Assembly: GCA_037189525.1 (NCBI GenBank)
Contig: JBBCJC010000002.1
Coordinates: 288,001 to 352,000, forward strand
Length of the DNA stretch: 64,000 nucleotides
Source: Gemmatimonadales bacterium
GTDB lineage: Bacteria > Gemmatimonadota > Gemmatimonadetes > Gemmatimonadales > GWC2-71-9
Direction of reading: 5' to 3'
Shown here: positions 1-64,000 of the stretch, one piece after another
Layout: each line of letters starts with the position of its first letter
Numbering within the stretch: position 1 is the stretch's first letter
Made by a program: the position numbers and the translations under genes
Notes under the pieces: generated by a model
Seen by the model: only the letters and a program-made list of their open reading frames with translations
What the model was told of the DNA's origin: nothing
The model's database searches: none

Positions 1-1733
1 GCGGCAGCGTAGTCCAGACGGCTGTTCATATCGGCCAGTCGGGCGCGATAGGTCAGCGAACTGGTGGGCGCAAAGCGCATCGCCCGAGCCAGCGCATCCC
101 GAATCTTGGCCGAATCCTCTCCCTGCACCTCCAGCGGGTACAGCGCCAGGATCCGGAACGCCAGCGCGGCCCAGGCCTCGCCGAACGTACTGTCTCGGGC
201 CACCGCCTGGCGGTAGTACTCGATCGATCGCTGAATACTCGACCAATCGTTCCCGATGATGGCGCCCCCCTTGAGGTACAGGTCGTACGCCGCTAGATCC
301 GCAGTCGGCTGCACGACCAGCTCTCTCTGCTCGGCCGTACTCAAGGCCAGGTGCAGCGCCTCGGCCACCCGCCCCGCGATCTCGCCCTGGACCTGGAAGA
401 CATCCGTGAGCGGCGCGTCGAAGGGCTGCTGCCAGCGGCTCCGATCCCGGCCGTCGGCAATCTCGATCAGCTCGGGATTGACCTGGACACGACTGCTGCC
501 GTCCGGCTGGCGTGCCCACCTGACGGTACCGGTGAGGAGAAAATCGACGTCGAGCTCCTCGGCAATCTGTTTGGGTGACAGGACAACCGCCTGGTACTGC
601 GAGCTGGCCCTGGCAATCACTTCCAGCCCGACGAATCCGATCAGCTTGCCGCGGATCGCATCCGACACACCCTCGGCAAAGTAGGCATCGGACGGCTCGC
701 CCTGATTCTCGAAGGGAAGCACGGCAATCCGCAGGCTCCGCTCCGCTGCCGGCGTCGGCGCCCCGCCGCCGCGCAGACCACGTACGAACACCGCGCCGAG
801 CGCCAGCACGGCCACGAACCCCGCGCCGACGGCAAACCGGAACATCCGCTTGCTGCGCAATGATGCTCCGGACGCCCGGACTGTCGCGCCGGGCGCCTCC
901 ACCGCACCCTGGAGGGCGCGGGCCAGCTCGCCCGTCGTGGCAAACCGGTCGGCCGGAACCGGGGCCAGCCCCCGCTCGATCAGCGCCTCGAGCGCCGGTG
1001 GCACGCTGGGCCGCACCTCGCGGATCCGCGGCGCGTTGCCTTGGAACCGCTTGGCGATGACGGCCTGCGCCGTCGGGCCAGTGAACGGCGGCTCGCCGGC
1101 CAGGAGTTCGTAAAGCACGGCGGTGAGGCTGTACACGTCCGTGCGCGGATCGAGCGCCGCCTCGCCGCTCGCTTGCTCGGGACTCATGTAGGCCGGCGTC
1201 CCGATCGCGAGGCCGGTGCCGGTGACCCGGTCGTCCGCCCCGGTCAGGGCGCGGGCAATCCCGAAGTCCGCGACGAGGGTGTCGCCCTCCGTCGTGAGGA
1301 GGATGTTCTCCGGCTTGATGTCCCGGTGAACTACCCCTTCCCGGTGGGCATGATCCAGCGCCCGGGCCGCCTCGGTCACGATGCGCACCGCGTCGGCCAC
1401 CGGAAGCTGCCGCTCGCGCTCCAGCCGGGCACGGAGCGATTGCCCCTCGATGTAGGGCATCGTGAACCAGAGCAGCCCGCCGGCGTCGCCCGAATCGTGG
1501 ACCGTCAGGATGTGGGGATGCTGCAACCGCGCGGCGAGCCGGATCTCCCGCTGGAACCGCTCGACGCCGAGCGCTTGCGCCAGCTCCGCATGGAGCACCT
1601 TGAGCGCCACGGGTCGCTCGTGCTTGAGGTCGCGGACCAGATAGACCGTGGCCATGCCGCCCCGGCCGAGCTCGCGCTCGATCCGGTAGCGGTCCTGGAG
1701 GGCTTGGACGAGGATTGCCGGGAAATCAGCCAC
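1..1733 (-). CDS. Hanks-type Ser/Thr protein kinase with TM segment and TolB-like/TPR C-terminal region (runs off left edge)
   Basis: Manual translation of the minus strand from GTG 1733: RYRIERELGRGGMATVYL, VALKVL, HRDIKPEN, ADFG, GTPAYMSPEQ, then IAVLPFEN. No stop before position 1, so it is absent from the ORF track. Confidence 0.92.
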   Translation of the reverse strand, partial: MADFPAILVQALQDRYRIERELGRGGMATVYLVRDLKHERPVALKVLHAELAQALGVERFQREIRLAARLQHPHILTVHDSGDAGGLLWFTMPYIEGQSLRARLERERQLPVADAVRIVTEAARALDHAHREGVVHRDIKPENILLTTEGDTLVADFGIARALTGADDRVTGTGLAIGTPAYMSPEQASGEAALDPRTDVYSLTAVLYELLAGEPPFTGPTAQAVIAKRFQGNAPRIREVRPSVPPALEALIERGLAPVPADRFATTGELARALQGAVEAPGATVRASGASLRSKRMFRFAVGAGFVAVLALGAVFVRGLRGGGAPTPAAERSLRIAVLPFENQGEPSDAYFAEGVSDAIRGKLIGFVGLEVIARASSQYQAVVLSPKQIAEELDVDFLLTGTVRWARQPDGSSRVQVNPELIEIADGRDRSRWQQPFDAPLTDVFQVQGEIAGRVAEALHLALSTAEQRELVVQPTADLAAYDLYLKGGAIIGNDWSSIQRSIEYYRQAVARDSTFGEAWAALAFRILALYPLEVQGEDSAKIRDALARAMRFAPTSSLTYRARLADMNSRLDYAA

Positions 1734-1895
1734 GAGCCCAAATATGAGACCGGGACGGATGAGCCGGAAGGGCATGCCCGGACAGCTCGAGCCCTTCCGT
1801 TATCACCGGCACCAAGCCGCTTTACTCCGTCGCCTGTTCGAGGTCAGACGTCATCGGTCCCTTCGAGTCGAACCTTCCGAACAGTTGCCGTCAGA

Positions 1896-2741
1896 CTAGC
1901 CGAGTGCAGCGCGTACGGCCACCGACACCGGGGTCGTCGGGTGACCGATCAGCGCCGAAAGCTGTCGGCTCTCGTCGAAGAGCGCGCCGTTCGCGGTCGC
2001 AACGTCCCACCCCGCAATCACCCCCGCGAAACCCTCCGGCACCCCATGACTCGCCAGCGCCGCAGCATAGTCGGCTGCGGACAGGTTCCGATAGGGAATT
2101 TCTTTGCCCACCTGACGGGAGATCTCTGCCGCCAGATCCGCAAGCGTATAGGCGGTGTCGCCGGCCAGCTCGTAGGTTTTGCCCTCGTGCCCCGCACCCG
2201 TCAGCACGGCTACCGCCGCATCGGCATAGTCGGCCCGTGCCGCGGAGGCAATCTTCCCGTTGCCCGCGCTGCCGATCAGCGCCCCGCCCGCCACCGCGCC
2301 GGCAATCGACCCGGCGTAGTTCTCATGATACCAGCCGTTCCGGAGAATGGTGAACGGAATCCCAGACGCTTTGAGGATCTGCTCGGTCTCCCGATGCTCA
2401 ACCGCCAGGTCGAGTGGTGAGGTGTCGGCATGAAGCAGGCTGGTGTAGACGATCCACCGGACACCCGCCTGCTTCGCAGCCGCGACCACGTTGCGGTGCT
2501 GCGGCAGCCGCTGCCCGAATTCGCTCGACGAGATGAGCAGCAGCGTGTCCACCCCCGCCAGCGCCGCCCCCAGCGTCTCGGTGCGCGCATAATCGGCCGC
2601 GCGGACCGGGACGCCCAGATCGGCCCCCTTCTCCGGCGACCGGGCCAGCGCCACGATATCGGACGCCGGCAGCTTCCCTTTCAGTTTATCGATGACGAGG
2701 CGACCCAGCTGGCCGGTGGCCCCGGTGACGGCGATGGTCAT
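1896..2741 (-). CDS. qorB: NAD(P)H:quinone oxidoreductase 2 (NmrA/SDR-like, YtfG/QorB family)
   Basis: N-terminal IAVTGATGQLG Rossmann motif, LRNGWYHEN; divergent from an HxlR regulator as in ytfG/ytfH. Confidence 0.88.
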   Translation of the reverse strand: MTIAVTGATGQLGRLVIDKLKGKLPASDIVALARSPEKGADLGVPVRAADYARTETLGAALAGVDTLLLISSSEFGQRLPQHRNVVAAAKQAGVRWIVYTSLLHADTSPLDLAVEHRETEQILKASGIPFTILRNGWYHENYAGSIAGAVAGGALIGSAGNGKIASAARADYADAAVAVLTGAGHEGKTYELAGDTAYTLADLAAEISRQVGKEIPYRNLSAADYAAALASHGVPEGFAGVIAGWDVATANGALFDESRQLSALIGHPTTPVSVAVRAALG

Positions 2742-2792
2742 GCGTTCCTCCCTGAGTTCACAGTTGACGACACGACCAATGGATAAGAGATT

Positions 2793-2811
2793 TACTTACC
2801 TTTCGTAAGTA
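2793..2811. promoter_or_regulatory. Probable operator of the HxlR-family regulator
   Basis: Perfect 7-5-7 inverted repeat TACTTAC-ctttc-GTAAGTA between the divergent oxidoreductase and regulator genes. Confidence 0.6.
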
Positions 2812-2837
2812 CGCACAAATTTGTTAGTGGTGTCGCC

Positions 2838-3272
2838 ATGTCGCCTCAAACAACCGACGCCGATCCACCCGTCGGCATCTCAATCCGGATGGCCCGCGGC
2901 GATGTCCTGGCCGCCGCCTGCCCCTCCCGAGTCGTACTCCGGCACCTGACCAGTCGTTGGGGCGTCCTGGTACTGATCGCGCTGCAGTCGGGAACCCACC
3001 GATTCAGTGATTTGCGCCGGAAGATCGGCGGCGTCAGTGAGCGGATGCTGGCCCAAACCCTCCAGTTCCTGGAAGCTGACGGCATCATCGACCGCCGAGA
3101 TTATCAGGCCGTGCCGCCACGAGTGGAGTACACCCTCACGCCGCTTGGTGTGGAGGCGGCCGACAAGGTGGCTGCACTAGCCGATTGGATCGAGGTCAAT
3201 TTGCCGCGCATCACCGGATTGCAGGAGACGAATCTGCCAGCTGCCAAGGGTGAAGTAGCGGTCCGCAGCTGA
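2838..3272 (+). CDS. HxlR/YtfH-family winged-helix transcriptional regulator
   Basis: CPSRVVLRHLTSRWG...RFSDLRRKIGGVSERML...PPRVEYTLT, with N-terminal redox Cys. Confidence 0.9.
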   Translation: MSPQTTDADPPVGISIRMARGDVLAAACPSRVVLRHLTSRWGVLVLIALQSGTHRFSDLRRKIGGVSERMLAQTLQFLEADGIIDRRDYQAVPPRVEYTLTPLGVEAADKVAALADWIEVNLPRITGLQETNLPAAKGEVAVRS

Positions 3273-3285
3273 TCCCGACTACCGA

Positions 3286-4464
3286 TTGGCGCAACCGACG
3301 ACCGAGGCGCATATTCCGGCATCTCCGGCTCGGTCATCCCGCGTGGATCCTTCCAGCAGAGCCCCCGCAGCGCCCCGCCCGCCCTACCATGCCGTAGGGT
3401 TGAGCAAGTTCGCGGTGCTCAGCGTCGCCAGCTTCGGATTCTATCTCCTCTACTGGTTCTACCAGCAGTGGCAGCACGAACGCGCCCGAACCGGCGAAGA
3501 CCTCTGGCCGTTCGTCCGCGCGTTCTTCTCGGTCATCTTCGCTTACTCGCTGTTCAGCCGGGTGCGCGACTACGGCGAGTTCGCCCGGGTCACACCGCTG
3601 CGAGGCGCCAGTATCCTGGCGCTCGGCTACTTCACCTTCAGCGTGCTCTGGAACCTGCCGGCCCCGTACTTCCTCGTGGGGACCATCGCCGCCATCATCC
3701 CGCTGCCTGTGCAGGCAGCCATCAACCGGATCAATCACGCCGTCGCACCCGGCGCCGATCCCAATCGCCGCTACTCGGCGTGGAACGGCGCACTCATCAT
3801 GGTGGGGGTGCTCGTGTACAGCCTCCTGATCGTGGGTGTGTTCATGACGCCCGAGGTCACCACCGAACCAACCGTCGTCGTCGCCTCCGACCAGCAGAGC
3901 CAGCTGACTGTCCCCGCCGGCTGGGTCATCGATGCGGACCTGCATGACGACGCCGAAATCGAAGTCGCCGATCTGAAGGGGGGCGCCTTCCTGCTCGTGC
4001 TCACCGAGGCCAAGAGCGACTACGCCGACGACCTCGACTACCGCGATCACAGCCGCCTGACGCTCGAATCGATCCTGGAAGACTCGGATGACGGTGAGCC
4101 TATTGCCGGGCCCGTCGATCTGACCATCAACGGGCGCCGCGCCGTGCAGTACGAGTTCGTGGTGACCTCCGACCGTCTTCGCATCGCCTACCTGCACACC
4201 ACGATCGACGGGACGGAGTCCTTCTATCAGATCGTCGCATGGTCGGTCCGATCGGCCTTTGACGCCAACCGGGAGGCGCTCCAGGAGATCATCCGAAGCT
4301 TCGCGGAAACGGGCAAAGGCTCCCCGGTCCGGGTCCGGTCGTCCGCCCTGCCATGGCGGCCCGAGTCGACGCCAGTTCCATCGCTTATATCAGCGGCATC
4401 CCACACCGCTCTTCATGGCGAGGGCTACAGCGGATCGGTACCCTCGCTCAGCGTCGCGAGGTAG
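3286..4464 (+). CDS. Hypothetical membrane protein (multi-TM N-terminus, PsbP/DcrB-like soluble C-terminal domain)
   Basis: Several hydrophobic helices (FGFYLLYWFYQQW) followed by LTVPAGW and INGRRAVQYEF. Start uncertain; the tail overlaps the Fic gene by 40 bp. Confidence 0.6.
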   Translation: MAQPTTEAHIPASPARSSRVDPSSRAPAAPRPPYHAVGLSKFAVLSVASFGFYLLYWFYQQWQHERARTGEDLWPFVRAFFSVIFAYSLFSRVRDYGEFARVTPLRGASILALGYFTFSVLWNLPAPYFLVGTIAAIIPLPVQAAINRINHAVAPGADPNRRYSAWNGALIMVGVLVYSLLIVGVFMTPEVTTEPTVVVASDQQSQLTVPAGWVIDADLHDDAEIEVADLKGGAFLLVLTEAKSDYADDLDYRDHSRLTLESILEDSDDGEPIAGPVDLTINGRRAVQYEFVVTSDRLRIAYLHTTIDGTESFYQIVAWSVRSAFDANREALQEIIRSFAETGKGSPVRVRSSALPWRPESTPVPSLISAASHTALHGEGYSGSVPSLSVAR

Positions 4465-5588
4465 CGATCGTAGACAAAAAGCCGGTTCCGCCGTTGACCG
4501 GTGCGCTCGCGCGCAATACCCAACTCTTCCAGCAGTTTCATCGCCGAAGCAACGGCCGGGAATGAAAGTCCGGTTGCTACGCTTACTCCCGACAGTGTAC
4601 CGATTGGACGTGCTTTGAGTGCGTCATGCACCCGGAGCGCGGAATTCGCCCGCCGACCCTGTTGTTCGACCCGCTCGCGATCATCACGGAACATGCTATC
4701 CAAGCGCTGTGCCGTTTCAACCGCACTCTCCGCGGTGACCCGAACACCCTCCAGGAAGAAGGTGAGCCAAGCCTCCCAATCGCCATCCTGACGGACCAGA
4801 TCGAGAAGTCGGTAGTAGTCCGCACGATGTTGCTTGAAGTACAAACTGAGGTACAGCAATGGCTCACGAAGGACGCCTGCATGACAGAGAAGCAACGGGA
4901 TCAGCAACCGGCCCACACGACCATTGCCGTCCAGAAACGGATGGATCGTCTCGAACTGCACATGCACAAGCCCGATTTGCACCAGAACCGGCAGATCCTC
5001 GCCCTCACCGTGCATGAATCGCTCGAGGGCCGCCATAGCCCCCTCGACTTCAGTATGAGGAGGCGGGACAAACACTGCGTTCCCGGGCTGACTCCCGCCG
5101 ATCCAGTTCTGAGAGCGGCGAAACTCACCCGGCAGTTTGCCGCTACCCCGACCGCGCGAGAGAAGCACACCGTGTATCTCACGAATCAGACGATTGGAAA
5201 CCGGGAATCCATCCCGCAAACGCGCCAGCCCGTGATCCAGGGCCGCAACGTAGTTCGAAACCTCGACGACGTCGTCGAGCGGAACCCCTGGCGCCTCGTC
5301 CAACTCATGCAAGAGGAGATCAGACAGCGAGGATTGGGTTCCTTCGATCTGAGAAGAAAGGACCGCTTCTTTACGAACGTAGGTGTAAAGAAAGAGCGAC
5401 TTATTCGGGAGTAAGGTCGATACCCCGTCGAGCCGACCAGTAGCCAGAACGGCCGACTCGAGCGCGCGTTGGAGTTCGGAACCGATAACGAGAGACGGCA
5501 CCGGCGGCAGGGGCGCCGGAATGAACGCCCGATAGGATTCGCCACCGATCGTAGCAGCCTCGTACCGACCCGTTTCACCGCGCTTCAT
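4425..5588 (-). CDS. Fic-domain protein with Fic_N region and C-terminal winged helix
   Basis: Canonical HPFLDGNGRVGR Fic motif and SSQIEGT inhibitory-type motif. Confidence 0.93.
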   Translation of the reverse strand: MKRGETGRYEAATIGGESYRAFIPAPLPPVPSLVIGSELQRALESAVLATGRLDGVSTLLPNKSLFLYTYVRKEAVLSSQIEGTQSSLSDLLLHELDEAPGVPLDDVVEVSNYVAALDHGLARLRDGFPVSNRLIREIHGVLLSRGRGSGKLPGEFRRSQNWIGGSQPGNAVFVPPPHTEVEGAMAALERFMHGEGEDLPVLVQIGLVHVQFETIHPFLDGNGRVGRLLIPLLLCHAGVLREPLLYLSLYFKQHRADYYRLLDLVRQDGDWEAWLTFFLEGVRVTAESAVETAQRLDSMFRDDRERVEQQGRRANSALRVHDALKARPIGTLSGVSVATGLSFPAVASAMKLLEELGIARERTGQRRNRLFVYDRYLATLSEGTDPL

Positions 5589-5774
5589 CGTACTCCCTTG
5601 TTAAGTGTTGCTGAATACGGCTCAACACTATTAATACTTAGACATCAAAATATCAATAACACGAACATGAGCGATAGATAAATTATTGATCAAGATATAT
5701 TATTTATATGAGATATATTATATATACACGTACGATACATATCCTTTCTGCCACGACCGCCTGGTGAAATTCGC

Positions 5775-6734
5775 ATGAACGAGCCAACGGAACTTCACTT
5801 TGCCGATGACCTCCGCCAGTCGACCATCGACTTCCTCTGGCGTCAGTGGCACACCGTCGGCGCCACCACGACCGGGGGCGCGCCGACTCGAGCCATCATC
5901 GACCCCGAAGCCCTGATCCTGATGTCACTCTGGATGATGGAGTACGAACGCCGCCTGGCGGACCTCGTTACCTCCTGGGTCCATCACAACTCGGCACTCA
6001 TCAGCATCCAGCGCCTCGGCAACCTGCGCAGCGAGCTGCCTCCGATCGTCGCGCGCCGGCTGGCCGGGCTGGCTGCCCAGCGAACCGACGAGGCCAAGGA
6101 CATCCGATGGCGTTCGCTGCGCATGGACGACGCCGAAGACCTCGGCCCGCGCGGCAACAAAATCCGCGCCGTCACGCCTCGCCTGACCTCGTGGGCGACC
6201 TTGATGATTCAGCTCCGGATGGGAATGGGCGTCGGTGCCAAAGCCGACGTCCTCACCTTCGTGCTCGGCCTCAACCTCCATCCACTCGAGTGGGCCAGCG
6301 TAGCCACGATCGCCGATGCCGTGGGCTATACGCCCGCTGCCGTTCGGCGCGTTGCCGACGACCTGGCCGGTGCCCGATTCATCCGCGCACTGGAAACCGC
6401 CAATTCAGATCAGGGAACCCGAATGTTCAGCGGCACTCCCGCCACCTGGGCAGGTACCCTCGGTATCAGCCACGTCACACCGGGGTGGGGCTACTGGCGG
6501 GAACGCTACCGGTTCATCATCGACGTGCTTTCCTGGCACGATCGGGAGCGCAATGACCCAACCACCGCCTACGCCAGGGATGTCGCGGCTCGTGAGATCC
6601 TCCTGCGCCATCGGACGGCACTACGGAAGGACTGGATCACCGAACCCCTCGACGCACAGGGTGCCGAACTGAATCTCCAGTATCTGGAGTCTGCCTCGAG
6701 AGCGCTCGTCGTCTTCTGGAAGAATCAGGGCTAA
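5775..6734 (+). CDS. Hypothetical protein with central HTH-like segment
   Basis: Long ORF with GC-type codon usage; ASVATIADAVGYTPAAVRRVADDL resembles an HTH. Confidence 0.6.
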   Translation: MNEPTELHFADDLRQSTIDFLWRQWHTVGATTTGGAPTRAIIDPEALILMSLWMMEYERRLADLVTSWVHHNSALISIQRLGNLRSELPPIVARRLAGLAAQRTDEAKDIRWRSLRMDDAEDLGPRGNKIRAVTPRLTSWATLMIQLRMGMGVGAKADVLTFVLGLNLHPLEWASVATIADAVGYTPAAVRRVADDLAGARFIRALETANSDQGTRMFSGTPATWAGTLGISHVTPGWGYWRERYRFIIDVLSWHDRERNDPTTAYARDVAAREILLRHRTALRKDWITEPLDAQGAELNLQYLESASRALVVFWKNQG

Positions 6735-6765
6735 GGGGTCATCGATCTGAGCCGAGGCACGCCAG

Positions 6766-6794
6766 AGCAAGTCGTTTGCTTACAACGACTTGCT
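6766..6794. repeat. 11-bp inverted repeat (REP-like palindrome or terminator)
   Basis: AGCAAGTCGTT-tgcttac-AACGACTTGCT, just downstream of the 5775-6734 ORF. Confidence 0.55.
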
Positions 6795-6984
6795 GTGGTG
6801 AGACTCGCCTCGGAACCCTCGATCATTTCAATCCGGTCGATAGCACCCCGGGCGGCACCACCGCCCAACTTTGCCAGAGTTTTACTGGTTCACGCCTCAG
6901 CTGGTAAAAACACCCACCGGCCGGAGATGGCCGGAATGCCCGATGGCGTTACACTTCGCGAGCCCCCATGCGGAGGATCCGACC

Positions 6985-7650
6985 GTGACCGGCCCCACGC
7001 CCTTTACTCGCGTCAAACGCCTCCCCGACCGCGGCCACTATGACCGCGCCTCGCTCGACGCCATTCTCGATGCCGGGTTCATCTGCCACGTGGGCTACCT
7101 GGTCGACGGCCGCCCCGTCGTCACCCCCACCTCCTACTGGCGCGACGGCAACCACGTCTACTTCCACGGTTCTTCCGCGAGCCGCATGCTGCGCACACTG
7201 GGCGCCGGCGCCCTCGAGTGTTGCCTCACCGTCACCCATACCGACGGACTGGTACTGGCACGCTCGGCCTTCCACCATTCGATCAACTACCGCTCCGCCA
7301 TGCTGTTCGGCACCGCCCGCCGGGTCGATGACGATGCGGAGCTGGCCCATGCTCTCGAACGCTTCGTCGAACACTTGATTCCCGGTCGCTGGGCCACCCT
7401 CCGACCGATGACGGCGCAGGAACAGAAAGCCACCACCGTGCTCCGCCTCGAGATCGATGAGGCATCGGCCAAGATCCGCATCGGCCCGCCCAAGGACGAC
7501 GAGGAGGACTACGCTCTACCGATCTGGGCCGGGGTCATCCCCCTCGCCGTCACGGCGGGGACCCCGCTGTCCGACCCCCGGCTCGATCCCGGAGTCGAGG
7601 CGCCGGACCATGTGACTCGCTGGACCGTGCCCGGCCCGGCACCGGCCTGA
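6985..7650 (+). CDS. Pyridoxamine 5'-phosphate oxidase-like flavin-binding protein (NimA-related)
   Basis: RGHYDR..ICHVG..YFHGS..LVLARSAFHHSINYRSAM..WAGVIP; GGAGG RBS before GTG 6985. Confidence 0.88.
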   Translation: MTGPTPFTRVKRLPDRGHYDRASLDAILDAGFICHVGYLVDGRPVVTPTSYWRDGNHVYFHGSSASRMLRTLGAGALECCLTVTHTDGLVLARSAFHHSINYRSAMLFGTARRVDDDAELAHALERFVEHLIPGRWATLRPMTAQEQKATTVLRLEIDEASAKIRIGPPKDDEEDYALPIWAGVIPLAVTAGTPLSDPRLDPGVEAPDHVTRWTVPGPAPA

Positions 7651-7703
7651 TTGGACATCCCCACCAACCAGGCCGGCCTCGGTCCTTCGTTCACAACATC
7701 CCG

Positions 7704-9605
7704 CTAAAACGTCCCGCGCTGATCGGCCGACACGATCCGACCATCCGGCTGGCAGAGATTGGCACCGGTGTAGTTGGAACCGTTACCCTGCGCAGCCCAC
7801 GACCCCGTCGCCGAGGTCGGTGGTGCCCAGCTGTCGTTCCAGCCGGCCACGCCGCTGAAGTCCGGCATCGCCATCGTGGCCGACGTGCCGCCGACCCACC
7901 CAGCCGTCGCGGACATGACCACCGTCCGGATCGGACTGGTCGAGGAATACAGGAACGAGGTGCCGCTGGTAAACACATCCGGCAACTGATAGACCCCCTG
8001 AAGCCGTTTGTAGGCACCCGGCAGCGTCGTGATTACCGGCACGCCTAACGGCGGCGGCAAGGTCATGGTCCGGTTGGCCAGCGCCCCGAAGTTTTCCTGC
8101 ACCAGACGCGCAGCCGTTGCCAGCGGACTCCCCGTTACCGCAGTGATGCTCAGCTGGTGACTGTCCGCCGACCGCTGGACCGCGGCCGGGATACCATCGA
8201 CCTGGACTGGACTGGTGGCCTGGCCGAGCGGTGCGATCTGATAGAGGCTCGCATAAGTACAGGCCGGCCCGGTCCGATACGACATGGTGAGCGCGAGGGA
8301 CTCGCCCGCCGCAAAGTTCGGTACCGTAAAGCTCGCCGTCCCGGCGGCAAACGACTCAGTCGCGCCGAAGTCGATCACCGGAATAGTCGATGCATTGGCC
8401 ACGTCCAGATCGCGCCGGATCACCCCGCGACTCGGATTGGGCGACACGGCCAGATTGCTCTTCCGGAACGCCACCAGGTCGAACGTCCCGTTGAGAATCC
8501 CGACGATCGAGAAGACCTGATTCGACGAACGTGAGACCGTCGCGCCACCCAGGGACATATGGGCCACGTCGCCGGTCGAGAGGCCGGTCACGCTGCCGTT
8601 GATGAACTTCGACCCACTGGGCACCGTGGCGCAGTAGTCTTGCGGAGCAGCCGTCATTTCCGCGCGGGTCATCCGGATGATCGATACCATGGCCTGCGTA
8701 CCCGACGCCGTCGCGAACGCGAAGGCGCCGCGCGCGGAACTGACGCTGAAGTTGTAGGCCCCCTGCGCGGTTCCGGTCACCTGGGTCCAGGCTCCGTCTC
8801 CATCCTGATAGGCCGCCCAGACCGGACTGAGGCAGCCGATCACGAACGACGCGCCGGTACCGCCGCCAGCTGCGGTCACCGTGAGCTGGATCGGCACGGT
8901 GCGCTCGGGCTGGCCCTCGGCGGTGCCGCGTACGGTCAAGGTGCTCGTCCCGATCGCTGCGCCGGCGCTCGCGTTGATCGTGAGCGTCGACGTGGTGCCG
9001 GTGGTGCTGGTGGGGTTGAGCGTGGCGGTCACCCCGGACGGCGCGCCCTGCACGGCAAGCGTAACGTTTCCGGTAAAACTGCCCAGCCGCCCGACCGCGA
9101 TCGCCACGGTGCTGCCGGCCCCGCGCGCCAGCGTCAGCGTATTGGGGTTGGCAGTCAGGCCGAAGCTGCCGCCGGCGGCCACCGTCAGGGAAAACGTCGC
9201 CGTGGCATCGGACACACCCGAACCGCTGGCCCGCACCGTCAGCGGATAGGTCCCGCCGGGCGTGGCCACCGAGGTCTGCACCGTCACGGTCGCCGTGGTG
9301 GTGTTCCCGCTGGTCTGGACGTTGGCGACGGAACCGGTCACCCCTGCCGGGGCGCCGACCACCGTGAAGGTCACGGTCCCGTTATACCCGCCGCGACGAG
9401 TCAGGGTGGCGGTCACCGGGACCAGGCCGCCGGGCGCGACCGTCGCCCCCGACATGCTGAGCGCCACGGAAATCGACGGGGGGTCGGGATCCGGGTCCGG
9501 ATCGGGATCAGGACCGGACCCGCCCGAGCTGCACCCGCCTGCCAGCACTGCCACCAGAGAAACGACTGCAAGACTGCCGTGAACCTGCCGGATCGACCGC
9601 CACAT
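7704..9605 (-). CDS. Secreted lipoprotein with Pro-Asp linker and tandem Ig-like domains
   Basis: Lipobox-like LAGGC, (PD)n linker, two repeated Thr/Val-rich beta-sandwich units (G.VT..V.GAP.GVT...TLTVR). Confidence 0.75.
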   Translation of the reverse strand: MWRSIRQVHGSLAVVSLVAVLAGGCSSGGSGPDPDPDPDPDPPSISVALSMSGATVAPGGLVPVTATLTRRGGYNGTVTFTVVGAPAGVTGSVANVQTSGNTTTATVTVQTSVATPGGTYPLTVRASGSGVSDATATFSLTVAAGGSFGLTANPNTLTLARGAGSTVAIAVGRLGSFTGNVTLAVQGAPSGVTATLNPTSTTGTTSTLTINASAGAAIGTSTLTVRGTAEGQPERTVPIQLTVTAAGGGTGASFVIGCLSPVWAAYQDGDGAWTQVTGTAQGAYNFSVSSARGAFAFATASGTQAMVSIIRMTRAEMTAAPQDYCATVPSGSKFINGSVTGLSTGDVAHMSLGGATVSRSSNQVFSIVGILNGTFDLVAFRKSNLAVSPNPSRGVIRRDLDVANASTIPVIDFGATESFAAGTASFTVPNFAAGESLALTMSYRTGPACTYASLYQIAPLGQATSPVQVDGIPAAVQRSADSHQLSITAVTGSPLATAARLVQENFGALANRTMTLPPPLGVPVITTLPGAYKRLQGVYQLPDVFTSGTSFLYSSTSPIRTVVMSATAGWVGGTSATMAMPDFSGVAGWNDSWAPPTSATGSWAAQGNGSNYTGANLCQPDGRIVSADQRGTF

Positions 9606-9772
9606 GAGGGCTCCAGGACGCAAGGGTGCCTGACAACGGGACATTGCCTGGCACATTGCGTAGTCTGCCCCCGCGGACCGTCACGGCCCGATCGGACAGA
9701 CTCGCCGGGCGTATCGTATATTGCGCATCCGGATTCTTTACTCTCGTCTCCCCAACCGCGAGGTCTTTCGCG

Positions 9773-10411
9773 ATGACCGCTCCAAACTCCCTGACCCACG
9801 ACCTCGCTGCCCAGCTCCAGGGCGCGCCGCTTCAGCAGATCGCCCAACAGCTCGGGATCGGACAATCAGAGGCCAACGCCGCCGTTGGCGCCGCCCTGCC
9901 CCTCCTGCTCGGCGCCCTCGGCCGGAATGCCAGCGAACCCCAGGGGGCTCAGGCCCTCCTCGGCGCCCTCGAAAAGGATCACGCCGGCGGCGGCGACCTG
10001 ACCAATCTGCTCGGCAGCATCCTGGGCGGCGCCCAGACCCGGCAGACCAACGGCGCCGGCATCCTGGGCCACATCTTCGGCGCCCGCCAGGACCGCGCCG
10101 AGGCCGGACTCAGCCAGGCTGCCGGCTTGAGCAGCGACAAGTCGGGTCAGTTGCTCCGCATGCTCGCCCCGATCGTGCTCGGCTTCCTGGCCAAGCAGAT
10201 GCTTCAGGGCAAGAACAACGCGGCGCAAGCCGCTCCCAGCGCCGACATCCTGGGCTCCATGCTGGGCCGAGAACAGCAGCAGGTCCGCCAGCAGGGCGGG
10301 ATCGGTGGCGGTCTGCTCGCCGCCGTGCTCGACCAGGACGGTGACGGCCAGCTCGGCATCGGCGACATCATGAAACTGGGTGGCAACCTTTTCGGCGGCA
10401 GCCGGAGCTAG
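9773..10411 (+). CDS. DUF937-family protein
   Basis: LQQIAQQLG..ALPLLLGALGRNA..GILGHIFG..LAPIVLGFL, and C-terminal LDQDGDG. Confidence 0.85.
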   Translation: MTAPNSLTHDLAAQLQGAPLQQIAQQLGIGQSEANAAVGAALPLLLGALGRNASEPQGAQALLGALEKDHAGGGDLTNLLGSILGGAQTRQTNGAGILGHIFGARQDRAEAGLSQAAGLSSDKSGQLLRMLAPIVLGFLAKQMLQGKNNAAQAAPSADILGSMLGREQQQVRQQGGIGGGLLAAVLDQDGDGQLGIGDIMKLGGNLFGGSRS

Positions 10412-10444
10412 CCCACCGTCCGGGCTGCACCGAAGGCCGGGGAG

Positions 10445-10573
10445 GTGGGAGGTGAGGGGTGCCTCGGGGTCCGCCGCCAGTGCGTCGGTCGGCGCCCCCG
10501 CCCTTCCACCATCTTTCCCCGACACGCGCGACCGCAGCGCCAGGCGGACCCCGGGGCACCCCTCACCTCCCAC
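10445..10573. repeat. Long intergenic inverted repeat (MITE/REP-like element)
   Basis: 31-bp arms at 10445-10475 and 10543-10573 are reverse complements at 30/31 positions. Confidence 0.75.
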
Positions 10574-10588
10574 ATCAGACCACGACCC

Positions 10589-13204
10589 ATGCGCCTGGCC
10601 CCAATCGCATTCGCCAGCCTGCTGATCGGTTGCACCACCTCGACCCCAACCCCGACACCCGGTCCGAATCCGGTCGTCTATCCCAGCGCCGACTGGGCCA
10701 CTGTCGATCCCGCGAGCGCCGGCTGGAACACCACCGGTCTCGACTCCGTCCGCGCGGCCATCAGCCGGATGAACTCGAGCGCAATGGTCATCGTCGACGG
10801 CGGCCGAGTCGTGATGAGCTACGGCGACCTGACAGAACAGAGTTATCTGGCCTCGGTGCGCAAGAGCGTACTCTCGATGCTCTACGGGATCGAAGTCGCA
10901 CGCGGACGGGTCGACACCAGCAAAAGCCTGGCTCGGCTCGGTATCGACGACCGGCAGGCGCTGTCGGCTGCGGAGCGTGAAGCCACGGTACAGGATCTCC
11001 TCGCGGCGCGGTCCGGGGTCTATCACCCGGCGTCCAATCCGGGTGACAACCTGGCCGACGCACCGCGACGCGGCTCCCAGCGTCATGGCGCCTATCAGCT
11101 CTACAGCAACTGGGACTTCAACGCGTTAGGCACCATCTTCGAGCAGGAAACCGGTCGCAACATCTACGATGCCGTCGAGGCCGAGCTGGCGATTCCGCTC
11201 GAGATGCAGGATTGGCGGCGCGATCTGCAGCGCAAGTCGGGAGACACCACCCGATCGCGTCACCTCGCCTATCACATGCACTTCTCGACCCGCGACATGG
11301 CGCGGATCGGCTATCTGATGCTGCGCAACGGCCGCTGGCAGGATCGCCAGATCGTCCCGGCCGACTGGGTTCGTTTGAGCACCAGCGCCATCACCCCGCT
11401 CGAGGAGATGAACCCCGCGGCCACTCGGCGCGGCCGATTCGGCTACGGATATCTCTGGTGGGCCTATGACGGCGCGTGGAGCGGCGGTGTCTACGAAGGG
11501 GCCTATTCCGGCGTCGGCGCAGTGGGGCAGTACATCACCGTAATCCCCAGGCTCGATCTGGTCATCACCCACAAAACCGTGCCGAGAGCCGGCAACCCCG
11601 GCGTCCGTCACAACGACTACTGGGCCCTGGTCGACAAAATCGTTGCGGCCAAGACGGGCACCGTTCCGACTCCCGGACCGAGCTCCATCAAGCCGTACGA
11701 TGTGCTGGTCCGCGGCGGCACCGTGGTCGACGGCTCGGGCGCGCCCCGCTATCGCGCCGATGTCGCCATTGTCGGGAACCGGATCGTGCGTGTCGAACCA
11801 GGTGGTCTCGACTCTGCGCTAGCTGTGCGCGTCATCGATGCGGGTGGTCTCGTGGTTGCGCCCGGCTTCATCGACATGCATGCTCACATCGAGCCGTTGC
11901 TGGATCTGCCAGATGCGCAGAGTCATGTGCGCCAGGGCGTCACGCTGGCGCTTGGCGGGCCGGATGGCAGCGGACCGTTTCCGCTGGCTGCCTATCTCGA
12001 TCAGGCCGACCGCGCACCGCTGGGAATGAATGTCGCCTACCTGACCGGACACAACACGATTCGGCGTGAGGTCATGGGCACCGAGAACCGGGCGCCGACC
12101 GCCGGTGAGCAGGCACGGATGGAATCGCTCGTTGCGCAGGAGATGCAGGCCGGCGCGTTCGGTCTGAGCACCGGACTGCGCTACGTGCCCGGCTACTACG
12201 CGAATACGGACGAGGTGGTGGGCCTGTCTGCCGTAGCAGCCAAGGCAGGCGGCATTTACACCTCACACCTGCGCGAGGAAGGCGTCGGTTTGATCGAGGG
12301 CGTGGCAGAGGCGCTCGAGATCGGTCGTCGTGCCGCCATTCCGATCGTCCTCACGCATCACAAGGCGGTCGGTCGCCACGGCTGGGGCAAGAGTGCGGTG
12401 ACGCTGGCCATGGTCGATTCAGCTCGCAAGGCGGGCACGGATGTAATGATCGACCAGTATCCCTACACTGCCAGCTTCACCGGCCTCTCGGTCCTGGTGC
12501 CACCCTGGGCCCTGGCCGGAGGGACCGACCAGCTGCGCAAGCGGCTGAGCGATCCCGTCCTCCGCGACAGCATTACCCGCGGCGTGATCGATCTGATCAT
12601 CAACGACCGGGGCGGGAACGACCTGCGCCGGGTGCAGTTTGCCCTCGTCACCTGGGATCGCACGCTGCAGGGCAAGACGCTGCACGACTGGGCCGAACAG
12701 CGGAAGCTGCCCAGCAATCCGGCGACGGGAGCGCAGCTGGTCCTGGAAGGCGTGCTGAAGGGCAACGCCGGCATGGTCTATCACGTCATGGACGAGGCCG
12801 ACATCCGCCGGATCATGGCACACCCCGAAACCATGATCGCGAGCGATGGACGGATCACCGCCCTCGGCGACGGCGTGCCGCACCCGCGGAACTACGGGAC
12901 CTTTCCGCGGGTGCTCGGGCGCTACGTGCGGGAAGAACGCGTCCTGACGCTGGAGCAGGCGGTCCACAAAATGTCGGGTAAGCCGGCTGCCCGACTCGGA
13001 CTCAGCAACTACGGCTGCATTCGGAACGGCTGTGTTGCGGACCTGGCGCTGTTCGATCCCGAGACCGTCTCGGATCCCGCCACCTTTACCGACCCGCATC
13101 ACTATCCGGTCGGAATCCCGTGGGTACTGGTCAACGGTGAGCCGGTCATTGCCAACGGCCAGCTCACGGACGCGCGACCTGGCCGGGTGGTCCGCCGGCC
13201 CTAG
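10589..13204 (+). CDS. Lipoprotein fusing a beta-lactamase-like serine hydrolase to an N-acyl-D-amino-acid deacylase (amidohydrolase)
   Basis: LLIGC lipobox; SVRK (SxxK) and YSN motifs; then PGFIDMHAH, YTSHLR and PHPRNYGTFPRVLG. Confidence 0.88.
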   Translation: MRLAPIAFASLLIGCTTSTPTPTPGPNPVVYPSADWATVDPASAGWNTTGLDSVRAAISRMNSSAMVIVDGGRVVMSYGDLTEQSYLASVRKSVLSMLYGIEVARGRVDTSKSLARLGIDDRQALSAAEREATVQDLLAARSGVYHPASNPGDNLADAPRRGSQRHGAYQLYSNWDFNALGTIFEQETGRNIYDAVEAELAIPLEMQDWRRDLQRKSGDTTRSRHLAYHMHFSTRDMARIGYLMLRNGRWQDRQIVPADWVRLSTSAITPLEEMNPAATRRGRFGYGYLWWAYDGAWSGGVYEGAYSGVGAVGQYITVIPRLDLVITHKTVPRAGNPGVRHNDYWALVDKIVAAKTGTVPTPGPSSIKPYDVLVRGGTVVDGSGAPRYRADVAIVGNRIVRVEPGGLDSALAVRVIDAGGLVVAPGFIDMHAHIEPLLDLPDAQSHVRQGVTLALGGPDGSGPFPLAAYLDQADRAPLGMNVAYLTGHNTIRREVMGTENRAPTAGEQARMESLVAQEMQAGAFGLSTGLRYVPGYYANTDEVVGLSAVAAKAGGIYTSHLREEGVGLIEGVAEALEIGRRAAIPIVLTHHKAVGRHGWGKSAVTLAMVDSARKAGTDVMIDQYPYTASFTGLSVLVPPWALAGGTDQLRKRLSDPVLRDSITRGVIDLIINDRGGNDLRRVQFALVTWDRTLQGKTLHDWAEQRKLPSNPATGAQLVLEGVLKGNAGMVYHVMDEADIRRIMAHPETMIASDGRITALGDGVPHPRNYGTFPRVLGRYVREERVLTLEQAVHKMSGKPAARLGLSNYGCIRNGCVADLALFDPETVSDPATFTDPHHYPVGIPWVLVNGEPVIANGQLTDARPGRVVRRP

Positions 13205-13211
13205 GGTGTGC

Positions 13212-15557
13212 TCAACGCATCCAGAGGGCAATGGTGCCGCACTCCGATCCGATACCGGCAAACTGGGGCGGGGTCGATGCCACCCCGACATAGACCTCAA
13301 TGGCCTCGAGCGTCTGGAGATGGAATTGATCGAGATTGACGGGATCGCCATCGCCCGGCTTCCAGTATGGCATACCGTCAACGAAGACCGAAAGCAGACA
13401 CGCCTGGATCTGGGTCGTAGACTCCTGGCAGGATATCGGCATTCGTCCAGCCCCTCGCCGGTTCGATCCCGGCGTGTAGCCGGTACAAGGAGGCGGCATC
13501 GGAACCATGATGAGTCCGGGAATGCGTCGTATCACGTCGGTTACTCGGGATTCTGCCCGGCGCTCCATCTCGTCACGCATCACGAAGCGCCCGGCTCCCG
13601 TGCGACGTCGCAATTCGAGATCGGCCATCCGGACCGAGGTTCGCACCGATGGACCCGCGACCTTCGCCTCCACGTTGGCGAGGTGCTGAGCGACCCGCTC
13701 CAGGCCGATGCTGACATCGGCGCCGGCATTGTCGCCCACCTCGACCGGCATCGTCGCGATCTGATATCCGAGCGCCCGCACATCGACGAGATACCGGCCT
13801 GGAGCGATCTGACCGAGTGTCGCACGCCCATCCTGATTGGTCCGCACCGTGTCGCCCAGCGGATGCAGCCGGATCAGCGCTTCGGCCACAGGAGCTGATC
13901 CGGCCTGCACGACGACCTGCACCGGACGCCCTTCGGCCTCTCGTACGGGGCCGCGCAGAACGAGATCATGCGTGGTCACACTCCCGGCCGGCATCGATAC
14001 CCAATGGGGCGATACGACCTGCAGCCCAGTCCCCCTGAACCAGACATCGCTGTCGGACGGCAAGCCGCAGACCCGGTAACGCCCATCGCTATCGGTCCGG
14101 GCAATCAACCGGCGGGCCGCATTCGCACCCCATGAGAGCTCGAGGCGAGCCCCCGGAACACCGGCACCGACACTATCCCGGACGACACCGCTCAGCATCG
14201 TCTTCGAGGTCGAATCGATCGTGGTTGCCGCGCACGACTGCAGTAACGTGGCGGCGGACGGGGTAGCAATGTTTGCGGTAGCCGTCCGACCCCGGGTCAG
14301 CGAGGCCGATCCCTTGGGTTCGATCCCGAGCGATGCAAAGCGCGGATGTGAAGTCGTGATCAGAAAACTGCCCTGCGTCGTCGTCTCGATCTGGTAGACA
14401 CCGGCAGAATCGGTGGTGGCGCGATAGGCGCTGCCGCCCAGCGAGACCTCGACACCCGGCAGCGGCGCCCCGAGAATCGAGTCATATACCACGCCGGCAA
14501 CGATCGCCCGGTTGGTCGGCGCGAGATCGAGCAGTTGCGCCGTTCCCCCGGTTTCACGGAAGCCGACCACGGGATCAGAGCCCGCAAAAGCGGTATTGCC
14601 GCGTCGCTCGACCAGAACCGGCATCCGGATCACCCAATCGCTCACGATCCAGCCGCCGCCCGGTAGCCGGGCAAACTCGATCCGCCCTCCTTCGTGACCG
14701 GTACGCCCACTGAAGTTGACGAACTGGAATTCGAGCAAGCGGAGTTCCGAACTTTCCCGATGCAGCCACAGTACCCCGGTTATTTCCGGAACCCGCCGGC
14801 CGCGGGTCGGCTCGAATGCGAGCCCGACCAGTCCGTCGCCTGCCGTGCGGCTCGGCACCGCCCGGAAGCAATGCGTCTCCATGAACTCATCGGATAAGAG
14901 CAGCGGCGCATCAGGACCCATGAACCAGGTCGTGGCCTCCTGCTTGACCACGAATCCGTCTTTGATCAGCTGCGCCGGTTCGACCGACACGAACGGACGC
15001 GTGGCCCGGGTTTGCTGTTTGGTCGATCGCTCGGCCCGGATCTGCAGTTCGGGATTGAGATCGCGTTCGAAGCGGGTGAGTTCGAGCAGCGGCTCGAGCG
15101 AGGTGCGGGTCACCTCGGTGCGCTGAAGCACCTTGGCTACCTCCGCCCAGAGCACCGCCAGCTGCGAACTCTGCTCTCGATCGAGCCGGCAGACGGATGA
15201 GCCGGCGGCAACCGAGATGTCCGGGAGCAGGACACGGTCGCTGGGCATCTCGACCGTGACCGACGCCGTATCGGTGCCGCGCACCTCGAACCCGATCCCG
15301 GTGATCCCCGCGTAGCCGATCCGGTCGGCACGCAACTCGAAGCGCCCCGAGCGGGGTAACGGCAAGAGCGTGCGCCCGCCCTCGTCGGTCAGCGCTCGCG
15401 CGATAGTGGCATCGCCATGGCGGACGGAAATCAAGGCGCCAACGACCGCGCGACCTCCTTCCGTCGCACGAACTTGTACGGCTTGAGCAGCAAGATCGGA
15501 GGCCGCAAGCACGGTAGCGCTCAGCAGCAGGGAGAGCCAGGGTCGTTTGTCGATCAT
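13212..15557 (-). CDS. Secreted protein with repeated carboxypeptidase-regulatory-like domains and a C-terminal TonB-plug-like domain
   Basis: Signal peptide; repeated GVV.DS..G.P.PG..V / TD..G.Y motifs; C-terminal FVDG...IEVY.G...P....CG.I.LW. Confidence 0.75.
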   Translation of the reverse strand: MIDKRPWLSLLLSATVLAASDLAAQAVQVRATEGGRAVVGALISVRHGDATIARALTDEGGRTLLPLPRSGRFELRADRIGYAGITGIGFEVRGTDTASVTVEMPSDRVLLPDISVAAGSSVCRLDREQSSQLAVLWAEVAKVLQRTEVTRTSLEPLLELTRFERDLNPELQIRAERSTKQQTRATRPFVSVEPAQLIKDGFVVKQEATTWFMGPDAPLLLSDEFMETHCFRAVPSRTAGDGLVGLAFEPTRGRRVPEITGVLWLHRESSELRLLEFQFVNFSGRTGHEGGRIEFARLPGGGWIVSDWVIRMPVLVERRGNTAFAGSDPVVGFRETGGTAQLLDLAPTNRAIVAGVVYDSILGAPLPGVEVSLGGSAYRATTDSAGVYQIETTTQGSFLITTSHPRFASLGIEPKGSASLTRGRTATANIATPSAATLLQSCAATTIDSTSKTMLSGVVRDSVGAGVPGARLELSWGANAARRLIARTDSDGRYRVCGLPSDSDVWFRGTGLQVVSPHWVSMPAGSVTTHDLVLRGPVREAEGRPVQVVVQAGSAPVAEALIRLHPLGDTVRTNQDGRATLGQIAPGRYLVDVRALGYQIATMPVEVGDNAGADVSIGLERVAQHLANVEAKVAGPSVRTSVRMADLELRRRTGAGRFVMRDEMERRAESRVTDVIRRIPGLIMVPMPPPCTGYTPGSNRRGAGRMPISCQESTTQIQACLLSVFVDGMPYWKPGDGDPVNLDQFHLQTLEAIEVYVGVASTPPQFAGIGSECGTIALWMR

Positions 15558-15638
15558 TGGATCTGCCTCCGATCGCGCAGCTCGACGATGGGGGCCGCAC
15601 ACGGCGTCGACACGCGGTCGACGCCGGCCTCCGATGCA

Positions 15639-16547
15639 TCAGCGCGCGCCGAGTCCCGTCAGCCGTTCACTGACCTGCTTGAGCTTGGCACGCGCCTCGG
15701 CGTCGTACGCCTGCGCGTGCGCTTTGCCCAGCTCCATACTGTTGTAAAACTTCCCGGTCCCCACGTCCTCGAGCACCAGCTGTAACACGGCACGAGTACC
15801 GTCATCGATCGTCGAGCGCGGGGCGTAGCCGCCACGGGCCACCATCCCGGTGGGCATCAGCGTGGCGGGGTGCAATGCATTGACCGTCACACCCTTTCCG
15901 TCCAACTCGGCCGCCAGGTCGATGGTAAACATGATCTGCGCCAGTTTGCTCTGACCGTACGCGCGGCGACCGGTGAAGTCCCGCTCGATCATCACGTCGT
16001 CGAAATCGATCGGCGCGGCCGAGAGCGAGGACACGTTGACGATCCGGGACGGGGCGCTTGCCACCAGGCGCGGCAACAGGATCCGGGTCAGCAGAAACCC
16101 GGAGAGGTAGTTGACCTGAAAGCGCGATTCATACCCATCGGCCGTCACGTCCCGCACATCGGGTGCGGTACCGATTCCGGCGTTGTTGATCAGCACGTCG
16201 AGGCGGTCGTAGTCCGCCAGGATCGTTTCCCCAAAGCGACGCACGTCGGCCGTGACCGACAGGTCCGCAGTATAGAACCGCGCGCTGCCTTTGCCCGCCG
16301 TCTGGATTTCCCGCAACACCTCGGCGCCCCGGGCCGAGTCGCGGCCATGGAGGATGACGTGCGCTCCGCCGGCGGCAAGCCGGAGCGCGACCTCGCGACC
16401 GAGGCCGCTGGTCGCCCCGGTCACCAGGATCACCTTTTGACCGGGGGACGGCCTGGCAACCTGCGCCTGGAGCACCGAACCGAAACCGACGAACAGCACG
16501 AGCAGCGGGGCGACGACGCGCCGGAGAATCAGCGAAAATGGCAGCAT
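15639..16547 (-). CDS. SDR-family oxidoreductase with predicted signal peptide
   Basis: TGATSGLG, NNAG and YGQSK motifs. Confidence 0.9.
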   Translation of the reverse strand: MLPFSLILRRVVAPLLVLFVGFGSVLQAQVARPSPGQKVILVTGATSGLGREVALRLAAGGAHVILHGRDSARGAEVLREIQTAGKGSARFYTADLSVTADVRRFGETILADYDRLDVLINNAGIGTAPDVRDVTADGYESRFQVNYLSGFLLTRILLPRLVASAPSRIVNVSSLSAAPIDFDDVMIERDFTGRRAYGQSKLAQIMFTIDLAAELDGKGVTVNALHPATLMPTGMVARGGYAPRSTIDDGTRAVLQLVLEDVGTGKFYNSMELGKAHAQAYDAEARAKLKQVSERLTGLGAR

Positions 16548-16756
16548 TTAGCGAAACTATCGCCCTGCACTCCCCTGAGCCAGTCCACAGACTGGATGGG
16601 AGGGGGTACTCCCACGGCCAGTGCCTGCATTTGGGGCATATGCCCGGGTTAGAAACCCCTCACCCCATCCCGGACGTATCTTCCATATTGAGGTCAGCTC
16701 GGGGCCAACCAGTGGGGTCGGCCCCTCGGGACCGGAAACGATGTCGACGGGTGGTC

Positions 16757-19567
16757 ATGCTCAGATTCCTGCTCCTTTCGTTGCTCCTGGCCGCCAGCGC
16801 CACCGCGCAGGCCGTCCCCAAGCGGACCGAGGCGCCGCCGCTGCCGCTCGACTCCGCGGTGGTGACCGGTACGTTGCCCAACGGTCTCCGCTATTTCGTC
16901 CGCAAAAACAGCCGGCCGGCCGCTCGGGCAGAGCTGCGGCTGGTCGTCAACGCCGGCTCGCTGCTGGAAGATGACGATCAGCTGGGCCTGGCCCATTTCG
17001 CCGAGCACATGGCGTTCAATGGGACGGCCAACTTCGAAAAGCACGAGCTGATCGACTATATCGAACGGATCGGGATGCGTTTCGGGGCCGACCTCAACGC
17101 CAGCACCTCGTTCGACGAGACCATCTACCAGCTCCAGGTCCCGACCGACAGCGCGCATCTGCTCAACACCGCGATGCAGATCCTGGAGGACTGGGCCCAC
17201 GGTGTCACCTTCGATACGGCCGAGATCCGCAAGGAGCGCGGCGTGGTGATCGAAGAGTGGCGACTCGACCAGGATGCCTCGAATCGGATGTTCCGGCAGC
17301 AGTTCCCCGTCCTGTTTCGCGGCTCGCGTTATCGGGACCGCCTGCCGATCGGCACCAAGGAGTCACTCGAAGAGTTCGCACCTGGCGCGCTGACCCGCTA
17401 CTACCGCGACTGGTATCGCCCCGACCTGATGGCCGTGGTGGCCGTGGGCGACTTCGACGTGGCGGCGGTAACCGCGCTGATCAAGACCCACTTCAGCAAG
17501 ATTCGGAGTCCGCGGACCAAGCGTCCCCGGGTCGACTATCGGATTCCGCTGCGTGATTCGACCGCCGTCGCGATTGCCACGGACCCCGAAGCCACCAGCA
17601 CCAGCATCAGCGTTTACTACCTCGAACCCGGCGACGTCGATCCCTCCGAGGCCGCCTATCGCGGCTCTCTGGTCGATGCGCTGTATGCGATGATGTTCAA
17701 CGCCCGGCTCGACGAACTGACCCAGCGCCCCAACCCGCCCTTCCTGGGTGCGGGTGGAGGTGCCAGCCGGCTGGTACGAGGCACCCGCGCCTTCTTCCTG
17801 GGTGCGGCCGTATCCGACACCGGAATTGCCCGGGGCTTCGAGGCGGTCCTGACCGAGGCAGAGCGGGTCGAACGACACGGCTTTACCCCGACCGAGCTCG
17901 ACCGCGCCAAGCAGGATCTACTGCGCAGCTACGAACGCGCCTACGCCGAGCGTGCCAACACGGAGTCGGCGCGCTACGCAGACGAGTATGTGCGACACTA
18001 TCTGACCACCGAAGCGATTCCCGGCATCGGCTACGAGTTGGGCCTGGTCAAACGGCTCCTGCCGACCATCGATCTCGCCGAGGTGAACCGCTCGGCGCGC
18101 ACCTGGCTCGATGGCAAAGATCGCGTCCTTCTGGTCAACGCACCGGACAAGGCCGCGGCCTCGATCCCCGATGCCGCGGCATTGCTGGCCCTGTTCGATC
18201 GGGTCCAGCGCGCCGACGTCGCCGCGTACGAAGAGAATGTGTCAGACGAGCCGCTGGTGACCGCAAGCCTGGCGCCGCGCGCCATTACCCAGACCACCAC
18301 CGACTCCGCCCTTGGTGTTACGACCTGGACCCTTCCCAATGGCGTCCGGGTGATCCTCAAACCGACCGACTTCAAAGCCGACGAAGTACTGCTGACCGCC
18401 TCGAGCCCGGGCGGGACCTCGGTCGTACCTGACAGCCTCTACACCGCCGCCGCGTTTGCGACGCAGCTGATCGGCCTGGGCGGGTTGGGGGAATTTTCGG
18501 CCATCGATCTACAGAAGAAGCTCGCAGGCAAGGCGGTGTCCGTCTCGCCCTATATCGGGAACTACTACGAAGGGCTGCAGGGCCAGGCCTCGCCGCAGGA
18601 CCTGGAAACGCTCTTTCAGTTGATCTATCTGCAGTTCACCGCGCCGAGGCAGGATCGCGACGCGTTTGAAGCGTTCAAGACCAATGCTCGCGCCGCGCTG
18701 GCCAATCGCAGCGCCAACCCGGCAACGGCGTTCCGCGACACGCTGACCGTCGTGCTCACCCAGCACCATCCGCGCACCCGGCCGATCAACGCCGCCATCG
18801 TCGACTCCTTCGACCTCGACCGATCGCTGCGCGTCTACCGCGACCGCTTCGGAGACGCCGGCGACTTCACCTTCGTCATCGTCGGCGCCTTCGCACTCGA
18901 CGCCATCCGGCCGCTGGTCGAGACCTATCTCGGCAATCTCCCCGCACGCCAGCGCAACGAGCAGTGGCGTGACGTGGGTATCCGCGCGCCAACCGGTGTG
19001 GTCGAGCGTCAGGTCGTTCGCGGCCTCGAACCGCGCAGCCAGACGCAGATGGTTTTCTCGGGCGCCTTCCCGTATTCGCGGGAAGAGCGGTTCGTGATTC
19101 GCAGCCTGGCGGACGTTCTGGATATCCGATTGCGCGAACGGCTGCGCGAAGATCTGGGCGGAACTTACGGTGCGTCGGTCAGCGCGTCGCCCACCAAAGT
19201 GCCGCGCGAGGAGTACTCGATCAGCGTCGGCTTCGGCTCCGCACCCGATCGGGTCGATGAGCTGGTGGCCGCTGTGTGGGCCGAGATCGATGCGCTCCGC
19301 AGTTCGGGTGCGACAGCCGACGAACTCGTCAAACTGCGCGAGTCGACCGTTCGTACCCGCGAAACCAGCCTGCGCGAAAACGGATTCTGGCTCGGCCAGC
19401 TGTCCGGATACCAGCAGACGGGTGAAAGTTTCCGGGGAATCCTGGACACGGCGGATCTGTTGCCGCTGCTCACGTCCGAGCGGATCAAAGAAGCCGCCAT
19501 TCGTTACCTCGACCGCAGCAACTACGTCAAGGTGACACTGATGCCGGAAACCGGCCGAACGCCCTGA
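16757..19567 (+). CDS. M16 family zinc metallopeptidase (PqqL-like)
   Basis: HFAEHMAFNGT inverted zincin motif; two LPNG-initiated halves; signal peptide. Confidence 0.92.
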   Translation: MLRFLLLSLLLAASATAQAVPKRTEAPPLPLDSAVVTGTLPNGLRYFVRKNSRPAARAELRLVVNAGSLLEDDDQLGLAHFAEHMAFNGTANFEKHELIDYIERIGMRFGADLNASTSFDETIYQLQVPTDSAHLLNTAMQILEDWAHGVTFDTAEIRKERGVVIEEWRLDQDASNRMFRQQFPVLFRGSRYRDRLPIGTKESLEEFAPGALTRYYRDWYRPDLMAVVAVGDFDVAAVTALIKTHFSKIRSPRTKRPRVDYRIPLRDSTAVAIATDPEATSTSISVYYLEPGDVDPSEAAYRGSLVDALYAMMFNARLDELTQRPNPPFLGAGGGASRLVRGTRAFFLGAAVSDTGIARGFEAVLTEAERVERHGFTPTELDRAKQDLLRSYERAYAERANTESARYADEYVRHYLTTEAIPGIGYELGLVKRLLPTIDLAEVNRSARTWLDGKDRVLLVNAPDKAAASIPDAAALLALFDRVQRADVAAYEENVSDEPLVTASLAPRAITQTTTDSALGVTTWTLPNGVRVILKPTDFKADEVLLTASSPGGTSVVPDSLYTAAAFATQLIGLGGLGEFSAIDLQKKLAGKAVSVSPYIGNYYEGLQGQASPQDLETLFQLIYLQFTAPRQDRDAFEAFKTNARAALANRSANPATAFRDTLTVVLTQHHPRTRPINAAIVDSFDLDRSLRVYRDRFGDAGDFTFVIVGAFALDAIRPLVETYLGNLPARQRNEQWRDVGIRAPTGVVERQVVRGLEPRSQTQMVFSGAFPYSREERFVIRSLADVLDIRLRERLREDLGGTYGASVSASPTKVPREEYSISVGFGSAPDRVDELVAAVWAEIDALRSSGATADELVKLRESTVRTRETSLRENGFWLGQLSGYQQTGESFRGILDTADLLPLLTSERIKEAAIRYLDRSNYVKVTLMPETGRTP

Positions 19568-19669
19568 CGTCACTGGACGCAAAGAGGGCCGACACTGTGC
19601 CGGCCCTCCGCCCTGCAATCCATCGAATGTCCCGACCGCACGCTCCGTAGGTCGAGAGGATACGCTCCG

Positions 19670-21103
19670 TCAGTTCGGCGTGAAGGCCGGGCACGCTAGC
19701 GCTGCGTTGCCGGTTTGCTCCCGCGCCAAGCACTCAGCCTGGGGAACCACCTGATTATTGGTAAGGGCAAAGTTGACGCCCGAAAGCGGCAACGTCGTCA
19801 GTCGCCCGAATCGGCGGATATCAACCCAGCGATGGCCCTGCAGCAAAAGCGACAGCCGGCGCTGTGTCAGTAGTTCGGTGACGAAATCATCGGCCGATGT
19901 GAACGCACCCCGCGACGCCAGATTTCCGCTGACGGTCCGAATCGCGTTGATGTCCGCCAGCGCGCCGTCCGCGTCACCCGTGAAGTACCGGGCCTCGGCG
20001 CGCAGCAGAATCAGCTCCTCGTTATCGATGATCGGGATACCGGTCGTAAGCGCGGGATAGACCTGAAAGCGCAGGTCGGTCGGGGTGTTCGATTCCGCCG
20101 GAACGCGGAGCGGCTGGCCGGTCAGGATCTTACCGGTGTACCGACGATCCGTCACACTCACCGTTCCGTCGTCACGAATCGACGGATGGGCGTACAGGTT
20201 GGCATTGTTGGGTGTCAACCCGTTGGCCGCATCGGTGCCGGAGTTCCCGAAGAAATACTGCGGGCCGAGTTTGAGGTTGCTCCTGTCGGCAGCAAGCGGC
20301 GCCAGGAAAGAACTCGACAGTGCCGTTAGCACCCCCTGATAGAGCGCCTGATTACGGTCGCCCAAGGAGGCCCGGTAGGCTTCGACCCGTGCCTTGAGAG
20401 CGCGGTTGAAACGTCCAAACCCTGCGGGCGTGTCGAAGCCGCCGAAGCCGATCCCGGCACCGGTCGGCAGGCTAAAAGGAAAGGCTGTGGTCCCAGCCGT
20501 CTGCAGTTGTGCATAACCGACATCGAGCTGCGCCGTGATATATCGATAGACCGAATCGCGCGGTACGAACGGCGCGAGATCATTGGCATCGTCACGAATC
20601 TCGATGACGGCGCCGAGGTTGTGCCGAGTGGCGATTACATAGAGCAATTCGAGCGCTTCGAGCGTACGCGCGAACCCGATGGCGCCCGCTTTCTGGCCCG
20701 GACTGAGGGCCGATCCGTTCTCCGCGGCGAGGCGGAAGGTCCGGATGTTTCTGAGCGTGGCATACCGATCGCCCCAGCCGCCGGTGGACTGCCCGGCCGG
20801 GTCGCTGAAGTTCTGGTAGAACGACGTGACCGATCGGCTTTCCGTTGGCGAGATACTGAAGACTTCGCGGCCGAACTGACCGGTTCCTGTGATGAATGCG
20901 CTGATCGAGGAGCGCTCAGATGCAATGATCCCGGTCGCCGCGAGGCGGAGCGCCTGCACCGGATCACTGGCCAGCGCGTCCGGGGTCGGCCGGTTCGGAT
21001 TGGACACACCGTCGACATCGCACGCTGAAGCACTCAGACTGAGGACGGCCGCGCCGATGAGGCGCCACTGAAAGCTGCGTAAGAACAAGGATGAGTGTTT
21101 CAT
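19670..21103 (-). CDS. susD: RagB/SusD family outer-membrane lipoprotein
   Basis: Lipobox ASAC; ELILLRAEA, INAIR, QGHRWVDIRR; directly downstream of susC. Confidence 0.88.
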   Translation of the reverse strand: MKHSSLFLRSFQWRLIGAAVLSLSASACDVDGVSNPNRPTPDALASDPVQALRLAATGIIASERSSISAFITGTGQFGREVFSISPTESRSVTSFYQNFSDPAGQSTGGWGDRYATLRNIRTFRLAAENGSALSPGQKAGAIGFARTLEALELLYVIATRHNLGAVIEIRDDANDLAPFVPRDSVYRYITAQLDVGYAQLQTAGTTAFPFSLPTGAGIGFGGFDTPAGFGRFNRALKARVEAYRASLGDRNQALYQGVLTALSSSFLAPLAADRSNLKLGPQYFFGNSGTDAANGLTPNNANLYAHPSIRDDGTVSVTDRRYTGKILTGQPLRVPAESNTPTDLRFQVYPALTTGIPIIDNEELILLRAEARYFTGDADGALADINAIRTVSGNLASRGAFTSADDFVTELLTQRRLSLLLQGHRWVDIRRFGRLTTLPLSGVNFALTNNQVVPQAECLAREQTGNAALACPAFTPN

Positions 21104-21105
21104 AA

Positions 21106-24100
21106 TCAGTACGTCAGATTGAGGGACAGCGCGAACGACCGGGCGCCCGGATAGGGAGCGGTGTCCACGAACCGGTTCAGGTTCTGGTTGCCGAAGTTGT
21201 TGAACTCGGGATCATATCCCCAGTAACCCGTCCATAGCGCAACATTGCGTGCTTCGAGACCAACCCGAAGAGCCGAAGCGCGGAATGCGCGCGCGACCGA
21301 ACGAGGCGCGTTGAAATTGACCGCCACCTCGCGAAGTCGAAGGTAGGTTCCGTCTTGGAGATAGATCCGGGCATCGGAACCGCCGCTCCACGCCTGGAAC
21401 CGGAAGTCGCCGAGCCCCAGCACCGCGGCGGGGATGCTCCCGATCGTCTCGGTCGGGACACCACGGGGTGCGTTCTCGGGCGTGACCGCAGTGGTGAAGT
21501 CGCGACTGGTACCGCCTTCGTCGTACAGCTTCGTGGTAGTGTTGGCCACATCACCACCGCTGCGCCAATCCAGCGTAAAGGCGAAGCTAAGTCGCTTCCA
21601 GTTGACCGTGTTCTCGAAGAAGACCTGGAAGTCCGGGTTCGAGTTCCCGATCAGCGTATCGACACGTCCGGCAACCAGACCGGGGTTCGTGACGTACGAC
21701 CCCACGGGCAGCACATTACCCGCGGCATCAACGGGGACGTTCCCCCAGATGTCACTGGTTTCACCACCGCCGGTGACCCGATTACGTCCGAAGGAGGCGC
21801 CAAAACTGTTCGGTGCCGCAAAGGGCGGCACCGATGCCGGAAGGTCGACGACGCGCTCGCGTTTCTTCTGGAACGTCGCCCGCGAAACGACCGACCAGTC
21901 GCGGCTCTGGACCGGCACGACGGTGAGCCCCGCCTCGATGCCCTGGTTGCGCAGCTTCCCGGCATTGATGACCAAGGTACTGAAGCCGGTCGATGGCGCA
22001 GCCGACGGTTGGAGCAGCAAGTCGGTAATCGTACGGCGGTAGAGCGAGACCTCGAGCCCGACCCGGTCCTTGAACGCCGACAGATCGAAGCCGCCACTCA
22101 CTTCGGTTAGCGTCTCCGGCTTGATCGAGGGGTTGCCGACCACCGACGACGTCTGAACGCTGGGCTGTCCCTGGACCACACCGCCAGCACTCAACGTGAT
22201 ATCGCGATCCCCGTAGCGCGGCCGATTGCCAGTCTGACCCCAGCCGCCCCGGACTTTGATCTCATCGATCGGCCCACCCGGCGTGACGATCCGATACGCA
22301 GCAGAAAGGCGTGGGAAGGTGTAGAACGTGGCCCGGTCGCCATTCGCACTCGATCGATCCGCGCGCACGCCTGCATTGATCACCAGACGATCGTCGAAGG
22401 CCGTTACCTGCTCGCTCACGAACACGGCCTGGTCATGAAACTCCGTCAGCGACTGCGACGCAGTGACGGTACCCTGAGCAGCGAGCTCCGACCCCGGCAC
22501 CAAGCCTCGGCCGATGATGGCGTAGTTGTTGACGGACTGCCGCTCGATGCTGGCCCCGACGCTGGTCGTGAAGGTCAGACCGCGTCCAAAGACACGGGTC
22601 CATGTCGCGGTGGGCTGCAGGTTGTAGTTCAACCCGTCGACAGTGGCCTGTTCCGATGTACCAAAGAGACCATTCCGACCCTCATACTGGAGGAACCCGG
22701 GAGAGTAGAGGTCACCTGACTGCTGGTAACGGTCAAAGCCGCCCAGGAGGGTGATCGCAAGGCGATTGGCCGCCGTTTGGATCGGCGTATAGGTGGCTGT
22801 GACGCTGCCAAGCTGACGCCAGACGTCCTGTCCATAGTGGAGGTACTCATAGGTCTCGAACGGATTCGACGCCGAGAACCCGCCGCCGAAGATCGGATTG
22901 CGAACGTAGTTGCCGTTGGCATCGCGCTCCCGGAGATCGAATACCGCCGGGGTGTAGGCAAACGCGTAAACCGGACTGGTGAACGAGTTGTCGTTGTTGG
23001 CCAACCCGCGCTCGAGGTAATTCCGGATCGCATTCAGGTTGACCGAGGCCGTCAGCTGAGGCGAAATAGTCTGGTCGATATTGAGCCGGAGGGATTGGAG
23101 TCGCGCCGAGTTGTTCCGGGCAATCCCTTCCTCGCGCCGCTGGGTCACCGAAGCAAAGTACCGGGTTGCCTGGGTACCGCCGGAGAGGGAAGCCGATGTT
23201 TCGTACGCGGGCCGGCGGTTACTGAAGAACTCCCGCTCGAGATCGATATTCGCCGCCTCAGGGATGTTGCCGTCAGGGAAGCGCTGCTCCAGATAAGCGC
23301 GCGCAGCCGCGTTGCCGGTTGCGCCATACCGCAGCGCGAGCACCTCGGCTACGGTCGAGAACTTTCGGTACCCTACATATCGCAGCGGCTCGGCATACCC
23401 GAGACGCTGGGTCACACTGAACTGGTTGGCGCCGGTACGGCCGCGCTTGGTCCGAATGACGACGACCCCATTGCTGGCCCGCGACCCGTACACCGCCGTT
23501 GCCGACGCATCCTTGACGATCTCGATACTCTCGATCTCGGCCGGATTGAGATCGGCCAATCGGTTGACGTTCTGATCCTGAGAGGTGCCGCCGCGGGTGA
23601 CCGTGGATGCGCCCGCCGAGAATGCGTCGTTCGATGCGATCAAGCCGTCGATGACGACCAGCGGCTCACCGTTACCCAGGATCGACGTCGTTCCGCGAAC
23701 CTGGATCTGGCCGCCGCCACCCGGAGCGCCGGTGTTCATATTGATACTGGCCCCGAGGATCTTACCCTGCAACGCCTGTTCGATCGACTGGGCCGGTGCA
23801 CGGACCAGTTGGTCGGCAACGACCTCGGCGGTAGCAGTTGTGGCACGCTGGCGCCGGAGTTCCGAACCGCCTCCCGCAATCGTGATCTCGCCAAGCGTAT
23901 ATGGCTGCGGCTCGAGCACGAACGCCACGGTGGTTGCCGTTGTGTCGATCCGGATCTCGCGCGGCGTGTAGCCGATGGCCCGGGCCGTCAGGCTCCGCGT
24001 CGTGCCCGGCACGGCAATGGTGAACACCCCCTGGTCGTTAACCCGTACGGCGCCAACCCCGACGGTCGAGATCAGCGCATATGGAATCGGACGCCCGTCT

Positions 24101-24216
24101 TGTTCCTTTACGGTGCCCGTGATCTGTCGTGTGGCAGGTACCTGACCTGCGGCCTCTCCACCCGAAATGAGGGCGAGCACTGCAACCGCCGTCACCCACC
24201 TCAACCTACTGCTCAT
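21106..24216 (-). CDS. susC: SusC/RagA family TonB-dependent outer-membrane receptor
   Basis: IQVRG..PLVVIDG..DLNPAEIESIEIVKDASATAVYGSRASNGVVVIRTKRG; C-terminal aromatic residue. Confidence 0.93.
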   Translation of the reverse strand: MSSRLRWVTAVAVLALISGGEAAGQVPATRQITGTVKEQDGRPIPYALISTVGVGAVRVNDQGVFTIAVPGTTRSLTARAIGYTPREIRIDTTATTVAFVLEPQPYTLGEITIAGGGSELRRQRATTATAEVVADQLVRAPAQSIEQALQGKILGASINMNTGAPGGGGQIQVRGTTSILGNGEPLVVIDGLIASNDAFSAGASTVTRGGTSQDQNVNRLADLNPAEIESIEIVKDASATAVYGSRASNGVVVIRTKRGRTGANQFSVTQRLGYAEPLRYVGYRKFSTVAEVLALRYGATGNAAARAYLEQRFPDGNIPEAANIDLEREFFSNRRPAYETSASLSGGTQATRYFASVTQRREEGIARNNSARLQSLRLNIDQTISPQLTASVNLNAIRNYLERGLANNDNSFTSPVYAFAYTPAVFDLRERDANGNYVRNPIFGGGFSASNPFETYEYLHYGQDVWRQLGSVTATYTPIQTAANRLAITLLGGFDRYQQSGDLYSPGFLQYEGRNGLFGTSEQATVDGLNYNLQPTATWTRVFGRGLTFTTSVGASIERQSVNNYAIIGRGLVPGSELAAQGTVTASQSLTEFHDQAVFVSEQVTAFDDRLVINAGVRADRSSANGDRATFYTFPRLSAAYRIVTPGGPIDEIKVRGGWGQTGNRPRYGDRDITLSAGGVVQGQPSVQTSSVVGNPSIKPETLTEVSGGFDLSAFKDRVGLEVSLYRRTITDLLLQPSAAPSTGFSTLVINAGKLRNQGIEAGLTVVPVQSRDWSVVSRATFQKKRERVVDLPASVPPFAAPNSFGASFGRNRVTGGGETSDIWGNVPVDAAGNVLPVGSYVTNPGLVAGRVDTLIGNSNPDFQVFFENTVNWKRLSFAFTLDWRSGGDVANTTTKLYDEGGTSRDFTTAVTPENAPRGVPTETIGSIPAAVLGLGDFRFQAWSGGSDARIYLQDGTYLRLREVAVNFNAPRSVARAFRASALRVGLEARNVALWTGYWGYDPEFNNFGNQNLNRFVDTAPYPGARSFALSLNLTY

Positions 24217-24338
24217 GTACGTTCATCTCCTCGACTTGCATGTTTCGCCACCCTCATCGCGGCGCCGAGTCGTTCGGCTGCCGATCGGTGGGACCTGCCG
24301 ACTACAACGATTGGATCACTCGGTACGATCGCCATCAC

Positions 24339-24372
24339 GAAAGAGGCCCGCTCCGGAACCGGGGCGGGCCTC
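24339..24372 (-). terminator. GC-rich hairpin with short U-tail upstream of susC (putative attenuator terminator 2)
   Basis: Arms 24343-24355 and 24360-24372 (GAGGCCCGCTCCG / CGGGGCGGGCCTC), followed by UUU on the minus strand. Confidence 0.6.
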
Positions 24373-24403
24373 GTCATAGACGTCGGTCAAGTCGACCCGA
24401 CAT

Positions 24404-24523
24404 TCATCCGGACCTTTCGGCGCCCCCAGAGCCCTCCCACGGTTGGGGTGGACAGCACATCACCCACCGACGACACATCCGTCGGCGACCATATCCCATG
24501 AACCCGCCCGCGCGGCGCATCAT
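24404..24523 (-). CDS. Putative Cys/Met-rich leader peptide 2 (39 aa, MMRRAGGFMGYGRRRMCRRWVMCCPPQPWEGSGGAERSG)
   Basis: ATG overlaps the TGA of the upstream gene (ATGA); carries MC..MCC codons; followed by a hairpin before susC. Confidence 0.55.
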   Translation of the reverse strand: MMRRAGGFMGYGRRRMCRRWVMCCPPQPWEGSGGAERSG

Positions 24524-26580
24524 GGCGTCAGTGCCCGCTTGGGCTCGAGCTTGGCGGCCCACAAGCCCGAGTTCCAGTCGGTAAACAACACACGCCCTTT
24601 CCACGGCATGGCGTTCATCACCATCGGCGCATTTGCGGTGAATCCCTGGGGATCGAACGGTTTGTAGACGGCAATCTCACGTCCCTGATCGAAGAGATTA
24701 CCGAGCAGCAAGCCCGAGACATCGACGATTCGAACGCCGCCCTCGTAGTACCCCTGATAGAGCACGTCATCCTCAATGATGATGTCGTGCGAGCCGAAGT
24801 CATCGATCTGGTATCGCCCCACTTTGCGCGGGTTCTTGGGATCGGTAAAGTCGACGATGTGGGTATACCCACCCATGGTCTGGGCAATACCACCTTTGAT
24901 CGGTTTGCCATCCGGACCTGGCGCATTGGTCCAGGTCGTCCCTTCCCAGGCACGCCCGGTCCGCCCTTCCTCGTCACCGAGGAAGAGGTAGACCTTCCCC
25001 GTTGCTTTCTGGAAGTACGGGAAGATTTCGTGACCGCTATTGATCCTGAAAGTATTGATCAGCTTGGGCTTCTCGATGGTGCCGCCATACGCGCCGTTGC
25101 CGACATCGACCACAACCGCGCCGACCCCACCTTGCGCTGAGTAGGCAATACCATCGTGAACCCAGAGATCATGGATGCGGGCGTTCGGATGCCGGTACTC
25201 GCTCACGTACTTGGGGTTGGCGAGGTCGCGGACATCGATGATGACGTATTTGGCACCTCCCGAGACGGCAAAGAGGTGGTCGTTAGTGGCGAACATGTTG
25301 TGCACGCCCCCAGTCAGTTCCTCGCTGAAGGTGGACGCGATGCGCGGATGCCGTGGTGTGGAGAGATCGAGAATGACAACCCCGTTGACACGATTGGATG
25401 CGCCCTCACGGGACAGAGCGGCGTACCGTCCGTCCGGTGACACCGTGACATCGTTGATGGTGCGCGCGTCGACCTGGATCGAGTCCACCCGGACGAGATT
25501 GCTCGGATCCGTGATATCAAATACCAAAACCCAGCCGTCGCCTCCCCAAGTGCCGACGAGGCAGTAGTCACGACCGTCGGTTCCGGTCCAGGGCCAGAGA
25601 TCGGAGGTGTGGGTATTGGTGATACTGCCACGACCGGTGACACTGATCCGCCGACGGACGTCCCGCGGCACGACTTCGAGCACGACCCGCGCTCCGGCTG
25701 TCCCCGACTGAGCCAGCAAAGTGTACCGGCCGGGATAATTACCGGCGAACAAGCCTGCATCGATGATTCCGGGCCCACCCGGGGCCGCGATGGAATCATC
25801 GGGTGTGTAGAGATAGCTCCAGGTGATCGGCGCATCGGTCACGATACTCCCATCGGCACGCCGAGCGGTCGCCAGCAGCGGAATCGCATCGCCGGTTCGA
25901 AGGATCTGCTCCTGCACACCGAGCTCGAGCACCGTCACCGGATTGGTCGCGACCGTGTACTGGCGACTTCCGGTTACCCCCTCATGGTCCGCGATGATCG
26001 TGACACGTCCCGCCCTCAGGGCAGAGACGTTGCCGAATCGATCGACTGACGCCACCGAGGGATCGCTGCTCCGCCAGCTCGGCACCAGCCCGGTTCGTTC
26101 GGTACTGTCGGCATGCCAGCCGCGGGCACGATGGGCAATGGTGACGTTGGTGTACAATCGCCCCGGCTCGGCCGGCTCCACCTCGAGCCGGGTCAAGGCG
26201 GGCCACTGCACCTCGACCGGAATGGTCAGGCGCGCCGCTGGCGATGCCGATCGCCCGCCGACGCTGGCCCACACTTCGAATACGCCGGCCTTGAACGCGG
26301 TTACGCGCCCGGACACGTGATCGTATCGGACGACACCACGGGCACCGCTTACCCGAATCGGCGCGTCGGCAACCTGGTTTCCCGAGCTGTCGTACGCCAG
26401 GATCTCGAGCGGAGCCGACTCACCGGCGCGCAGAACCAGCTTGGCGGGCTCGGCCACCAACCGCACGACGACCGGCGCTCGCTCCTGCGCAAAACTTTGT
26501 CCCGCCAGGCCGACCAGCAGACCAGACCATGTCGCGGCGGTCCGTAACAGGGACCTGAACCCCTCATACTGCCATTTCAT
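24520..26580 (-). CDS. Secreted protein with Ig-like (Big_2) domains and LVIVD-repeat beta-propeller
   Basis: WRSSDPSVASVD Big_2 motif; repeats such as VLVFDITDP, VVILDLSTP, VIIDVRD, HIVDFTDP and VRIVDVS. Confidence 0.82.
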   Translation of the reverse strand: MKWQYEGFRSLLRTAATWSGLLVGLAGQSFAQERAPVVVRLVAEPAKLVLRAGESAPLEILAYDSSGNQVADAPIRVSGARGVVRYDHVSGRVTAFKAGVFEVWASVGGRSASPAARLTIPVEVQWPALTRLEVEPAEPGRLYTNVTIAHRARGWHADSTERTGLVPSWRSSDPSVASVDRFGNVSALRAGRVTIIADHEGVTGSRQYTVATNPVTVLELGVQEQILRTGDAIPLLATARRADGSIVTDAPITWSYLYTPDDSIAAPGGPGIIDAGLFAGNYPGRYTLLAQSGTAGARVVLEVVPRDVRRRISVTGRGSITNTHTSDLWPWTGTDGRDYCLVGTWGGDGWVLVFDITDPSNLVRVDSIQVDARTINDVTVSPDGRYAALSREGASNRVNGVVILDLSTPRHPRIASTFSEELTGGVHNMFATNDHLFAVSGGAKYVIIDVRDLANPKYVSEYRHPNARIHDLWVHDGIAYSAQGGVGAVVVDVGNGAYGGTIEKPKLINTFRINSGHEIFPYFQKATGKVYLFLGDEEGRTGRAWEGTTWTNAPGPDGKPIKGGIAQTMGGYTHIVDFTDPKNPRKVGRYQIDDFGSHDIIIEDDVLYQGYYEGGVRIVDVSGLLLGNLFDQGREIAVYKPFDPQGFTANAPMVMNAMPWKGRVLFTDWNSGLWAAKLEPKRALTP

Positions 26581-26625
26581 GCGCCCTCTCTTCTCGACGC
26601 GGCGTTGATGCAGCATCGGCCAACG

Positions 26626-26657
26626 AAAAAACCCGCCTCCGGTCATCGGAAGCGGGT
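26626..26657 (-). terminator. Rho-independent terminator in the 5' leader of the LVIVD gene (putative attenuator terminator 1)
   Basis: Minus-strand ACCCGCUUCCG-augac-CGGAGGCGGGU (11-bp stem, one G.U pair) followed by a U-run, about 45 nt before the start codon. Confidence 0.8.
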
Positions 26658-26711
26658 CTGTGCAATCGTCCACGTAGAACGACGTTAGTCCGGCGTCACC
26701 AGACTACTGCA

Positions 26712-26795
26712 TTACCTGCCTCCCGGATGGATGCACGCGCCACACATGCGACAACAGCACATGTGATATCCGACGGTTGCGGGAGCGCGCATCAT
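26712..26795 (-). CDS. Putative Cys/Met-rich leader peptide 1 (27 aa, MMRAPATVGYHMCCCRMCGACIHPGGR)
   Basis: Manual translation gives 5 Cys and 4 Met in 27 codons; its stop lies about 55 nt upstream of terminator 1. Confidence 0.72.
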   Translation of the reverse strand: MMRAPATVGYHMCCCRMCGACIHPGGR

Positions 26796-26991
26796 TCCAG
26801 GATCGAACTTTCGAGTTGAGTGTCACCGCCATTACCCTGAATGGCGGGGATGCAATCTCGGCAGCCTCGTCGAACAAAGTCAAGGGCAAAGGCCCAGGCC
26901 CCAAACCAACCCCCTCGTGCCGTTGAGGACGCGGTTCTACTTTCCAGCGTCCACCGAGATCACTTCCGCCTCTCTCTGCCAACCGGATCCC

Positions 26992-28134
26992 ATGCCAGCT
27001 CGGCGCACACGGACCTTCACCGAATCCGTCATTCGCGGAATGACCCGGCTCGCGACCCAGCACGGCGCGATCAATCTTGCCCAGGGATTCCCAAACTTCC
27101 CGACTCCCGATGTCCTCAAGGAGGCGGCGGCCAAAGCCATCCGCGACGACATCAACCAGTACGCCATCACCTGGGGCTCCAAGCGGCTTCGCGATGCGCT
27201 GGTCCGGAAGTACGCCGACTGGTACGGCATGACGGTCGACTCCGAGACCGAGATCACCGTTACCTGCGGAGCCACGGAGGCGATGGCCGCCGTGATGCTG
27301 GCGCTGGTCGACCCGGGCGAAGAAGTGATCGTGATGGAGCCGTTCTATGAGAACTACGGCCCCGACGCCATTCTCTGCGAAGCGACGCCCGTCTTCGTTC
27401 CGATGATGCCGGGGCAGCCGCTCGACCTGGATCGCCTGGCCCGGGCGTTCTCATCGAAGACCCGCGCGATCATCGTCAACACACCCGGCAACCCGTCGGG
27501 GCGCGTGTTGACGCGGGCCGAGTTGACGGCCATCGCGGAACTCTGCCAGAAACACGATGTCTGGGCGATCACGGACGAGATCTACGAGCATATTTACTAC
27601 GAAGGGGAGCACATCCCGGTCGCCACGCTGCCCGGCATGCGGGACCGAACGATTACCATCAGCGGCGCATCCAAGACGTACAGTATCACGGGTTGGCGGA
27701 TCGGGACCATCATCTCGCCCGCGAGTGTCACCGACGCCATCAGGAAGGTGCACGACTTTCTCACCGTCGGCGCTCCCGCACCGCTGCAGGAAGCCTTGGC
27801 GGTCGCCATGGAAACGCTGGGTCGCGACTACTACACCGGGCTCGAACGCGACTACCGGGCTCGGCGTGATCTGCTCGTCGGTGCGCTGAATCAAGCCGGA
27901 TTCACGTGCGAGGCACCGCAAGGTGCGTACTACATCCTCGCCGACTTTACGGCCATCAAGAGGCTTCGCTCTGACGAGTTTGCCAAATGGCTCACCATCG
28001 AGGGCGGCGTGGCGACCGTGCCGGGCACCAGCTTCTTCTCGGACCCGGAGATGGGGCGGAACTACACCCGGTTCGCCTTCTGCAAAACGGAGGATCTGCT
28101 GCACGAGGCGGTGGAGCGCCTGCAGCGCTTGTAA
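26992..28134 (+). CDS. Class I/II PLP aminotransferase (YbdL/methionine aminotransferase-like)
   Basis: AINLAQGFPNF, NTPGNPSG, DEIYEH, SKTYSITGWRIG, RFAFCK. Confidence 0.9.
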   Translation: MPARRTRTFTESVIRGMTRLATQHGAINLAQGFPNFPTPDVLKEAAAKAIRDDINQYAITWGSKRLRDALVRKYADWYGMTVDSETEITVTCGATEAMAAVMLALVDPGEEVIVMEPFYENYGPDAILCEATPVFVPMMPGQPLDLDRLARAFSSKTRAIIVNTPGNPSGRVLTRAELTAIAELCQKHDVWAITDEIYEHIYYEGEHIPVATLPGMRDRTITISGASKTYSITGWRIGTIISPASVTDAIRKVHDFLTVGAPAPLQEALAVAMETLGRDYYTGLERDYRARRDLLVGALNQAGFTCEAPQGAYYILADFTAIKRLRSDEFAKWLTIEGGVATVPGTSFFSDPEMGRNYTRFAFCKTEDLLHEAVERLQRL

Positions 28135-28285
28135 CACATCGGGTTCAAAACTAGTCCGCCAAAGGACGATCACCCGACAAGCACCTCACGTTAAGAACGA
28201 CTGGGCCGATGCGTGAGCCCAGCCCTCGCAGGGCGACAGAAATCACACGTCGCCCCGCGAGGCTACAACCGATGCCGCGGCCGTT

Positions 28286-28981
28286 TCAATCGATCCGGAA
28301 ACTCATCACCTGCCGCACCAGCTGACGCACCGGGCGGTTGCGCACCAGCGCCGGACGATATCGTGCGTTCATCAACGCCGTCACCACGCTCGCGCTGAAC
28401 CCCTCGGCGGACGATTCCAACACCACGATCGATCCGCGTTCGACCCGCCCCGTGGTGTCCACCACGAACTCGACCGAGACCCGTCCCGAAACCCCGGCAG
28501 CCTTGAGCGCCGCAGGGTACAGCGGATCCGGCGCGACCACGACGTCCACCGGTTGGTCCACCGTATGGGCCTCGAGAATGCCATCGAGCCCGCTCGCGCC
28601 CGCCGTACAGGTCGTACAGGCCACCGGCGCCGGTCCGACGACGAAGCGGCGGGGATCGATCGATTCGCCTGCTTCGATAGGAGGGATCGCGGACTCGAGC
28701 CCGGTCGGTACGGCGATCGTGAGCACATCCGGCGGCAAGGTCGGCACGGCATGACTCTGCTGCACCCCCGACGCTCCGCTATTCGAAGCCGGCGCGGACG
28801 GCGCCGGCGCGACGTGGTACGTCTCCGCATGAACGTAAGGACGGTTGGCGTCGGCCGTAGCAATCCGTTTCGTCGCACCGATGACGACCAGCGCAATCAC
28901 CACGTGAAGCCCGAACGACATCGCGCCCTGCAGTAGCGGACGTTGCCGCTGCCGTTCAGATTCGACCAATCGAGTAAACAC
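28286..28981 (-). CDS. tonB: TonB-family energy transducer
   Basis: N-terminal TM with SxxxH; C-terminal YPAAL..G.V.VEFVVDTTGRV..RYRPA..PVRQ. Confidence 0.85.
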   Translation of the reverse strand: MFTRLVESERQRQRPLLQGAMSFGLHVVIALVVIGATKRIATADANRPYVHAETYHVAPAPSAPASNSGASGVQQSHAVPTLPPDVLTIAVPTGLESAIPPIEAGESIDPRRFVVGPAPVACTTCTAGASGLDGILEAHTVDQPVDVVVAPDPLYPAALKAAGVSGRVSVEFVVDTTGRVERGSIVVLESSAEGFSASVVTALMNARYRPALVRNRPVRQLVRQVMSFRID

Positions 28982-29165
28982 AGGCCACCTCGCAGTTGGG
29001 TCCCTTTCAAGGTGCGAAGTGGAGATGGCCAGGGCCTGACCGGCAGATGGCGTTTCGATGACAGCGACGTGTGGGGATGGCGTCGCCCGGATGTGCGTCG
29101 GATTGTGCGGCCAATATCTCGTTCCGTCAACGCTTTAGTACCCCGACACTTCCGGAGCGACCGCA

Positions 29166-30083
29166 ATGCGCAAACAGCTTGGCACCGCGTGGCAGGTCCT
29201 CAAACGATCCCTGACCATCTGGTCGGAACGGAACGCGGTCCAGGCCGCCGGGGCCCTCGCGTTTTACACCCTGTTCTCGATGGCGCCGCTCCTGATCGTC
29301 GCGATTACCATTACCGGCGCATTCTTTGGGGAGGACGCGGCCCAAGGCCGTATCTCGGATCAGATCCAGGCGCTGGTGGGCGAACGGGCTGCGGTAACCG
29401 TGGAACAGGCGGTCGAACGATCGCGGATCGAGCAGGCGGGACTGCTGCCGACCGTGCTAGGCATCGCGGCCATGCTACTCGGTGCCACTACGGTCTTTGC
29501 CCAGATGCAGACCTCGCTGAATGCGATCTGGGACGTGAAAGCCAAGCCGTCGCGGAAGGGCATCGTCGCCTTCCTGTTCACGCGACTGGTTTCGTTCGGG
29601 ATGGTGCTCGCGATCGGCTTCGTGATGCTCACTTCGTTCCTGGTGACCGTCGCGCTGGCGGCCGTGATCAGGTTCGCCGAGCACTGGATTCCGATTCCCG
29701 CGGTACTCCTTTCGGGGATCGACCTCGTCATCTCGGTCGGGGTCGTAACCCTGCTGTTCATGCTGATCTTTCGGATTCTGCCCGATGTCCACCTGACGTG
29801 GCGACAGACCCGTCAGGGCGCCATCATCACCGCGCTGCTGTTCGTGGCCGGACAGTTCGTCATTTCACTCTACCTGACCCGGGCCGGCCCGGCCTCCGCA
29901 TACGGCGCAGCTGGCGCGCTCGTGGTCGTGCTGATGTGGGTCTACTACTCCGCGCAGATCATCCTGCTCGGCGCCGCCATTACGCGCGCCCTGATCGAGC
30001 AGCAGGGCGGCGACATCATTCCCTCGCGGGGCGCGGTCGAAGTCCGCACCGAAGTCATCGAGGCGCCAGGCGGCCCGGCCTGA
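29166..30083 (+). CDS. YihY/virulence factor BrkB family membrane protein
   Basis: ALAFYTLFSMAPLL, LNAIW, YGAAGALVVVLMWVYYSAQIILLGA. Confidence 0.92.
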   Translation: MRKQLGTAWQVLKRSLTIWSERNAVQAAGALAFYTLFSMAPLLIVAITITGAFFGEDAAQGRISDQIQALVGERAAVTVEQAVERSRIEQAGLLPTVLGIAAMLLGATTVFAQMQTSLNAIWDVKAKPSRKGIVAFLFTRLVSFGMVLAIGFVMLTSFLVTVALAAVIRFAEHWIPIPAVLLSGIDLVISVGVVTLLFMLIFRILPDVHLTWRQTRQGAIITALLFVAGQFVISLYLTRAGPASAYGAAGALVVVLMWVYYSAQIILLGAAITRALIEQQGGDIIPSRGAVEVRTEVIEAPGGPA

Positions 30084-30098
30084 CTGGTCCCGTTCGCC

Positions 30099-30193
30099 TC
30101 CGATCCGGAGTTAGGGCGGAACTATACGCGTTCGCGTTCTGTAAGACGGAGGATTCTGCGGCCGCAGCGGTGGAGCGGCTACAGCGGCTGCAG
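30099..30193 (+). pseudogene. Degenerate copy of the aminotransferase 3' end
   Basis: Aligns by eye to 28039-28134 (..FAFCKTED....AVERLQRL), with a frameshift. Confidence 0.8.
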
Positions 30194-30227
30194 GACGAAA
30201 CCCTCGATCGTCGCAGACTGATTCCAG

Positions 30228-30605
30228 TCAGGAACGCTTCGGGAAGAAGCGAACGTTCGGTAGGTGCGCAAAATCGGCGTCCATCGTCCACACTGTAGCT
30301 TCATACCGCATGGCCGTGGCATAAATGATACTGTCCGCGAGCGGCAGCTTGTGGAAGACCCCGAGTTGGGCGGCACTAATCGCCAAGGCGGCGTCCATCG
30401 GTACCGTCATACCCTGGTGAAGTACGGCGGCAACCTGCAACATATCGCTCGATCCCCGCTGTTGTAAAACTCGGCGGCACACCTCCGTCAGGACCACCGT
30501 GGGTACGACGAGACGGTCGACATCTTCGATTGCAGCTGCAAACTTCCCGGCATGGGAACTATCCGCAAAGTACTCCAGCCATGCCGACGAGTCGACCAGG
30601 TTCAC
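30228..30605 (-). CDS. vapC: VapC PIN-domain toxin
   Basis: VDSSAWLEY..VLTEV..LPLADSIIYATA..TMDADF. Confidence 0.92.
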   Translation of the reverse strand: MNLVDSSAWLEYFADSSHAGKFAAAIEDVDRLVVPTVVLTEVCRRVLQQRGSSDMLQVAAVLHQGMTVPMDAALAISAAQLGVFHKLPLADSIIYATAMRYEATVWTMDADFAHLPNVRFFPKRS

Positions 30606-30808
30606 ACGCGGTCTTTCTCTCGACGCACGGCGGTATCGATTCCCTTCAGCGCACCCCGCATTTCTCGCATCGATCGAATCGGAATGAACTCGATTCGGTT
30701 CTCGTACTGAAGTACTTGCACCTTTTGCCCTGGCTCGAGGCCAAGTGACTCCCGGATCTCCCGTGGAATGACCACTTGATACTTCGGCGAGACCGTTACA
30801 ATCGACAT
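30602..30808 (-). CDS. vapB: AbrB/MazE/SpoVT-family antitoxin
   Basis: VTVSPKYQVVIPREIRESLGLEPG; GGAGG RBS; overlaps the vapC start. Confidence 0.9.
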   Translation of the reverse strand: MSIVTVSPKYQVVIPREIRESLGLEPGQKVQVLQYENRIEFIPIRSMREMRGALKGIDTAVRREKDRV

Positions 30809-30933
30809 GACGTCCTCCATCGATAGCATGCTCGTAATACGATACGGCGATCGATTGCCCTTGGCAAGCCGTGAGGGCAATGCACGTATCGATCCCTTCA
30901 CGTGCCCTGCCGATCCGACAGCGGCACCGTTCG

Positions 30934-31359
30934 TCAATCGCCCCCTCGCTCGCTACGGACAGGCGCGCCGGGCGACACTGCCACTCGCCACTCGCGCCAC
31001 TCCACCTGCCGTGCCGTGATCACCTCACGCAGCTGTCGCTCCCGCCGGGTCAGTGTTGCGTCGCCGGTTTTGACCTCCACGAAGACGACCCGCTCGAGCT
31101 GGCCGCTCGACAGACCGTCGAACACCACCAGATCAACCGGCGATCCCAGAAACCGGACATCCTTCGGATTGAACTCGAAGCCCGGGAGATAGGGGAGCAG
31201 CTGTTCGGTCACCTTCCCGGTGACCACGGCCTGACTTCGCTGAATCGCGTCGCGCCGGACCTCCCGTTCATGACTGGAGCGTCCCAGCCATAGCAGACCG
31301 AGCCCCAACAGGACCCCGATCGCCAGCCCGACGACCAAACCCAACCCAAGATCTGACAT
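30934..31359 (-). CDS. Holliday-junction-resolvase-like PD-(D/E)xK endonuclease with N-terminal TM
   Basis: GKVTEQLLPY..F.PKDVRFLGSPVDLVVFDG..FVEVKTG..LTRRER. Confidence 0.85.
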   Translation of the reverse strand: MSDLGLGLVVGLAIGVLLGLGLLWLGRSSHEREVRRDAIQRSQAVVTGKVTEQLLPYLPGFEFNPKDVRFLGSPVDLVVFDGLSSGQLERVVFVEVKTGDATLTRRERQLREVITARQVEWREWRVAVSPGAPVRSERGGD

Positions 31360-31459
31360 TCAGTTACCTCTCCAAGGTCTGCGGTCCGCGAAGGGCGGCG
31401 AAATTTCCCTGCAAGAAACCCGCACAAATCCCGAAAAACCACCCTGGCAGCCGTTCCTA

Positions 31460-31516
31460 TTGACAGAGCCTGTCGACTTTCTCATTTTAACTACACGATT
31501 TAACTAGATAGTTAAA
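31460..31516 (+). promoter_or_regulatory. Sigma70-like promoter with TetR-type operator
   Basis: TTGACA at 31460 and CATTTT 17 bp downstream; palindrome TTTAACTA-ga-TAGTTAAA at 31499-31516 plus an upstream half-site. Confidence 0.7.
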
Positions 31517-31522
31517 AACACT

Positions 31523-32128
31523 ATGGAAACAGAAAGCGCTACCCGAGAGCAAATCCTGACTGCCGCCCACACGGTTTTCCTCCGGCGCGGCACCTCGGGC
31601 GCCCGGATGCAGGAAATCGCCAAGGAAGCGGGCGTCAATCAGGCGTTGCTCCACTACTACTTCGGCACCAAGCAGGCGCTGGCCGACGCCGTCTTTCGGG
31701 CCGCGGCTTCCAACCTGCTGCCCGGCGTCTTCGAGGTGGTCGGCTCCGCGCTTCCTCTCGATCAGAAGATCCAAACCGTCGTCGACCGGTATATCGGGTT
31801 CCTGCGAACCCGGCCTTATCTCCCGGGCTACCTGGTCAGTGAACTCCACGCCGACCCCGACCGGGCAGCGCTGCTGTTGCCCCGGCCCGGAGTGGCAGCG
31901 CTTGCTGCGTTACAGCAGCAGCTCGATGCCGGCGCCGAGAACGGCACCCTGCAACCGATCCGCGCCGAGCACTTTCTGATCAACATGGTGTCGATGATCA
32001 TCTTCCCGTTCCTGATCCGGCCCATGCTCGATGTGATCTTCGGGATCAGCAGCGATCAGTTCGACGCCTACCTCACCGAGCGACAACGCAGTCTGCCCGG
32101 TTTCATCCGGAGCGCACTCCGACCATGA
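31523..32128 (+). CDS. TetR/AcrR family regulator
   Basis: ILTAA..F...G..GARMQEIAKEAGVNQALLHYYFGTK. Confidence 0.93.
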   Translation: METESATREQILTAAHTVFLRRGTSGARMQEIAKEAGVNQALLHYYFGTKQALADAVFRAAASNLLPGVFEVVGSALPLDQKIQTVVDRYIGFLRTRPYLPGYLVSELHADPDRAALLLPRPGVAALAALQQQLDAGAENGTLQPIRAEHFLINMVSMIIFPFLIRPMLDVIFGISSDQFDAYLTERQRSLPGFIRSALRP

Positions 32129-33408
32129 TCCTCCTTGCCACGCTCTCCCTGCTGAGCGTCACGGCGGCCGGTCCGGTTCAGGACACGCTCCGCCTGGAGA
32201 CGCTTCACGCCGCCGCGCGCGATCGCGATCCCCGAGCGCGGCAGTTGGACCTGCTGGAGACCCAGACCGCCCTGCGTCTCCGGAACTTGCGCACCGAGCG
32301 CCTGCCGCGACTGACCCTCGCCGGCGAGGGGACGGCGCAATCCGACATCACCCACATTCGGTTGGACGGCTCACCGATTCAACCACCCATACCGCCCAAG
32401 GAACAATGGATGGCCACGATCCAGGCCGACCAGCTGCTCTATGACGGCGGTGTGATCGGCGCGCGCCAGGCGGTGGAACAGGCCAGGCTGGCCGAGTCGA
32501 AGGAATCGGTCCGTACCGCACAGTACCGACTGCGTGACGAGGTGAACACCGCGTTCTTCACCGCCTTTCTGCTGCAGGAACGGGATGCGGAGCTGGCAAC
32601 CGTCGCCGGCGACCTGGAAGGCCGCCTGGTGGTGATCCGGACCCGGCTCCGCGAAGGCGCCGCCGTGGCCGCCGATACCGCATCGCTCGCGGCTGAGCAG
32701 CTCCGGATCAGACAGGCTCGCCTCGAAGCACGGACATCGCGGGATGCCGCCCTGGCGGTGCTCGCCCGCCTTACCGATCGCGACATCAGCGACTCGGCCG
32801 TTCTGGTCCTTCCCGAGTTGGCCGGAACGACCGCCAGCACGGCCGCGCGGGATGCGGTCCAGGAACGTCCCGAGTTTGCGCAGTTCACCCGGACCCGAGA
32901 CCGAATTACCAGCGAAGCGGCAGTGCTCGATGCGGAGCGCCGGCCGCGCATCGTCGCGTTCGGTACCGGCGGCTACGGCCATCCGGGCCTCAATCAGTTC
33001 AGCCCCGATGCCGACGCGTTCTGGCGAGCAGGCGTCCGATTCGAATGGCGCCCCTGGAACTGGGGCACGACCGCCCGTCAAAAGGACGTCCTCGAGCTGC
33101 AGCGCAACATCGTCGAAACCGAGCGGGCCGCCTTTGCCCGAAGCCTGGATCGCGCGGTCCAGCACGATCTGGCCACGATGACCCGGCTCGAAGCGACCCT
33201 GCAGGCCGATCAGCAGATCGTCGCGCTGCAGGAGCAGGTCGAACAGCGGGCCCGGATTCAGCTGGACGAAGGCGTCATCACCGCCGTCGACTATATCGAC
33301 GCCCGCAGCAATGTCCTGCAAGCCCGACTTGCTGCGCAGCGGCACCGCGTCGAACTGGCGCAGGCCCGTGCTCGTTATCTGACCACCCTTGGCATCGAAA
33401 CCCGGTGA
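32125..33408 (+). CDS. TolC-family outer-membrane efflux protein
   Basis: Signal peptide, LPRLTL, QLLYDGG, helical repeats; operon context. Confidence 0.85.
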   Translation: MILLATLSLLSVTAAGPVQDTLRLETLHAAARDRDPRARQLDLLETQTALRLRNLRTERLPRLTLAGEGTAQSDITHIRLDGSPIQPPIPPKEQWMATIQADQLLYDGGVIGARQAVEQARLAESKESVRTAQYRLRDEVNTAFFTAFLLQERDAELATVAGDLEGRLVVIRTRLREGAAVAADTASLAAEQLRIRQARLEARTSRDAALAVLARLTDRDISDSAVLVLPELAGTTASTAARDAVQERPEFAQFTRTRDRITSEAAVLDAERRPRIVAFGTGGYGHPGLNQFSPDADAFWRAGVRFEWRPWNWGTTARQKDVLELQRNIVETERAAFARSLDRAVQHDLATMTRLEATLQADQQIVALQEQVEQRARIQLDEGVITAVDYIDARSNVLQARLAAQRHRVELAQARARYLTTLGIETR

Positions 33409-33413
33409 CCGCC

Positions 33414-34331
33414 ATGAACCCTCTCCAGGCTACGACGCTCGTTCTGTCCACCGTACTGGTCCTTGCCAGTTGCCGGTCGGACCAGCCCGATGCGTACGGC
33501 ACCTTCGAAGCCGACGAAGTCGTCGTTGCATCCGAAGCAACCGGTCGGCTGCTGCGCTTCGACGTGCGCGAAGGCGATCAGCTTACCCCCGGCGCCTCGC
33601 TCGGCCAGGTGGACACGGTGCCCCTTTCGCTCGAACGGCGGGAACTGACGGCTCGGCTCGCGGCAGCCCGATCCCGGACCACCGAGGTCGGGGCACAGAT
33701 CACCCTGCTGTCGTCGCAACAAAGCGTTGCGGAGCGTGAACTGGCGCGCACCAGGCGGCTGGCCGCAGCCCAGGCCGCCACGGCCCAGCAGCTCGATCGC
33801 GCCGAGCGCGACTATCGGACGCTCACCGACCAGATCGCGGCGACCCGCACCTCCTTCGGCACCACTCGAGGGGAGATCGACGCGATCGAAGCCCGGGTGG
33901 CGATCCTAGACGATCGGATCAGCCGGAGCACCGTCTCGAGCCCGATCGACGGCACTGTCCTGACCACCTATGCCGAGCCGGGTGAAACGGTGCAGGCCGG
34001 CCAGCCGCTCTACAAGGTGGCCCGTCTCGACACCCTGACGCTCCGCGCCTTCGTCAGCGGCGACCAGCTCGCTGCCGTGCGCTTAGGCGAAACCGTGTCG
34101 GTCCGGTTCGACCATGGCCAGCAATCGCTGAGCGAACGGGCGGGCCAGGTCACCTGGATTTCGCCACGCGCCGAGTTCACGCCGACACCGATTCAGACGC
34201 GGCGGGAACGGGTCGATCTCGTCTACGCGGTCAAAGTCCGCGTCCCCAATCCCGATGGCAGCCTCAAGATCGGGATGCCCGGCGAGTTGGTCCTCCCCGG
34301 CGTCGTGGCCGCGACAAACCCCGATCGGTAA
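33414..34331 (+). CDS. HlyD/YbhG-like efflux membrane-fusion lipoprotein
   Basis: Lipobox LASC; SPIDGTV..GE.V..G.P; ISPRAEFTP..IQT; LKIGMPG. Confidence 0.9.
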   Translation: MNPLQATTLVLSTVLVLASCRSDQPDAYGTFEADEVVVASEATGRLLRFDVREGDQLTPGASLGQVDTVPLSLERRELTARLAAARSRTTEVGAQITLLSSQQSVAERELARTRRLAAAQAATAQQLDRAERDYRTLTDQIAATRTSFGTTRGEIDAIEARVAILDDRISRSTVSSPIDGTVLTTYAEPGETVQAGQPLYKVARLDTLTLRAFVSGDQLAAVRLGETVSVRFDHGQQSLSERAGQVTWISPRAEFTPTPIQTRRERVDLVYAVKVRVPNPDGSLKIGMPGELVLPGVVAATNPDR

Positions 34332-35293
34332 TGGCTGCGCCGACCCGTTCCGACGGCCCGGCCGTCGAGATTCGCGACCTGGTGAAGCGCTACGGCCAGT
34401 ACACCGCCGTGCGCGACGTGAGTGTGTCGGTCGAACCCGGCGAGCTGTTCGGCTTCATCGGTCCCGATGGTGCCGGTAAGACGACGCTCTTCCGAATCCT
34501 CGCGACCTTGCTCGTGCCGGACGCCGGATCGGCCCGTGTGCTGGGACTCGATGTGGTCGACGACCTCTGGGCCTTGCGCCGCCGGATCGGCTATATGCCG
34601 GGACGGTTCTCGCTCTACCCCGATCTGACGGTCGAAGAGAATCTCGACTTCTTTGCCGCGGTGTTCGGAACGACGGTCGCTGCGCAATATGAGGCCATCG
34701 CGCCGATCTACCGGCAGATCGAACCTTTCCGCACCAGGCGGGCGGGCGCGCTGTCGGGCGGGATGAAGCAGAAGCTTGCGCTCTCCTGCGCGCTGGTGCA
34801 TCGGCCCGATATCCTACTCCTCGACGAACCGACCACCGGCGTCGACGCCGTGTCCCGCCGCGAGTTCTGGGACTTGCTCGATGACCTCAAAGCCTCGGGC
34901 ATGACCATCGTCGTCTCGACCCCGTACATGGACGAGGCCGATCGCTGCGACCGGGTCGCGCTGATCCAGAAGGGGCGGATCCTGATGGTCGAAGCCCCCG
35001 GTAGGATCGGCGCACAGTATCCCCTGCCCCTCCTGGCCATTCGTGATCCGCGGCGCGTCCCGCTCATCGATGCCCTGCGAGAATTTCCGCACGTGCGCAG
35101 CGTCTACCCCTTCGGCGAGGAACTGCACTACACCGATGCGCGTCCCGATGCTCCGGCCGATCAAATCCATGCGGAGCTTACGGAATACCTGTCGGGCCGC
35201 GGACTCGATGGTGTCGCCATCGAAGCCATTCCGGCCGGGATCGAAGACAGCTTCATGGAACTGATGGGCGAACCCGAAGGGGTGGCGCCATGA
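34331..35293 (+). CDS. ABC transporter ATP-binding protein
   Basis: GPDGAGKTT, LSGGMKQK, LLLDEPTTG. Confidence 0.93.
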   Translation: MAAPTRSDGPAVEIRDLVKRYGQYTAVRDVSVSVEPGELFGFIGPDGAGKTTLFRILATLLVPDAGSARVLGLDVVDDLWALRRRIGYMPGRFSLYPDLTVEENLDFFAAVFGTTVAAQYEAIAPIYRQIEPFRTRRAGALSGGMKQKLALSCALVHRPDILLLDEPTTGVDAVSRREFWDLLDDLKASGMTIVVSTPYMDEADRCDRVALIQKGRILMVEAPGRIGAQYPLPLLAIRDPRRVPLIDALREFPHVRSVYPFGEELHYTDARPDAPADQIHAELTEYLSGRGLDGVAIEAIPAGIEDSFMELMGEPEGVAP

Positions 35294-36030
35294 CCTCGCC
35301 GGCGATCGAGACGGTCGATCTGACCCGGAAGTTCGGCAGCTTCACCGCCGTCGACGCCATTTCGTTCTCGGTGGGCCGAGGCGAGGTGTTCGGGTTTCTG
35401 GGCGCCAACGGAGCCGGCAAAACCACGGCGATCCGGATGTTGATCGGCCTGCTCGCACCGACCTCGGGCCAGGCACGGGTGGCCGGGTTCGACGTCTACA
35501 AGGAAACCGAGCAGATCCGGCGCAGTATCGGATACATGAGCCAGCGCTTCTCGCTCTACGAAGACCTGACCGTCCGCGAGAACATCCAGTTGTACGGCGG
35601 CATCTACGGACTCTCGGACGCCGTGATCCGCGAGCGGTCCGAGGAGATGCTCACGACCCTGGAGCTCGGTCACGCCGCCCGCGAGTTGGTCGGCGCCATT
35701 CCGCTGGGCTGGAAACAGAAGCTGGCCTTCTCGGTCGCGCTGCTCCATCGGCCGCAGATCGTGTTCCTCGACGAGCCCACCGGCGGCGTGGATCCGATTA
35801 CTCGGCGGCAGTTCTGGCAGTCGATCTATCAGACAGCGGCAGCCGGCACGACCGTGCTGGTCACCACGCATTACATGGACGAGGCCGAGTACTGCGATCG
35901 GATCTCGATCATGGTGGACGGCCGGATCGGCGCGATGGGCAGGCCGGCCGACTTGAAGCATGAGTTTGGGGTCGGCTCGGTCGACGAACTGTTCGTGCGC
36001 CTGGCGCGGCCAACGGAGAGCACGGTATGA
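35290..36030 (+). CDS. ABC transporter ATP-binding protein
   Basis: GANGAGKTT, PLGWKQKL, FLDEPTGG. Confidence 0.93.
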   Translation: MTSPAIETVDLTRKFGSFTAVDAISFSVGRGEVFGFLGANGAGKTTAIRMLIGLLAPTSGQARVAGFDVYKETEQIRRSIGYMSQRFSLYEDLTVRENIQLYGGIYGLSDAVIRERSEEMLTTLELGHAARELVGAIPLGWKQKLAFSVALLHRPQIVFLDEPTGGVDPITRRQFWQSIYQTAAAGTTVLVTTHYMDEAEYCDRISIMVDGRIGAMGRPADLKHEFGVGSVDELFVRLARPTESTV

Positions 36031-37130
36031 GCGCGCTGCGTGGCTTCGTCCGAAAAGAAACCTGGCATCTGCTTCGCGATCGCCAGACGCTCGGCATTCT
36101 GATTTTGATGCCGTTGATCCAGGTTCTGCTCTTCGGTTTTGCGGTGCGCACGGAAGTCGACAACATTCGCCTCGCCATCGTCGACCCGACGCCGGACTAT
36201 CGGAGCGTAGAACTCCGAAGCCGCTTTGGCGCCACGTCGAACTTTCGGATCGTCGGAGCCGTCGGCAGCACTGCCGAGCTGCAGCCGCTGTTCGAGAGCG
36301 GACAGGTTCGCCAGGCAGTGGTCTTCGAACCGAGGTTTGCGGAACGGATCGGCCGCGGCGAGGCGGTTGCTATTCAACTCATCACCGACGCCACCGATCC
36401 GAATACCGGTAGCATCATGCAAGCGTACGCGATGTCGGTGATTCGCCAATACGAGGCCGAGCTGGCTCGGACGGCGCCGCGCGTGCGGATCGTGCCGCAG
36501 GTTCAGATGCGGTTCAACCCGACGCTCGAGAGCGTCAACCTCTTCGTGCCCGGCCTGATTGCCTTCGTGCTAACGCTCACCTCGGCGCTGATGACGGCCA
36601 TCTCGATCACACGCGAGAAAGAGATGGGCACCATGGAAGTGCTGCTCGTCTCGCCGCTCCGTCCCTGGCAGATCGTGGTGGGCAAGGTGATCCCGTACAT
36701 CGCGCTCGGTTTCGGGAATGTTCTGCTCGTACTGACGGCGGCTCGGGTGGTCTTCGGCGTTCCGATCAATGGCAACCCCGCGCTGCTTCTGGCGGAGAGC
36801 CTGCTCTATATCGTGGTCGCCCTCGCGCTCGGTGTGCTGATCTCGACCGTGGCGCCCTCGCAGCGGGTGGCCATGATGGCGGCGCTGGCCGGGTTGATGC
36901 TGCCGACCATGATGCTCTCGGGATTCATCTTCCCGATCGAGAGCATGCCGGCACCGCTCCGTGCGCTCTCCAACATCGTTCCGGCGCGCTGGTTCGTCAT
37001 CGTCGTGCGCGGCATCATGATCAAGGGCATCGGCATCGAACATCTCTGGCGCGAAACGCTCGTCCTCGTCGGCATGGCCACCACGCTGCTGACCTTGAGC
37101 GCCCGGCGGCTCGCCGTCCGGCTGGGATAA
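36027..37130 (+). CDS. ABC-2 type permease (YbhS-like)
   Basis: FVPGLI..SITREKEMGTME.LLVSPL..LSGFIFPI. Confidence 0.9.
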   Translation: MSALRGFVRKETWHLLRDRQTLGILILMPLIQVLLFGFAVRTEVDNIRLAIVDPTPDYRSVELRSRFGATSNFRIVGAVGSTAELQPLFESGQVRQAVVFEPRFAERIGRGEAVAIQLITDATDPNTGSIMQAYAMSVIRQYEAELARTAPRVRIVPQVQMRFNPTLESVNLFVPGLIAFVLTLTSALMTAISITREKEMGTMEVLLVSPLRPWQIVVGKVIPYIALGFGNVLLVLTAARVVFGVPINGNPALLLAESLLYIVVALALGVLISTVAPSQRVAMMAALAGLMLPTMMLSGFIFPIESMPAPLRALSNIVPARWFVIVVRGIMIKGIGIEHLWRETLVLVGMATTLLTLSARRLAVRLG

Positions 37131-37133
37131 CCC

Positions 37134-38276
37134 ATGCGCACCCTGCTCTTCCTGATTCGGAAAGAATACCTCCAGATTTTCCGCGATCGGGCCACGGTCT
37201 TCCAGATCTTCTTCATTCCGATCGTGCAGCTCCTGCTGCTCTCGAACGCGGCGACCTTCGGAATCACCAACGCGCGGATGCACGTCGTCGATCTCGACCG
37301 GAGCACGATGTCACGTGGTCTGGTGGAGCACCTCGTTGCATCGGGCCGGTTCGTGGTATCGTCGGCGGTGCCGTCGCAGGAGGCCGCCAATCAGAGCCTG
37401 CTCGATCGCGAGGCCACCGTGATCCTGACCATTCCGTCCCGCTTCGAGCGCGACCTGGTCCGCCAGGGCACCGCCCCGGTGCAGCTCGTTCTCAACGCGG
37501 AGGAGGGAGCGGCCGCGGGGATCGTTCAGGCCTATGCGCTGCAGATCATCGGCGACTATGGTCGCCAGCTTGGCATCGAACTGCGCCCCCAAACGGACCC
37601 GCGGATCGATCCGGCCCCGAGGGCGGCCACGGCGGCGTTCGACGTTCGTGCCCGCAGCTGGTTCAACCCGACGCTCAACTACAAGCACTACATGGTGCCG
37701 GGCATCCTCGTCTCCCTCGTCACGATCATCGGGATGCTGCTCACCGCGCAGAACATTGCCCGGGAAAAGGAGGCCGGCACGCTCGAGCAGCTCAATGTCA
37801 CCCCGATCACCAAGGGGCAGTTCATCGCGGGAAAGCTGCTGCCCTTCTGGCTGCTGGCGCTGGTGATGTTCAGCCTCGGTCTGATCGCCGGTAAGCTGGC
37901 GTTCGGAATTCCGATGCGCGGCAACCTGCTGCTCGTCTTCTTCTCGGCGGCGGTATATCTGACCGTGGCCCTGGGGACCGGCCTCTGGATCGCCACCATC
38001 GCGTCGACCCAGCAGCAGACCATGTTCGTCTCGTTCTTTGTGCTGGTGATTTACCTGCTGATGAGCGGTCTCTTCACACCGATCGACAGCATGCCCACCT
38101 GGGCGCAGTGGATGGCCGAGCTGAATCCGGTCAAGCATTTCGTGGTCATCATGCGTGCCGTGCTGGTGCGAGGCGCCGATCTGAGCGGTATCGCCGTACC
38201 GCTCGGCGCGCTGGCGACGCTCGGCCTGCTGGTGTTGACGGCTGCAGTCCGCCAGTATTCCAAGACTCACGGCTGA
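37134..38276 (+). CDS. ABC-2 type permease (YbhR-like)
   Basis: MVPGIL..IAREKEAGTLEQLNVTPI..MSGLFTPI. Confidence 0.9.
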   Translation: MRTLLFLIRKEYLQIFRDRATVFQIFFIPIVQLLLLSNAATFGITNARMHVVDLDRSTMSRGLVEHLVASGRFVVSSAVPSQEAANQSLLDREATVILTIPSRFERDLVRQGTAPVQLVLNAEEGAAAGIVQAYALQIIGDYGRQLGIELRPQTDPRIDPAPRAATAAFDVRARSWFNPTLNYKHYMVPGILVSLVTIIGMLLTAQNIAREKEAGTLEQLNVTPITKGQFIAGKLLPFWLLALVMFSLGLIAGKLAFGIPMRGNLLLVFFSAAVYLTVALGTGLWIATIASTQQQTMFVSFFVLVIYLLMSGLFTPIDSMPTWAQWMAELNPVKHFVVIMRAVLVRGADLSGIAVPLGALATLGLLVLTAAVRQYSKTHG

Positions 38277-38291
38277 CCTATCAGACCGCGC

Positions 38292-38343
38292 ATGCTCCGC
38301 GTCCTGATTGCCCTATGCCTGGCTGGCCCCCTGGCGGCGTCAA
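38292..38343 (+). pseudogene. 5' stub (signal peptide only) of a DUF885 gene homologous to 52420
   Basis: MLRVLIALCLAGPL versus MIRVLLAFCIAAPL; same position directly after a ...QYSKTHG permease end. Confidence 0.7.
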
Positions 38344-38592
38344 CGGCGCGATCTACTAGTTGGCGCGCTCAATCAGGCCGGGTTCCAATGCAAGCCACCG
38401 CAAGGCGCGCACCATATCCTGGCGGATTTACGGCAATCCGCCGAGTGGCTGACTATCGAGGGCGGCGTGGCGACGGTGCCGGGCACCAGCTTCTTTTCCG
38501 ATTCCCAGATGGGGCGGGACTACACACGATTCGCGTTCTGTAGGACGGAGGATCCGCTGCACGCGGCGGTGGAGCGGCGGCGGCGGTTGTAA
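38344..38592 (+). pseudogene. Degenerate copy of the aminotransferase 3' end
   Basis: RRDLLVGALNQAGF..PQGA..ILAD..WLTIEGGVATVPGTSFFSD..RFAFC matches 27862-28134, with a small internal deletion. Confidence 0.9.
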
Positions 38593-39044
38593 AGCCTGGC
38601 TGCGAGCCACCGACCGGAGCAGCTGAGGTGGCGGACAGTCCCGTTCGCGATTGGTCACCTAAGGCCAGTTGTTCGTCCGGCTGCGTTCATGTGAGCTTCC
38701 ACATGATCCGCATAAGTTGCGTATCTACAACATGTTACAGGATGACAGAACCTGGCTCATAACTTGAGATAGCATCACGCCAACCCCTTCCGGCGAGGCT
38801 ACGGGCAATGCATGCACCCTTCATCGTTGGGGCGATCGGGGGGGCGATCAGCTCTTCCTCCTTCAAGAGCACTCCCCAGTTGCAGCAGACCACGTCGTCC
38901 GATACCTGGTCCTGCAGTCCACCTCGGGGCCGCCAACTAATGTCATCGAACGAACGGCAGCAGTTGCTCAACCGACTGCTACCCGTTCACGTCGTCCTGA
39001 TGCTAGCATGCATTGAATGTCTACAAGCTTTGCGAGATATGTAG

Positions 39045-39761
39045 ATGGGAAACGCTGGCACCGCACAAGTATACATCCGGAACGGCATCTATTTCGTGAC
39101 GATCGACGGTGAGGGCATCGTTATGGACCTTCCGGGTGATCGGTACTATGGCCTTAGTGAGTTCGGTGCTATGGTCTGGCAAGCGATTGAACAAGGTCAC
39201 ACGGCTGCTGTGCCATTCCCTGAAAACCAATTTGCCCAGCAAGTGGACGAATGGGTACGGCTCGGCTTGATGACATTTCACGATCGGCCCCAAGTAGAGA
39301 TACCTATACGAAAGGAAGCCGGTACGCCTGCCATTAAGGCGTTTGATGATACTGTAGCACTGCAAGCCTCCTTTTCATGGACAGTGCTATGTCGCCTGTT
39401 TCTCTCTACGTGGCGGGTCAACCGAATACTCCGTCATCAAGGGATATGCGTTGCGTTGAAGCAAATTCAAGAGATTGCCATCGTCGACGAACTTAAAACG
39501 GACCATTGCGAACGACAACTTGGCAAGATCATCCGTACCTATCGCCTAGGGCGGCGCGTACTTAGCCAAGGTCAGGAAGATTGCTTGCCCCGCTCGCTGG
39601 CCCTGGCATATGTCCTCCGTCATGCTGGCATCGAAGCCGAAGTGTGCTTCGGAGTACGGCAGTTCCCGTTCTATGCGCATGCGTGGGTGGAAGCTAATGG
39701 AAGAGTTCTTAACGATGAGATCACAACGATCGGCTCCTACGCGGTTCTAGCACGATTCTGA
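39045..39761 (+). CDS. Lasso peptide maturation protein B (fused RRE/PqqD-like domain + transglutaminase-like Cys peptidase)
   Basis: N-terminal DGEGIVMDLPGDRYYGLSEFGAMVW (RRE); C-terminal CLPRSLAL..FGVR..PFYAHAWVE..VLND (Cys/His/Asp). Confidence 0.93.
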   Translation: MGNAGTAQVYIRNGIYFVTIDGEGIVMDLPGDRYYGLSEFGAMVWQAIEQGHTAAVPFPENQFAQQVDEWVRLGLMTFHDRPQVEIPIRKEAGTPAIKAFDDTVALQASFSWTVLCRLFLSTWRVNRILRHQGICVALKQIQEIAIVDELKTDHCERQLGKIIRTYRLGRRVLSQGQEDCLPRSLALAYVLRHAGIEAEVCFGVRQFPFYAHAWVEANGRVLNDEITTIGSYAVLARF

Positions 39762-39782
39762 CAGCCTCACTAGGAGTAACGC

Positions 39783-41657
39783 GTGCATGGTTTTGTTGTG
39801 CGGTATATGAAAGCGATTGATGAACAGCAACCGCCAGTGCTTGACGTTTGCCAGGATGACAGGATTGGCCTAGCTGCAGGAAGGCGCTTCCGACTGCTAG
39901 TGCGGCCACTCCCGACAACACCAGAAGCAGAAGCCGAACGTCAACCGTATGTATTCGGGCACACCGTCGCTGTGTATCAGGGCCGGATAGACAATCGGCG
40001 TGAGATCATCGATCGAATTGGAGACTCACTGCTTGAGCAGGTCGGGGACAGCGAGCTTATTGCACGTGCCTATTCTAAGTGGGGGGCCAACTTCCCTGCT
40101 ATAGTACTGGGGGAGTACTCATTTGCGTTGATCAACCAGCATACAGAACAACTTATTGCCGGAAGAGACAGCCTTGGTATCGGTCATTTGTTCCAATATC
40201 AAGATACGAGCGCTGTCTGGGTCGCATCAAACCTGGAGATTCTGCTCGCCGCACTTCCGAGTCGCCCCTCATTTGACCGTAGTGCGCTGGCTGAATATAT
40301 CGCCACCGGCGGCTTACTCGTATCCGGTCGAACTATCTATACTGGGATCGATGAAGTTCCAGCCGCACATGTTCTAGTTCAGAGTGGAGCTGCCGTTACC
40401 GTTACGCGATACTGGGAGCCTGTTCCGGAATCACAGGCTCGTCTTCGCGGACCTGACGAATATGATGAAGAATTCAGGTCAATCCTATCGGCAGCCGTGA
40501 AGGCGGCTCTCCGATCCAATACACCAGTATGGTCGGACCTTTCGGGTGGACTCGATTCATCTACAGTGACCGCGCTCGCTGCGTCGCTTGATTGCAGTGG
40601 TAACGACGGTATAACAGCATTCTCGATGTCAGCATCGATGACAGCACTAAGCAACGAGAGCCCCTTTCAGGATGATTTCATTGCCCGTTACCCTATTCAA
40701 CAACATCGCCTCGACATTGATGACTATTTGAGCTTTGGGACACCCGAACCGCCATCATGCCACCCGTCTAAAGCGATCATTTATCGGCCGATTCGTCAGG
40801 CTACCGCCGAACTTTTTGCTCAGCATGGCGCGCAGACTCACCTCACTGGCCGTGGTGGCGACAACATCTTTTGCGGCGATGAGTTTCCACCAAGATACCT
40901 TGCCGGGTTGTTACGTGGACTCAAACTGCGCCAATGGATCCGAGAGATAAACGATTGGGCACGTCAAGGAAAACGGAGTCTATGGAATCTTGTGTGGCAT
41001 TGTAGTCGGTCGAGCTTAACGGACTTGTACGCCGGCGAAGCAGACCGCGGAATCGTTCCGACTTGGTTGATCGCTCCGTTTCGTGACCAGGTAACCCAGA
41101 TAGATGAAGGTCAGTGGACGTCAGGATACCGATTGTACAGCGACCCGGGTCGAGAACTTCAGTATCGCTCAATACAAATGACGTCAAGGGTTGTCCGCTT
41201 CATGCCTGTTGGCGATGAGCGGCACCCGTTGCTATACCGGCCCCTTGTAGAATTTGTTCTCGATCTTCCCTGGGAGCACCTCCTTCGACCAGATGAGAAC
41301 CGCATTATCCAGCGACGCGCTCTACGCAACGTCCTTCCAGAAAGCATCCGTCTTCGGACCTCAAAGACCAGTGCGACCCCCGTGTTTCTACGTGGGTTGC
41401 GCCGCCACTGGACAACTGTACGACACTATACCGAGGGACGGCGCCTAGCGGAGCTTGACATCCTTGACCCTATCCCTTTTCACGCCGCGTGCGAGCGCCT
41501 TCGGCATGGGCTGCTAGCAAAGCAGTTTCGCTACCTAGTTGGTGCCTTGACCCTCGAAATCTGGCTGGAGGCGAACTCCAATCCAGTGCGTGACCAAGCT
41601 ACAGCCGGATTCTTCGCCGCCGACCACAGCATAGGCCAAATGAAGTGCATGAACTAA
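39783..41657 (+). CDS. Lasso cyclase C (asparagine-synthetase-like macrolactam synthetase)
   Basis: GRIDNR, RDSLG, LSGGLDSS PP-loop, LTGRGGD, HPLLYRPLVEF; lacks the N-terminal glutaminase Cys; adjacent to B. Confidence 0.92.
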   Translation: MHGFVVRYMKAIDEQQPPVLDVCQDDRIGLAAGRRFRLLVRPLPTTPEAEAERQPYVFGHTVAVYQGRIDNRREIIDRIGDSLLEQVGDSELIARAYSKWGANFPAIVLGEYSFALINQHTEQLIAGRDSLGIGHLFQYQDTSAVWVASNLEILLAALPSRPSFDRSALAEYIATGGLLVSGRTIYTGIDEVPAAHVLVQSGAAVTVTRYWEPVPESQARLRGPDEYDEEFRSILSAAVKAALRSNTPVWSDLSGGLDSSTVTALAASLDCSGNDGITAFSMSASMTALSNESPFQDDFIARYPIQQHRLDIDDYLSFGTPEPPSCHPSKAIIYRPIRQATAELFAQHGAQTHLTGRGGDNIFCGDEFPPRYLAGLLRGLKLRQWIREINDWARQGKRSLWNLVWHCSRSSLTDLYAGEADRGIVPTWLIAPFRDQVTQIDEGQWTSGYRLYSDPGRELQYRSIQMTSRVVRFMPVGDERHPLLYRPLVEFVLDLPWEHLLRPDENRIIQRRALRNVLPESIRLRTSKTSATPVFLRGLRRHWTTVRHYTEGRRLAELDILDPIPFHAACERLRHGLLAKQFRYLVGALTLEIWLEANSNPVRDQATAGFFAADHSIGQMKCMN

Positions 41658-41737
41658 ATGACTTGCTCAGCCGGATGCCAGCTCCCCACGGTTCGAGCAT
41701 TTCTTTATCGGGAGCATTTCTCAAGACGAGGTGTATC

Positions 41738-41923
41738 ATGGAACGGAAGCAGAGCGCCCTCAGGCAGATCAACAGCACTGGTGGCAAGACCGAGTTCACG
41801 CCGACGCCGCTCGGCACTGTGTCCGGCACGAGGGTCCTGGGCCTGGATCGCCTCACGGGTACGATTCCTGGTTGTACCGCGTGCGACTTTAACACAGACT
41901 ACGCGAAGGGTGTGTTCGGCTGA
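41738..41923 (+). CDS. Lasso peptide precursor A (61 aa, MERKQSALRQINSTGGKTEFTPTPLGTVSGTRVLGLDRLTG-TIPGCTACDFNTDYAKGVFG)
   Basis: GAGGTG RBS before ATG 41738; follows the cyclase; leader ends LG..RLTG with Thr at -2; Asp at core position 9; followed by a stem-loop. Confidence 0.82.
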   Translation: MERKQSALRQINSTGGKTEFTPTPLGTVSGTRVLGLDRLTGTIPGCTACDFNTDYAKGVFG

Positions 41924-41962
41924 AAATCGCTGAACCATACACCTGCAACAAAGGATGACAAC

Positions 41963-42018
41963 GGTGTGCACCCGTTCACTAGCCTCAAGCTAGCCTAGTA
42001 CACGGAACGGGTGCCACC
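41963..42018 (+). terminator. Stem-loop downstream of the precursor gene
   Basis: GCACCCGTTC (41968-41977) pairs with GAACGGGTGC (42005-42014); inner ACTAG/CTAGT, outer GGTG/CACC; no U-tail. Confidence 0.6.
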
Positions 42019-42068
42019 AATGTCAGCCGAACCTGTCGCTGCCAGTGTAGGTCTGCACCGGAGACAAG

Positions 42069-43676
42069 ATGGTTTATCGTAAGAATCCTCACGAGACTGT
42101 TGGCTTGGTGTTGATCGCTTCTTGCGACGTTGATCCCTTACGCCAGGCCCTTCAGGTGGCTCTAGCACAGCGTGGAATCCGCTGCATCGTCGAGACGGCT
42201 ACGTGGGCCGCAGTGCAACCGGTCGACATGGCTACAAATCCCGAAGTACTACTACTACTCCCTTGGGATCTTGTCGCTGATCTTTCCTGGTGTCGCGGTG
42301 TCCCAGCCGATCCACCAGACCTCAGACAGCTTGAGTTGCGAATGGAAGAAGTCATCCAGTGGCTCGCAACACGGCACAACACCACGTTCGCGTATCTCCC
42401 TGCACCAATCCCACCGATTTGCGGCCGGGGACGCGACAATCGAATCCTAGCAAATACTCTCGTACGCGCCGTCAGCCGACTTTCGCCTATCGTATTGCCG
42501 TCAGAGATGTTCTCCTGCACCAGCTTATTCGATCATGGGTGCGCTATCGCCGATACAGCCCTTAGCACAGCCGCTGAGATACTCATTCGGACTGCAATGG
42601 CTGAATCGACAACTACGGCTAAGGTCCTTGTAACGGACTGTGATCATGTGCTGTGGAGTGGGGTAGTGGCGGAAGATGGTGTCGAAGGCATTTCATTTGG
42701 TCCTTGTGGGCAAGGATATCCCCATTTTGCCTACCAACGACTGCTAGTTCGACTGAAGCGTGACGGGATATTGCTCGCCGCGGTAACACGGAATGATCCC
42801 GAGGTAGTCGGTCCATTACTCGCAAGCGGTCGGTTGCAGCTCAACGACGGGGATTTTGTAGCAGGGATCGCCAGCCACGATGCTAAATCAGCACAGATCC
42901 GGCAGTTATCGGAACAGCTCGGACTGTCCTTGGATTCTTTTGTATTCGTCGACGATAATCCAGTGGAGCTGGCTGAAGTTGCCAGTGCACTTCCCAAGGT
43001 TCGGTGTCTTCAGTTCCCCGAGGACGTGCGCAACTTCCCCTCGTTTCTCGAGGAACTGGCTGGGCTATTCCCCAGAGGAATCAGGACCGCAGAGGATCGC
43101 GACCGAACCGCATACTACCGCCAGCGATTGGAGGGTGTACAACCGAGTCAACTGTCGGGGGCGGATCTCAGCCAATTTCTGCGGGGCTTGGAAATGCGAC
43201 TAACCGTCGAGAATCGAACGCACAGTGATTCCACAAGGGCGCTACAGCTCATCAATAAGACCAACGTATTCAACTTGAACGGCCATCGTTTTTCCGATCG
43301 CGAGATAACAGAGCTGCTTGTCAACGGAGGCCAGCTATGGACGGCAACGCTCGAGGACCGGACCGGCAATCACGGTGAAGTATTGGCATGCTTAACCGAT
43401 GGGGACAATGTGGTACGGTCTTTTGCAATGTCGTGTCGTGTTCTTCAGCGGCGAGTTGAGTATGCTTTCCTTGTCTGGTTCACGCGCCTTTCGAACGCAC
43501 CCCAGAAATGGCAGTTTGTTCCTACCGACCGGAACGAACCAATGCGGCGCTTCTTCGCTGACCCTGCCTTTAGGTCGTTAGGACCCGACGAGCCAATGCG
43601 GCTCGACACCAAAGCTTTTGCGACTACACACGCTGACGACCTAAGTTTATTCGATCTTCGTACCGTAGGAGTATGA
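42069..43676 (+). CDS. FkbH-like HAD-IIIC phosphatase/glyceryl transferase
   Basis: KVLVTDCDHVLWSGVVAEDG (DxD), FVDDNPVE, RALQLINKTNVFNL, C-terminal MSCRV acyl-carrying Cys motif. Confidence 0.88.
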   Translation: MVYRKNPHETVGLVLIASCDVDPLRQALQVALAQRGIRCIVETATWAAVQPVDMATNPEVLLLLPWDLVADLSWCRGVPADPPDLRQLELRMEEVIQWLATRHNTTFAYLPAPIPPICGRGRDNRILANTLVRAVSRLSPIVLPSEMFSCTSLFDHGCAIADTALSTAAEILIRTAMAESTTTAKVLVTDCDHVLWSGVVAEDGVEGISFGPCGQGYPHFAYQRLLVRLKRDGILLAAVTRNDPEVVGPLLASGRLQLNDGDFVAGIASHDAKSAQIRQLSEQLGLSLDSFVFVDDNPVELAEVASALPKVRCLQFPEDVRNFPSFLEELAGLFPRGIRTAEDRDRTAYYRQRLEGVQPSQLSGADLSQFLRGLEMRLTVENRTHSDSTRALQLINKTNVFNLNGHRFSDREITELLVNGGQLWTATLEDRTGNHGEVLACLTDGDNVVRSFAMSCRVLQRRVEYAFLVWFTRLSNAPQKWQFVPTDRNEPMRRFFADPAFRSLGPDEPMRLDTKAFATTHADDLSLFDLRTVGV

Positions 43677-43720
43677 ACTCATGAACTAGTCCATCCGCTA
43701 AAGCAGCAATCGAGTAAGCA

Positions 43721-46333
43721 ATGAAAAAAAACTTGTCACTTGATGCCATACGCGAATGGAACAGCATCTACTGGCCGACTCTGTCGCCCGATGGACAGTG
43801 GTTCGCTTGCTGCGTTGCACACGGCTCCGGCCTTACAACGTTGCTCGTTACAGGAACATCTACTCAATACAAATGGCGTCTCTCACTTAGCCTCAAGATC
43901 CCGAAGGCAGACCTCAAGACAGCGCCATTCAGCTTCTCGATGGACTCCCGCTGGCTCGTTGCAATTCACGCAGGTGGCGCCAAACTCATATCGATTAGCT
44001 CTGGCATCGTCCGTCAAATTGACGGTGCGACAAAAGTTGCTTTCAATAGTCCTTTATCGAGTTGGATTGCCGTAGAATACCGCAGCACTGTGAACGGCAA
44101 ATGTTCTCTGCTGCTATACAACCTCAGTACAGGCCATACCGTACGTATCGCAGAGGGGGTACGCGACTGGACTTTTAGGCCCGATGGCAGAGTGATCGCT
44201 TGGATTAAGAATTCCGAATCCGGTGCGGATCAGCTCATATGTCATAGCATGGGTACCGGCATCGAACAGGTTTTGTACCGAAGCACCCATGGCGAGCTCA
44301 CAAATCTTGGTTGGTCAACACTAGGGGAAAACGCTCTGATCGCGGTATCTCTGGGTCGGAGTACCGACCCAGGCCATGTCGTGGTCGCTAAGCGGATTCC
44401 ACTTAGAGCGTCGGACCCATCGGCTATCGTGTGTGTGGTACCGATTCCAGACGGAAAAATTGTTCCGACCCGCGACCTAATTGGACCACGCTTGGCCGCT
44501 GATGGTAAGCGGCTCATTATTCCATTGGCAACGCAAAACAGAACGTCTGACCGACAATCCCAACAGACCGAAAGGGTCGGAACCGGCGGGGTTACCTCCG
44601 ATAAAAACCCTATTGTCTGGCATTGGCGAGACCGTCAGTTACCCTCCCGACGCTGTAAAACACCGCCGGTACCGGATGTCATAGCGATCGTCTCGATCGA
44701 GGACGGTGTGACAGTATCGATCGAAGTTGGCACAGGGGCCGACCTCGTTTTGTTATCGGATGACAGGTATGCGATCTACAGCGATCACAGACCGTACGAA
44801 CGGGAAACCAGTATGTGTGGGCTCGTCTATCGAGACCTCTATATTGTTAACACACACACAGGTGACCGCCGACGCATCGAAACCCGGCTGCCTAATGTAG
44901 CCCATTGTGATACAGATCTCCCCTCGCCCGACGGTCGGCTCTTTCTGTACTGGAATGGTGCGACCGGTGAGTACATCGTGCTCGACGCGGCCACGGGTAG
45001 CGTTCGCGATATCACTCGCGGAATGTCCGTGAGTTTCGTAGACGATGATTGCGACTACAACGTCCCCTTTCCACCGATTCCGCCCGTGGGCTGGTGCACG
45101 AATAGTCGAGCGGTTGTGCTATGTGACGGATGGGACCTTTGGATTGTACCGATCGGCGAAGGAAAGCCAAGTCGGCTGACACCATCCGGACGAGAGACGA
45201 GTATCAGGTATCGTCGTGTCACACAGGCGGGCCAAAGCCGAGGCAACATCGATCTGAATCGGGACGTCTTTGTCCATATGTATGGGGAGCAGTCGAAACG
45301 CGAGGGGATTGCCCGGATTACTTGCAATAGTGACAATGGATTTCACGTCTTGCTCTGGGACAATGCGAAAATTTGGTGGACACACGCACTACAGGCCGAG
45401 ACTTTAGCGTATAGCCGCCAAACGTTTGTATGCTGTCCAGACTGGTTCGTTGTCGGCACAGATCATCGTTTGACGAATATCAATCCACAGCAAGCAGACT
45501 ACAACTGGTCCCCTGGAACTCGGCTGATCAACTATACGGATGCCTACGGAAAACACCTTCAAGCGGCTCTCTTCTTACCAAGCAACTATCAAGCCGGTGC
45601 AAAGTACCCTACTATTGTCTCCATATACGAGAAGCTATCGGGAACGTTGCACCGCTATGAACCACCAGACCTAGCTCGCATCGTCAATACCAGCATCTAC
45701 ACCAGTTGCGGCTATGCAGTCCTTCACCCCGATATCCGTTATATCATTGGTGAGCCTGGGCTCTCTGCAACCGAATGTGTGGTACGAGGGACTGAGGCCG
45801 CGATACAAACTGGAATCGTCGACCCAGACCGGATCGGCCTCTTCGGTCATTGCTGGGGCGGTTACCAAGCCGCAGCGATTGCGGCCAACTCCTCGTTATT
45901 CAGAGCGGTTGCCGTTAGCGGCGGTATTACAGATCTGGTGACAATGTACTATTCTGTATACTGGAAAACTGGTGAGTCAAACCAGGCTCTTATGTTGGCC
46001 AATCAAGGACGAATGGCGGGACCGTTTTTCGAGCATCCGAGCGCCTTTGTCCGTAATTCGCCACTGTTTGTTGCCGATCGCATCAATTCACCGATGTTGA
46101 TTCTTCATGGCGACAACGATGACGTAGTAGATTTTAACCAAGCGGTTACACTGTACAATGCGTTGCGGCAGTTGGGGCGTCAGGTCGTACTGATACAGTA
46201 TCCTGATGAAGGGCACTCGTTGCGATACCCACGAAACCAACACGACGCCATAGGCCGAGTCCGAGATTTCTTTGATTCGATGCTACAAGATACCACACCG
46301 CCCACATGGCTCGACGTAGGGGTTTCTCGCTAA
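43721..46333 (+). CDS. S9 (prolyl oligopeptidase-fold) peptidase/isopeptidase-like protein with GHCWG nucleophile motif
   Basis: SPDG propeller repeats, KYPTIVSIYE, VDPDRIGLFGHCWGGY, LILHGDNDDVV, YPDEGH. Confidence 0.88.
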   Translation: MKKNLSLDAIREWNSIYWPTLSPDGQWFACCVAHGSGLTTLLVTGTSTQYKWRLSLSLKIPKADLKTAPFSFSMDSRWLVAIHAGGAKLISISSGIVRQIDGATKVAFNSPLSSWIAVEYRSTVNGKCSLLLYNLSTGHTVRIAEGVRDWTFRPDGRVIAWIKNSESGADQLICHSMGTGIEQVLYRSTHGELTNLGWSTLGENALIAVSLGRSTDPGHVVVAKRIPLRASDPSAIVCVVPIPDGKIVPTRDLIGPRLAADGKRLIIPLATQNRTSDRQSQQTERVGTGGVTSDKNPIVWHWRDRQLPSRRCKTPPVPDVIAIVSIEDGVTVSIEVGTGADLVLLSDDRYAIYSDHRPYERETSMCGLVYRDLYIVNTHTGDRRRIETRLPNVAHCDTDLPSPDGRLFLYWNGATGEYIVLDAATGSVRDITRGMSVSFVDDDCDYNVPFPPIPPVGWCTNSRAVVLCDGWDLWIVPIGEGKPSRLTPSGRETSIRYRRVTQAGQSRGNIDLNRDVFVHMYGEQSKREGIARITCNSDNGFHVLLWDNAKIWWTHALQAETLAYSRQTFVCCPDWFVVGTDHRLTNINPQQADYNWSPGTRLINYTDAYGKHLQAALFLPSNYQAGAKYPTIVSIYEKLSGTLHRYEPPDLARIVNTSIYTSCGYAVLHPDIRYIIGEPGLSATECVVRGTEAAIQTGIVDPDRIGLFGHCWGGYQAAAIAANSSLFRAVAVSGGITDLVTMYYSVYWKTGESNQALMLANQGRMAGPFFEHPSAFVRNSPLFVADRINSPMLILHGDNDDVVDFNQAVTLYNALRQLGRQVVLIQYPDEGHSLRYPRNQHDAIGRVRDFFDSMLQDTTPPTWLDVGVSR

Positions 46334-46366
46334 ATTGCCGCACGGTGGCAGAGGATCGAGGATCCA

Positions 46367-48790
46367 ATGATCTCCCTAGTGCATGACGTCCGTCAGGCAG
46401 TTCGCAACATCCGCAATCACCCCGGCTTCGCGAGTCTAGCCGTTCTGGCTCTCGCACTCGGTATAGGCGCTGCTACGACTATCTTCAGCGTCCTCCAGCA
46501 TGTCCTTTTCAAGCCATTCCCCTATACTGATGCAGAACGTATAGTCGTTGTTCAAGTCCGGCGGTCAGATGCCGATCGTCGCAGCTGGCGCTCAGCCTTT
46601 CCGATCGCGGAGTTCCGCGAGTATGCCACACAGAGCGCCGTCTTCGCTGAGGTCGCAGCCGATGCTGTGGATGAGGTGCTGTTTGATACGTCGGAAGGCA
46701 TAGAGCATCTGCGTGGTGCGCTCGTGTCTGGCAACCTGTTTGCTTTTCTCGGCGTCCATCCTGTCCTAGGTAGGGGCATAGCGCCAGATGATGCGGCACC
46801 CGGGGCACCGGCTGTTTTCGTCATTAGCAATCGAATGTGGCGGGCACGGTTTGGCTCCGACCCTTCGGTCGTCGGGCAAACCTATGCGCTAAACGGAATG
46901 CCGACGGTACTGGTCGGCATCATGCCACCTCAATTCGCTCACCTGGACGCAGACCTCTGGCGGCCGGTGTCGCTCGATCAGCCGAGCCGTGATGCAGGTA
47001 GTCGTTTCTACAATCTGAAGGCGCGCCTCGCTCCCGGAGTAAGCACTACTGCTGCCGAGGCCCACCTGCAGTCGATCGCCACCAGAATCGCACCAGTCTT
47101 TCCGAGAATCTATCCGGAAGGCTATCGTGTGCACGTCGTCCGGTGGATCGACAGCGTAGTAGGCCCATTTCGCGCTACACTCTACATACTTGCTGCCGCC
47201 GTTGCAGTCCTCCTATTGATTGCCTGTGCCAACGTCGCCAATATGCTCTTAGCGCGTGCCAGTACGCGCGAAGGCGAACTGGCTATACGCGCCTCTCTCG
47301 GCGCCAGCCGGAGCGCTCTCGTCAGACAGCTCCTGATCGAGAGCTCGCTGTTGGCTGCGGCTGGAGCCCTCATCGGCGTCCTGGCAGCGGTCTTGGGTGT
47401 TACCTTCCTGGTGCGCATCCTTCCCGATCAGCTAATCCCTCCCGAGGCAACTATACGGATCAATCTCCCGGTGCTTGTCTTTGGCATCGTGCTCGCCTTC
47501 AGCACAGTACTCATCTTCGGCCTAGTACCCGCGTTACGGACCGCACATCGCGATCTCGTTTCATCCGTCCCGTCGGCAGCGCGCAGCACCAGTACAAAGA
47601 GCCAGACCACGCTCAGCAGTATGCTCGTAGTCGCCCAAGTTGCGTTAGCGCTCGTTCTTGCAGTCGGGGCCGGTCTTCTCATCCGTACGTTTGTCAATGT
47701 ACGAAACGTTCAGCTCGGCTTCGACCCAGCAAACACGTTGGCACTAACAGTTCGTTTGCCGTCGAATGGCTCACCACTATCCGGTTCGCTGCTTGTCGGT
47801 CAAATTCTTGACAGATTACGGACTGTTCCCGCTGTGACGGCAGCGACAGTCACAAACGGGATCCCCGGATACGGCGGTCTGCGGACTGAGGTCGAAGTTC
47901 CAGGCCAGCCCACGGTTGAGCCAGGTACCATGTCACTCGTTCAATTCTCAAGCGAGGATCTCGCCAGCGTGCTTCGCCTCCCGATCCTGCGAGGTCGTTT
48001 TTTGTCACGAGACGATATCACCGCTGGTCGGCGGGTAGCCGTTGTCAACGAGGCACTGGCACAACGGTATTTTGGTCATACGGACATCGTTGGGCGCTCG
48101 GTGCGCTTGAACATACTCGCGCTCCTGGCTGGCAATGCGGCGGACACGACAAGTTTCGAAGTGGTCGGCATTACCGCAGATGCTAAGAATCACGGGATCC
48201 AAGAGCCGGCAATTCCGGAGTCGTTCGTTCCATACTCACTCGCAAGCCTACCAAATTATGTACTGCTGATCCGAACTTCTGGATCACAGTTGGCGCCGTT
48301 TGACATCACCCGACAGCTGCGAACTGTCGACCGCGGCATCGTAGTCACTGAGAACCGGCGGCTTATCGAGTACCTACAAAAGTTCTCGTACTCCGAACCT
48401 CGTTTCGGCGTCGCCGTCCTCGGTATGTTTGCTAGTACTGCCCTTATCCTGGTGGCTCTTGGAGTGTATGGCGTGGTTGGGTATACGACCTCACGCCGAA
48501 CTCGAGAATTCGGCATCCGGCTTGCTCTTGGTGCGACGCCGGCGACCATTCAAAGACATGTGATCGGCCGTTCCCTCCGCCTAGTTGGGTTTGGTCTCGT
48601 ATTCGGGCTAATCGCCGCATTTGCAGTTACCCAACTCATCAGAAGTCAACTCTGGGGTGTACCGCCACGGGATCCCATGACCTTAGCCATTGCCGTCAGC
48701 GTGGTACTCATCGTGGGAATTGTAGCATGCTGGGCCCCCGCACGCCGGGCAACAAGTATTGATCCGACCGTTACGATGCGGAGCGAATAA
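46367..48790 (+). CDS. ADOP-type duplicated MacB/FtsX ABC permease (orphan, no ATPase)
   Basis: DVRQAVR..PGF..LALGIGA; LLIACANVANMLLARA..E.AIR.SLGA; RTREFGIRLALGA; PARRATSIDP. Confidence 0.92.
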   Translation: MISLVHDVRQAVRNIRNHPGFASLAVLALALGIGAATTIFSVLQHVLFKPFPYTDAERIVVVQVRRSDADRRSWRSAFPIAEFREYATQSAVFAEVAADAVDEVLFDTSEGIEHLRGALVSGNLFAFLGVHPVLGRGIAPDDAAPGAPAVFVISNRMWRARFGSDPSVVGQTYALNGMPTVLVGIMPPQFAHLDADLWRPVSLDQPSRDAGSRFYNLKARLAPGVSTTAAEAHLQSIATRIAPVFPRIYPEGYRVHVVRWIDSVVGPFRATLYILAAAVAVLLLIACANVANMLLARASTREGELAIRASLGASRSALVRQLLIESSLLAAAGALIGVLAAVLGVTFLVRILPDQLIPPEATIRINLPVLVFGIVLAFSTVLIFGLVPALRTAHRDLVSSVPSAARSTSTKSQTTLSSMLVVAQVALALVLAVGAGLLIRTFVNVRNVQLGFDPANTLALTVRLPSNGSPLSGSLLVGQILDRLRTVPAVTAATVTNGIPGYGGLRTEVEVPGQPTVEPGTMSLVQFSSEDLASVLRLPILRGRFLSRDDITAGRRVAVVNEALAQRYFGHTDIVGRSVRLNILALLAGNAADTTSFEVVGITADAKNHGIQEPAIPESFVPYSLASLPNYVLLIRTSGSQLAPFDITRQLRTVDRGIVVTENRRLIEYLQKFSYSEPRFGVAVLGMFASTALILVALGVYGVVGYTTSRRTREFGIRLALGATPATIQRHVIGRSLRLVGFGLVFGLIAAFAVTQLIRSQLWGVPPRDPMTLAIAVSVVLIVGIVACWAPARRATSIDPTVTMRSE

Positions 48791-48830
48791 ATCTTCGGTC
48801 GTGCGGATCATCACTATTGTCAACGAAAAT

Positions 48831-49865
48831 TCATCGGGCCTTGTGGCCTGGCCCGACCGTAGCTCGATGTTCGATCGACGATCGCTCCTTTCGAAGCGAG
48901 ATTCCGTAACGCTGTAGCTCCTTGAAGAAGGTCGTACGGCCCAAGCCGAGAGCTAGTGCCGTACGCTCAGCATTCCAACTATTTGCAGCACAAAAGTCAA
49001 GAAGGCGGCCCCGCATCGTAACAGGTAGTGGTGTTTGTCGAGGCGCAACGCCACTTGGCATGTGAATTACCGCTGTCCCAAGTCCGAGGGATTCGGCCAC
49101 GACCCGACCATCGAGAACTCTCTCATCGGCGAGAAAGACAGCCCGCTCGATCGTACTCCAGAGTTCGCGCACGTTCCCTGGCCACCGGTGCCCGAGCAAC
49201 ACAGGTTCTGCACTTGGCGCCAGCTCGGCACCAGCCGGCGTAGCGAAATAACGGGCCAACAATATGACATCGCCCCAACGCTGGTCGAGAGGCAGCAGCG
49301 TAAGTACCGCACCAACTACCCGCTGCATCAGATCATATCGGACCAACCCATCGGCGACCTTATTACCCACATTCTCCTGGACTGCTGCGATGACGCGGAA
49401 GCGGCTTTGCCGCTTGGTTGTCTCGCCGACTCTACGGAAATTCTTGTTGTCCAAGACTCGAAGAAGCTTGCCCTGCGATTCATAAGGCATACTGCAAAGC
49501 TCATCGAGAAACAGGGTACCATTGTTCGCATCCTCGATCAAGCCAGATACACTTTCGATTGCACCGCTGAACGCCCCTTTGCGATGACCATATAGGGTGC
49601 CCTCGACAAGTTCGCGCGGGATGGCCGCGCAGTTCACATCAACGAGAGCGCCAGGCCGCCCACTCCATTGATGGATTTCCCTTGCAAACAACTCTTTCCC
49701 TGTTCCTGTAGCGCCGATGAGCAGAATCGGCAGGTCGCTTTTGGCAAAGCGTCTCGCATTTGCGACAGCATGTCGTATTTCTGGGGACGTTCCGAGTATC
49801 GTCGTTTCGGCAACTTCCCCGGCAACCTCGCCCGAAATCTCTACATCGCGAGCAGCATGCCGCAA
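48831..49865 (-). CDS. Sigma54-interaction (AAA+) Fis-family regulator lacking an N-terminal sensor domain
   Basis: GATGTGKE, VNCAAIP, GAFSGA, GTLFLDE, WPGNVREL, C-terminal HTH. Confidence 0.9.
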   Translation of the reverse strand: MRHAARDVEISGEVAGEVAETTILGTSPEIRHAVANARRFAKSDLPILLIGATGTGKELFAREIHQWSGRPGALVDVNCAAIPRELVEGTLYGHRKGAFSGAIESVSGLIEDANNGTLFLDELCSMPYESQGKLLRVLDNKNFRRVGETTKRQSRFRVIAAVQENVGNKVADGLVRYDLMQRVVGAVLTLLPLDQRWGDVILLARYFATPAGAELAPSAEPVLLGHRWPGNVRELWSTIERAVFLADERVLDGRVVAESLGLGTAVIHMPSGVAPRQTPLPVTMRGRLLDFCAANSWNAERTALALGLGRTTFFKELQRYGISLRKERSSIEHRATVGPGHKAR

Positions 49866-50110
49866 CCTGGAACGTTTTCTTGACGACCGTTCCAGACATG
49901 GCGCTCATCACTTTTTGACTAACTCGGGAGGTTGCGGTTCGGTGATCGTTTCCACATCGTCGTCCCTTCTGATGATGGTCGGCGCCAGAAAAAAATACGA
50001 ACGTTGTCTCGATCGACCGACTGTGTATGCCACCGAGCTACGCCCCTCTCGTTGGTAGGAAATGGGGAAACACCTAGTGGTCGGTCAGGACGACTTGGGC
50101 CGCGACGGCA

Positions 50111-50147
50111 TCCTACGTTATGATTCCGTCTGGATCATAGCGTAGGA
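50111..50147. repeat. 14-bp inverted repeat between the two regulator genes
   Basis: TCCTACGTTATGAT / ATCATAGCGTAGGA, 13/14 complementary. Confidence 0.6.
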
Positions 50148-50517
50148 CGCTGTACAACATATCGACGGACCTGAGCCCACCTCCACTTCGACCAGTATTT
50201 GTGTTACCTAGTCTAGGTGGTATTCAATCCGTAGACTTTGTCTGGATCGCATCCTCGATGGCTTTCCCCCGCGACGAGTCGTCTTCCCACTCTCCGCGAG
50301 ACCTTCTAGTAGGCGAGATACTCCTGCCGGAAAATGTCGTGCAGGCAAGACGTACATAACGCGTAAGACATGGGTTTTACTCGAGGGAACCCCAAAGACT
50401 GGAGTGCGGGTGGCGGGCCAGTGACGAAAGCACCAAACGCCATTGTACGACAACGGGTTAGCTCGCGGGGTGCGAGACTTAAAGTTGTAAATGGTTTCAC
50501 TTATGCTAGAGCAGTCG

Positions 50518-51467
50518 CTATCGATCTTTACGGACGTCCGTGGGCGCTTCGGCGAGGAGCTTGTAAAGCGACGGTCGCGAGATACCCATCAGGCGCCCAG
50601 CCTTGGCTTTGTTGCCATCTGTGGAGCGCATCATCTCTTGGGCTTCCTGGTGCTTGGTTTGACGCGCCTTCGCTTGTACTCAAATCGGCTTGGGAATATC
50701 GGATACTTGGATGGGACGTGGACTCCGCAGTCTGCTAGCGATGTACTGACAAACTGACCGGAGTTGTCTCATGTTTCCGGGCCACGGCGCTGTGCCAAGG
50801 ATCGCAGCAGCAGCAGCAGCAGACAGTACCGGCACAAAGTCGCGCCCCAGCTCGACGAATGCCTCCTGCAAGTACGCTGTCGCGAGTGGGTACTATTTCC
50901 CGATGGCGGTCACGCAGCGACGGCAGGGAACTGTAAGGCACTCCGCACGATAGAACAGTTCTTCGAAAAACAGGCCTTCTGGGAACGGGCTGCCAGATCC
51001 ACCGAGGTCGCGCAGATGATTCGGACATCAACTTTGCGCGGATGGCTATCGCCGATTCGTCGAATGAAGCCGGTCTCGAGAATGCCAAGGAGAGTTTGTT
51101 GAAAGCGATGTGATGCGTGTCCCAGCTCATCGAGGAGCAACGTCCCGGTATGTGCCTGTTCGACTAGGCCAACACGATCGTGATGGGCGCCTGTATATGC
51201 CCCTTTCGTTGAGCCGAGCAACTCTGCTTGCCGAAGTTCATCCGGAATGGACGTGACCGAAAGTTCCACAAAAGGGCTCGCCACGCGGGGTGATATCCGG
51301 TGTATATACCTCGCAAGCGTACTCTTCCCGGTACCCGTCGGACCAAGAATGAGTATTGGATAGGGTGTTTCCGCCAGATCCCTCACAAGGTGGTCAACCG
51401 TTGGGTGGGGTACAAGCTTCGCCTGTGTGCTCATGATACCAGCTTCCACGTCTTGATATGGGTACAC
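50518..51467 (-). pseudogene. Frameshifted second sigma54-type AAA+ regulator
   Basis: GPTGTGKS, GAYTGA and LLLDE in one frame; LPSLRDR, WPGNMRQL and the Fis HTH GNKAKAGRLMGISRPSLYKLL (stop 50518) in other frames. Confidence 0.8.
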
Positions 51468-51796
51468 ACCAACCGGGATGGCTTGTCACAATATCAACAT
51501 CGCGACGCACCTAGCGGGTGTGATGGGAGTCACATCCAACGTACATCCCTAGCGCCTTCCTGTGATGGGGTGCAAGAATTTACACAAAACGGCCGGCAAC
51601 GTTTGGGAAACGCGTGTCGAGCAACAATTGCACTCTATGCCTCGCTGGTACGTAGCTCTTTCGCCTCCCCCCGCATCCGCCGGATGGAATTGACCTGACT
51701 CCTTCTTGTAGGACAAAGGATCGCAGTAGTGTTGGTGCTGTTGTGGCCCTTCCTAAGCAATGATCGGCGATAGGTGAATCAATGTAGCCGTGTCGA

Positions 51797-51942
51797 GTCA
51801 GGAACGGTGTAAGACCAAGAAAACTGTCGATAGGTACGCAAGGATCGTGTCCACACGGTAGCTACGTATTACTGGCCACGGCATCACACGCGGTCATTCT
51901 CGCGACGCACGGATGTATCGATCCCTTTCAGCGTGCCCCTGC
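51797..51942 (-). pseudogene. Remnants of the vapC 3' end (51797-51883) and vapB 3' end (51884-51942)
   Basis: Align by eye to 30227-30322 and 30602-30660; GTLKGIDTSVRRENDRV versus GALKGIDTAVRREKDRV. Confidence 0.8.
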
Positions 51943-51943
51943 A

Positions 51944-52400
51944 AGCAGCAACTCGACGACGGCGCCCAAACGGCACCCTGCGCCCGATCCGCGCCGAATA
52001 CTTTTTGATCAACATGGTGTCGATAATCATCTTCCCGTTCCTGATCCGCCCCATGCCCGACGTGATCTTCGGCATCGGCGGCGATCGGTTCGACGCCTAC
52101 CTCACCGAGCGGCAACAGAGCCTGCCCGGATTCATCCGAAGCGCATTCCGACCATGATGTTCCTTTATCACACTCGCGCTGCTGAGCGCAGCTATTACCG
52201 CTCCGGCGCAGGACACGCTCCGACTGGAGGCGCTCCACGCCGCCACGCGGGATCGCGACCCGCGGGCGCGCCAGCTGCGGGCGGCGCTGGTGCGCGGTGC
52301 CGATCTCAGCGGTATCGCGGCACCGCTCGGCGCACTGGCGCTACTCGGCCTGCTGGTGTTAACGATCGCGGTCCGCCAGTATTCCAAGACGCACGGTTAG
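51944..52400 (+). pseudogene. Fused remnants: tetR 3' end, tolC 5' end, ABC permease 3' end
   Basis: NGTLRPIRAEYFLINMVS..LPGFIRSA matches tetR; QDTLRLEALHAA..RARQL matches tolC and is joined to LVRGADLSGIA..RQYSKTHG matching 38154-38276. Confidence 0.88.
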
Positions 52401-52419
52401 CGGCCTCCGAGGAGACTCC

Positions 52420-54096
52420 ATGATTCGCGTCCTGCTGGCTTTCTGTATTGCAGCGCCCCTCACGGCACAATCGGATCTCCGCTCGTTCCTTGAGACCTAC
52501 CAACAGGACCGTGGCGCGCTGCTCCGCCGCTGGGACGCGGAGTACTCTCCCGCGCGTCGAGCACGCCTGGTCCGTTTCTACCAGGAGACCCAGCAGGCCC
52601 TTCGCGCCACCGATTTCAACGCTTTGGACCGAGAAGGGAAGGCGGACTACGTCCTCCTCGACCACCGTCTGATCTACGAACGGGCCCTGCTGGACCTGGA
52701 AGCGCGACGCGCCCGCGACATGGCGCAGCTGGTCCCCTTTGCGCCCGCCGTCTTTCAGCTGCACGAGGCCCGGCGCGACCTGATCCCCGTCGATGGACGA
52801 ATCGCCGCGGATTCACTGGTGGCCATTGCCCGCCAGGCCGATGTGGCCCGGGCCGGACTCACCCGGCTCGACTCGCTGAACCGTCCCTCGCGCGTCACGG
52901 GCCTCCGGACCATCGAGGCCATCGACGGCTTCCGCACCCTGCTCCGCAACTGGTTCCGATTCTCCGAAGGCTACGACCCGATTTTCACCTGGTGGACCCA
53001 GGAACCCTACGGACGCGCCGACAGCGCGCTCGCCCGCTACCAGCGGGCCCTGCGCATCGAACTGGTTGGCCAGGCCCCTGGTGCGCCCGAACCGATCGTG
53101 GGCGACCCCATCGGCGTCGAAGGGATGCGTGCGGACCTGGCGCACGAGATGATTCCCTATTCGCCCGAGGAGCTGATCGCGATTGGTGAGCGGGAGTACG
53201 CCGTAGCCCTGAAGGAAATAATTCGCGCATCACGTGAACTCGGCTTCGGCGACGACTGGCGCCGCGCCGTGGAGCGCGTCAAAACGCTGCACCTTCCGCC
53301 AGGTGGGCAGACGGCACTGAGCACCGAACTGGCGCGCGAAGCAGAGACCTGGGTGCTGGAACGCGATCTTGTCACCATTCCGCCGCTGGCGCGGGAAATC
53401 TGGCGGATGGAGATGCTCTCCCCCGAGCGGCAGCGGGTCGCCCCGTTCTACCTGGGCGGTGAGACGATCCTCGTGGCATTCCCGACCGACGGAATGACCC
53501 ACGAAGAGAAGTTGATGTCGATGCGCGGCAACAACCCGCATTTCACCCGCGCGGTGGTCCATCACGAATTGATCCCCGGACACCATCTCCAGGGGTTCAT
53601 GACGGCGCGCCACTTCCCCTATCGCAGCATGTTCAACACCCCGTTCTGGGGCGAGGGATGGGCACTCTATTGGGAGTTCCGCCTCTACGACCTGGGCTTC
53701 CCGCGATCGGCCGAGGATCGGGTCGGGATGCTGTTCTGGCGGATGCATCGCGCCGCGCGGATCATCTTTTCGCTCAAGTTCCATCTCAACCAGATGACGC
53801 CCGAGCAGGCCATCGACTTCCTGGTCGATCAGGTGGGCCATGAACGTGCCAACGCCGAAGCGGAGGTGCGCCGCTCGTTCAACGGAACCTATCCGCCGCT
53901 CTACCAAGCCGGCTATATGCTGGGAGGCCTCCAGCTGCGCACACTGCACCAGGAATTGGTCGGGTCCGGCAAGATGACAGAACGGGCCTTCCATGATGCA
54001 GTGCTGACGGGCGGGCGAATGCCGATTGCGATGGTGCGCGCCCGGCTTGCGGGGCAGTCGTTCGATCGCTCGGGTCCCGCGCCCTGGCGGTTCTGA
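52420..54096 (+). CDS. DUF885-family secreted metallopeptidase-like protein
   Basis: HHELIPGHHLQ, EGWALYWE, YQAGYMLG; signal peptide. Confidence 0.88.
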   Translation: MIRVLLAFCIAAPLTAQSDLRSFLETYQQDRGALLRRWDAEYSPARRARLVRFYQETQQALRATDFNALDREGKADYVLLDHRLIYERALLDLEARRARDMAQLVPFAPAVFQLHEARRDLIPVDGRIAADSLVAIARQADVARAGLTRLDSLNRPSRVTGLRTIEAIDGFRTLLRNWFRFSEGYDPIFTWWTQEPYGRADSALARYQRALRIELVGQAPGAPEPIVGDPIGVEGMRADLAHEMIPYSPEELIAIGEREYAVALKEIIRASRELGFGDDWRRAVERVKTLHLPPGGQTALSTELAREAETWVLERDLVTIPPLAREIWRMEMLSPERQRVAPFYLGGETILVAFPTDGMTHEEKLMSMRGNNPHFTRAVVHHELIPGHHLQGFMTARHFPYRSMFNTPFWGEGWALYWEFRLYDLGFPRSAEDRVGMLFWRMHRAARIIFSLKFHLNQMTPEQAIDFLVDQVGHERANAEAEVRRSFNGTYPPLYQAGYMLGGLQLRTLHQELVGSGKMTERAFHDAVLTGGRMPIAMVRARLAGQSFDRSGPAPWRF

Positions 54097-54116
54097 CCCG
54101 GGAGTTTGGTCGTAAC

Positions 54117-54162
54117 AAAAAACTGACGGTCCGGTCGGCAAGCCGAGACCGGACCGTCAGTT
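54117..54162 (-). terminator. Rho-independent terminator between convergent genes
   Basis: 16-bp perfect arms AACTGACGGTCCGGTC / GACCGGACCGTCAGTT, with an A-run on the left. Confidence 0.85.
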
Positions 54163-54180
54163 GTCGCGCAAAACCCGGCG

Positions 54181-55074
54181 CTACTGCGGGCGATCGAGCC
54201 AGTCGCGCTGGATGTCGCGGGCCCGGGCTCGCGGATGTCGTTTGAGATAGTCCCGAACGTAGCCCCGTTCGACACCATGGCGCCGGAGGTCCATCATGCC
54301 GGGCACATCGGCGGCATCGAGACCCAGTGTCACCATGTCGTCGATCCACGAGAAATCGATACTTCCTGCGACAGCCCCACCAACCGACGCTCCTATCCGG
54401 GCCCCTTCGAGGCCCAGACGCGTCACATCACCGATGAACTGCGGGTTCACCACGCTCAGCGACTGTGAGATGATCCCGCCGATGTCGATCGCGTCGAGCA
54501 CGCGCATGGCGGTCGTGACGCCGACCTGCGCACCATGCGTCGCCTGCTCGACGATTGCCGCCACATCCGGGATATCGCCCTCGGCGACATCGAGATCATA
54601 TCCGGCGTAGCGCCGCCCTTCGCCGCGAGTCTTGCTGCCGACGGCCAGCGACAGCAGCTCGACCGGCGAAGGCTTCGGCCGACCGGCCCGGGTGGCGCGC
54701 TCGACATACGCCGGATCGGCGGCGAACCCGAAGCGACCATCGCCCCAGCCCGCTTCGATCTCACCTTCGAAGGTGATCGTCCCGCTTTCGCGGGTCAGCT
54801 CGAACCGGAGCGGTCGGCCGGTAAAGCCGGTACTGGTAGCCGGGAGTCCACTCAACCCGGCTACCGGTACCGACAGGGACCAGCGGGATGCGTTCCGCCC
54901 GGCTCCCTCAACCAACCGAAGATCGAGACACAATACCCGGCGCGCGACGGCAGGATCGCAGTGCGCCCTGACCAACTCTCCCGTCCAGCGACCGTCGAGA
55001 TCGGCGACCCGGTCGGAACCGACCGGAACCATCGCCAGGGTCGCACTAGCTAAGACAAAGCCCAACTTCAACAT
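54181..55074 (-). CDS. Hypothetical secreted protein
   Basis: Signal peptide after a GGAGG RBS; FELTRESGTITFEG..G.GRF.F segment and degenerate helical repeats. Confidence 0.65.
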   Translation of the reverse strand: MLKLGFVLASATLAMVPVGSDRVADLDGRWTGELVRAHCDPAVARRVLCLDLRLVEGAGRNASRWSLSVPVAGLSGLPATSTGFTGRPLRFELTRESGTITFEGEIEAGWGDGRFGFAADPAYVERATRAGRPKPSPVELLSLAVGSKTRGEGRRYAGYDLDVAEGDIPDVAAIVEQATHGAQVGVTTAMRVLDAIDIGGIISQSLSVVNPQFIGDVTRLGLEGARIGASVGGAVAGSIDFSWIDDMVTLGLDAADVPGMMDLRRHGVERGYVRDYLKRHPRARARDIQRDWLDRPQ

Positions 55075-55235
55075 GGAAACCTCCCAACCGGGGGAGCTGG
55101 CTGCGATCGAACCTGGATTGTGAACCCGATACTCAATGAGACACGCCGGCACCCAAAAGTGTTGCACTCACGATCAGACTGCCAGGCCGGTCCATCCACA
55201 ACGAAGCCGGGCACAGATTGTTTCAGGTGGAAACC

Positions 55236-56150
55236 TCAGCCAACCGGTCGCCCTTCCTCCCGATCGGCGGTGACCAGGAGACCGTGCAACAACTCCTCAT
55301 ACCGATTGGCCAGAAACGAGTGGCAGCCCTCCTGAGCTGACACCCGCGCCTCGGATCGTTCGAGCGCCCGGGAAAGCCAAAGCCCCGCGGCCCCGCCCGC
55401 CGTCTCCGCCGGCCCGAACCAGAGATTCATGACCATGGGAACCTGGCGGGGCAGGAAGCCCCAGTCGCCATACACGGCGCGGAGATCCTCGATTGCCCCT
55501 TCCGGCCCACGCCGGAACGCTTCGCGCACCACGCTCCGGTAGTGTTCCCGCCAATCGGGATCGCGGACGACGGACCGATCCGGCTCGTCCACCACTCCCA
55601 ACAGCCGATCGATGGTGCGATCGGGGTCGGCGACAATCGCCGATGAGACCGCGCGAACCCATCGGGCCACCCACCACGGGAAGTAGCGGGCCGACAGGCG
55701 ACGGAGCTGCTCCCCGATCCCGCCTCCCGTGACGATCGCCCGATCCGGCGAGGCAATACCCGACACGATCCCGACCGCGCGAAGGCGGTGCGCCGCCCGG
55801 AGCGCCGAGGCCATCACGAACGGTGAGGCGCCGCCCCAACCGATCAGCGAGAACCGAGACAGCCCGACCGCTTCGGCAAACCCGATCAGATCGACCGGCC
55901 AGTCCAGTACGGTGCGCCCGGGTTTGGGATCGGACAGGCCAATCCCCGGCCGGTCCGGAGCTAGCAGGCGCACTCCCATACGGCGCGCGGCCCGGTCGAT
56001 GGCGGGCGTCGCAATCTCGAGGCGGCACCCCAGGACCCCATGGACATGCACCACCGGGATGCCCTCCGGATCGCCCGCCTCGGCGTAGCTCACGAGTCGA
56101 CCGTCACCCAGGGTGACCCGGTGCTCGACCACCGTCGCCGAAGTCGTCAT
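55236..56150 (-). CDS. Alpha/beta-fold hydrolase (nucleophile motif degenerate)
   Basis: DGRLVSYAEAGDPEG.PV..HG, APDRPGIGLS, DWGF; GWGGA in place of GxSxG. Confidence 0.8.
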   Translation of the reverse strand: MTTSATVVEHRVTLGDGRLVSYAEAGDPEGIPVVHVHGVLGCRLEIATPAIDRAARRMGVRLLAPDRPGIGLSDPKPGRTVLDWPVDLIGFAEAVGLSRFSLIGWGGASPFVMASALRAAHRLRAVGIVSGIASPDRAIVTGGGIGEQLRRLSARYFPWWVARWVRAVSSAIVADPDRTIDRLLGVVDEPDRSVVRDPDWREHYRSVVREAFRRGPEGAIEDLRAVYGDWGFLPRQVPMVMNLWFGPAETAGGAAGLWLSRALERSEARVSAQEGCHSFLANRYEELLHGLLVTADREEGRPVG

Positions 56151-56251
56151 CGTGCCGTCATCATCTTGCCACCTTCGGGAAACCAGCCTGCCATTCGACT
56201 ATCCTAACCTAGCTGCAATCCCCAGCCTCGAGGACGAACCATGCCCACCTC

Positions 56252-56638
56252 ATGTCCCGGTCCAGAAACACGCTCGCCACCGAGATGAACGTCCTGCCAT
56301 TGATCGATGTGCTGCTGGTGCTCGTGGTCGCCTTCTTCATGGTGCAGCAGGTCCGCATGGTCACGGAGATTCAGCTGCCCGCCGCGAGCCAGGCACAGGG
56401 CAATCCCTATCAGATCGTCCTGGCCATCGCCGCCGACGGGACGTTCACCCTGAACGGGCACGCCGTCCCGGACGCCGACCTGGAGCGCACCCTCACGGCA
56501 ATTTACCGCGATCGGCCGTCCAAGGTTCTGTTCATCAAAGCCGCCGGGGAGCGATCGTACCAGGACGTGGTCCGGGTCATCGACCGGGCCAAAGGCGCCG
56601 GCGTCCAGATCGTGGCCATCGTCCCGCGAGGCCGCTGA
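56252..56638 (+). CDS. exbD: ExbD/TolR biopolymer transport protein
   Basis: EMNVLPLIDVLLVLVVAFF..LP..YQDVVRVID.AK.AG. Confidence 0.88.
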   Translation: MSRSRNTLATEMNVLPLIDVLLVLVVAFFMVQQVRMVTEIQLPAASQAQGNPYQIVLAIAADGTFTLNGHAVPDADLERTLTAIYRDRPSKVLFIKAAGERSYQDVVRVIDRAKGAGVQIVAIVPRGR

Positions 56639-56711
56639 CCCGCACCTCGCGCCAACGGGGCGACGTCCATTACGATTTGACTGTCCTTCGCTCTCCGCAA
56701 GTGAGGTTCCG

Positions 56712-57905
56712 ATGAAGTTTTTCCGCGTCGCGGCCCTGGCATTGCTGCTGCCCCTCGCCCTGGCCGGCCAGACCAAACCGCGCGCCCGTCAGCTGGGCAT
56801 CCCGCTCGACGGGCGCCCCGGCCCCCTCAACGCCATTACCGACGTCGCCGGGATCGAGGTCGGGATGACGACGCTGATCTCGGGCAACGGCCCACTGGTC
56901 CGCGGCAAAGGACCGATCCGCACCGGCGTCACGGCCATCCTGCCCCGCGGCAAGCAGGGCAGCCAACCGGTCTACGGTGCCTGGTTCACCCTGAACGGCA
57001 ACGGCGAGATGACCGGGACGACCTGGCTCGAGGAGTCGGGCTTGCTGAGCGGACCGGTCATGATCACCAACACCCACAGCGTCGGCGCGGTGCACGAAGG
57101 GACGATCGACTGGTCCGTCAATCGCGACCGGCCCTACGCCTGGCTCCTGCCGGTCGTCGCCGAGACGTACGACGGCGGCCTCAACGACATCAACGGCTTC
57201 CATGTCACCAAGGCGCACGCGATAGCCGCGCTCGATGCCGCCAAGCCGGGCCCGGTGGCCGAAGGTAACGTGGGCGGCGGGACCGGCATGACCTGTCACC
57301 AGTTCAAGGCCGGCACCGGCACGTCATCGCGCCGGATCAGCGTGCTCGACCAGGAGTACACCGTCGGCGTGCTGGTGCAGTGCAATTACGGGGGACGGGC
57401 GCGGTTCAGCGTCGCCGGGGCGCCGGTGGGTCAGGAGATCACCGACCTGCTGCCCTGCTACACCATTGCGGCGCCGGCCGGCACGCGCACCCGCCCGATG
57501 TGCGACGCCGGCGGCGGCGAAGACCAGGGCGACACCGGCTCGATCATCGTCGTGGTGGCCACCGACGTGCCACTCCTGCCGCACCAGCTCAAGCGGGTGA
57601 TCAAGCGCGCCTCGCTGGGCATCGGCCGGATGGGCGGCATCGGCGGCGACTCCTCGGGCGACATCTTCGTCGCCTTCTCGACTGCGAATGCCGGCGCTGG
57701 CGCCTCCGATCGCCTCGTGACCGTGCAGACCATCCCGAACGACGCGATCAACCCGGTCTTCGAAGCCACCATCGACGCGACGGCCGAAGCGATCCTGAAC
57801 GCGATGCTGGCGGCCGAGACGATGACGGGCGCGAACGGTTACCGGGTCCATGCCCTGCCGCACGATCGGCTGGTTGCTGCGCTCAAGAAGTACGGACGGA
57901 TGTAG
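56712..57905 (+). CDS. dmpA: P1/S58 family DmpA-like aminopeptidase
   Basis: NAITDVAG, RTGVTAILP, NGNGEMTG, EGNVGGGTGM, GSIIVVVATD autocleavage site. Confidence 0.92.
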   Translation: MKFFRVAALALLLPLALAGQTKPRARQLGIPLDGRPGPLNAITDVAGIEVGMTTLISGNGPLVRGKGPIRTGVTAILPRGKQGSQPVYGAWFTLNGNGEMTGTTWLEESGLLSGPVMITNTHSVGAVHEGTIDWSVNRDRPYAWLLPVVAETYDGGLNDINGFHVTKAHAIAALDAAKPGPVAEGNVGGGTGMTCHQFKAGTGTSSRRISVLDQEYTVGVLVQCNYGGRARFSVAGAPVGQEITDLLPCYTIAAPAGTRTRPMCDAGGGEDQGDTGSIIVVVATDVPLLPHQLKRVIKRASLGIGRMGGIGGDSSGDIFVAFSTANAGAGASDRLVTVQTIPNDAINPVFEATIDATAEAILNAMLAAETMTGANGYRVHALPHDRLVAALKKYGRM

Positions 57906-57917
57906 CGCGACGCCGAT

Positions 57918-58826
57918 TCAGACGCTCCGGCCCAATCCGGCCGGAGCGCGCGCCCGCCCGACGACGCCGGTCAGCGCTACCAGCGCCAGAAGATACGGCA
58001 ACATCAGGAAGACCTGATACGGTACGGCAAGGCCCATGGCCTGAAAGGCGAACTGCAGCGCGGTCGCCGCGCCGAAGCACCCGGCCGCCACGAGCGCACC
58101 AAGCGGATGCCATCGGCCGAGTACCACGATAGCAATCGCGATGAAGCCGCGCCCGGCGGTCATCCGCTCCGTGAAGGCTCCGACCTGTGCCAGCACCAGC
58201 GTGGCCCCACCGATCCCTGCGAATACGCCGCCGATGATGACGGCCGCCGTTTGTCGCCAGCGGACCGCCACGCCGGCCGCGCGCGCCGCCGAGGCGAGCT
58301 CGCCGACCGCGCGGAGCCGGAGCCCCGAGGTGGTACGGAAGAGGTACCAGGCCATTCCGAGCGCAGCTAGCATGGCCAGATAGGTGAGCCACGGTTGCCG
58401 GAACAGCGCAGGCCCGAGCCCGGGAATGGCTTCGAGGCCGGGAACATTCGCCGGGGAAAAGGTGGGCACCGACAGCCCGCCCGTCGTGCCATGCGCCGCC
58501 TGACGGTACCACATCCCGGTCAGCCCGATCGACGCCAGCGTCACCGCCGTACCCGCAATGATCTGATCGGTCCGCGCCCAGATCGCAATCGCGGCAAAGG
58601 CAGCGGCCACCGCGCCACCAGCCAGCATCGCAGCGGCCACACCCGCCCAGGGATCACCGGTCGACGAGGCCACGAGCGCTGCGGCCAGACAGCCGGCGAG
58701 CATCGCACCCTCAACGGACAGGTTGATCACCCCGGCGCGCTCCGCCAGCACTTCGCCCAGCGCCGCCCAGGTGAGCGGTGTCGCGATCCGAATGGCCGCC
58801 GCCACGAAACCGATGATCGGATCCAT
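57918..58826 (-). CDS. Nucleoside/simple-sugar ABC permease
   Basis: ALGEVLAERAGVINL..EG; GLRLRAVGE; AGRGFIAIA; LPYLL. Confidence 0.9.
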   Translation of the reverse strand: MDPIIGFVAAAIRIATPLTWAALGEVLAERAGVINLSVEGAMLAGCLAAALVASSTGDPWAGVAAAMLAGGAVAAAFAAIAIWARTDQIIAGTAVTLASIGLTGMWYRQAAHGTTGGLSVPTFSPANVPGLEAIPGLGPALFRQPWLTYLAMLAALGMAWYLFRTTSGLRLRAVGELASAARAAGVAVRWRQTAAVIIGGVFAGIGGATLVLAQVGAFTERMTAGRGFIAIAIVVLGRWHPLGALVAAGCFGAATALQFAFQAMGLAVPYQVFLMLPYLLALVALTGVVGRARAPAGLGRSV

Positions 58827-58827
58827 C

Positions 58828-59859
58828 TCAACCACCCGCGTCCGCGCGTAGCAAGCGAGCGCGACTGACACTGAGTAACGCCACGACGATGATGACGGCC
58901 TGGACCACGTAGACCGCGACCGCCGGGACGCCCGCCTCACGCTGCATCCCCGCCGCCCCGGCCTCGAGCGCCCCGAAGCCGAGTCCGGCCACGATGACAC
59001 CGAGCGGATGTAACCGCGCAATCAGCGCCACCGCAATCGCCGTGAACCCGTACCCCGGCGACAGGTTCGCATAGAGCGCATAGGTCACGCCCGAGACCTC
59101 GAAGGCGCCGGCGAGTCCGGCCAGTCCGCCGGAGATCGCCAGCGCGAGGGCCAGCACCCGAGGCGCGTCGATCCGGCCCGATACCCACGACGCGCGGGGC
59201 GATTCGCCGACCGCGCGGAGACGGAAACCCCAGGCGCTTCGGGTGAACAGAATCCAGAAGATCAGCCCCAGCACCAGGACGACGAGCAGCCCCAGATGCA
59301 GCCGCGAGCCCGGCAGCACCGGCAGGCGCGCAGCGGCGGGGATTGGATCACTTTGCGGATAGATCCGGCTGGCTTCCTGGAGCGGTCCGTGCACCATGAA
59401 ACTGACCACCGCCTCCGCGACGAAGTTGAGCAACAGGGTGCTGATCACTTCGAGCACGCCGAACCGGAGGCGCAACCAGATCGGGACCGCAATCCAGATC
59501 ACGCCAGCCAGGCAGCCGGTCAGCGCCACGGCAACGATGGCGACGGGGCCGGGCCAGCCGCCGACCTGCATCGCCATCCAGGTCGCCCCCACCGCCCCGA
59601 CCGTAAACTGCCCCTCGGCGCCGATGTTGAGCCCGCCGGCTCGAAAGGCCACCGCGAGACCGAGTCCGATGAGGATCAAGGGAACGGCCCGGACCAGGGT
59701 CGCCGACCCGAACGCATACCATGACCCGAAGGCGCCCCGCCAGAGCGCACCGAGCGCGAGGGGCGCGTCGTATCCGAGAACGGCAAGGCCCAGCATCAGC
59801 AGGAGCAGCCCGGCCAGCACCGCGGCAATCGGAACGAGGAGCGGACGCAGGTACCTCAC
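58828..59859 (-). CDS. Nucleoside/simple-sugar ABC permease
   Basis: FRAGGLNIGAEGQ; EVISTLLLN; GYGFTAIAVAL. Confidence 0.9.
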   Translation of the reverse strand: MRYLRPLLVPIAAVLAGLLLLMLGLAVLGYDAPLALGALWRGAFGSWYAFGSATLVRAVPLILIGLGLAVAFRAGGLNIGAEGQFTVGAVGATWMAMQVGGWPGPVAIVAVALTGCLAGVIWIAVPIWLRLRFGVLEVISTLLLNFVAEAVVSFMVHGPLQEASRIYPQSDPIPAAARLPVLPGSRLHLGLLVVLVLGLIFWILFTRSAWGFRLRAVGESPRASWVSGRIDAPRVLALALAISGGLAGLAGAFEVSGVTYALYANLSPGYGFTAIAVALIARLHPLGVIVAGLGFGALEAGAAGMQREAGVPAVAVYVVQAVIIVVALLSVSRARLLRADAGG

Positions 59860-61271
59860 CCTGCCCCCTCGAGCATCAGCCGTCCCAGCTGCTCTCGCGT
59901 CGTTGCTTCGGGAACCGGCAGCACCACGCCACGATGCACGACCACGATCCGGCTGGCGAGTTCGAGAACTTCGTCCAGGTCGGTCGAATAGACCAGGACG
60001 CCGGCGCCCTCGGCAGCTGCGCTCCGCAATCGCGCGTGGACGGCCGCAGCCGCTTGAAAGTCCAGACCCCGGGTCGGATTCTCCGCAACGACCACTCGGG
60101 GAGCCAGATCGAGCGCCCGGGCCAGGATCAGTTTCTGCTGGTTGCCCCCCGACAGGGTTCGGGCCGGAACATCCGCGCCCGGCGCCCGCACATCATGCGC
60201 ACCAAGCAGATACTCGGTGCGCTCGGCCGCACCCCGCCAGTCGATCCAGCCTCGCCGAGTCCACCGCCCGAGCTGGCCCAGCACGAGGTTCTCGGTCAGG
60301 CTGAAGCCCGGTATCAAGCCCTCGGTGGTTCGATCACCCGGAATGAAGGCCACCGGCGGCATCACGACGTCGGCAGCGGCTCGGGGCACCACGCCCGCGA
60401 TGCGCCGGAGCAGTTCCCATTCTCCGTTGCCCTCGACCGCCGCGACACCGACGATCTCGCCGGCGCGAACGGCGACACCGGACACCTGCACGACGATGTC
60501 GCCAGTCTGAGCCGATACCTCGGACCGCTCCTCGAGACCGGCCCCGGAGCCGAGCATTGCCGCGGCCAGGGTGGAGGCGGTCTGTTCCGCGACCGCACCC
60601 GACCAGACCACCTCGCCCCGCCGCAGTACCGTGACCCGGTCCGCCACTGCCAACGCCTCGGCCAGCTTATGGGTAATCAGGACCACCGCCCCGCCCTGGT
60701 CGGCGAACTCGCGGAGCAGTTGAAGCAACTCCGTGCTTTCCTCGTGGGTTAGCAGCCCGGTAGGCTCGTCGAGCAGGAGCACGCTGGCATCGGTCGCCAA
60801 CGCCTGCAGGATCTCCAGACGCTGCTTACCGCCGACGCCCAGATCCTCGGCGCGCACAGCCGGATCGAGTCCCTGCCAAAGCCTAGCCCGGGTGCGGTCG
60901 AGGCGATCGGAGGTCGAGGCCGAGGCGGGCGGGCTACCGACGGGATGGCGGACCTGGCCGGCAGCCAGCCAGAGGTTCTCCCGGACCGTCATGGCCGGCA
61001 CAGACGTGAAGTGCTGGTGGACCATCCCCAGGCCACGCGCCTTGGCATCGCGCGGACCGGCGAGACGCACGGTCTCCCCGCGAATCCGAATCGTTCCGCT
61101 GTCGGGCATGACCAGGCCGAACGCTATCTGCATCAGCGTCGATTTCCCCGCCCCGTTTTCGCCGAGCAAAGCATGGATTTCTCCGGGCGCCAGAACGAAA
61201 TCGGCCCCGTCCAGAGCCTGAACGGAGCCGTACCGCTTGCCGATGCCGGCGAGTTCGAGAACGGGAGTCAC
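59856..61271 (-). CDS. Nucleoside/simple-sugar ABC ATP-binding protein (double ATPase)
   Basis: GENGAGKST, MVHQHF, LSGGNQQK, PTRGLD. Confidence 0.92.
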   Translation of the reverse strand: MTPVLELAGIGKRYGSVQALDGADFVLAPGEIHALLGENGAGKSTLMQIAFGLVMPDSGTIRIRGETVRLAGPRDAKARGLGMVHQHFTSVPAMTVRENLWLAAGQVRHPVGSPPASASTSDRLDRTRARLWQGLDPAVRAEDLGVGGKQRLEILQALATDASVLLLDEPTGLLTHEESTELLQLLREFADQGGAVVLITHKLAEALAVADRVTVLRRGEVVWSGAVAEQTASTLAAAMLGSGAGLEERSEVSAQTGDIVVQVSGVAVRAGEIVGVAAVEGNGEWELLRRIAGVVPRAAADVVMPPVAFIPGDRTTEGLIPGFSLTENLVLGQLGRWTRRGWIDWRGAAERTEYLLGAHDVRAPGADVPARTLSGGNQQKLILARALDLAPRVVVAENPTRGLDFQAAAAVHARLRSAAAEGAGVLVYSTDLDEVLELASRIVVVHRGVVLPVPEATTREQLGRLMLEGAG

Positions 61272-62050
61272 AGTCCGGTGGGATGGTGATGAAACTCCCA
61301 GGGCAGATCGAACCGCTCCGCCAGGTGGGCAGCGAGCGCTTTGACCCCGACCTGCTCGGTTGCGTAGTGACCGGCAAAGATCGCATTCACCCCGAACTCG
61401 GTAGCATCGAAGTAGGTGTAGTGCGCCCCTTCGCCGGTGATGAAGAGATCGAGTCCCGCATCCCGGGCCGCGCCGATCCGCCCCCCCGCTCCGCCCGTGA
61501 TGATACCGACCCGCCGAACCCGTTCCGGACCGCCCGGAATGAGTCGGGCATCGGTATCCAGCAACTGATTGAGGCGCCCCACCAGATCCTCCCGCGCCGT
61601 CGGCTCGGCCAGCGTGCCCTGAACTCCCATCGGGATGCCCTTGTAGCTGTCGAAGGTCTCGAGCTGTTGGAGACCGAGCAGCTGCGCCAGAACAGCGTTG
61701 TTGCCGACTTCCGGATGGACATCGAGCGGGATGTGCGCCGAATAGAGCGGGATATCATGCCTCATCAGAGCAGACAGGCGACGATAACGGCGCCCGGTAA
61801 CCGGCAGATTGCCGTCCCAGAACAAGCCATGATGGACCAGCACGAGAGGCGGAGCCTCGAATCGCGCGGCGGCGGCGACCACACCGTCGATCGTGGCCTG
61901 ACTGGCATCGACCGCTGCAATGATCCCGCCCACCCAGCCGGAGCTGGCCACCTGCAGTCCGTTGACCGCGCCATTTTCGTCGGGCACTTCCCGAATCCGC
62001 AGGTAGCGGTCGAGATAGTCCGTCAGCGTCTCGAGGGCAATCCGCGCCAT
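61268..62050 (-). CDS. Nif3-like dinuclear metal-centre hexameric protein (YbgI/DUF34)
   Basis: NGLQV, VHHGLFW, HIPLDVHPEVGNN, GHYATE. Confidence 0.92.
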   Translation of the reverse strand: MARIALETLTDYLDRYLRIREVPDENGAVNGLQVASSGWVGGIIAAVDASQATIDGVVAAAARFEAPPLVLVHHGLFWDGNLPVTGRRYRRLSALMRHDIPLYSAHIPLDVHPEVGNNAVLAQLLGLQQLETFDSYKGIPMGVQGTLAEPTAREDLVGRLNQLLDTDARLIPGGPERVRRVGIITGGAGGRIGAARDAGLDLFITGEGAHYTYFDATEFGVNAIFAGHYATEQVGVKALAAHLAERFDLPWEFHHHPTGL

Positions 62051-62052
62051 GG

Positions 62053-63015
62053 TCAGTTGGCCGGTACCGGCGTCAACGTGCCGGCGATGATGGAATCGGC
62101 TGCGGCCCGAACCCGCGCTTCCAGGTCCGCGGGCACTGCTCCGGTGCGAGCTGGATTGGGAACGTATCGGATCACACCGCTCGCCAACCCGAAGGATTCG
62201 ACTTTCGGCACGAACGCGCCGGTGGCTACCTCCCGCGCCACTGCGAGGAGGGCGCGGGGCAGATCGAGGATGACGGAGCCCTGGACTCGCTCCGGGGCGA
62301 GGTCGGCCTGATCGGCGTTGGCGCCGAAGACAAAGACATCGTTGCTCTCCCGCGCCGCCTGGAAGACGCCCTTGGCGGCTTCATCGGCGTTGTGATGGAG
62401 CATGTCGACGCCGAGTCGAATCATCGCGAGCGCGGCCTCGCGACCGGCGGCCGCGTCATCGAAGGTGTTGAGATAGGTCACCCGCGATTCGACCGCGGGA
62501 TTGATGCGCTGCGCACCGTGCAGCCACCCCCGGTAGCCGCGCTGGATCGGCGGCAACTCGATTCCACCGACGAATCCGATGCGGCCGGTTCGGGAAAGGC
62601 CGGCCGCGTACATCCCGGCCAGGAAGGTGCCCTCTTCGATCCGGAACACCAGCGGCGCCACATTGCCTTCGACCCGTTCCCCCGAGGTCACGACGAAGAT
62701 CGTGCCGGGATATTCGCGGCTGACCCGTTCGGCCGGCTGCTGGAACTCGAACCCGTGACCGAAGACGATGCGATACCCGGACGCGGCATAGGCCCGGAGC
62801 GCCTCCTCCTGCGCACCTGGCGTTCTGGCTTCCTGGTGGCTGATCGACGCCTGCAGCGAATCGCGGATCCACTGGAGCCCCTGATAGGCGCCGGCATTCC
62901 AGGAGGCGTCCGCGACCGACCCGGGCGTGACCAGCGCAACGGTCAATCCGTCGCCGGTCGTCGCGCGGCCGCAGCCGACGAGCAGCGCGATTGCTCCGAA
63001 CGTGAGGCTACGCAT
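62053..63015 (-). CDS. BMP-family nucleoside-binding lipoprotein
   Basis: Lipobox LVGC, D.SWN...YQG, IVFGHGFEF, IGFVGG. Confidence 0.9.
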   Translation of the reverse strand: MRSLTFGAIALLVGCGRATTGDGLTVALVTPGSVADASWNAGAYQGLQWIRDSLQASISHQEARTPGAQEEALRAYAASGYRIVFGHGFEFQQPAERVSREYPGTIFVVTSGERVEGNVAPLVFRIEEGTFLAGMYAAGLSRTGRIGFVGGIELPPIQRGYRGWLHGAQRINPAVESRVTYLNTFDDAAAGREAALAMIRLGVDMLHHNADEAAKGVFQAARESNDVFVFGANADQADLAPERVQGSVILDLPRALLAVAREVATGAFVPKVESFGLASGVIRYVPNPARTGAVPADLEARVRAAADSIIAGTLTPVPAN

Positions 63016-63403
63016 TACCGGCGGTCGCCGCGGTTTCCATTCGGATGCCGCCATTGATGCACCCGCCTTCCTGAATCAGCAGTCGCGGCGCCACGATATC
63101 ACCGTGGATCTGCGCCGTGGCCTGGACTTCGACCCGCTCGGCTGCGATGACCGGGCCCAGGACCGTACCGGCAATCACCGCTTCCCGGGTCTCCAGGCCG
63201 CCCTCGACCACCCCTCCTTTGGAGACGAGGACCTGATGGCCGGCAATCACGTTGCCGGCCACACGGCCTTCGACGCGAATCACGCCCTCGGATCGCAGGT
63301 CACCGGTGATGACGAGATCACTTGCAACGATAGAAAAGGTGGCAGATTCCGCGCGACGACGCGAGGTGCCAGGGTCGGTTCCATTGGAGGAAAACATCCC
63401 CAT
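63008..63403 (-). CDS. Bactofilin (polymer-forming cytoskeletal protein)
   Basis: I.GDL...G.IRVEG.V.GNV..G.V.G repeats; GDI...RL.IQEG..ING. Confidence 0.9.
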   Translation of the reverse strand: MGMFSSNGTDPGTSRRRAESATFSIVASDLVITGDLRSEGVIRVEGRVAGNVIAGHQVLVSKGGVVEGGLETREAVIAGTVLGPVIAAERVEVQATAQIHGDIVAPRLLIQEGGCINGGIRMETAATAGNA

Positions 63404-63405
63404 GG

Positions 63406-63999
63406 TCAGCGTCCTTCCCGAATCAGAGTCAGCGGATCGACCGAGGTGCCTTCGCGGCGGATCTCGAGGTGGAGGTGCGGCGCCGAGGATCGCCCGGTGT
63501 TGCCACTGCGGCCGATCACTTCCCCGGCGGGGACCTGTCGCCCGACGGCCGTGGTGATCCGAGACATGTGTCCATACATCGATTCGTACCCGTCCGGATG
63601 CTCGATCAGCACGAACAGGCCGTAGTGAGGGTCATCGCCGGTCTGCCGAACGGTTCCCCCGCCGACCGCCCGAACCAGCGTCCCGACCGGCACCGCGAGA
63701 TCGATGCCGGGATGAGCTTCGTCCTGGGCTCCGGCCGGCACCTGGCCGCGAGTGAGATATCCGGCCTCGTCGAACGGCCAGTGCGCTGGCACCGAGGGAC
63801 CGGGTTGGAAGCGGCGCCGCGGTCCGCCGACCGTCACCTCGATGGCCGGTGCCACCAGGATCGCGCCGACGAAGCCGACCGGATCGGGAATCCTGTCGGC
63901 GCCAACCATGCTGCGCAGCTTGCCGTAGCTCCCTTCCATCGATTCGAGCGCCGCGGCCAGCTCGCGAATCCGCCCCGTTTCGAGCGTCAGCCGGCCGAT
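63406..63999 (-). CDS. M23 family metallopeptidase (5' end beyond window)
   Basis: HPGIDLA, YGHMS, GNTGRSSAPHLHLE; the frame stays open to the right edge. Confidence 0.9.
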   Translation of the reverse strand: MGRLTLETGRIRELAAALESMEGSYGKLRSMVGADRIPDPVGFVGAILVAPAIEVTVGGPRRRFQPGPSVPAHWPFDEAGYLTRGQVPAGAQDEAHPGIDLAVPVGTLVRAVGGGTVRQTGDDPHYGLFVLIEHPDGYESMYGHMSRITTAVGRQVPAGEVIGRSGNTGRSSAPHLHLEIRREGTSVDPLTLIREGR

Positions 64000-64000
64000 C

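What the first reader, a model, noticed from the sequence alone, without database searches (positions are those of the whole stretch)
39045..48790. Lasso-peptide cluster containing an FkbH glyceryl-transferase but no carrier protein: candidate new RiPP tailoring chemistry
Seen: a co-oriented run of B (RRE+peptidase), C (cyclase), precursor, FkbH-like protein, S9 hydrolase and permease. The FkbH protein keeps both the HAD DxD motif (DCD) and the C-terminal SCRV cysteine. Established: FkbH-family enzymes take a glyceryl group from 1,3-bisphosphoglycerate, hold it as a Cys thioester and pass it to an acyl carrier protein in polyketide pathways. No ACP, PKS or NRPS gene is recognisable in this island. 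Inference: the acceptor may be the peptide itself (two Cys, several Thr, one Lys or one Tyr in the core), giving a glycerylated or phosphoglycerylated lasso peptide. I do not know of this as a described lasso modification.
Basis: partly seen in the sequence, partly recalled or inferred. Interest (0 to 1): 0.92.

Follow-up and report, generated by a model that had tools for sequence, protein, structure and literature searches.

The report
Lasso-peptide operon with carrier-less FkbH enzyme
A horizontally acquired lasso-peptide gene cluster carries, between its precursor and its exporter, a glyceryl-loading FkbH enzyme that has lost its usual carrier protein and a peptidase-like protein whose catalytic serine is a cysteine, which points to an undescribed acyl decoration of a lasso peptide that has not been tested at the bench.

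Summary
Window 39045-48790 is one co-oriented run: fused RRE-protease B, cyclase C, a 61-aa precursor (core probably TIPGCTACDFNTDYAKGVFG), a true FkbH-family protein (TIGR01686 192 bits, cut-off 146.65; DxD and the SCRV cysteine kept), an S9-fold protein and an ADOP permease. It lies in a low-GC island that 40 relatives lack. No carrier protein is in the window; the nearest PP-binding domain is about 450 kb away.

This is exceptional for the family. 67 of 80 FkbH relatives have a dedicated ACP within 2.5 kb, and the window's protein nests inside that ACP-linked clade on a long branch. Its N-terminal domain is eroded, while the HAD and GNAT-like domains are conserved.

New here: the S9 protein has Cys in place of the nucleophile Ser (29 of 29 homologues have Ser) and lacks their signal peptide.

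FkbH was in 0 of 79 related lasso loci, and lasso B was beside 0 of 80 FkbH loci. One unrelated Acidobacteriota lasso cluster is followed by an FkbH-ACP-thioesterase fusion.

Best reading (about 0.45): a glyceryl unit is put on the lasso peptide. This is a new variant of a known kind. It is unproven and rests on essentially one locus.

The parts
38344..38592 (+). Left edge of the island: a fragment copy of the 3' end of the aminotransferase gene at 26917-28134
   Evidence: 76% DNA identity to G000:C2:315862-316134 (window 27862-28134). Aminotran_1_2, C-terminal part only.
39045..39761 (+). Lasso B: fused RRE (PqqD-like) and transglutaminase-fold leader peptidase
   Evidence: NF033537 75.4 bits (cut-off 33); Transglut_core3 1.1e-18; PqqD E 0.003.
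39783..41657 (+). Lasso C: Asn-synthetase-like macrolactam cyclase
   Evidence: the SGGLDS stretch (S254 G255 G256 D258 S259) is invariant in 29 clade members; a distinct clade at 35-62% identity.
41738..41923 (+). Precursor peptide, 61 aa. The leader ends in LTG. The predicted core is TIPGCTACDFNTDYAKGVFG, with a Thr1-Asp9 ring.
   Evidence: translation; homologue after C in L100 (LTA|TEPGCVVCD...). L098 has LTA|GFGGIYFD. The cleavage site is inferred from the Thr(-2) rule, which I recalled.
41953..42028 (+). Strong RNA hairpin between the precursor and FkbH, with no T-run
   Evidence: MFE -57.9 kcal/mol for 41915-42075, z -3.66, 0 of 200 shuffles fold as well; no terminator-like site called here.
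42069..43676 (+). FkbH-family protein, 535 aa: diverged N-domain (1-180), HAD phosphatase domain (about 181-335; D190, D192, K273, D295, D296), GNAT-fold domain (336-535) with Cys456
   Evidence: top hits 3slr and MDP-1 HAD phosphatases. GNAT fold, Z 9-11; nested in the ACP-linked clade.
43721..46333 (+). S9-fold protein, 870 aa, with a Cys711-Asp800-His832 triad and no signal peptide
45851..45853 (+). TGC codon of Cys711, at the position of the nucleophile Ser (GHCWGG)
   Evidence: 29 of 29 homologues have Ser; 16 of 16 S9 alignments beside other lasso loci have Ser; aligned to GGSYGG of 8wt1.
46367..48790 (+). ADOP-family duplicated MacB/FtsX-type permease, the probable exporter or immunity pump
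   Evidence: TIGR03434 763 bits; an ADOP gene directly follows lasso C in L184.
48831..49865 (-). Sigma-54 activator AAA+ protein, convergent with the operon
   Evidence: 79% DNA identity to a paralogue at C2:268460-269637.
50521..51467 (-). Second sigma-54 activator, broken into three frames (a pseudogene)
   Evidence: Sigma54_activat at 50910-51467. AAA_lid_14 at 50683-50892 and HTH_8 at 50521-50679, in other frames.
51944..52277 (.). Right edge of the island: a copy of the 3' end region of the TetR gene at 31523-32128
   Evidence: 84% identity to C2:319914-320247 (window 31914-32247).

Best explanation
This is a horizontally acquired lasso-peptide biosynthetic operon, B-C-A-FkbH-S9*-ADOP. 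B removes the leader and C closes a Thr1-Asp9 macrolactam.

The FkbH protein keeps the chemistry of its family. Its HAD domain takes up 1,3-bisphosphoglycerate and removes the 3-phosphate, and the glyceryl group is then held as a thioester on Cys456 of the GNAT-fold domain.

No carrier protein exists here. The glyceryl group is therefore passed to the (pre-)lasso peptide, by one of two routes:
- directly in the GNAT-like site, for example to Lys16, Tyr14, a Thr or a Cys of the core; or
- through Cys711 of the neighbouring cytoplasmic S9-fold protein, whose propeller would hold the peptide. That protein would stand in for the ACP-plus-thioesterase relay seen in FkbH-ACP-TE fusions.

The ADOP permease then exports the product.

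Shown: gene identities, motifs, folds, loss of the ACP, the Ser-to-Cys change, loss of the signal peptide, and the foreign origin of the island. Inferred: every transfer step, the acceptor residue and the order of events.
For: (1) All six genes lie on one strand with gaps of 21-145 nt. They share one composition: GC3 0.52-0.59 against 0.70-0.90 in the flanks.

(2) FkbH membership is above the curated cut-off, and the family-invariant catalytic residues are kept. It keeps 49 of 54 invariant HAD columns and 61 of 67 invariant C-domain columns, but only 19 of 36 in the N-domain, where identity is 29% against a family mean of 48%. This pattern fits retained catalysis with a changed partner.

(3) The C-domain has a GNAT fold, as in peptide and protein N-acyltransferases and carrier-dependent acyltransferases. 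VIA Z is 9-11 and all 50 top rows are GNAT-superfamily. Foldseek's top hits are protein lysine acetyltransferases.

(4) 67 of 80 relatives have an ACP within 2.5 kb. Of the 13 without, 8 have under 1.1 kb of upstream sequence. The window has none.

(5) The window's protein nests inside the ACP-linked clade (65-row clade, SH-aLRT 99). Its end branch is 0.98 against a median of 0.46.

(6) The S9-fold neighbour has the Ser-to-Cys change and no signal peptide, unlike 29 of 29 and 27 of 29 homologues respectively. This suggests recruitment to a cytoplasmic acyl-transfer or peptide-handling role.

(7) In relatives of this lasso clade, the slot after C or A holds glycosyltransferases (L098) or the ADOP permease directly (L184).

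(8) An unrelated Acidobacteriota lasso cluster, B1-B2-C-kinase-ABC-nucleotidyltransferase, is followed on the same strand by an FkbH-ACP-thioesterase fusion (L189).

(9) Lys acetylation and Tyr acylation of lasso peptides are known. No glyceryl modification appears in the passages I read of a 2026 review (PMC13352647).
Against: - FkbH was found in none of the 79 metagenome lasso loci related to C, nor in L184.
- Lasso B was beside none of 80 FkbH loci and beside 1 of 60 Acidobacteriota FkbH loci.
- The closest lasso relatives (C at 50-62% identity, P0124-P0139) could not be placed on their contigs. Conservation of the pairing in the nearest kin is therefore unknown.
This is an indirect hint against co-occurrence.
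- A strong hairpin separates the precursor from FkbH, so the downstream genes could be a separate transcript.
- The L189 adjacency is one case found after the fact. Homologues of its FkbH-ACP-TE fusion sit in a nonulosonic-acid glycan locus (L191).
- No FkbH enzyme is known to me to act without a carrier (recalled).
- Erosion of the N-domain could equally be decay.
- There are no RNA data and no product mass.
Confidence: 0.45

Rival explanations
1. Passenger genes. B-C-A(-ADOP) is an ordinary lasso cluster, and FkbH and the S9-fold gene are unrelated cargo of the same island. FkbH would serve another acceptor, such as a distant carrier protein or a surface glycan pathway.
For: - Relatives of this FkbH family work in ACP-fed cassettes with MBOAT, GNAT, AAC(3)-fold and MaoC-SDR genes.
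- The genome has 17 PP-binding domains, including a large PKS/NRPS region at C2:804-860 kb.
- The hairpin after the precursor could end the lasso transcript.
- FkbH is absent from all reachable homologous lasso loci.
Against: - This is the only FkbH in the genome. It lies in foreign low-GC DNA, between the precursor and the exporter, with gaps of 33-145 nt.
- The nearest carrier domain is about 450 kb away in host-type DNA.
- 67 of 80 relatives keep their ACP within 2.5 kb, so action on a remote carrier would be atypical.
- No glycan genes lie in the island.
Confidence: 0.22
2. Relic. After losing its ACP, the FkbH gene is decaying and does nothing. The S9 Ser-to-Cys protein is likewise a crippled peptidase.
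For: - The N-domain breaks 17 of 36 family-invariant positions, and the end branch is long.
- No close relative exists: best 51% for FkbH and 35-37% for S9.
- The neighbouring sigma-54 activator is visibly broken, so decay does occur in this island.
Against: - Both reading frames are full-length and open.
- 110 of 121 invariant positions in the two catalytic domains are kept, including D190, D192, K273, D295, D296 and C456.
- The S9 protein keeps G709, H710, W712, G713, G714, D800 and H832.
- Composition is fully matched to the lasso genes.
Confidence: 0.13
3. Self-protection or turnover module. The S9-fold protein binds or linearises the intracellular lasso peptide, like an isopeptidase or a sequestering pseudo-enzyme. 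FkbH-dependent acylation would serve as reversible self-resistance, by analogy with Lys acetylation of triculamin, and not as part of the final product.
For: - S9 peptidases lie beside 15 of 79 related lasso loci.
- There is a weak match to the Atxe2 isopeptidase model (83.6 bits).
- The review passage in PMC13352647 says Lys acetylation acts as self-resistance in triculamin.
- Loss of the signal peptide puts the protein in the cytoplasm, where the peptide is made.
Against: - The Atxe2 model scores far below its cut-off of 400, and only over the generic catalytic domain.
- Other S9 structures match better than AtxE2.
- The lasso-adjacent S9 genes elsewhere all keep Ser, and the better-matching ones lie on the opposite strand.
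Confidence: 0.12
4. Phosphatase only. The HAD domain of the FkbH protein removes a phosphate from a phosphorylated peptide or metabolite, and the cysteine is not used.
For: The structural neighbours of the HAD domain are phosphatases (MDP-1, KDN-9-P and KDO-8-P phosphatases). Phosphorylated lasso peptides exist (review passage).
Against: The island has no kinase. The GNAT-fold domain and Cys456 are conserved as in acyl-transferring family members.
Confidence: 0.05

Closest known systems
FkbH/OzmB-type glyceryl-ACP loaders with stand-alone ACPs (methoxymalonyl-ACP and tetronate pathways, e.g. Mad7/Mad8 and Mad14/Mad12 of tetromadurin; PMC7489565, passages read)
   Same: Same family by the curated model TIGR01686. 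Same HAD DxD motif. Same conserved cysteine in the C-terminal domain.
   Different: No carrier protein, FabH-like enzyme, dehydrogenases or PKS anywhere in the island. The N-terminal domain is strongly diverged. The gene lies inside a RiPP operon.
ACP-fed FkbH cassettes beside MBOAT, GNAT or AAC(3)-fold acyltransferases
   Same: These are the nearest sequence relatives (45-51% identity, same ~545-aa three-domain build). The window's protein nests in their clade.
   Different: They keep a dedicated ACP, mostly 24-260 nt upstream of FkbH and within 2.5 kb in all 67. The window's gene has none and has lasso genes as neighbours (lasso B is beside 0 of 80 of them).
Acylated lasso peptides: Lys-acetylated albusnodin and triculamin, Tyr-acylated Snou-LP (named in PMC13352647; passage read)
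   Same: A lasso core decorated by an acyl group, by a GNAT-type enzyme as I recall. A Lys and a Tyr are present in this core.
   Different: As I recall, those enzymes use acyl-CoA. Here the donor would be made in situ from a glycolytic intermediate and held on the enzyme's own cysteine. The group would be glyceryl, which is not among the modifications listed in the passages I read.
Lasso peptide isopeptidases (AtxE2, SpI-IsoP; S9 family)
   Same: S9 alpha/beta-hydrolase catalytic domain with a propeller, encoded beside a lasso cluster.
   Different: NF033523 scores 83.6 bits against a cut-off of 400. The nucleophile is Cys, not Ser. The gene is co-oriented inside the operon.
FkbH-ACP-thioesterase fusion next to a kinase-type lasso cluster in an Acidobacteriota genome (L189, G646)
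   Same: An FkbH domain directly downstream of, and co-oriented with, lasso genes. An alpha/beta-hydrolase-fold unit follows FkbH.
   Different: It belongs to a different FkbH subfamily (it was not among the 12 best-scoring of the 60 loci, whose identities ran down to about 32%). The carrier and thioesterase are fused in cis. The lasso clade differs (split B1/B2, HPr-kinase-like, nucleotidyltransferase). Its closest full-length homologue lies in a NeuB-type glycan locus.

Membership tests
Lasso peptide biosynthetic gene cluster | Transglutaminase-fold leader peptidase (B/B2) | tested here: met
   NF033537 75.4 bits against a cut-off of 33; Transglut_core3 1.1e-18.
Lasso peptide biosynthetic gene cluster | PqqD-like RiPP recognition element | tested here: inconclusive
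   PqqD E 0.003 (18.3 bits, below the cut-off of 23.4). NF033536 E 0.0013. Both are at residues 14-53 of B. The homologous B of L098 gives PqqD at 2.3e-5.
Lasso peptide biosynthetic gene cluster | Asn-synthetase-like ATP-dependent cyclase (C) | tested here: met
   Asn_synthase 101 bits; GATase_7. NF033535 is the best NCBIfam hit (225 bits), although below its exception-level cut-off. The SGGLDS stretch is invariant.
Lasso peptide biosynthetic gene cluster | Short precursor with Thr at -2 of the leader and Asp/Glu at core position 7-9 | tested here: met
   LTG|TIPGCTACD has Thr(-2) and Asp9. The pattern is conserved in L100 and L098. Thr as residue 1 is unusual (recalled).
Lasso peptide biosynthetic gene cluster | Threaded lariat product | not testable with these tools
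   Needs MS/NMR of the product.
FkbH family (TIGR01686) | Profile match above the curated cut-off over the whole FkbH domain | tested here: met
   192.3 bits against 146.65, covering profile positions 2-319 of 323. This is the only such gene in the genome.
FkbH family (TIGR01686) | HAD motif I DxD and the further HAD motifs | tested here: met
   D190, D192, K273, D295 and D296 are invariant in 22 sequences. The fold is nearest to 3slr and the MDP-1 phosphatases.
FkbH family (TIGR01686) | Conserved acyl-holding cysteine in the C-terminal domain | tested here: met
   C456 in MSCRV is invariant in 22 and in 41 sequences. The domain has a GNAT fold.
FkbH family (TIGR01686) | Dedicated acyl carrier protein as acceptor, encoded nearby or fused | tested here: not met
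   No PP-binding domain in the window. The ACP profile gives a best E of 1.8, against 67 of 80 relatives with an ACP within 2.5 kb.
FkbH family (TIGR01686) | Glyceryl transfer from 1,3-bisphosphoglycerate | not testable with these tools
   Needs an enzyme assay.
Atxe2-type lasso isopeptidase (NF033523) | Profile match above the cut-off | tested here: not met
   83.6 bits against 400, over the C-terminal catalytic domain only.
S9 prolyl-oligopeptidase family serine peptidases | Ser-Asp-His triad in GxSxGG | tested here: not met
   The fold and Pfam match are met (94.8 bits), but the nucleophile is Cys711 (TGC). Ser is present in 29 of 29 homologues. Asp800 and His832 are kept.
ADOP duplicated permease (TIGR03434) | Full-length profile match above the cut-off | tested here: met
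   763 bits against 622.3, covering positions 1-803 of 803.

The most novel reading that the evidence does not exclude
An FkbH enzyme works without any carrier protein. It self-loads a glyceryl thioester from 1,3-bisphosphoglycerate and hands it, directly or through a Cys-to-Cys relay with a recruited cytoplasmic S9-fold protein (Cys711), to a lasso peptide. The result would be the first glycerylated RiPP. FkbH-type loaders would have been recruited to lasso clusters at least twice: carrier-less here, and as an FkbH-ACP-TE fusion in L189.
Probability: 0.3. Interest if true: 0.85.

Novelty: new variant of a known kind. Interest (0 to 1): 0.7.

Why it matters
Lasso peptides are a well-mined RiPP class whose value grows with each new tailoring reaction. 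A glyceryl or other three-carbon hydroxy-acyl group drawn straight from glycolysis would be a new modification with a polar, derivatisable handle.

For enzymology, a carrier-independent FkbH would break the rule that these enzymes only feed ACPs. The natural Ser-to-Cys S9-fold protein could be a new peptide acyl-transfer or transpeptidation catalyst.

The case is directly testable, because five small genes can be co-expressed in a standard host. If FkbH turns out to be a passenger, the cluster is an ordinary lasso BGC on a genomic island.

Tried and rejected
- **Complex prediction** (FkbH with the precursor): the queue was full, and the tool was declared unavailable. No result, so no evidence either way.
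- **The search for related loci** with the single C protein in metagenome contigs found no relative.
- **The listing of cluster members** gave no names or accessions for those relatives.
- **The genome search** for C:
  - Own phylum sample: best match 30% identity; 6 of 401 genomes at E<=1e-40, including the own genome.
  - Acidobacteriota sample: 1 of 401 genomes at E<=1e-60, 36% identity.
- **Order of G646:** no second full-length FkbH-ACP-TE in the other 57 of its 58 genomes. The FkbH-bearing stretches I fetched there (L246-L250) showed no lasso genes.
- **Promoters and terminators:** the sigma-70 and terminator scans were at or below the shuffle expectation. A recalled sigma-54 -24/-12 pattern gave 19 matches against 23 expected. 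I made no promoter call.
- **Sequencing runs:** no RNA holder was listed. The only holder is the probable source sample.
- **Literature:**
  - 'FkbH' + 'lasso peptide': 1 paper, irrelevant by title and abstract.
  - 'FkbH' + 'RiPP': 7 papers, genome-mining lists by title.
  - 'lasso peptide' + 'glyceryl': 5 papers, irrelevant reviews by title.
  - 'lasso peptide' + 'haloacid dehalogenase': 6 papers. The single mention in PMC13352647 is a knotted-protein reference.
  - 'lasso peptide' + 'Acidobacteria' + 'tailoring': 5 papers, none on this by title.
  - Subscription journals are not covered.
- **Small upstream ORFs:** the ORFs first taken as ACPs in L003, L015, L016, L024 and L031 were spurious high-GC frames. 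The profile later found the true ACPs in other frames.

Full report
**What is there**

Window 38.6-52.3 kb is a compositional island. GC is 0.53-0.58 against 0.64-0.69 in the flanks. GC3 of its genes is 0.52-0.59, against 0.70-0.90 for the adjacent flank genes from 33 to 38 kb and from 52 to 58 kb.

Its core is a co-oriented run on the + strand with intergenic gaps of 21, 80, 145, 44 and 33 nt.
- **B, 39045-39761:** NF033537 75.4 bits against a cut-off of 33. Transglut_core3 1.1e-18. A weak PqqD-like N-terminus, E 0.003.
- **C, 39783-41657:** Asn_synthase and GATase. The best NCBIfam hit is the lasso cyclase model.
- **Precursor, 41738-41923:** 61 aa.
- **FkbH, 42069-43676:** TIGR01686 192.3 bits against a cut-off of 146.65. 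No Pfam hit.
- **S9-fold protein, 43721-46333:** 870 aa.
- **ADOP permease, 46367-48790:** TIGR03434 763 bits.

A strong hairpin with no T-run lies between the precursor and FkbH (z -3.66, 0 of 200 shuffles fold as well).

A second assembly of the probable source run covers 36500-54000 in one 55-kb contig without differences. The layout is therefore not an artefact of one assembler, although this is the same sample.

**The precursor is real**

A homologue lies directly after a C homologue in metagenome locus L100 (46.5% over 43 aa, E 3e-7). Three relatives share the leader end LT[GA]:
- window: LTG|TIPGCTACD
- L100: LTA|TEPGCVVCD
- L098: LTA|GFGGIYFD

By the Thr(-2) rule, which I recalled, the core is TIPGCTACDFNTDYAKGVFG with a Thr1-Asp9 ring. 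It has two Cys inside the ring, three Thr, one Tyr and one Lys. The stretch P-G-C-x-x-C-D ... A-K-G is shared with L100.

**The island is foreign**

By DNA search, none of 40 relatives holds the B-to-S9 stretch; 21 of them are of the same genus. Only the flanks match. The best C homologue in a 401-genome sample of the own phylum is 30% identical.

The island's edges are diverged copies of the 3' ends of two genes that lie 10-20 kb upstream in the window: an aminotransferase (76%) and a TetR gene (84%).

**FkbH: what is kept and what is lost**

The protein is a full-length member of a large family of about 545 aa. The best hits are 45-51% identical, and 654 proteins scored E<=1e-3 among those tested. 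D190, D192, K273, D295, D296 and C456 lie in invariant columns.

The AlphaFold model has mean pLDDT 79.7. Its nearest solved structure is 3slr (N-domain plus HAD), followed by the MDP-1 type HAD phosphatases.

The C-terminal 200 residues were modelled alone (pLDDT 84.2). They have a GNAT fold:
- VIA-align gives Z 9-11, rmsd about 3 Å over 120-135 residues, and all 50 top rows are GNAT-superfamily proteins. These include RimI, the Nat N-terminal acetyltransferases, the carrier-dependent SbzI and the acyl-ACP-using LasI.
- The top Foldseek hits are protein lysine acetyltransferases, at weak E values of about 1e-3.

In 80 genome loci that encode relatives, a profile built from four upstream ACP-like ORFs found such an ACP within 2.5 kb in 67. 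The ACP is mostly 24-260 nt upstream of FkbH. Of the 13 loci without one, 8 have less than 1.1 kb of upstream sequence and 5 are distant relatives.

The neighbours examined in 10 of these loci include MaoC-SDR fusions, GNAT proteins, MBOAT, Acyl_transf_3, an AAC(3)-fold protein and an SGNH-like protein. This is ACP-fed acylation of something other than a polyketide, as earlier notes of this scan also proposed.

The window has no ACP by any of three tests:
- PF00550 over the whole genome gave 17 matches, the nearest about 450 kb away.
- The special ACP profile gave a best E of 1.8.
- 148 alternative open stretches in the island gave no PP-binding hit.

The genome has no other FkbH.

On a quick maximum-likelihood tree of 79 sequences, the window's protein lies inside the ACP-linked clade (65 rows, SH-aLRT 99). 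It has no well-supported sister, and its end branch is 0.98 against a median of 0.46. Two of the 80 translated rows were dropped for length under 330 aa. The outgroup was not monophyletic, so the root is approximate. On this tree the loss of the ACP is secondary.

The divergence is uneven. Against columns where at least 20 of the other 21 aligned family members agree (22 sequences in all), the window's protein keeps:
- 49 of 54 in the HAD domain;
- 61 of 67 in the C-domain;
- only 19 of 36 in the N-terminal domain, where identity is 29% against a family mean of 48% and a minimum of 37%.

That the N-domain is the ACP-docking part is my inference. It has not been shown.

**The S9-fold protein is not an ordinary peptidase**

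Its catalytic domain aligns with S9 peptidases. In 8wt1 the motif GGSYGG aligns with GHCWGG, so the nucleophile is Cys711 (codon TGC at 45851-45853). Ser stands there in 29 of 29 aligned homologues, while G709, H710, W712, G713, G714, D800 and H832 are invariant. Ser also stands there in all 16 S9 alignments found beside other lasso loci.

27 of the 29 homologues have 33-81 residues with a signal-peptide-like hydrophobic stretch before a conserved Trp; the other two are N-terminally truncated. The window's protein has 12 residues there and no such stretch, and only 44 nt separate it from FkbH.

The best homologues are only 35-37% identical. The Atxe2 isopeptidase model scores 83.6 bits against a cut-off of 400.

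**Does the FkbH-lasso pairing recur?**

Mostly it does not.
- Lasso B is beside 0 of 80 FkbH loci. C-like Asn synthases are in 3, the S9 protein in 0 and ADOP in 1.
- FkbH is in 0 of 79 metagenome loci that encode C relatives. In those loci B is found in 58, S9 in 15 and ADOP in 2.
- The nearest reachable relatives of this lasso clade show what else fills the slot after C or A. L184 (C 36% identical by the genome search, 35% by tblastn) goes straight to an ADOP permease. L098 (C 38%) has a GT2-transglutaminase fusion and a second GT2.
- The closest C relatives (50-62% identity) could not be placed on DNA. This is an indirect hint that they lack FkbH.

There is one exception. In a 401-genome Acidobacteriota sample, 50 genomes hold 60 FkbH matches. 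I fetched all 60 stretches, about 10 kb on each side or less where the contig ended. One of them, L189, holds a lasso cluster:
- B1, B2 and C;
- an HPr-kinase-like protein;
- an ABC transporter;
- an NTP_transf_5 nucleotidyltransferase;
- on the same strand, about 0.9 kb further on, a 1024-aa FkbH-ACP-thioesterase fusion;
- a phosphopantetheinyl transferase gene nearby.

This finding is post hoc and is not a statistical test. A full-length homologue of that fusion lies in a NeuB-type glycan locus (L191). No other genome of its order (58 searched) has the full-length fusion.

L189 still shows an FkbH loader followed by an alpha/beta-hydrolase-fold unit next to a lasso cluster of a different clade. 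That parallels FkbH plus the S9-fold protein here.

**Mechanism proposed**

All transfer steps below are inferred.
1. B and C mature the precursor.
2. FkbH self-loads glyceryl on Cys456 from 1,3-bisphosphoglycerate.
3. With no ACP available, the thioester is resolved by a nucleophile of the peptide in the GNAT-like site. Lys16 and Tyr14 are the closest analogues to the known Lys-acetyl and Tyr-acyl lasso peptides (PMC13352647 passages).
4. Alternatively, it is resolved by trans-thioesterification to Cys711 of the S9-fold protein, whose propeller would bind the peptide.
5. ADOP exports the product.

I put about 0.45 on an FkbH-derived acyl group ending up on the peptide, and about 0.3 on the stronger carrier-free or relay version. 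The rivals are passenger genes (0.22), relic genes (0.13), a self-protection or turnover module (0.12) and phosphatase-only action (0.05).

**Comparison with what is known, and novelty**

The lasso core machinery is standard. The FkbH protein is a family member by profile and motifs, but it fails the family's defining partnership with a carrier. The S9-fold protein fails the Ser-nucleophile test and the isopeptidase profile.

No paper in the searched library links FkbH or glyceryl groups with lasso peptides or other RiPPs. Only titles, abstracts or single passages were seen, and subscription journals are not covered. The passages I read of a 2026 review list many lasso modifications, but not this one.

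I rate this a new variant of a known kind. It rests on one locus plus one loose parallel, and no experiment supports it yet.

Noticed in passing
L189 (G646:C11:150218-170198), genes at 268-11918: An Acidobacteriota lasso cluster (B1, B2, C, HPr-kinase-like, ABC transporter, NTP_transf_5) is followed on the same strand by a 1024-aa FkbH-ACP-thioesterase fusion. A PPTase gene lies at 16770-17579 on the minus strand. I did not find the precursor.
   Followed up: partly
L001-L080 (FkbH relatives in public genomes): The ~545-aa FkbH family almost always sits just downstream of a small divergent ACP (WDS motif) that Pfam PP-binding mostly misses. Its neighbours include MaoC-SDR fusions, GNAT, MBOAT, Acyl_transf_3 and SGNH-like genes. 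This looks like carrier-fed acylation of a surface polymer and is common in Gemmatimonadota.
   Followed up: partly
L098 12166-16683: A lasso cluster related to the window's (C 38% identical) has a GT2 glycosyltransferase fused to a transglutaminase-like domain, plus a second GT2, directly after its precursor. This is a candidate glycosylated lasso peptide.
   Followed up: no
window 38344-38592 and 51944-52277: The island is bracketed by diverged copies (76% and 84%) of the 3' ends of the aminotransferase gene (26917-28134) and the TetR gene (31523-32128). In the same window those two genes flank another variable stretch (28.2-31.4 kb) holding a MazE-like gene and a Holliday-junction-resolvase-like endonuclease. 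This looks like a duplicated integration hotspot.
   Followed up: partly
window 48831-49865 and 50521-51467 (minus strand): Two sigma-54 activator genes at the island's right end are paralogues (75-79% DNA identity) of genes about 55-70 kb upstream on the contig. The second is split over three frames (a pseudogene).
   Followed up: no
G000:C3:126696-127055: The genome holds a second lasso B2 protease gene (NF033537 90.3 bits) on another contig, so a second lasso cluster is likely.
   Followed up: no
G000:C2:804006-860000: A large run of PP-binding domains in open frames of 1400-2500 aa (a PKS/NRPS region) lies about 450 kb from the island on the same contig.
   Followed up: no
L191 (G596:C6), genes at 1814-14096 on the minus strand: A NeuB/NeuC/CMP-transferase nonulosonic-acid locus carries both an FkbH-ACP-TE fusion and an adenylation-ACP-TE fusion, plus a PPTase, a methyltransferase and an AsnB-type amidotransferase. 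It is a candidate for acylated nonulosonic acids.
   Followed up: no
window 33045-38276: A host-type HlyD, two ABC ATPases and two ABC-2 permeases lie directly upstream of the island. They are conserved at 84-85% DNA identity in two same-genus genomes (G005, G021) that lack the island.
   Followed up: partly

Follow-up and report, generated by a model that had tools for sequence, protein, structure and literature searches.

What does a lasso gene cluster make when the small open reading frame behind its cyclase encodes a peptide that would start with threonine and carry its cysteines inside the ring? The question is raised by a 61-codon frame in a 64,000-nucleotide stretch of Gemmatimonadales DNA (hereafter the window). 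Our sequence comparisons indicate that this frame is most likely the precursor of a lasso peptide with ring cysteines and a threonine start, and the case for this reading draws on the enzymes encoded next to it, on a family of related precursors and on a structural model of leader binding.

A lasso cluster in the order B-C-A

The first-pass annotation had assigned coordinates and residues to a precursor frame and its core and had given the gene order as B-C-A; all of these stand. Translation of the forward strand gives a 61-residue product, the leader of which ends in LDRLTG and the C-terminal 20 residues of which read TIPGCTACDFNTDYAKGVFG; residue 42 begins at 41861 and residue 61 ends at 41920. 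This core bears Asp at position 9, Cys at positions 5 and 8 only, and Phe10, Tyr14, Lys16 and Phe19, the tail being free of Cys. The sequence GAGGTG lies 5 bases upstream of the ATG. On the 5′ side, on the same strand, the precursor gene is preceded by a gene for a fused B protein and then by the C gene (Table 1), and the B-C-A locus is a genuine lasso cluster.

Table 1. Coordinates of the cluster, its neighbors and the island borders, in window numbering
Feature	Position	Strand	Basis or remarks
Left direct repeat, 3′ end of ABC-2 permease gene	38152..38272	+	121 nt, 85% identical to 52276-52396
Lasso B: predicted leader-binding (RRE/PqqD-like) domain fused to transglutaminase-like leader protease	39045..39761	+	lasso_biosyn_B2, Transglut_core3
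Lasso cyclase C (asparagine-synthetase-like, ATP-dependent lactam synthetase)	39783..41657	+	Asn_synthase, GATase_7
Precursor gene A	41738..41923	+	61 codons plus stop; family profile matches, alignment, complex model with B
Leader, 41 residues	41738..41860	+	motif P22-x-x-L25-G26-x-V28; invariant L39-T40 at -3/-2
Predicted core, 20 residues	41861..41920	+	ring Thr1 to Asp9; Gly4, Cys5, Cys8; tail Tyr14-Ala15-Lys16
RNA hairpin between precursor and next gene	41953..42028	+	fold of 41915-42075; no T-run after
FkbH-domain/HAD-IIIC protein	42069..43676	+	TIGR01686 FkbH 192.3 bits, cut-off 146.65
S9 (prolyl-oligopeptidase family) serine peptidase, 870 residues	43721..46333	+	Pfam Peptidase_S9 6.5e-27
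Duplicated MacB/FtsX-type permease	46367..48790	+	Pfam MacB_PCD 6.2e-35, FtsX 3.3e-25, two stretches each
Right direct repeat	52276..52396	+	121 nt, 85% identical to left copy

The B protein (238 residues) matches the NCBIfam lasso model NF033537 (lasso_biosyn_B2) over its C-terminal half with 75.4 bits against a cut-off of 33, and Pfam Transglut_core3 at 1.1e-18; the catalytic Cys and His of such proteases are present as Cys180 and His212, both invariant in 8 homolog rows. Its N-terminus matches Pfam PqqD weakly (18.3 bits, under the cut-off of 23.4), and the nearest solved chain by sequence is PDB 9x90_B, a PqqD-family lasso chaperone, which matches B residues 18-51 at an E-value of 0.015. 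The leader-binding domain is about 20 residues shorter here than in 7 homologs.

The C protein (624 residues) matches Pfam Asn_synthase at 1.4e-28 (101 bits, cut-off 21) and GATase_7 at 1.3e-17, as expected of the cyclase beside a lasso precursor. Its best NCBIfam match is the lasso isopeptide-bond cyclase model at 1.5e-66, the 225 bits lying below the narrow cut-off of 525. The SGGLDSS loop is invariant in 33 homologs, and the metagenomic cyclase homologs P0003-P0019 are 47-62% identical to the window protein. Farther afield, the phylum to which G430 belongs (G430 holds the distant cluster L106) yielded two homologs at E<=1e-90 from 401 genomes, both 36% identical, and a single-protein scan of genome contigs with C gave 26 pattern matches, none of them a relative.

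A small family of precursors

We built a family profile from the window precursor and the peptide of one other locus, L025, and searched it against 1.84 billion representative proteins, which returned nine at E<=0.001, the window's own included. The other eight, with E-values from 1.2e-27 to 2.3e-4, are a near-copy of the L025 peptide and seven more; the precursor thus has nine relatives in total, namely eight database proteins and L025. Other searches mark the limits of the family: tblastn against 159 lasso loci, which had been retrieved with a 33-row cyclase alignment, found the precursor in one locus (L025) and B in 116, and no other of the 159 loci that the alignment-based scans retrieved belongs to the family. 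The family profile found no member in 4 genomes carrying other retrieved lasso loci; the precursor itself, searched against its own genome and 60 relatives, found nothing better than an E-value of 0.023 outside the window, and a word-index search of 5.8 billion proteins with it returned itself alone. Judged by these searches, the precursor family is small and comes from soil metagenomes.

The relatives bear on gene order as well. L025 is a contig of 1171 bases with a cyclase fragment 48% identical to the window C and, 31 bases after the end of this fragment, a 60-codon frame whose aligned part is 46% identical to the window precursor, a direct example of the order C-then-A. Two further relatives probably have the same company: the precursor P0124 and the cyclase P0003 come from the same source with a longest contig of 7502 bases for both, as do the precursor P0126 and the cyclase P0004 with 6035 bases, and P0003 and P0004 are the two closest cyclase homologs of the window C. 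We infer from the contig sizes, rather than from contig sequence, that these are co-located precursor-cyclase pairs. By such family evidence, together with the GAGGTG ahead of the start codon and a stable hairpin beyond the stop, the frame at 41738-41923 is a real gene and more than a chance frame.

Predicted leader binding by the B protein

The alignment of the family has ten rows (the window, L025 and P0122-P0129), which count as about nine independent ones because L025 and P0122 are near-identical. Its leader positions Leu25, Gly26, Val28, Leu39 (-3) and Thr40 (-2) are invariant in all ten rows, as are Gly4, Cys8, Asp9 and Ala15 in the core, and Pro22 and Lys16 are each present in nine. The long-spaced leader motif noticed in the earlier reading of the window is thereby borne out as a family motif, P-x-x-L-G-x-V at -20 to -14; the textbook YxxPxL leader motif sits six residues nearer the cleavage site.

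A model of B in complex with the precursor places leader residues 19-30 in contact with B residues 25-38, and the cleavage-site residues without confidence. It scored 0.66, a pass that may reflect likeness to solved structures because such leader-binding complexes are among those solved, and the best of 3 controls scored 0.00; in benchmarking, 116 of 157 solved complexes attain 0.66, compared with 2 of 215 mismatched pairs. At least 57% of contacts are common to the runs, and the partner pLDDT is at least 45. Read with this in mind, the model supports binding of the leader to B.

The model also bears on the idea that some other frame is the true substrate, such as the one at 38808-39044 upstream of B, which abuts the B start. 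That frame has no Pfam or NCBIfam match and none of the pattern of Thr(-2) and an acidic residue; by contrast, the 41738 frame has homologs beside homologous cyclases and passes the binding model, and we give the idea scarcely any credence.

The probable cleavage register and ring

Where B would cut decides which residues form the ring. A comparison with homologous precursors, which the first-pass annotation had suggested as a check on its reading of cleavage after LTG and a ring from Thr1 to Asp9, has now been run, and it supports that register: the Leu at -3, the Thr at -2 and Asp9 are each present in ten of ten rows, and position -1 is Gly or Ala across the family. Given this register, Thr occupies the penultimate leader position in every row, and the acidic residue sought at core position 7, 8 or 9 is Asp9 in all of them; no other acidic residue in that span is invariant. 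Core position 1 is Thr in seven rows, Ser in two and Glu in one (P0123). Thus, the family alignment favors a cut after LTG and a ring closed between Thr1 and Asp9. Two other starts, at Gly41 and at Cys46, fare worse: the former would need a ring of 10 residues, and the latter would need both Cys5 and Asp13, neither of which is conserved (two of the ten rows lack Cys5, and four have Asn, Val or Thr at position 13).

More distant clusters allow the register to be examined beyond the family. A leader-only profile searched against the 26,996 stop-to-stop frames of the retrieved loci matched L025, the window and then a small frame directly behind the cyclase of the metagenome cluster L023/L024, the leader of which aligns end to end with the family leader (E-value 0.071) and ends in LTA, ahead of a canonical Gly1...Asp8 core. 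In the more distant clusters L162 and L106, Thr at -2 is likewise followed by Gly-rich cores. L029, also more distant, has the same leader spacing, and there a ring of 7-9 residues fits only with Thr at -3; the register is therefore not absolute in this clade of enzymes.

Because of L029 and the Glu1 of P0123, we keep as a rival a register shifted by one residue, in which B would cut after Thr42, placing Thr40 at -3, to give an eight-residue Ile1-Asp8 ring with cysteines at 4 and 7. In L029 the leader stands in the same register (P-20, L-17, G-16, V-14), and a ring of 7-9 residues would need the cut to lie one residue beyond the usual; in P0123 a Glu holds the position taken as residue 1. Against this, a shifted position 1 would vary across the family (Ile, Asp, Glu, Thr, Val or Gly) while -1 would be a conserved Thr or Ser, which is the reverse of what is usual, and L023/L024, L162 and L106 all fit Thr at -2. 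We consider the shifted register unlikely.

Two of the retrieved fused-B clusters merit description in their own right. The L029 precursor frame (9-176) has a Trp/Phe-rich core, for which a lasso ring fits only as just described, and L030 has two tandem precursors (314-475 and 541-660) whose Trp/Phe-rich cores end in aromatic residues.

A predicted route to the mature peptide

With cleavage after LTG as the preferred register, the following route can be proposed. The leader motif (residues 22-28) would bind the N-terminal leader-binding domain of B, and the protease half of B, with Cys180 and His212, would cut after Leu-Thr-Gly. C would then activate the Asp9 side chain with ATP and join it to the amino group of Thr1, giving a nine-residue macrolactam with the tail threaded through it. 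The small invariant Ala15 may lie inside the ring, with Tyr14 above and Lys16 below; across the family, Ala15 is flanked by Tyr or Asp at 14 and by Lys or Arg at 16, which makes it a plausible threading point, and Tyr14, Lys16 and Phe19 are the bulky residues that could serve as plugs. Finally, Cys5 and Cys8 might oxidize to an intra-ring disulfide after export, or their thiols might remain free or bind a metal. What is inferred in this scheme is where B cuts, that the ring closes and is threaded, which residues act as plugs and what state the cysteines are in; as a whole, the explanation that the frame is the predicted substrate of the adjacent B and C enzymes strikes us as probable.

Cysteines in the predicted ring

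A CxxC inside the ring had been singled out as a possible disulfide, metal site or acylation target. As a conserved unit the pair does not hold up: Cys8 is invariant and Cys5 is not, and the cores have from one to four cysteines, namely one in P0123 and P0129, two in the window, P0122, L025 and P0125, three in P0124 and P0126, and four in P0127 and P0128, with Cys3, Cys5 and Cys11 present in varying numbers and Cys8 always. The conserved feature, as the alignment has it, is Cys8 beside Asp9 rather than the CxxC pair. An intra-ring disulfide cannot, on these counts, be what the family has in common: members with one or three cysteines cannot pair all their thiols internally, so that what they share would be a thiol in the ring, whether free, bound to a metal, modified or engaged in an intermolecular bond. 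In the window peptide itself, a Cys5-Cys8 disulfide is possible; as its only two cysteines are residues of the predicted ring, any disulfide would run from ring to ring. As to acylation of a ring cysteine, no acylating enzyme could be tied to the peptide.

How such a peptide relates to the described classes can be judged as far as the available portions of two sources go. In that of PMC13352647, disulfides are ring-loop and ring-tail in class I, absent from class II, ring-tail in class III and tail-tail in class IV; in that of PMC13178200, class V is marked by a Lys-to-C-terminus isopeptide made by a clostripain-like transpeptidase. Like the peptides of classes I and III, the window peptide would have Cys in the macrolactam ring; unlike those of classes I, III and IV as described there, it has Cys5 and Cys8 both in the ring and none in the tail, which agrees with the earlier view that this pair falls outside the usual classes and is a pairing that none of these three has. 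No clostripain-like gene was found among the scanned cluster and island frames, the peptidase present being of the S9 family. A ring-to-ring disulfide matches none of the five classes described in these portions (PMC13352647, PMC13178200). We entertain tentatively, with more doubt than confidence, the reading that the family is a further lasso class with a Thr- or Ser-initiated nine-residue ring, the function of which resides in its ring thiols as a metal or redox site or as a ring-ring disulfide.

Downstream genes as candidates for tailoring

The genes that follow the precursor raise the possibility that the island tailors the lasso peptide by means of the FkbH-like enzyme, the S9 peptidase or both: through the former, a ring thiol or Lys16 would receive an acyl or glyceryl group, and the latter would trim or re-ligate the variable C-terminus. 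The arrangement invites this reading, as the genes share the strand and the low GC of B-C-A and are separated by short gaps (146, 45 and 34 bases). So do the precursors: Cys8 is invariant in them, Lys16 nearly so, and their C-termini differ widely in length. The FkbH-like protein also keeps the Asp-x-Asp of HAD enzymes as D190 and D192, which are invariant together with Cys456 in 32 homolog rows. For the peptidase, there is a precedent in class V, named only recently, which in the available portion of PMC13178200 is defined by a peptidase with transpeptidase activity.

Several lines of evidence stand against this. The precursor and the FkbH-like gene are separated by a strong hairpin: the region 41915-42075 folds at -57.9 kcal/mol, a stability with a z of -3.66 that 0 of 200 shuffles attain. 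The FkbH-like protein found no locus in the tblastn against the 159 lasso loci, and these have no FkbH relative within 6 kb of the cyclase. It has 654 homologs, the closest 44-51% identical, and among the best 120 of the 654 none could be paired with a close cyclase homolog by longest contig size. Two homologs from the same genus (48-49% identical) have genes for MBOAT, GDSL, acyltransferase, GNAT, ATP-grasp and glycosyltransferase proteins as neighbors and no lasso genes. As for the protein itself, it matches PDB 3slr by sequence and fold (E-value 1.9e-18; AF2 model pLDDT 84.8). Searches with its N- and C-terminal parts gave nothing useful in Pfam at E-values up to 10, and HAD-IIIC and FkbH_N names only in an atlas search. 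FkbH proteins are known, from the work on FkbH and OzmB, to have a carrier-protein partner nearby; none of a carrier-protein family was found among the island frames scanned with Pfam, the small frames having been covered less than exhaustively. Our literature search found no paper linking lasso peptides with FkbH.

The S9 peptidase reaches 83.6 bits against the Atxe2 lasso isopeptidase model NF033523, below its cut-off of 400, and the match comes from the catalytic domain alone (residues 684-855). Its family has 3 copies in its own genome and matches in 21 of the 41 genomes searched (its own included), and no close cyclase was found in the genomes with such matches; in the 159 lasso loci, tblastn found it in 19. 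Moreover, the L023/L024 cluster has glycosyltransferases in place of the FkbH or S9 genes. On this evidence, we regard tailoring by the island genes as quite unlikely. The MacB/FtsX-type permease encoded next is, by its domains, a possible exporter.

In the same-genus loci L192 (G021:C1, 5893-13686) and L193 (G001:C393, 7265-14191), the FkbH homolog is accompanied by MBOAT, GDSL-like, acyltransferase_3, GNAT and ATP-grasp genes, a layout reminiscent of a carrier-dependent acylation of a surface polymer of the Dlt kind.

The low-GC island

The cluster lies in an island of about 14 kb, which spans about 38.5 to 51.8 kb and has a GC fraction of 0.52-0.57, against 0.64-0.68 outside it. Direct repeats flank it (Table 1), and their similarity extends into the first codons of a DUF885 gene; no tRNA gene was seen at the borders, and no integrase was seen either. 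In an empty-site test, an ABC-2 permease gene was found within 1.5 kb in 0 of 7 loci with a DUF885 ortholog, and synteny therefore leaves the insertion of the island unconfirmed. A sigma-54 promoter pattern gave 57 matches against 60 expected, which is no signal, and a terminator scan found no site after the precursor gene. No RNA run was listed among sequencing runs that hold the sequence.

This setting suggests another alternative, that an acquired island carries the cluster as a passenger, silent or in decay, from which no mature peptide is made. The low GC, the repeat flanks, the truncation of two sigma-54 activators and the gene fragments that lie at either border would be in keeping with decay, as would the shortened leader-binding domain of B, the lack of an ATP-binding exporter gene beside the cluster and the fact that no cyclase homolog was found at E<=1e-60 in 400 other genomes of the window's phylum. 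Set against these, all three genes are intact, their catalytic residues are conserved, and the precursor keeps every family-invariant position, and we accord the passenger a rather small probability.

Several gene remnants were recorded in and around the island. At its left border, 38308-38592 (+) is a fragment that encodes no more of a class I/II aminotransferase than its last ~90 residues, at the C-terminus (positions 281-359 of 361 in Pfam), and the frame ending at 30298 has a C-terminal motif similar to it. At the right border, 52000-52340 holds short degenerate pieces of an efflux operon: two match 36905-36938 and 36949-36967, and another resembles the N-terminus of TolC. These pieces point to a second, broken copy of the efflux operon that lies upstream. 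The two sigma-54 activator genes, 48831-49865 (-) and 50910-51467 (-), encode little beyond the AAA+ core, and the second, of 185 residues, looks truncated. Elsewhere in the window, 30228-30937 (-) carries genes for a PIN-domain toxin and a MazE/AbrB-type antitoxin that overlap by 4 bases, a VapBC-like pair.

Comparison with known lasso peptides

Caulosegnins and astexin-1 are class II lasso peptides with nine-residue rings closed on Asp9. The window system resembles such class II peptides in its predicted leader-binding domain, its transglutaminase-type protease and its cyclase related to asparagine synthetase; its precursor likewise places Thr at -2 and an acidic residue at position 9 and has a tail with bulky side chains. 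It is unlike them in that the family starts with Thr (Ser or Glu in relatives), has a ring with 1 to 3 cysteines of which Cys8 is invariant, has its leader motif set back from the cut by six residues more than the textbook YxxPxL, and comes with the order B-C-A and a fused B.

The nearest relative with full context is L023/L024, where C is 38% and B 34% identical to the window's. It shares the B-C-A order, the fused B and the leader architecture (there ending in LTA), and it differs in that its canonical Gly1...Asp8 core has no Cys and its neighbors are glycosyltransferases.

Position 1 of lasso peptides tolerates more than the old rule allows, with Leu1 and Trp1 peptides known as well. The available portion of PMC12670498 gives Gly, Cys, Ser or Ala as the observed first residues, with Asn1 new in 2025; the window peptide would have Thr there, which is absent from the four listed, a point against the proposed start. 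The Asn1 peptide of that portion, metanodin, is a close parallel: it too stems from a soil metagenome, its first residue is likewise non-canonical and was assigned from Thr(-2) and the size of the ring, and its precursor is one that automated tools would probably miss (PMC12670498). Unlike metanodin, which as described there was produced, confirmed by MS/MS and encoded by a proteobacterial A-B-C cluster, the window peptide is a prediction and has ring cysteines.

Our literature search found no lasso peptide with Thr1, that is, with an N-terminal threonine. We also searched the LassoPred supplementary table of predicted lasso precursors (4749 unique cores per its paper) for strings of the family: five ring strings and three leader strings had 0 occurrences, and three shorter strings occurred in unrelated rows only (for DYAK, 2 of the 4 occurrences were inspected). 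No description of the precursor family was found in the literature and the LassoPred table searched, and it is set apart by its first residue, its leader spacing and its ring with cysteines.

Implications

Lasso peptides are valued as very stable scaffolds and as antibiotics, and the rules of ring formation are used by every tool that mines for them. The B-C-A set spans just 2.9 kb and so lends itself readily to a test by heterologous expression. A family in which the core begins with Thr or Ser and a Cys adjoins the ring-closing Asp would widen these mining rules and explain why such precursors have been missed; moreover, it would point to a ring chemistry, be it a free thiol, a metal site or a ring-to-ring disulfide, that is absent from the five classes as the available portions of their descriptions give them.
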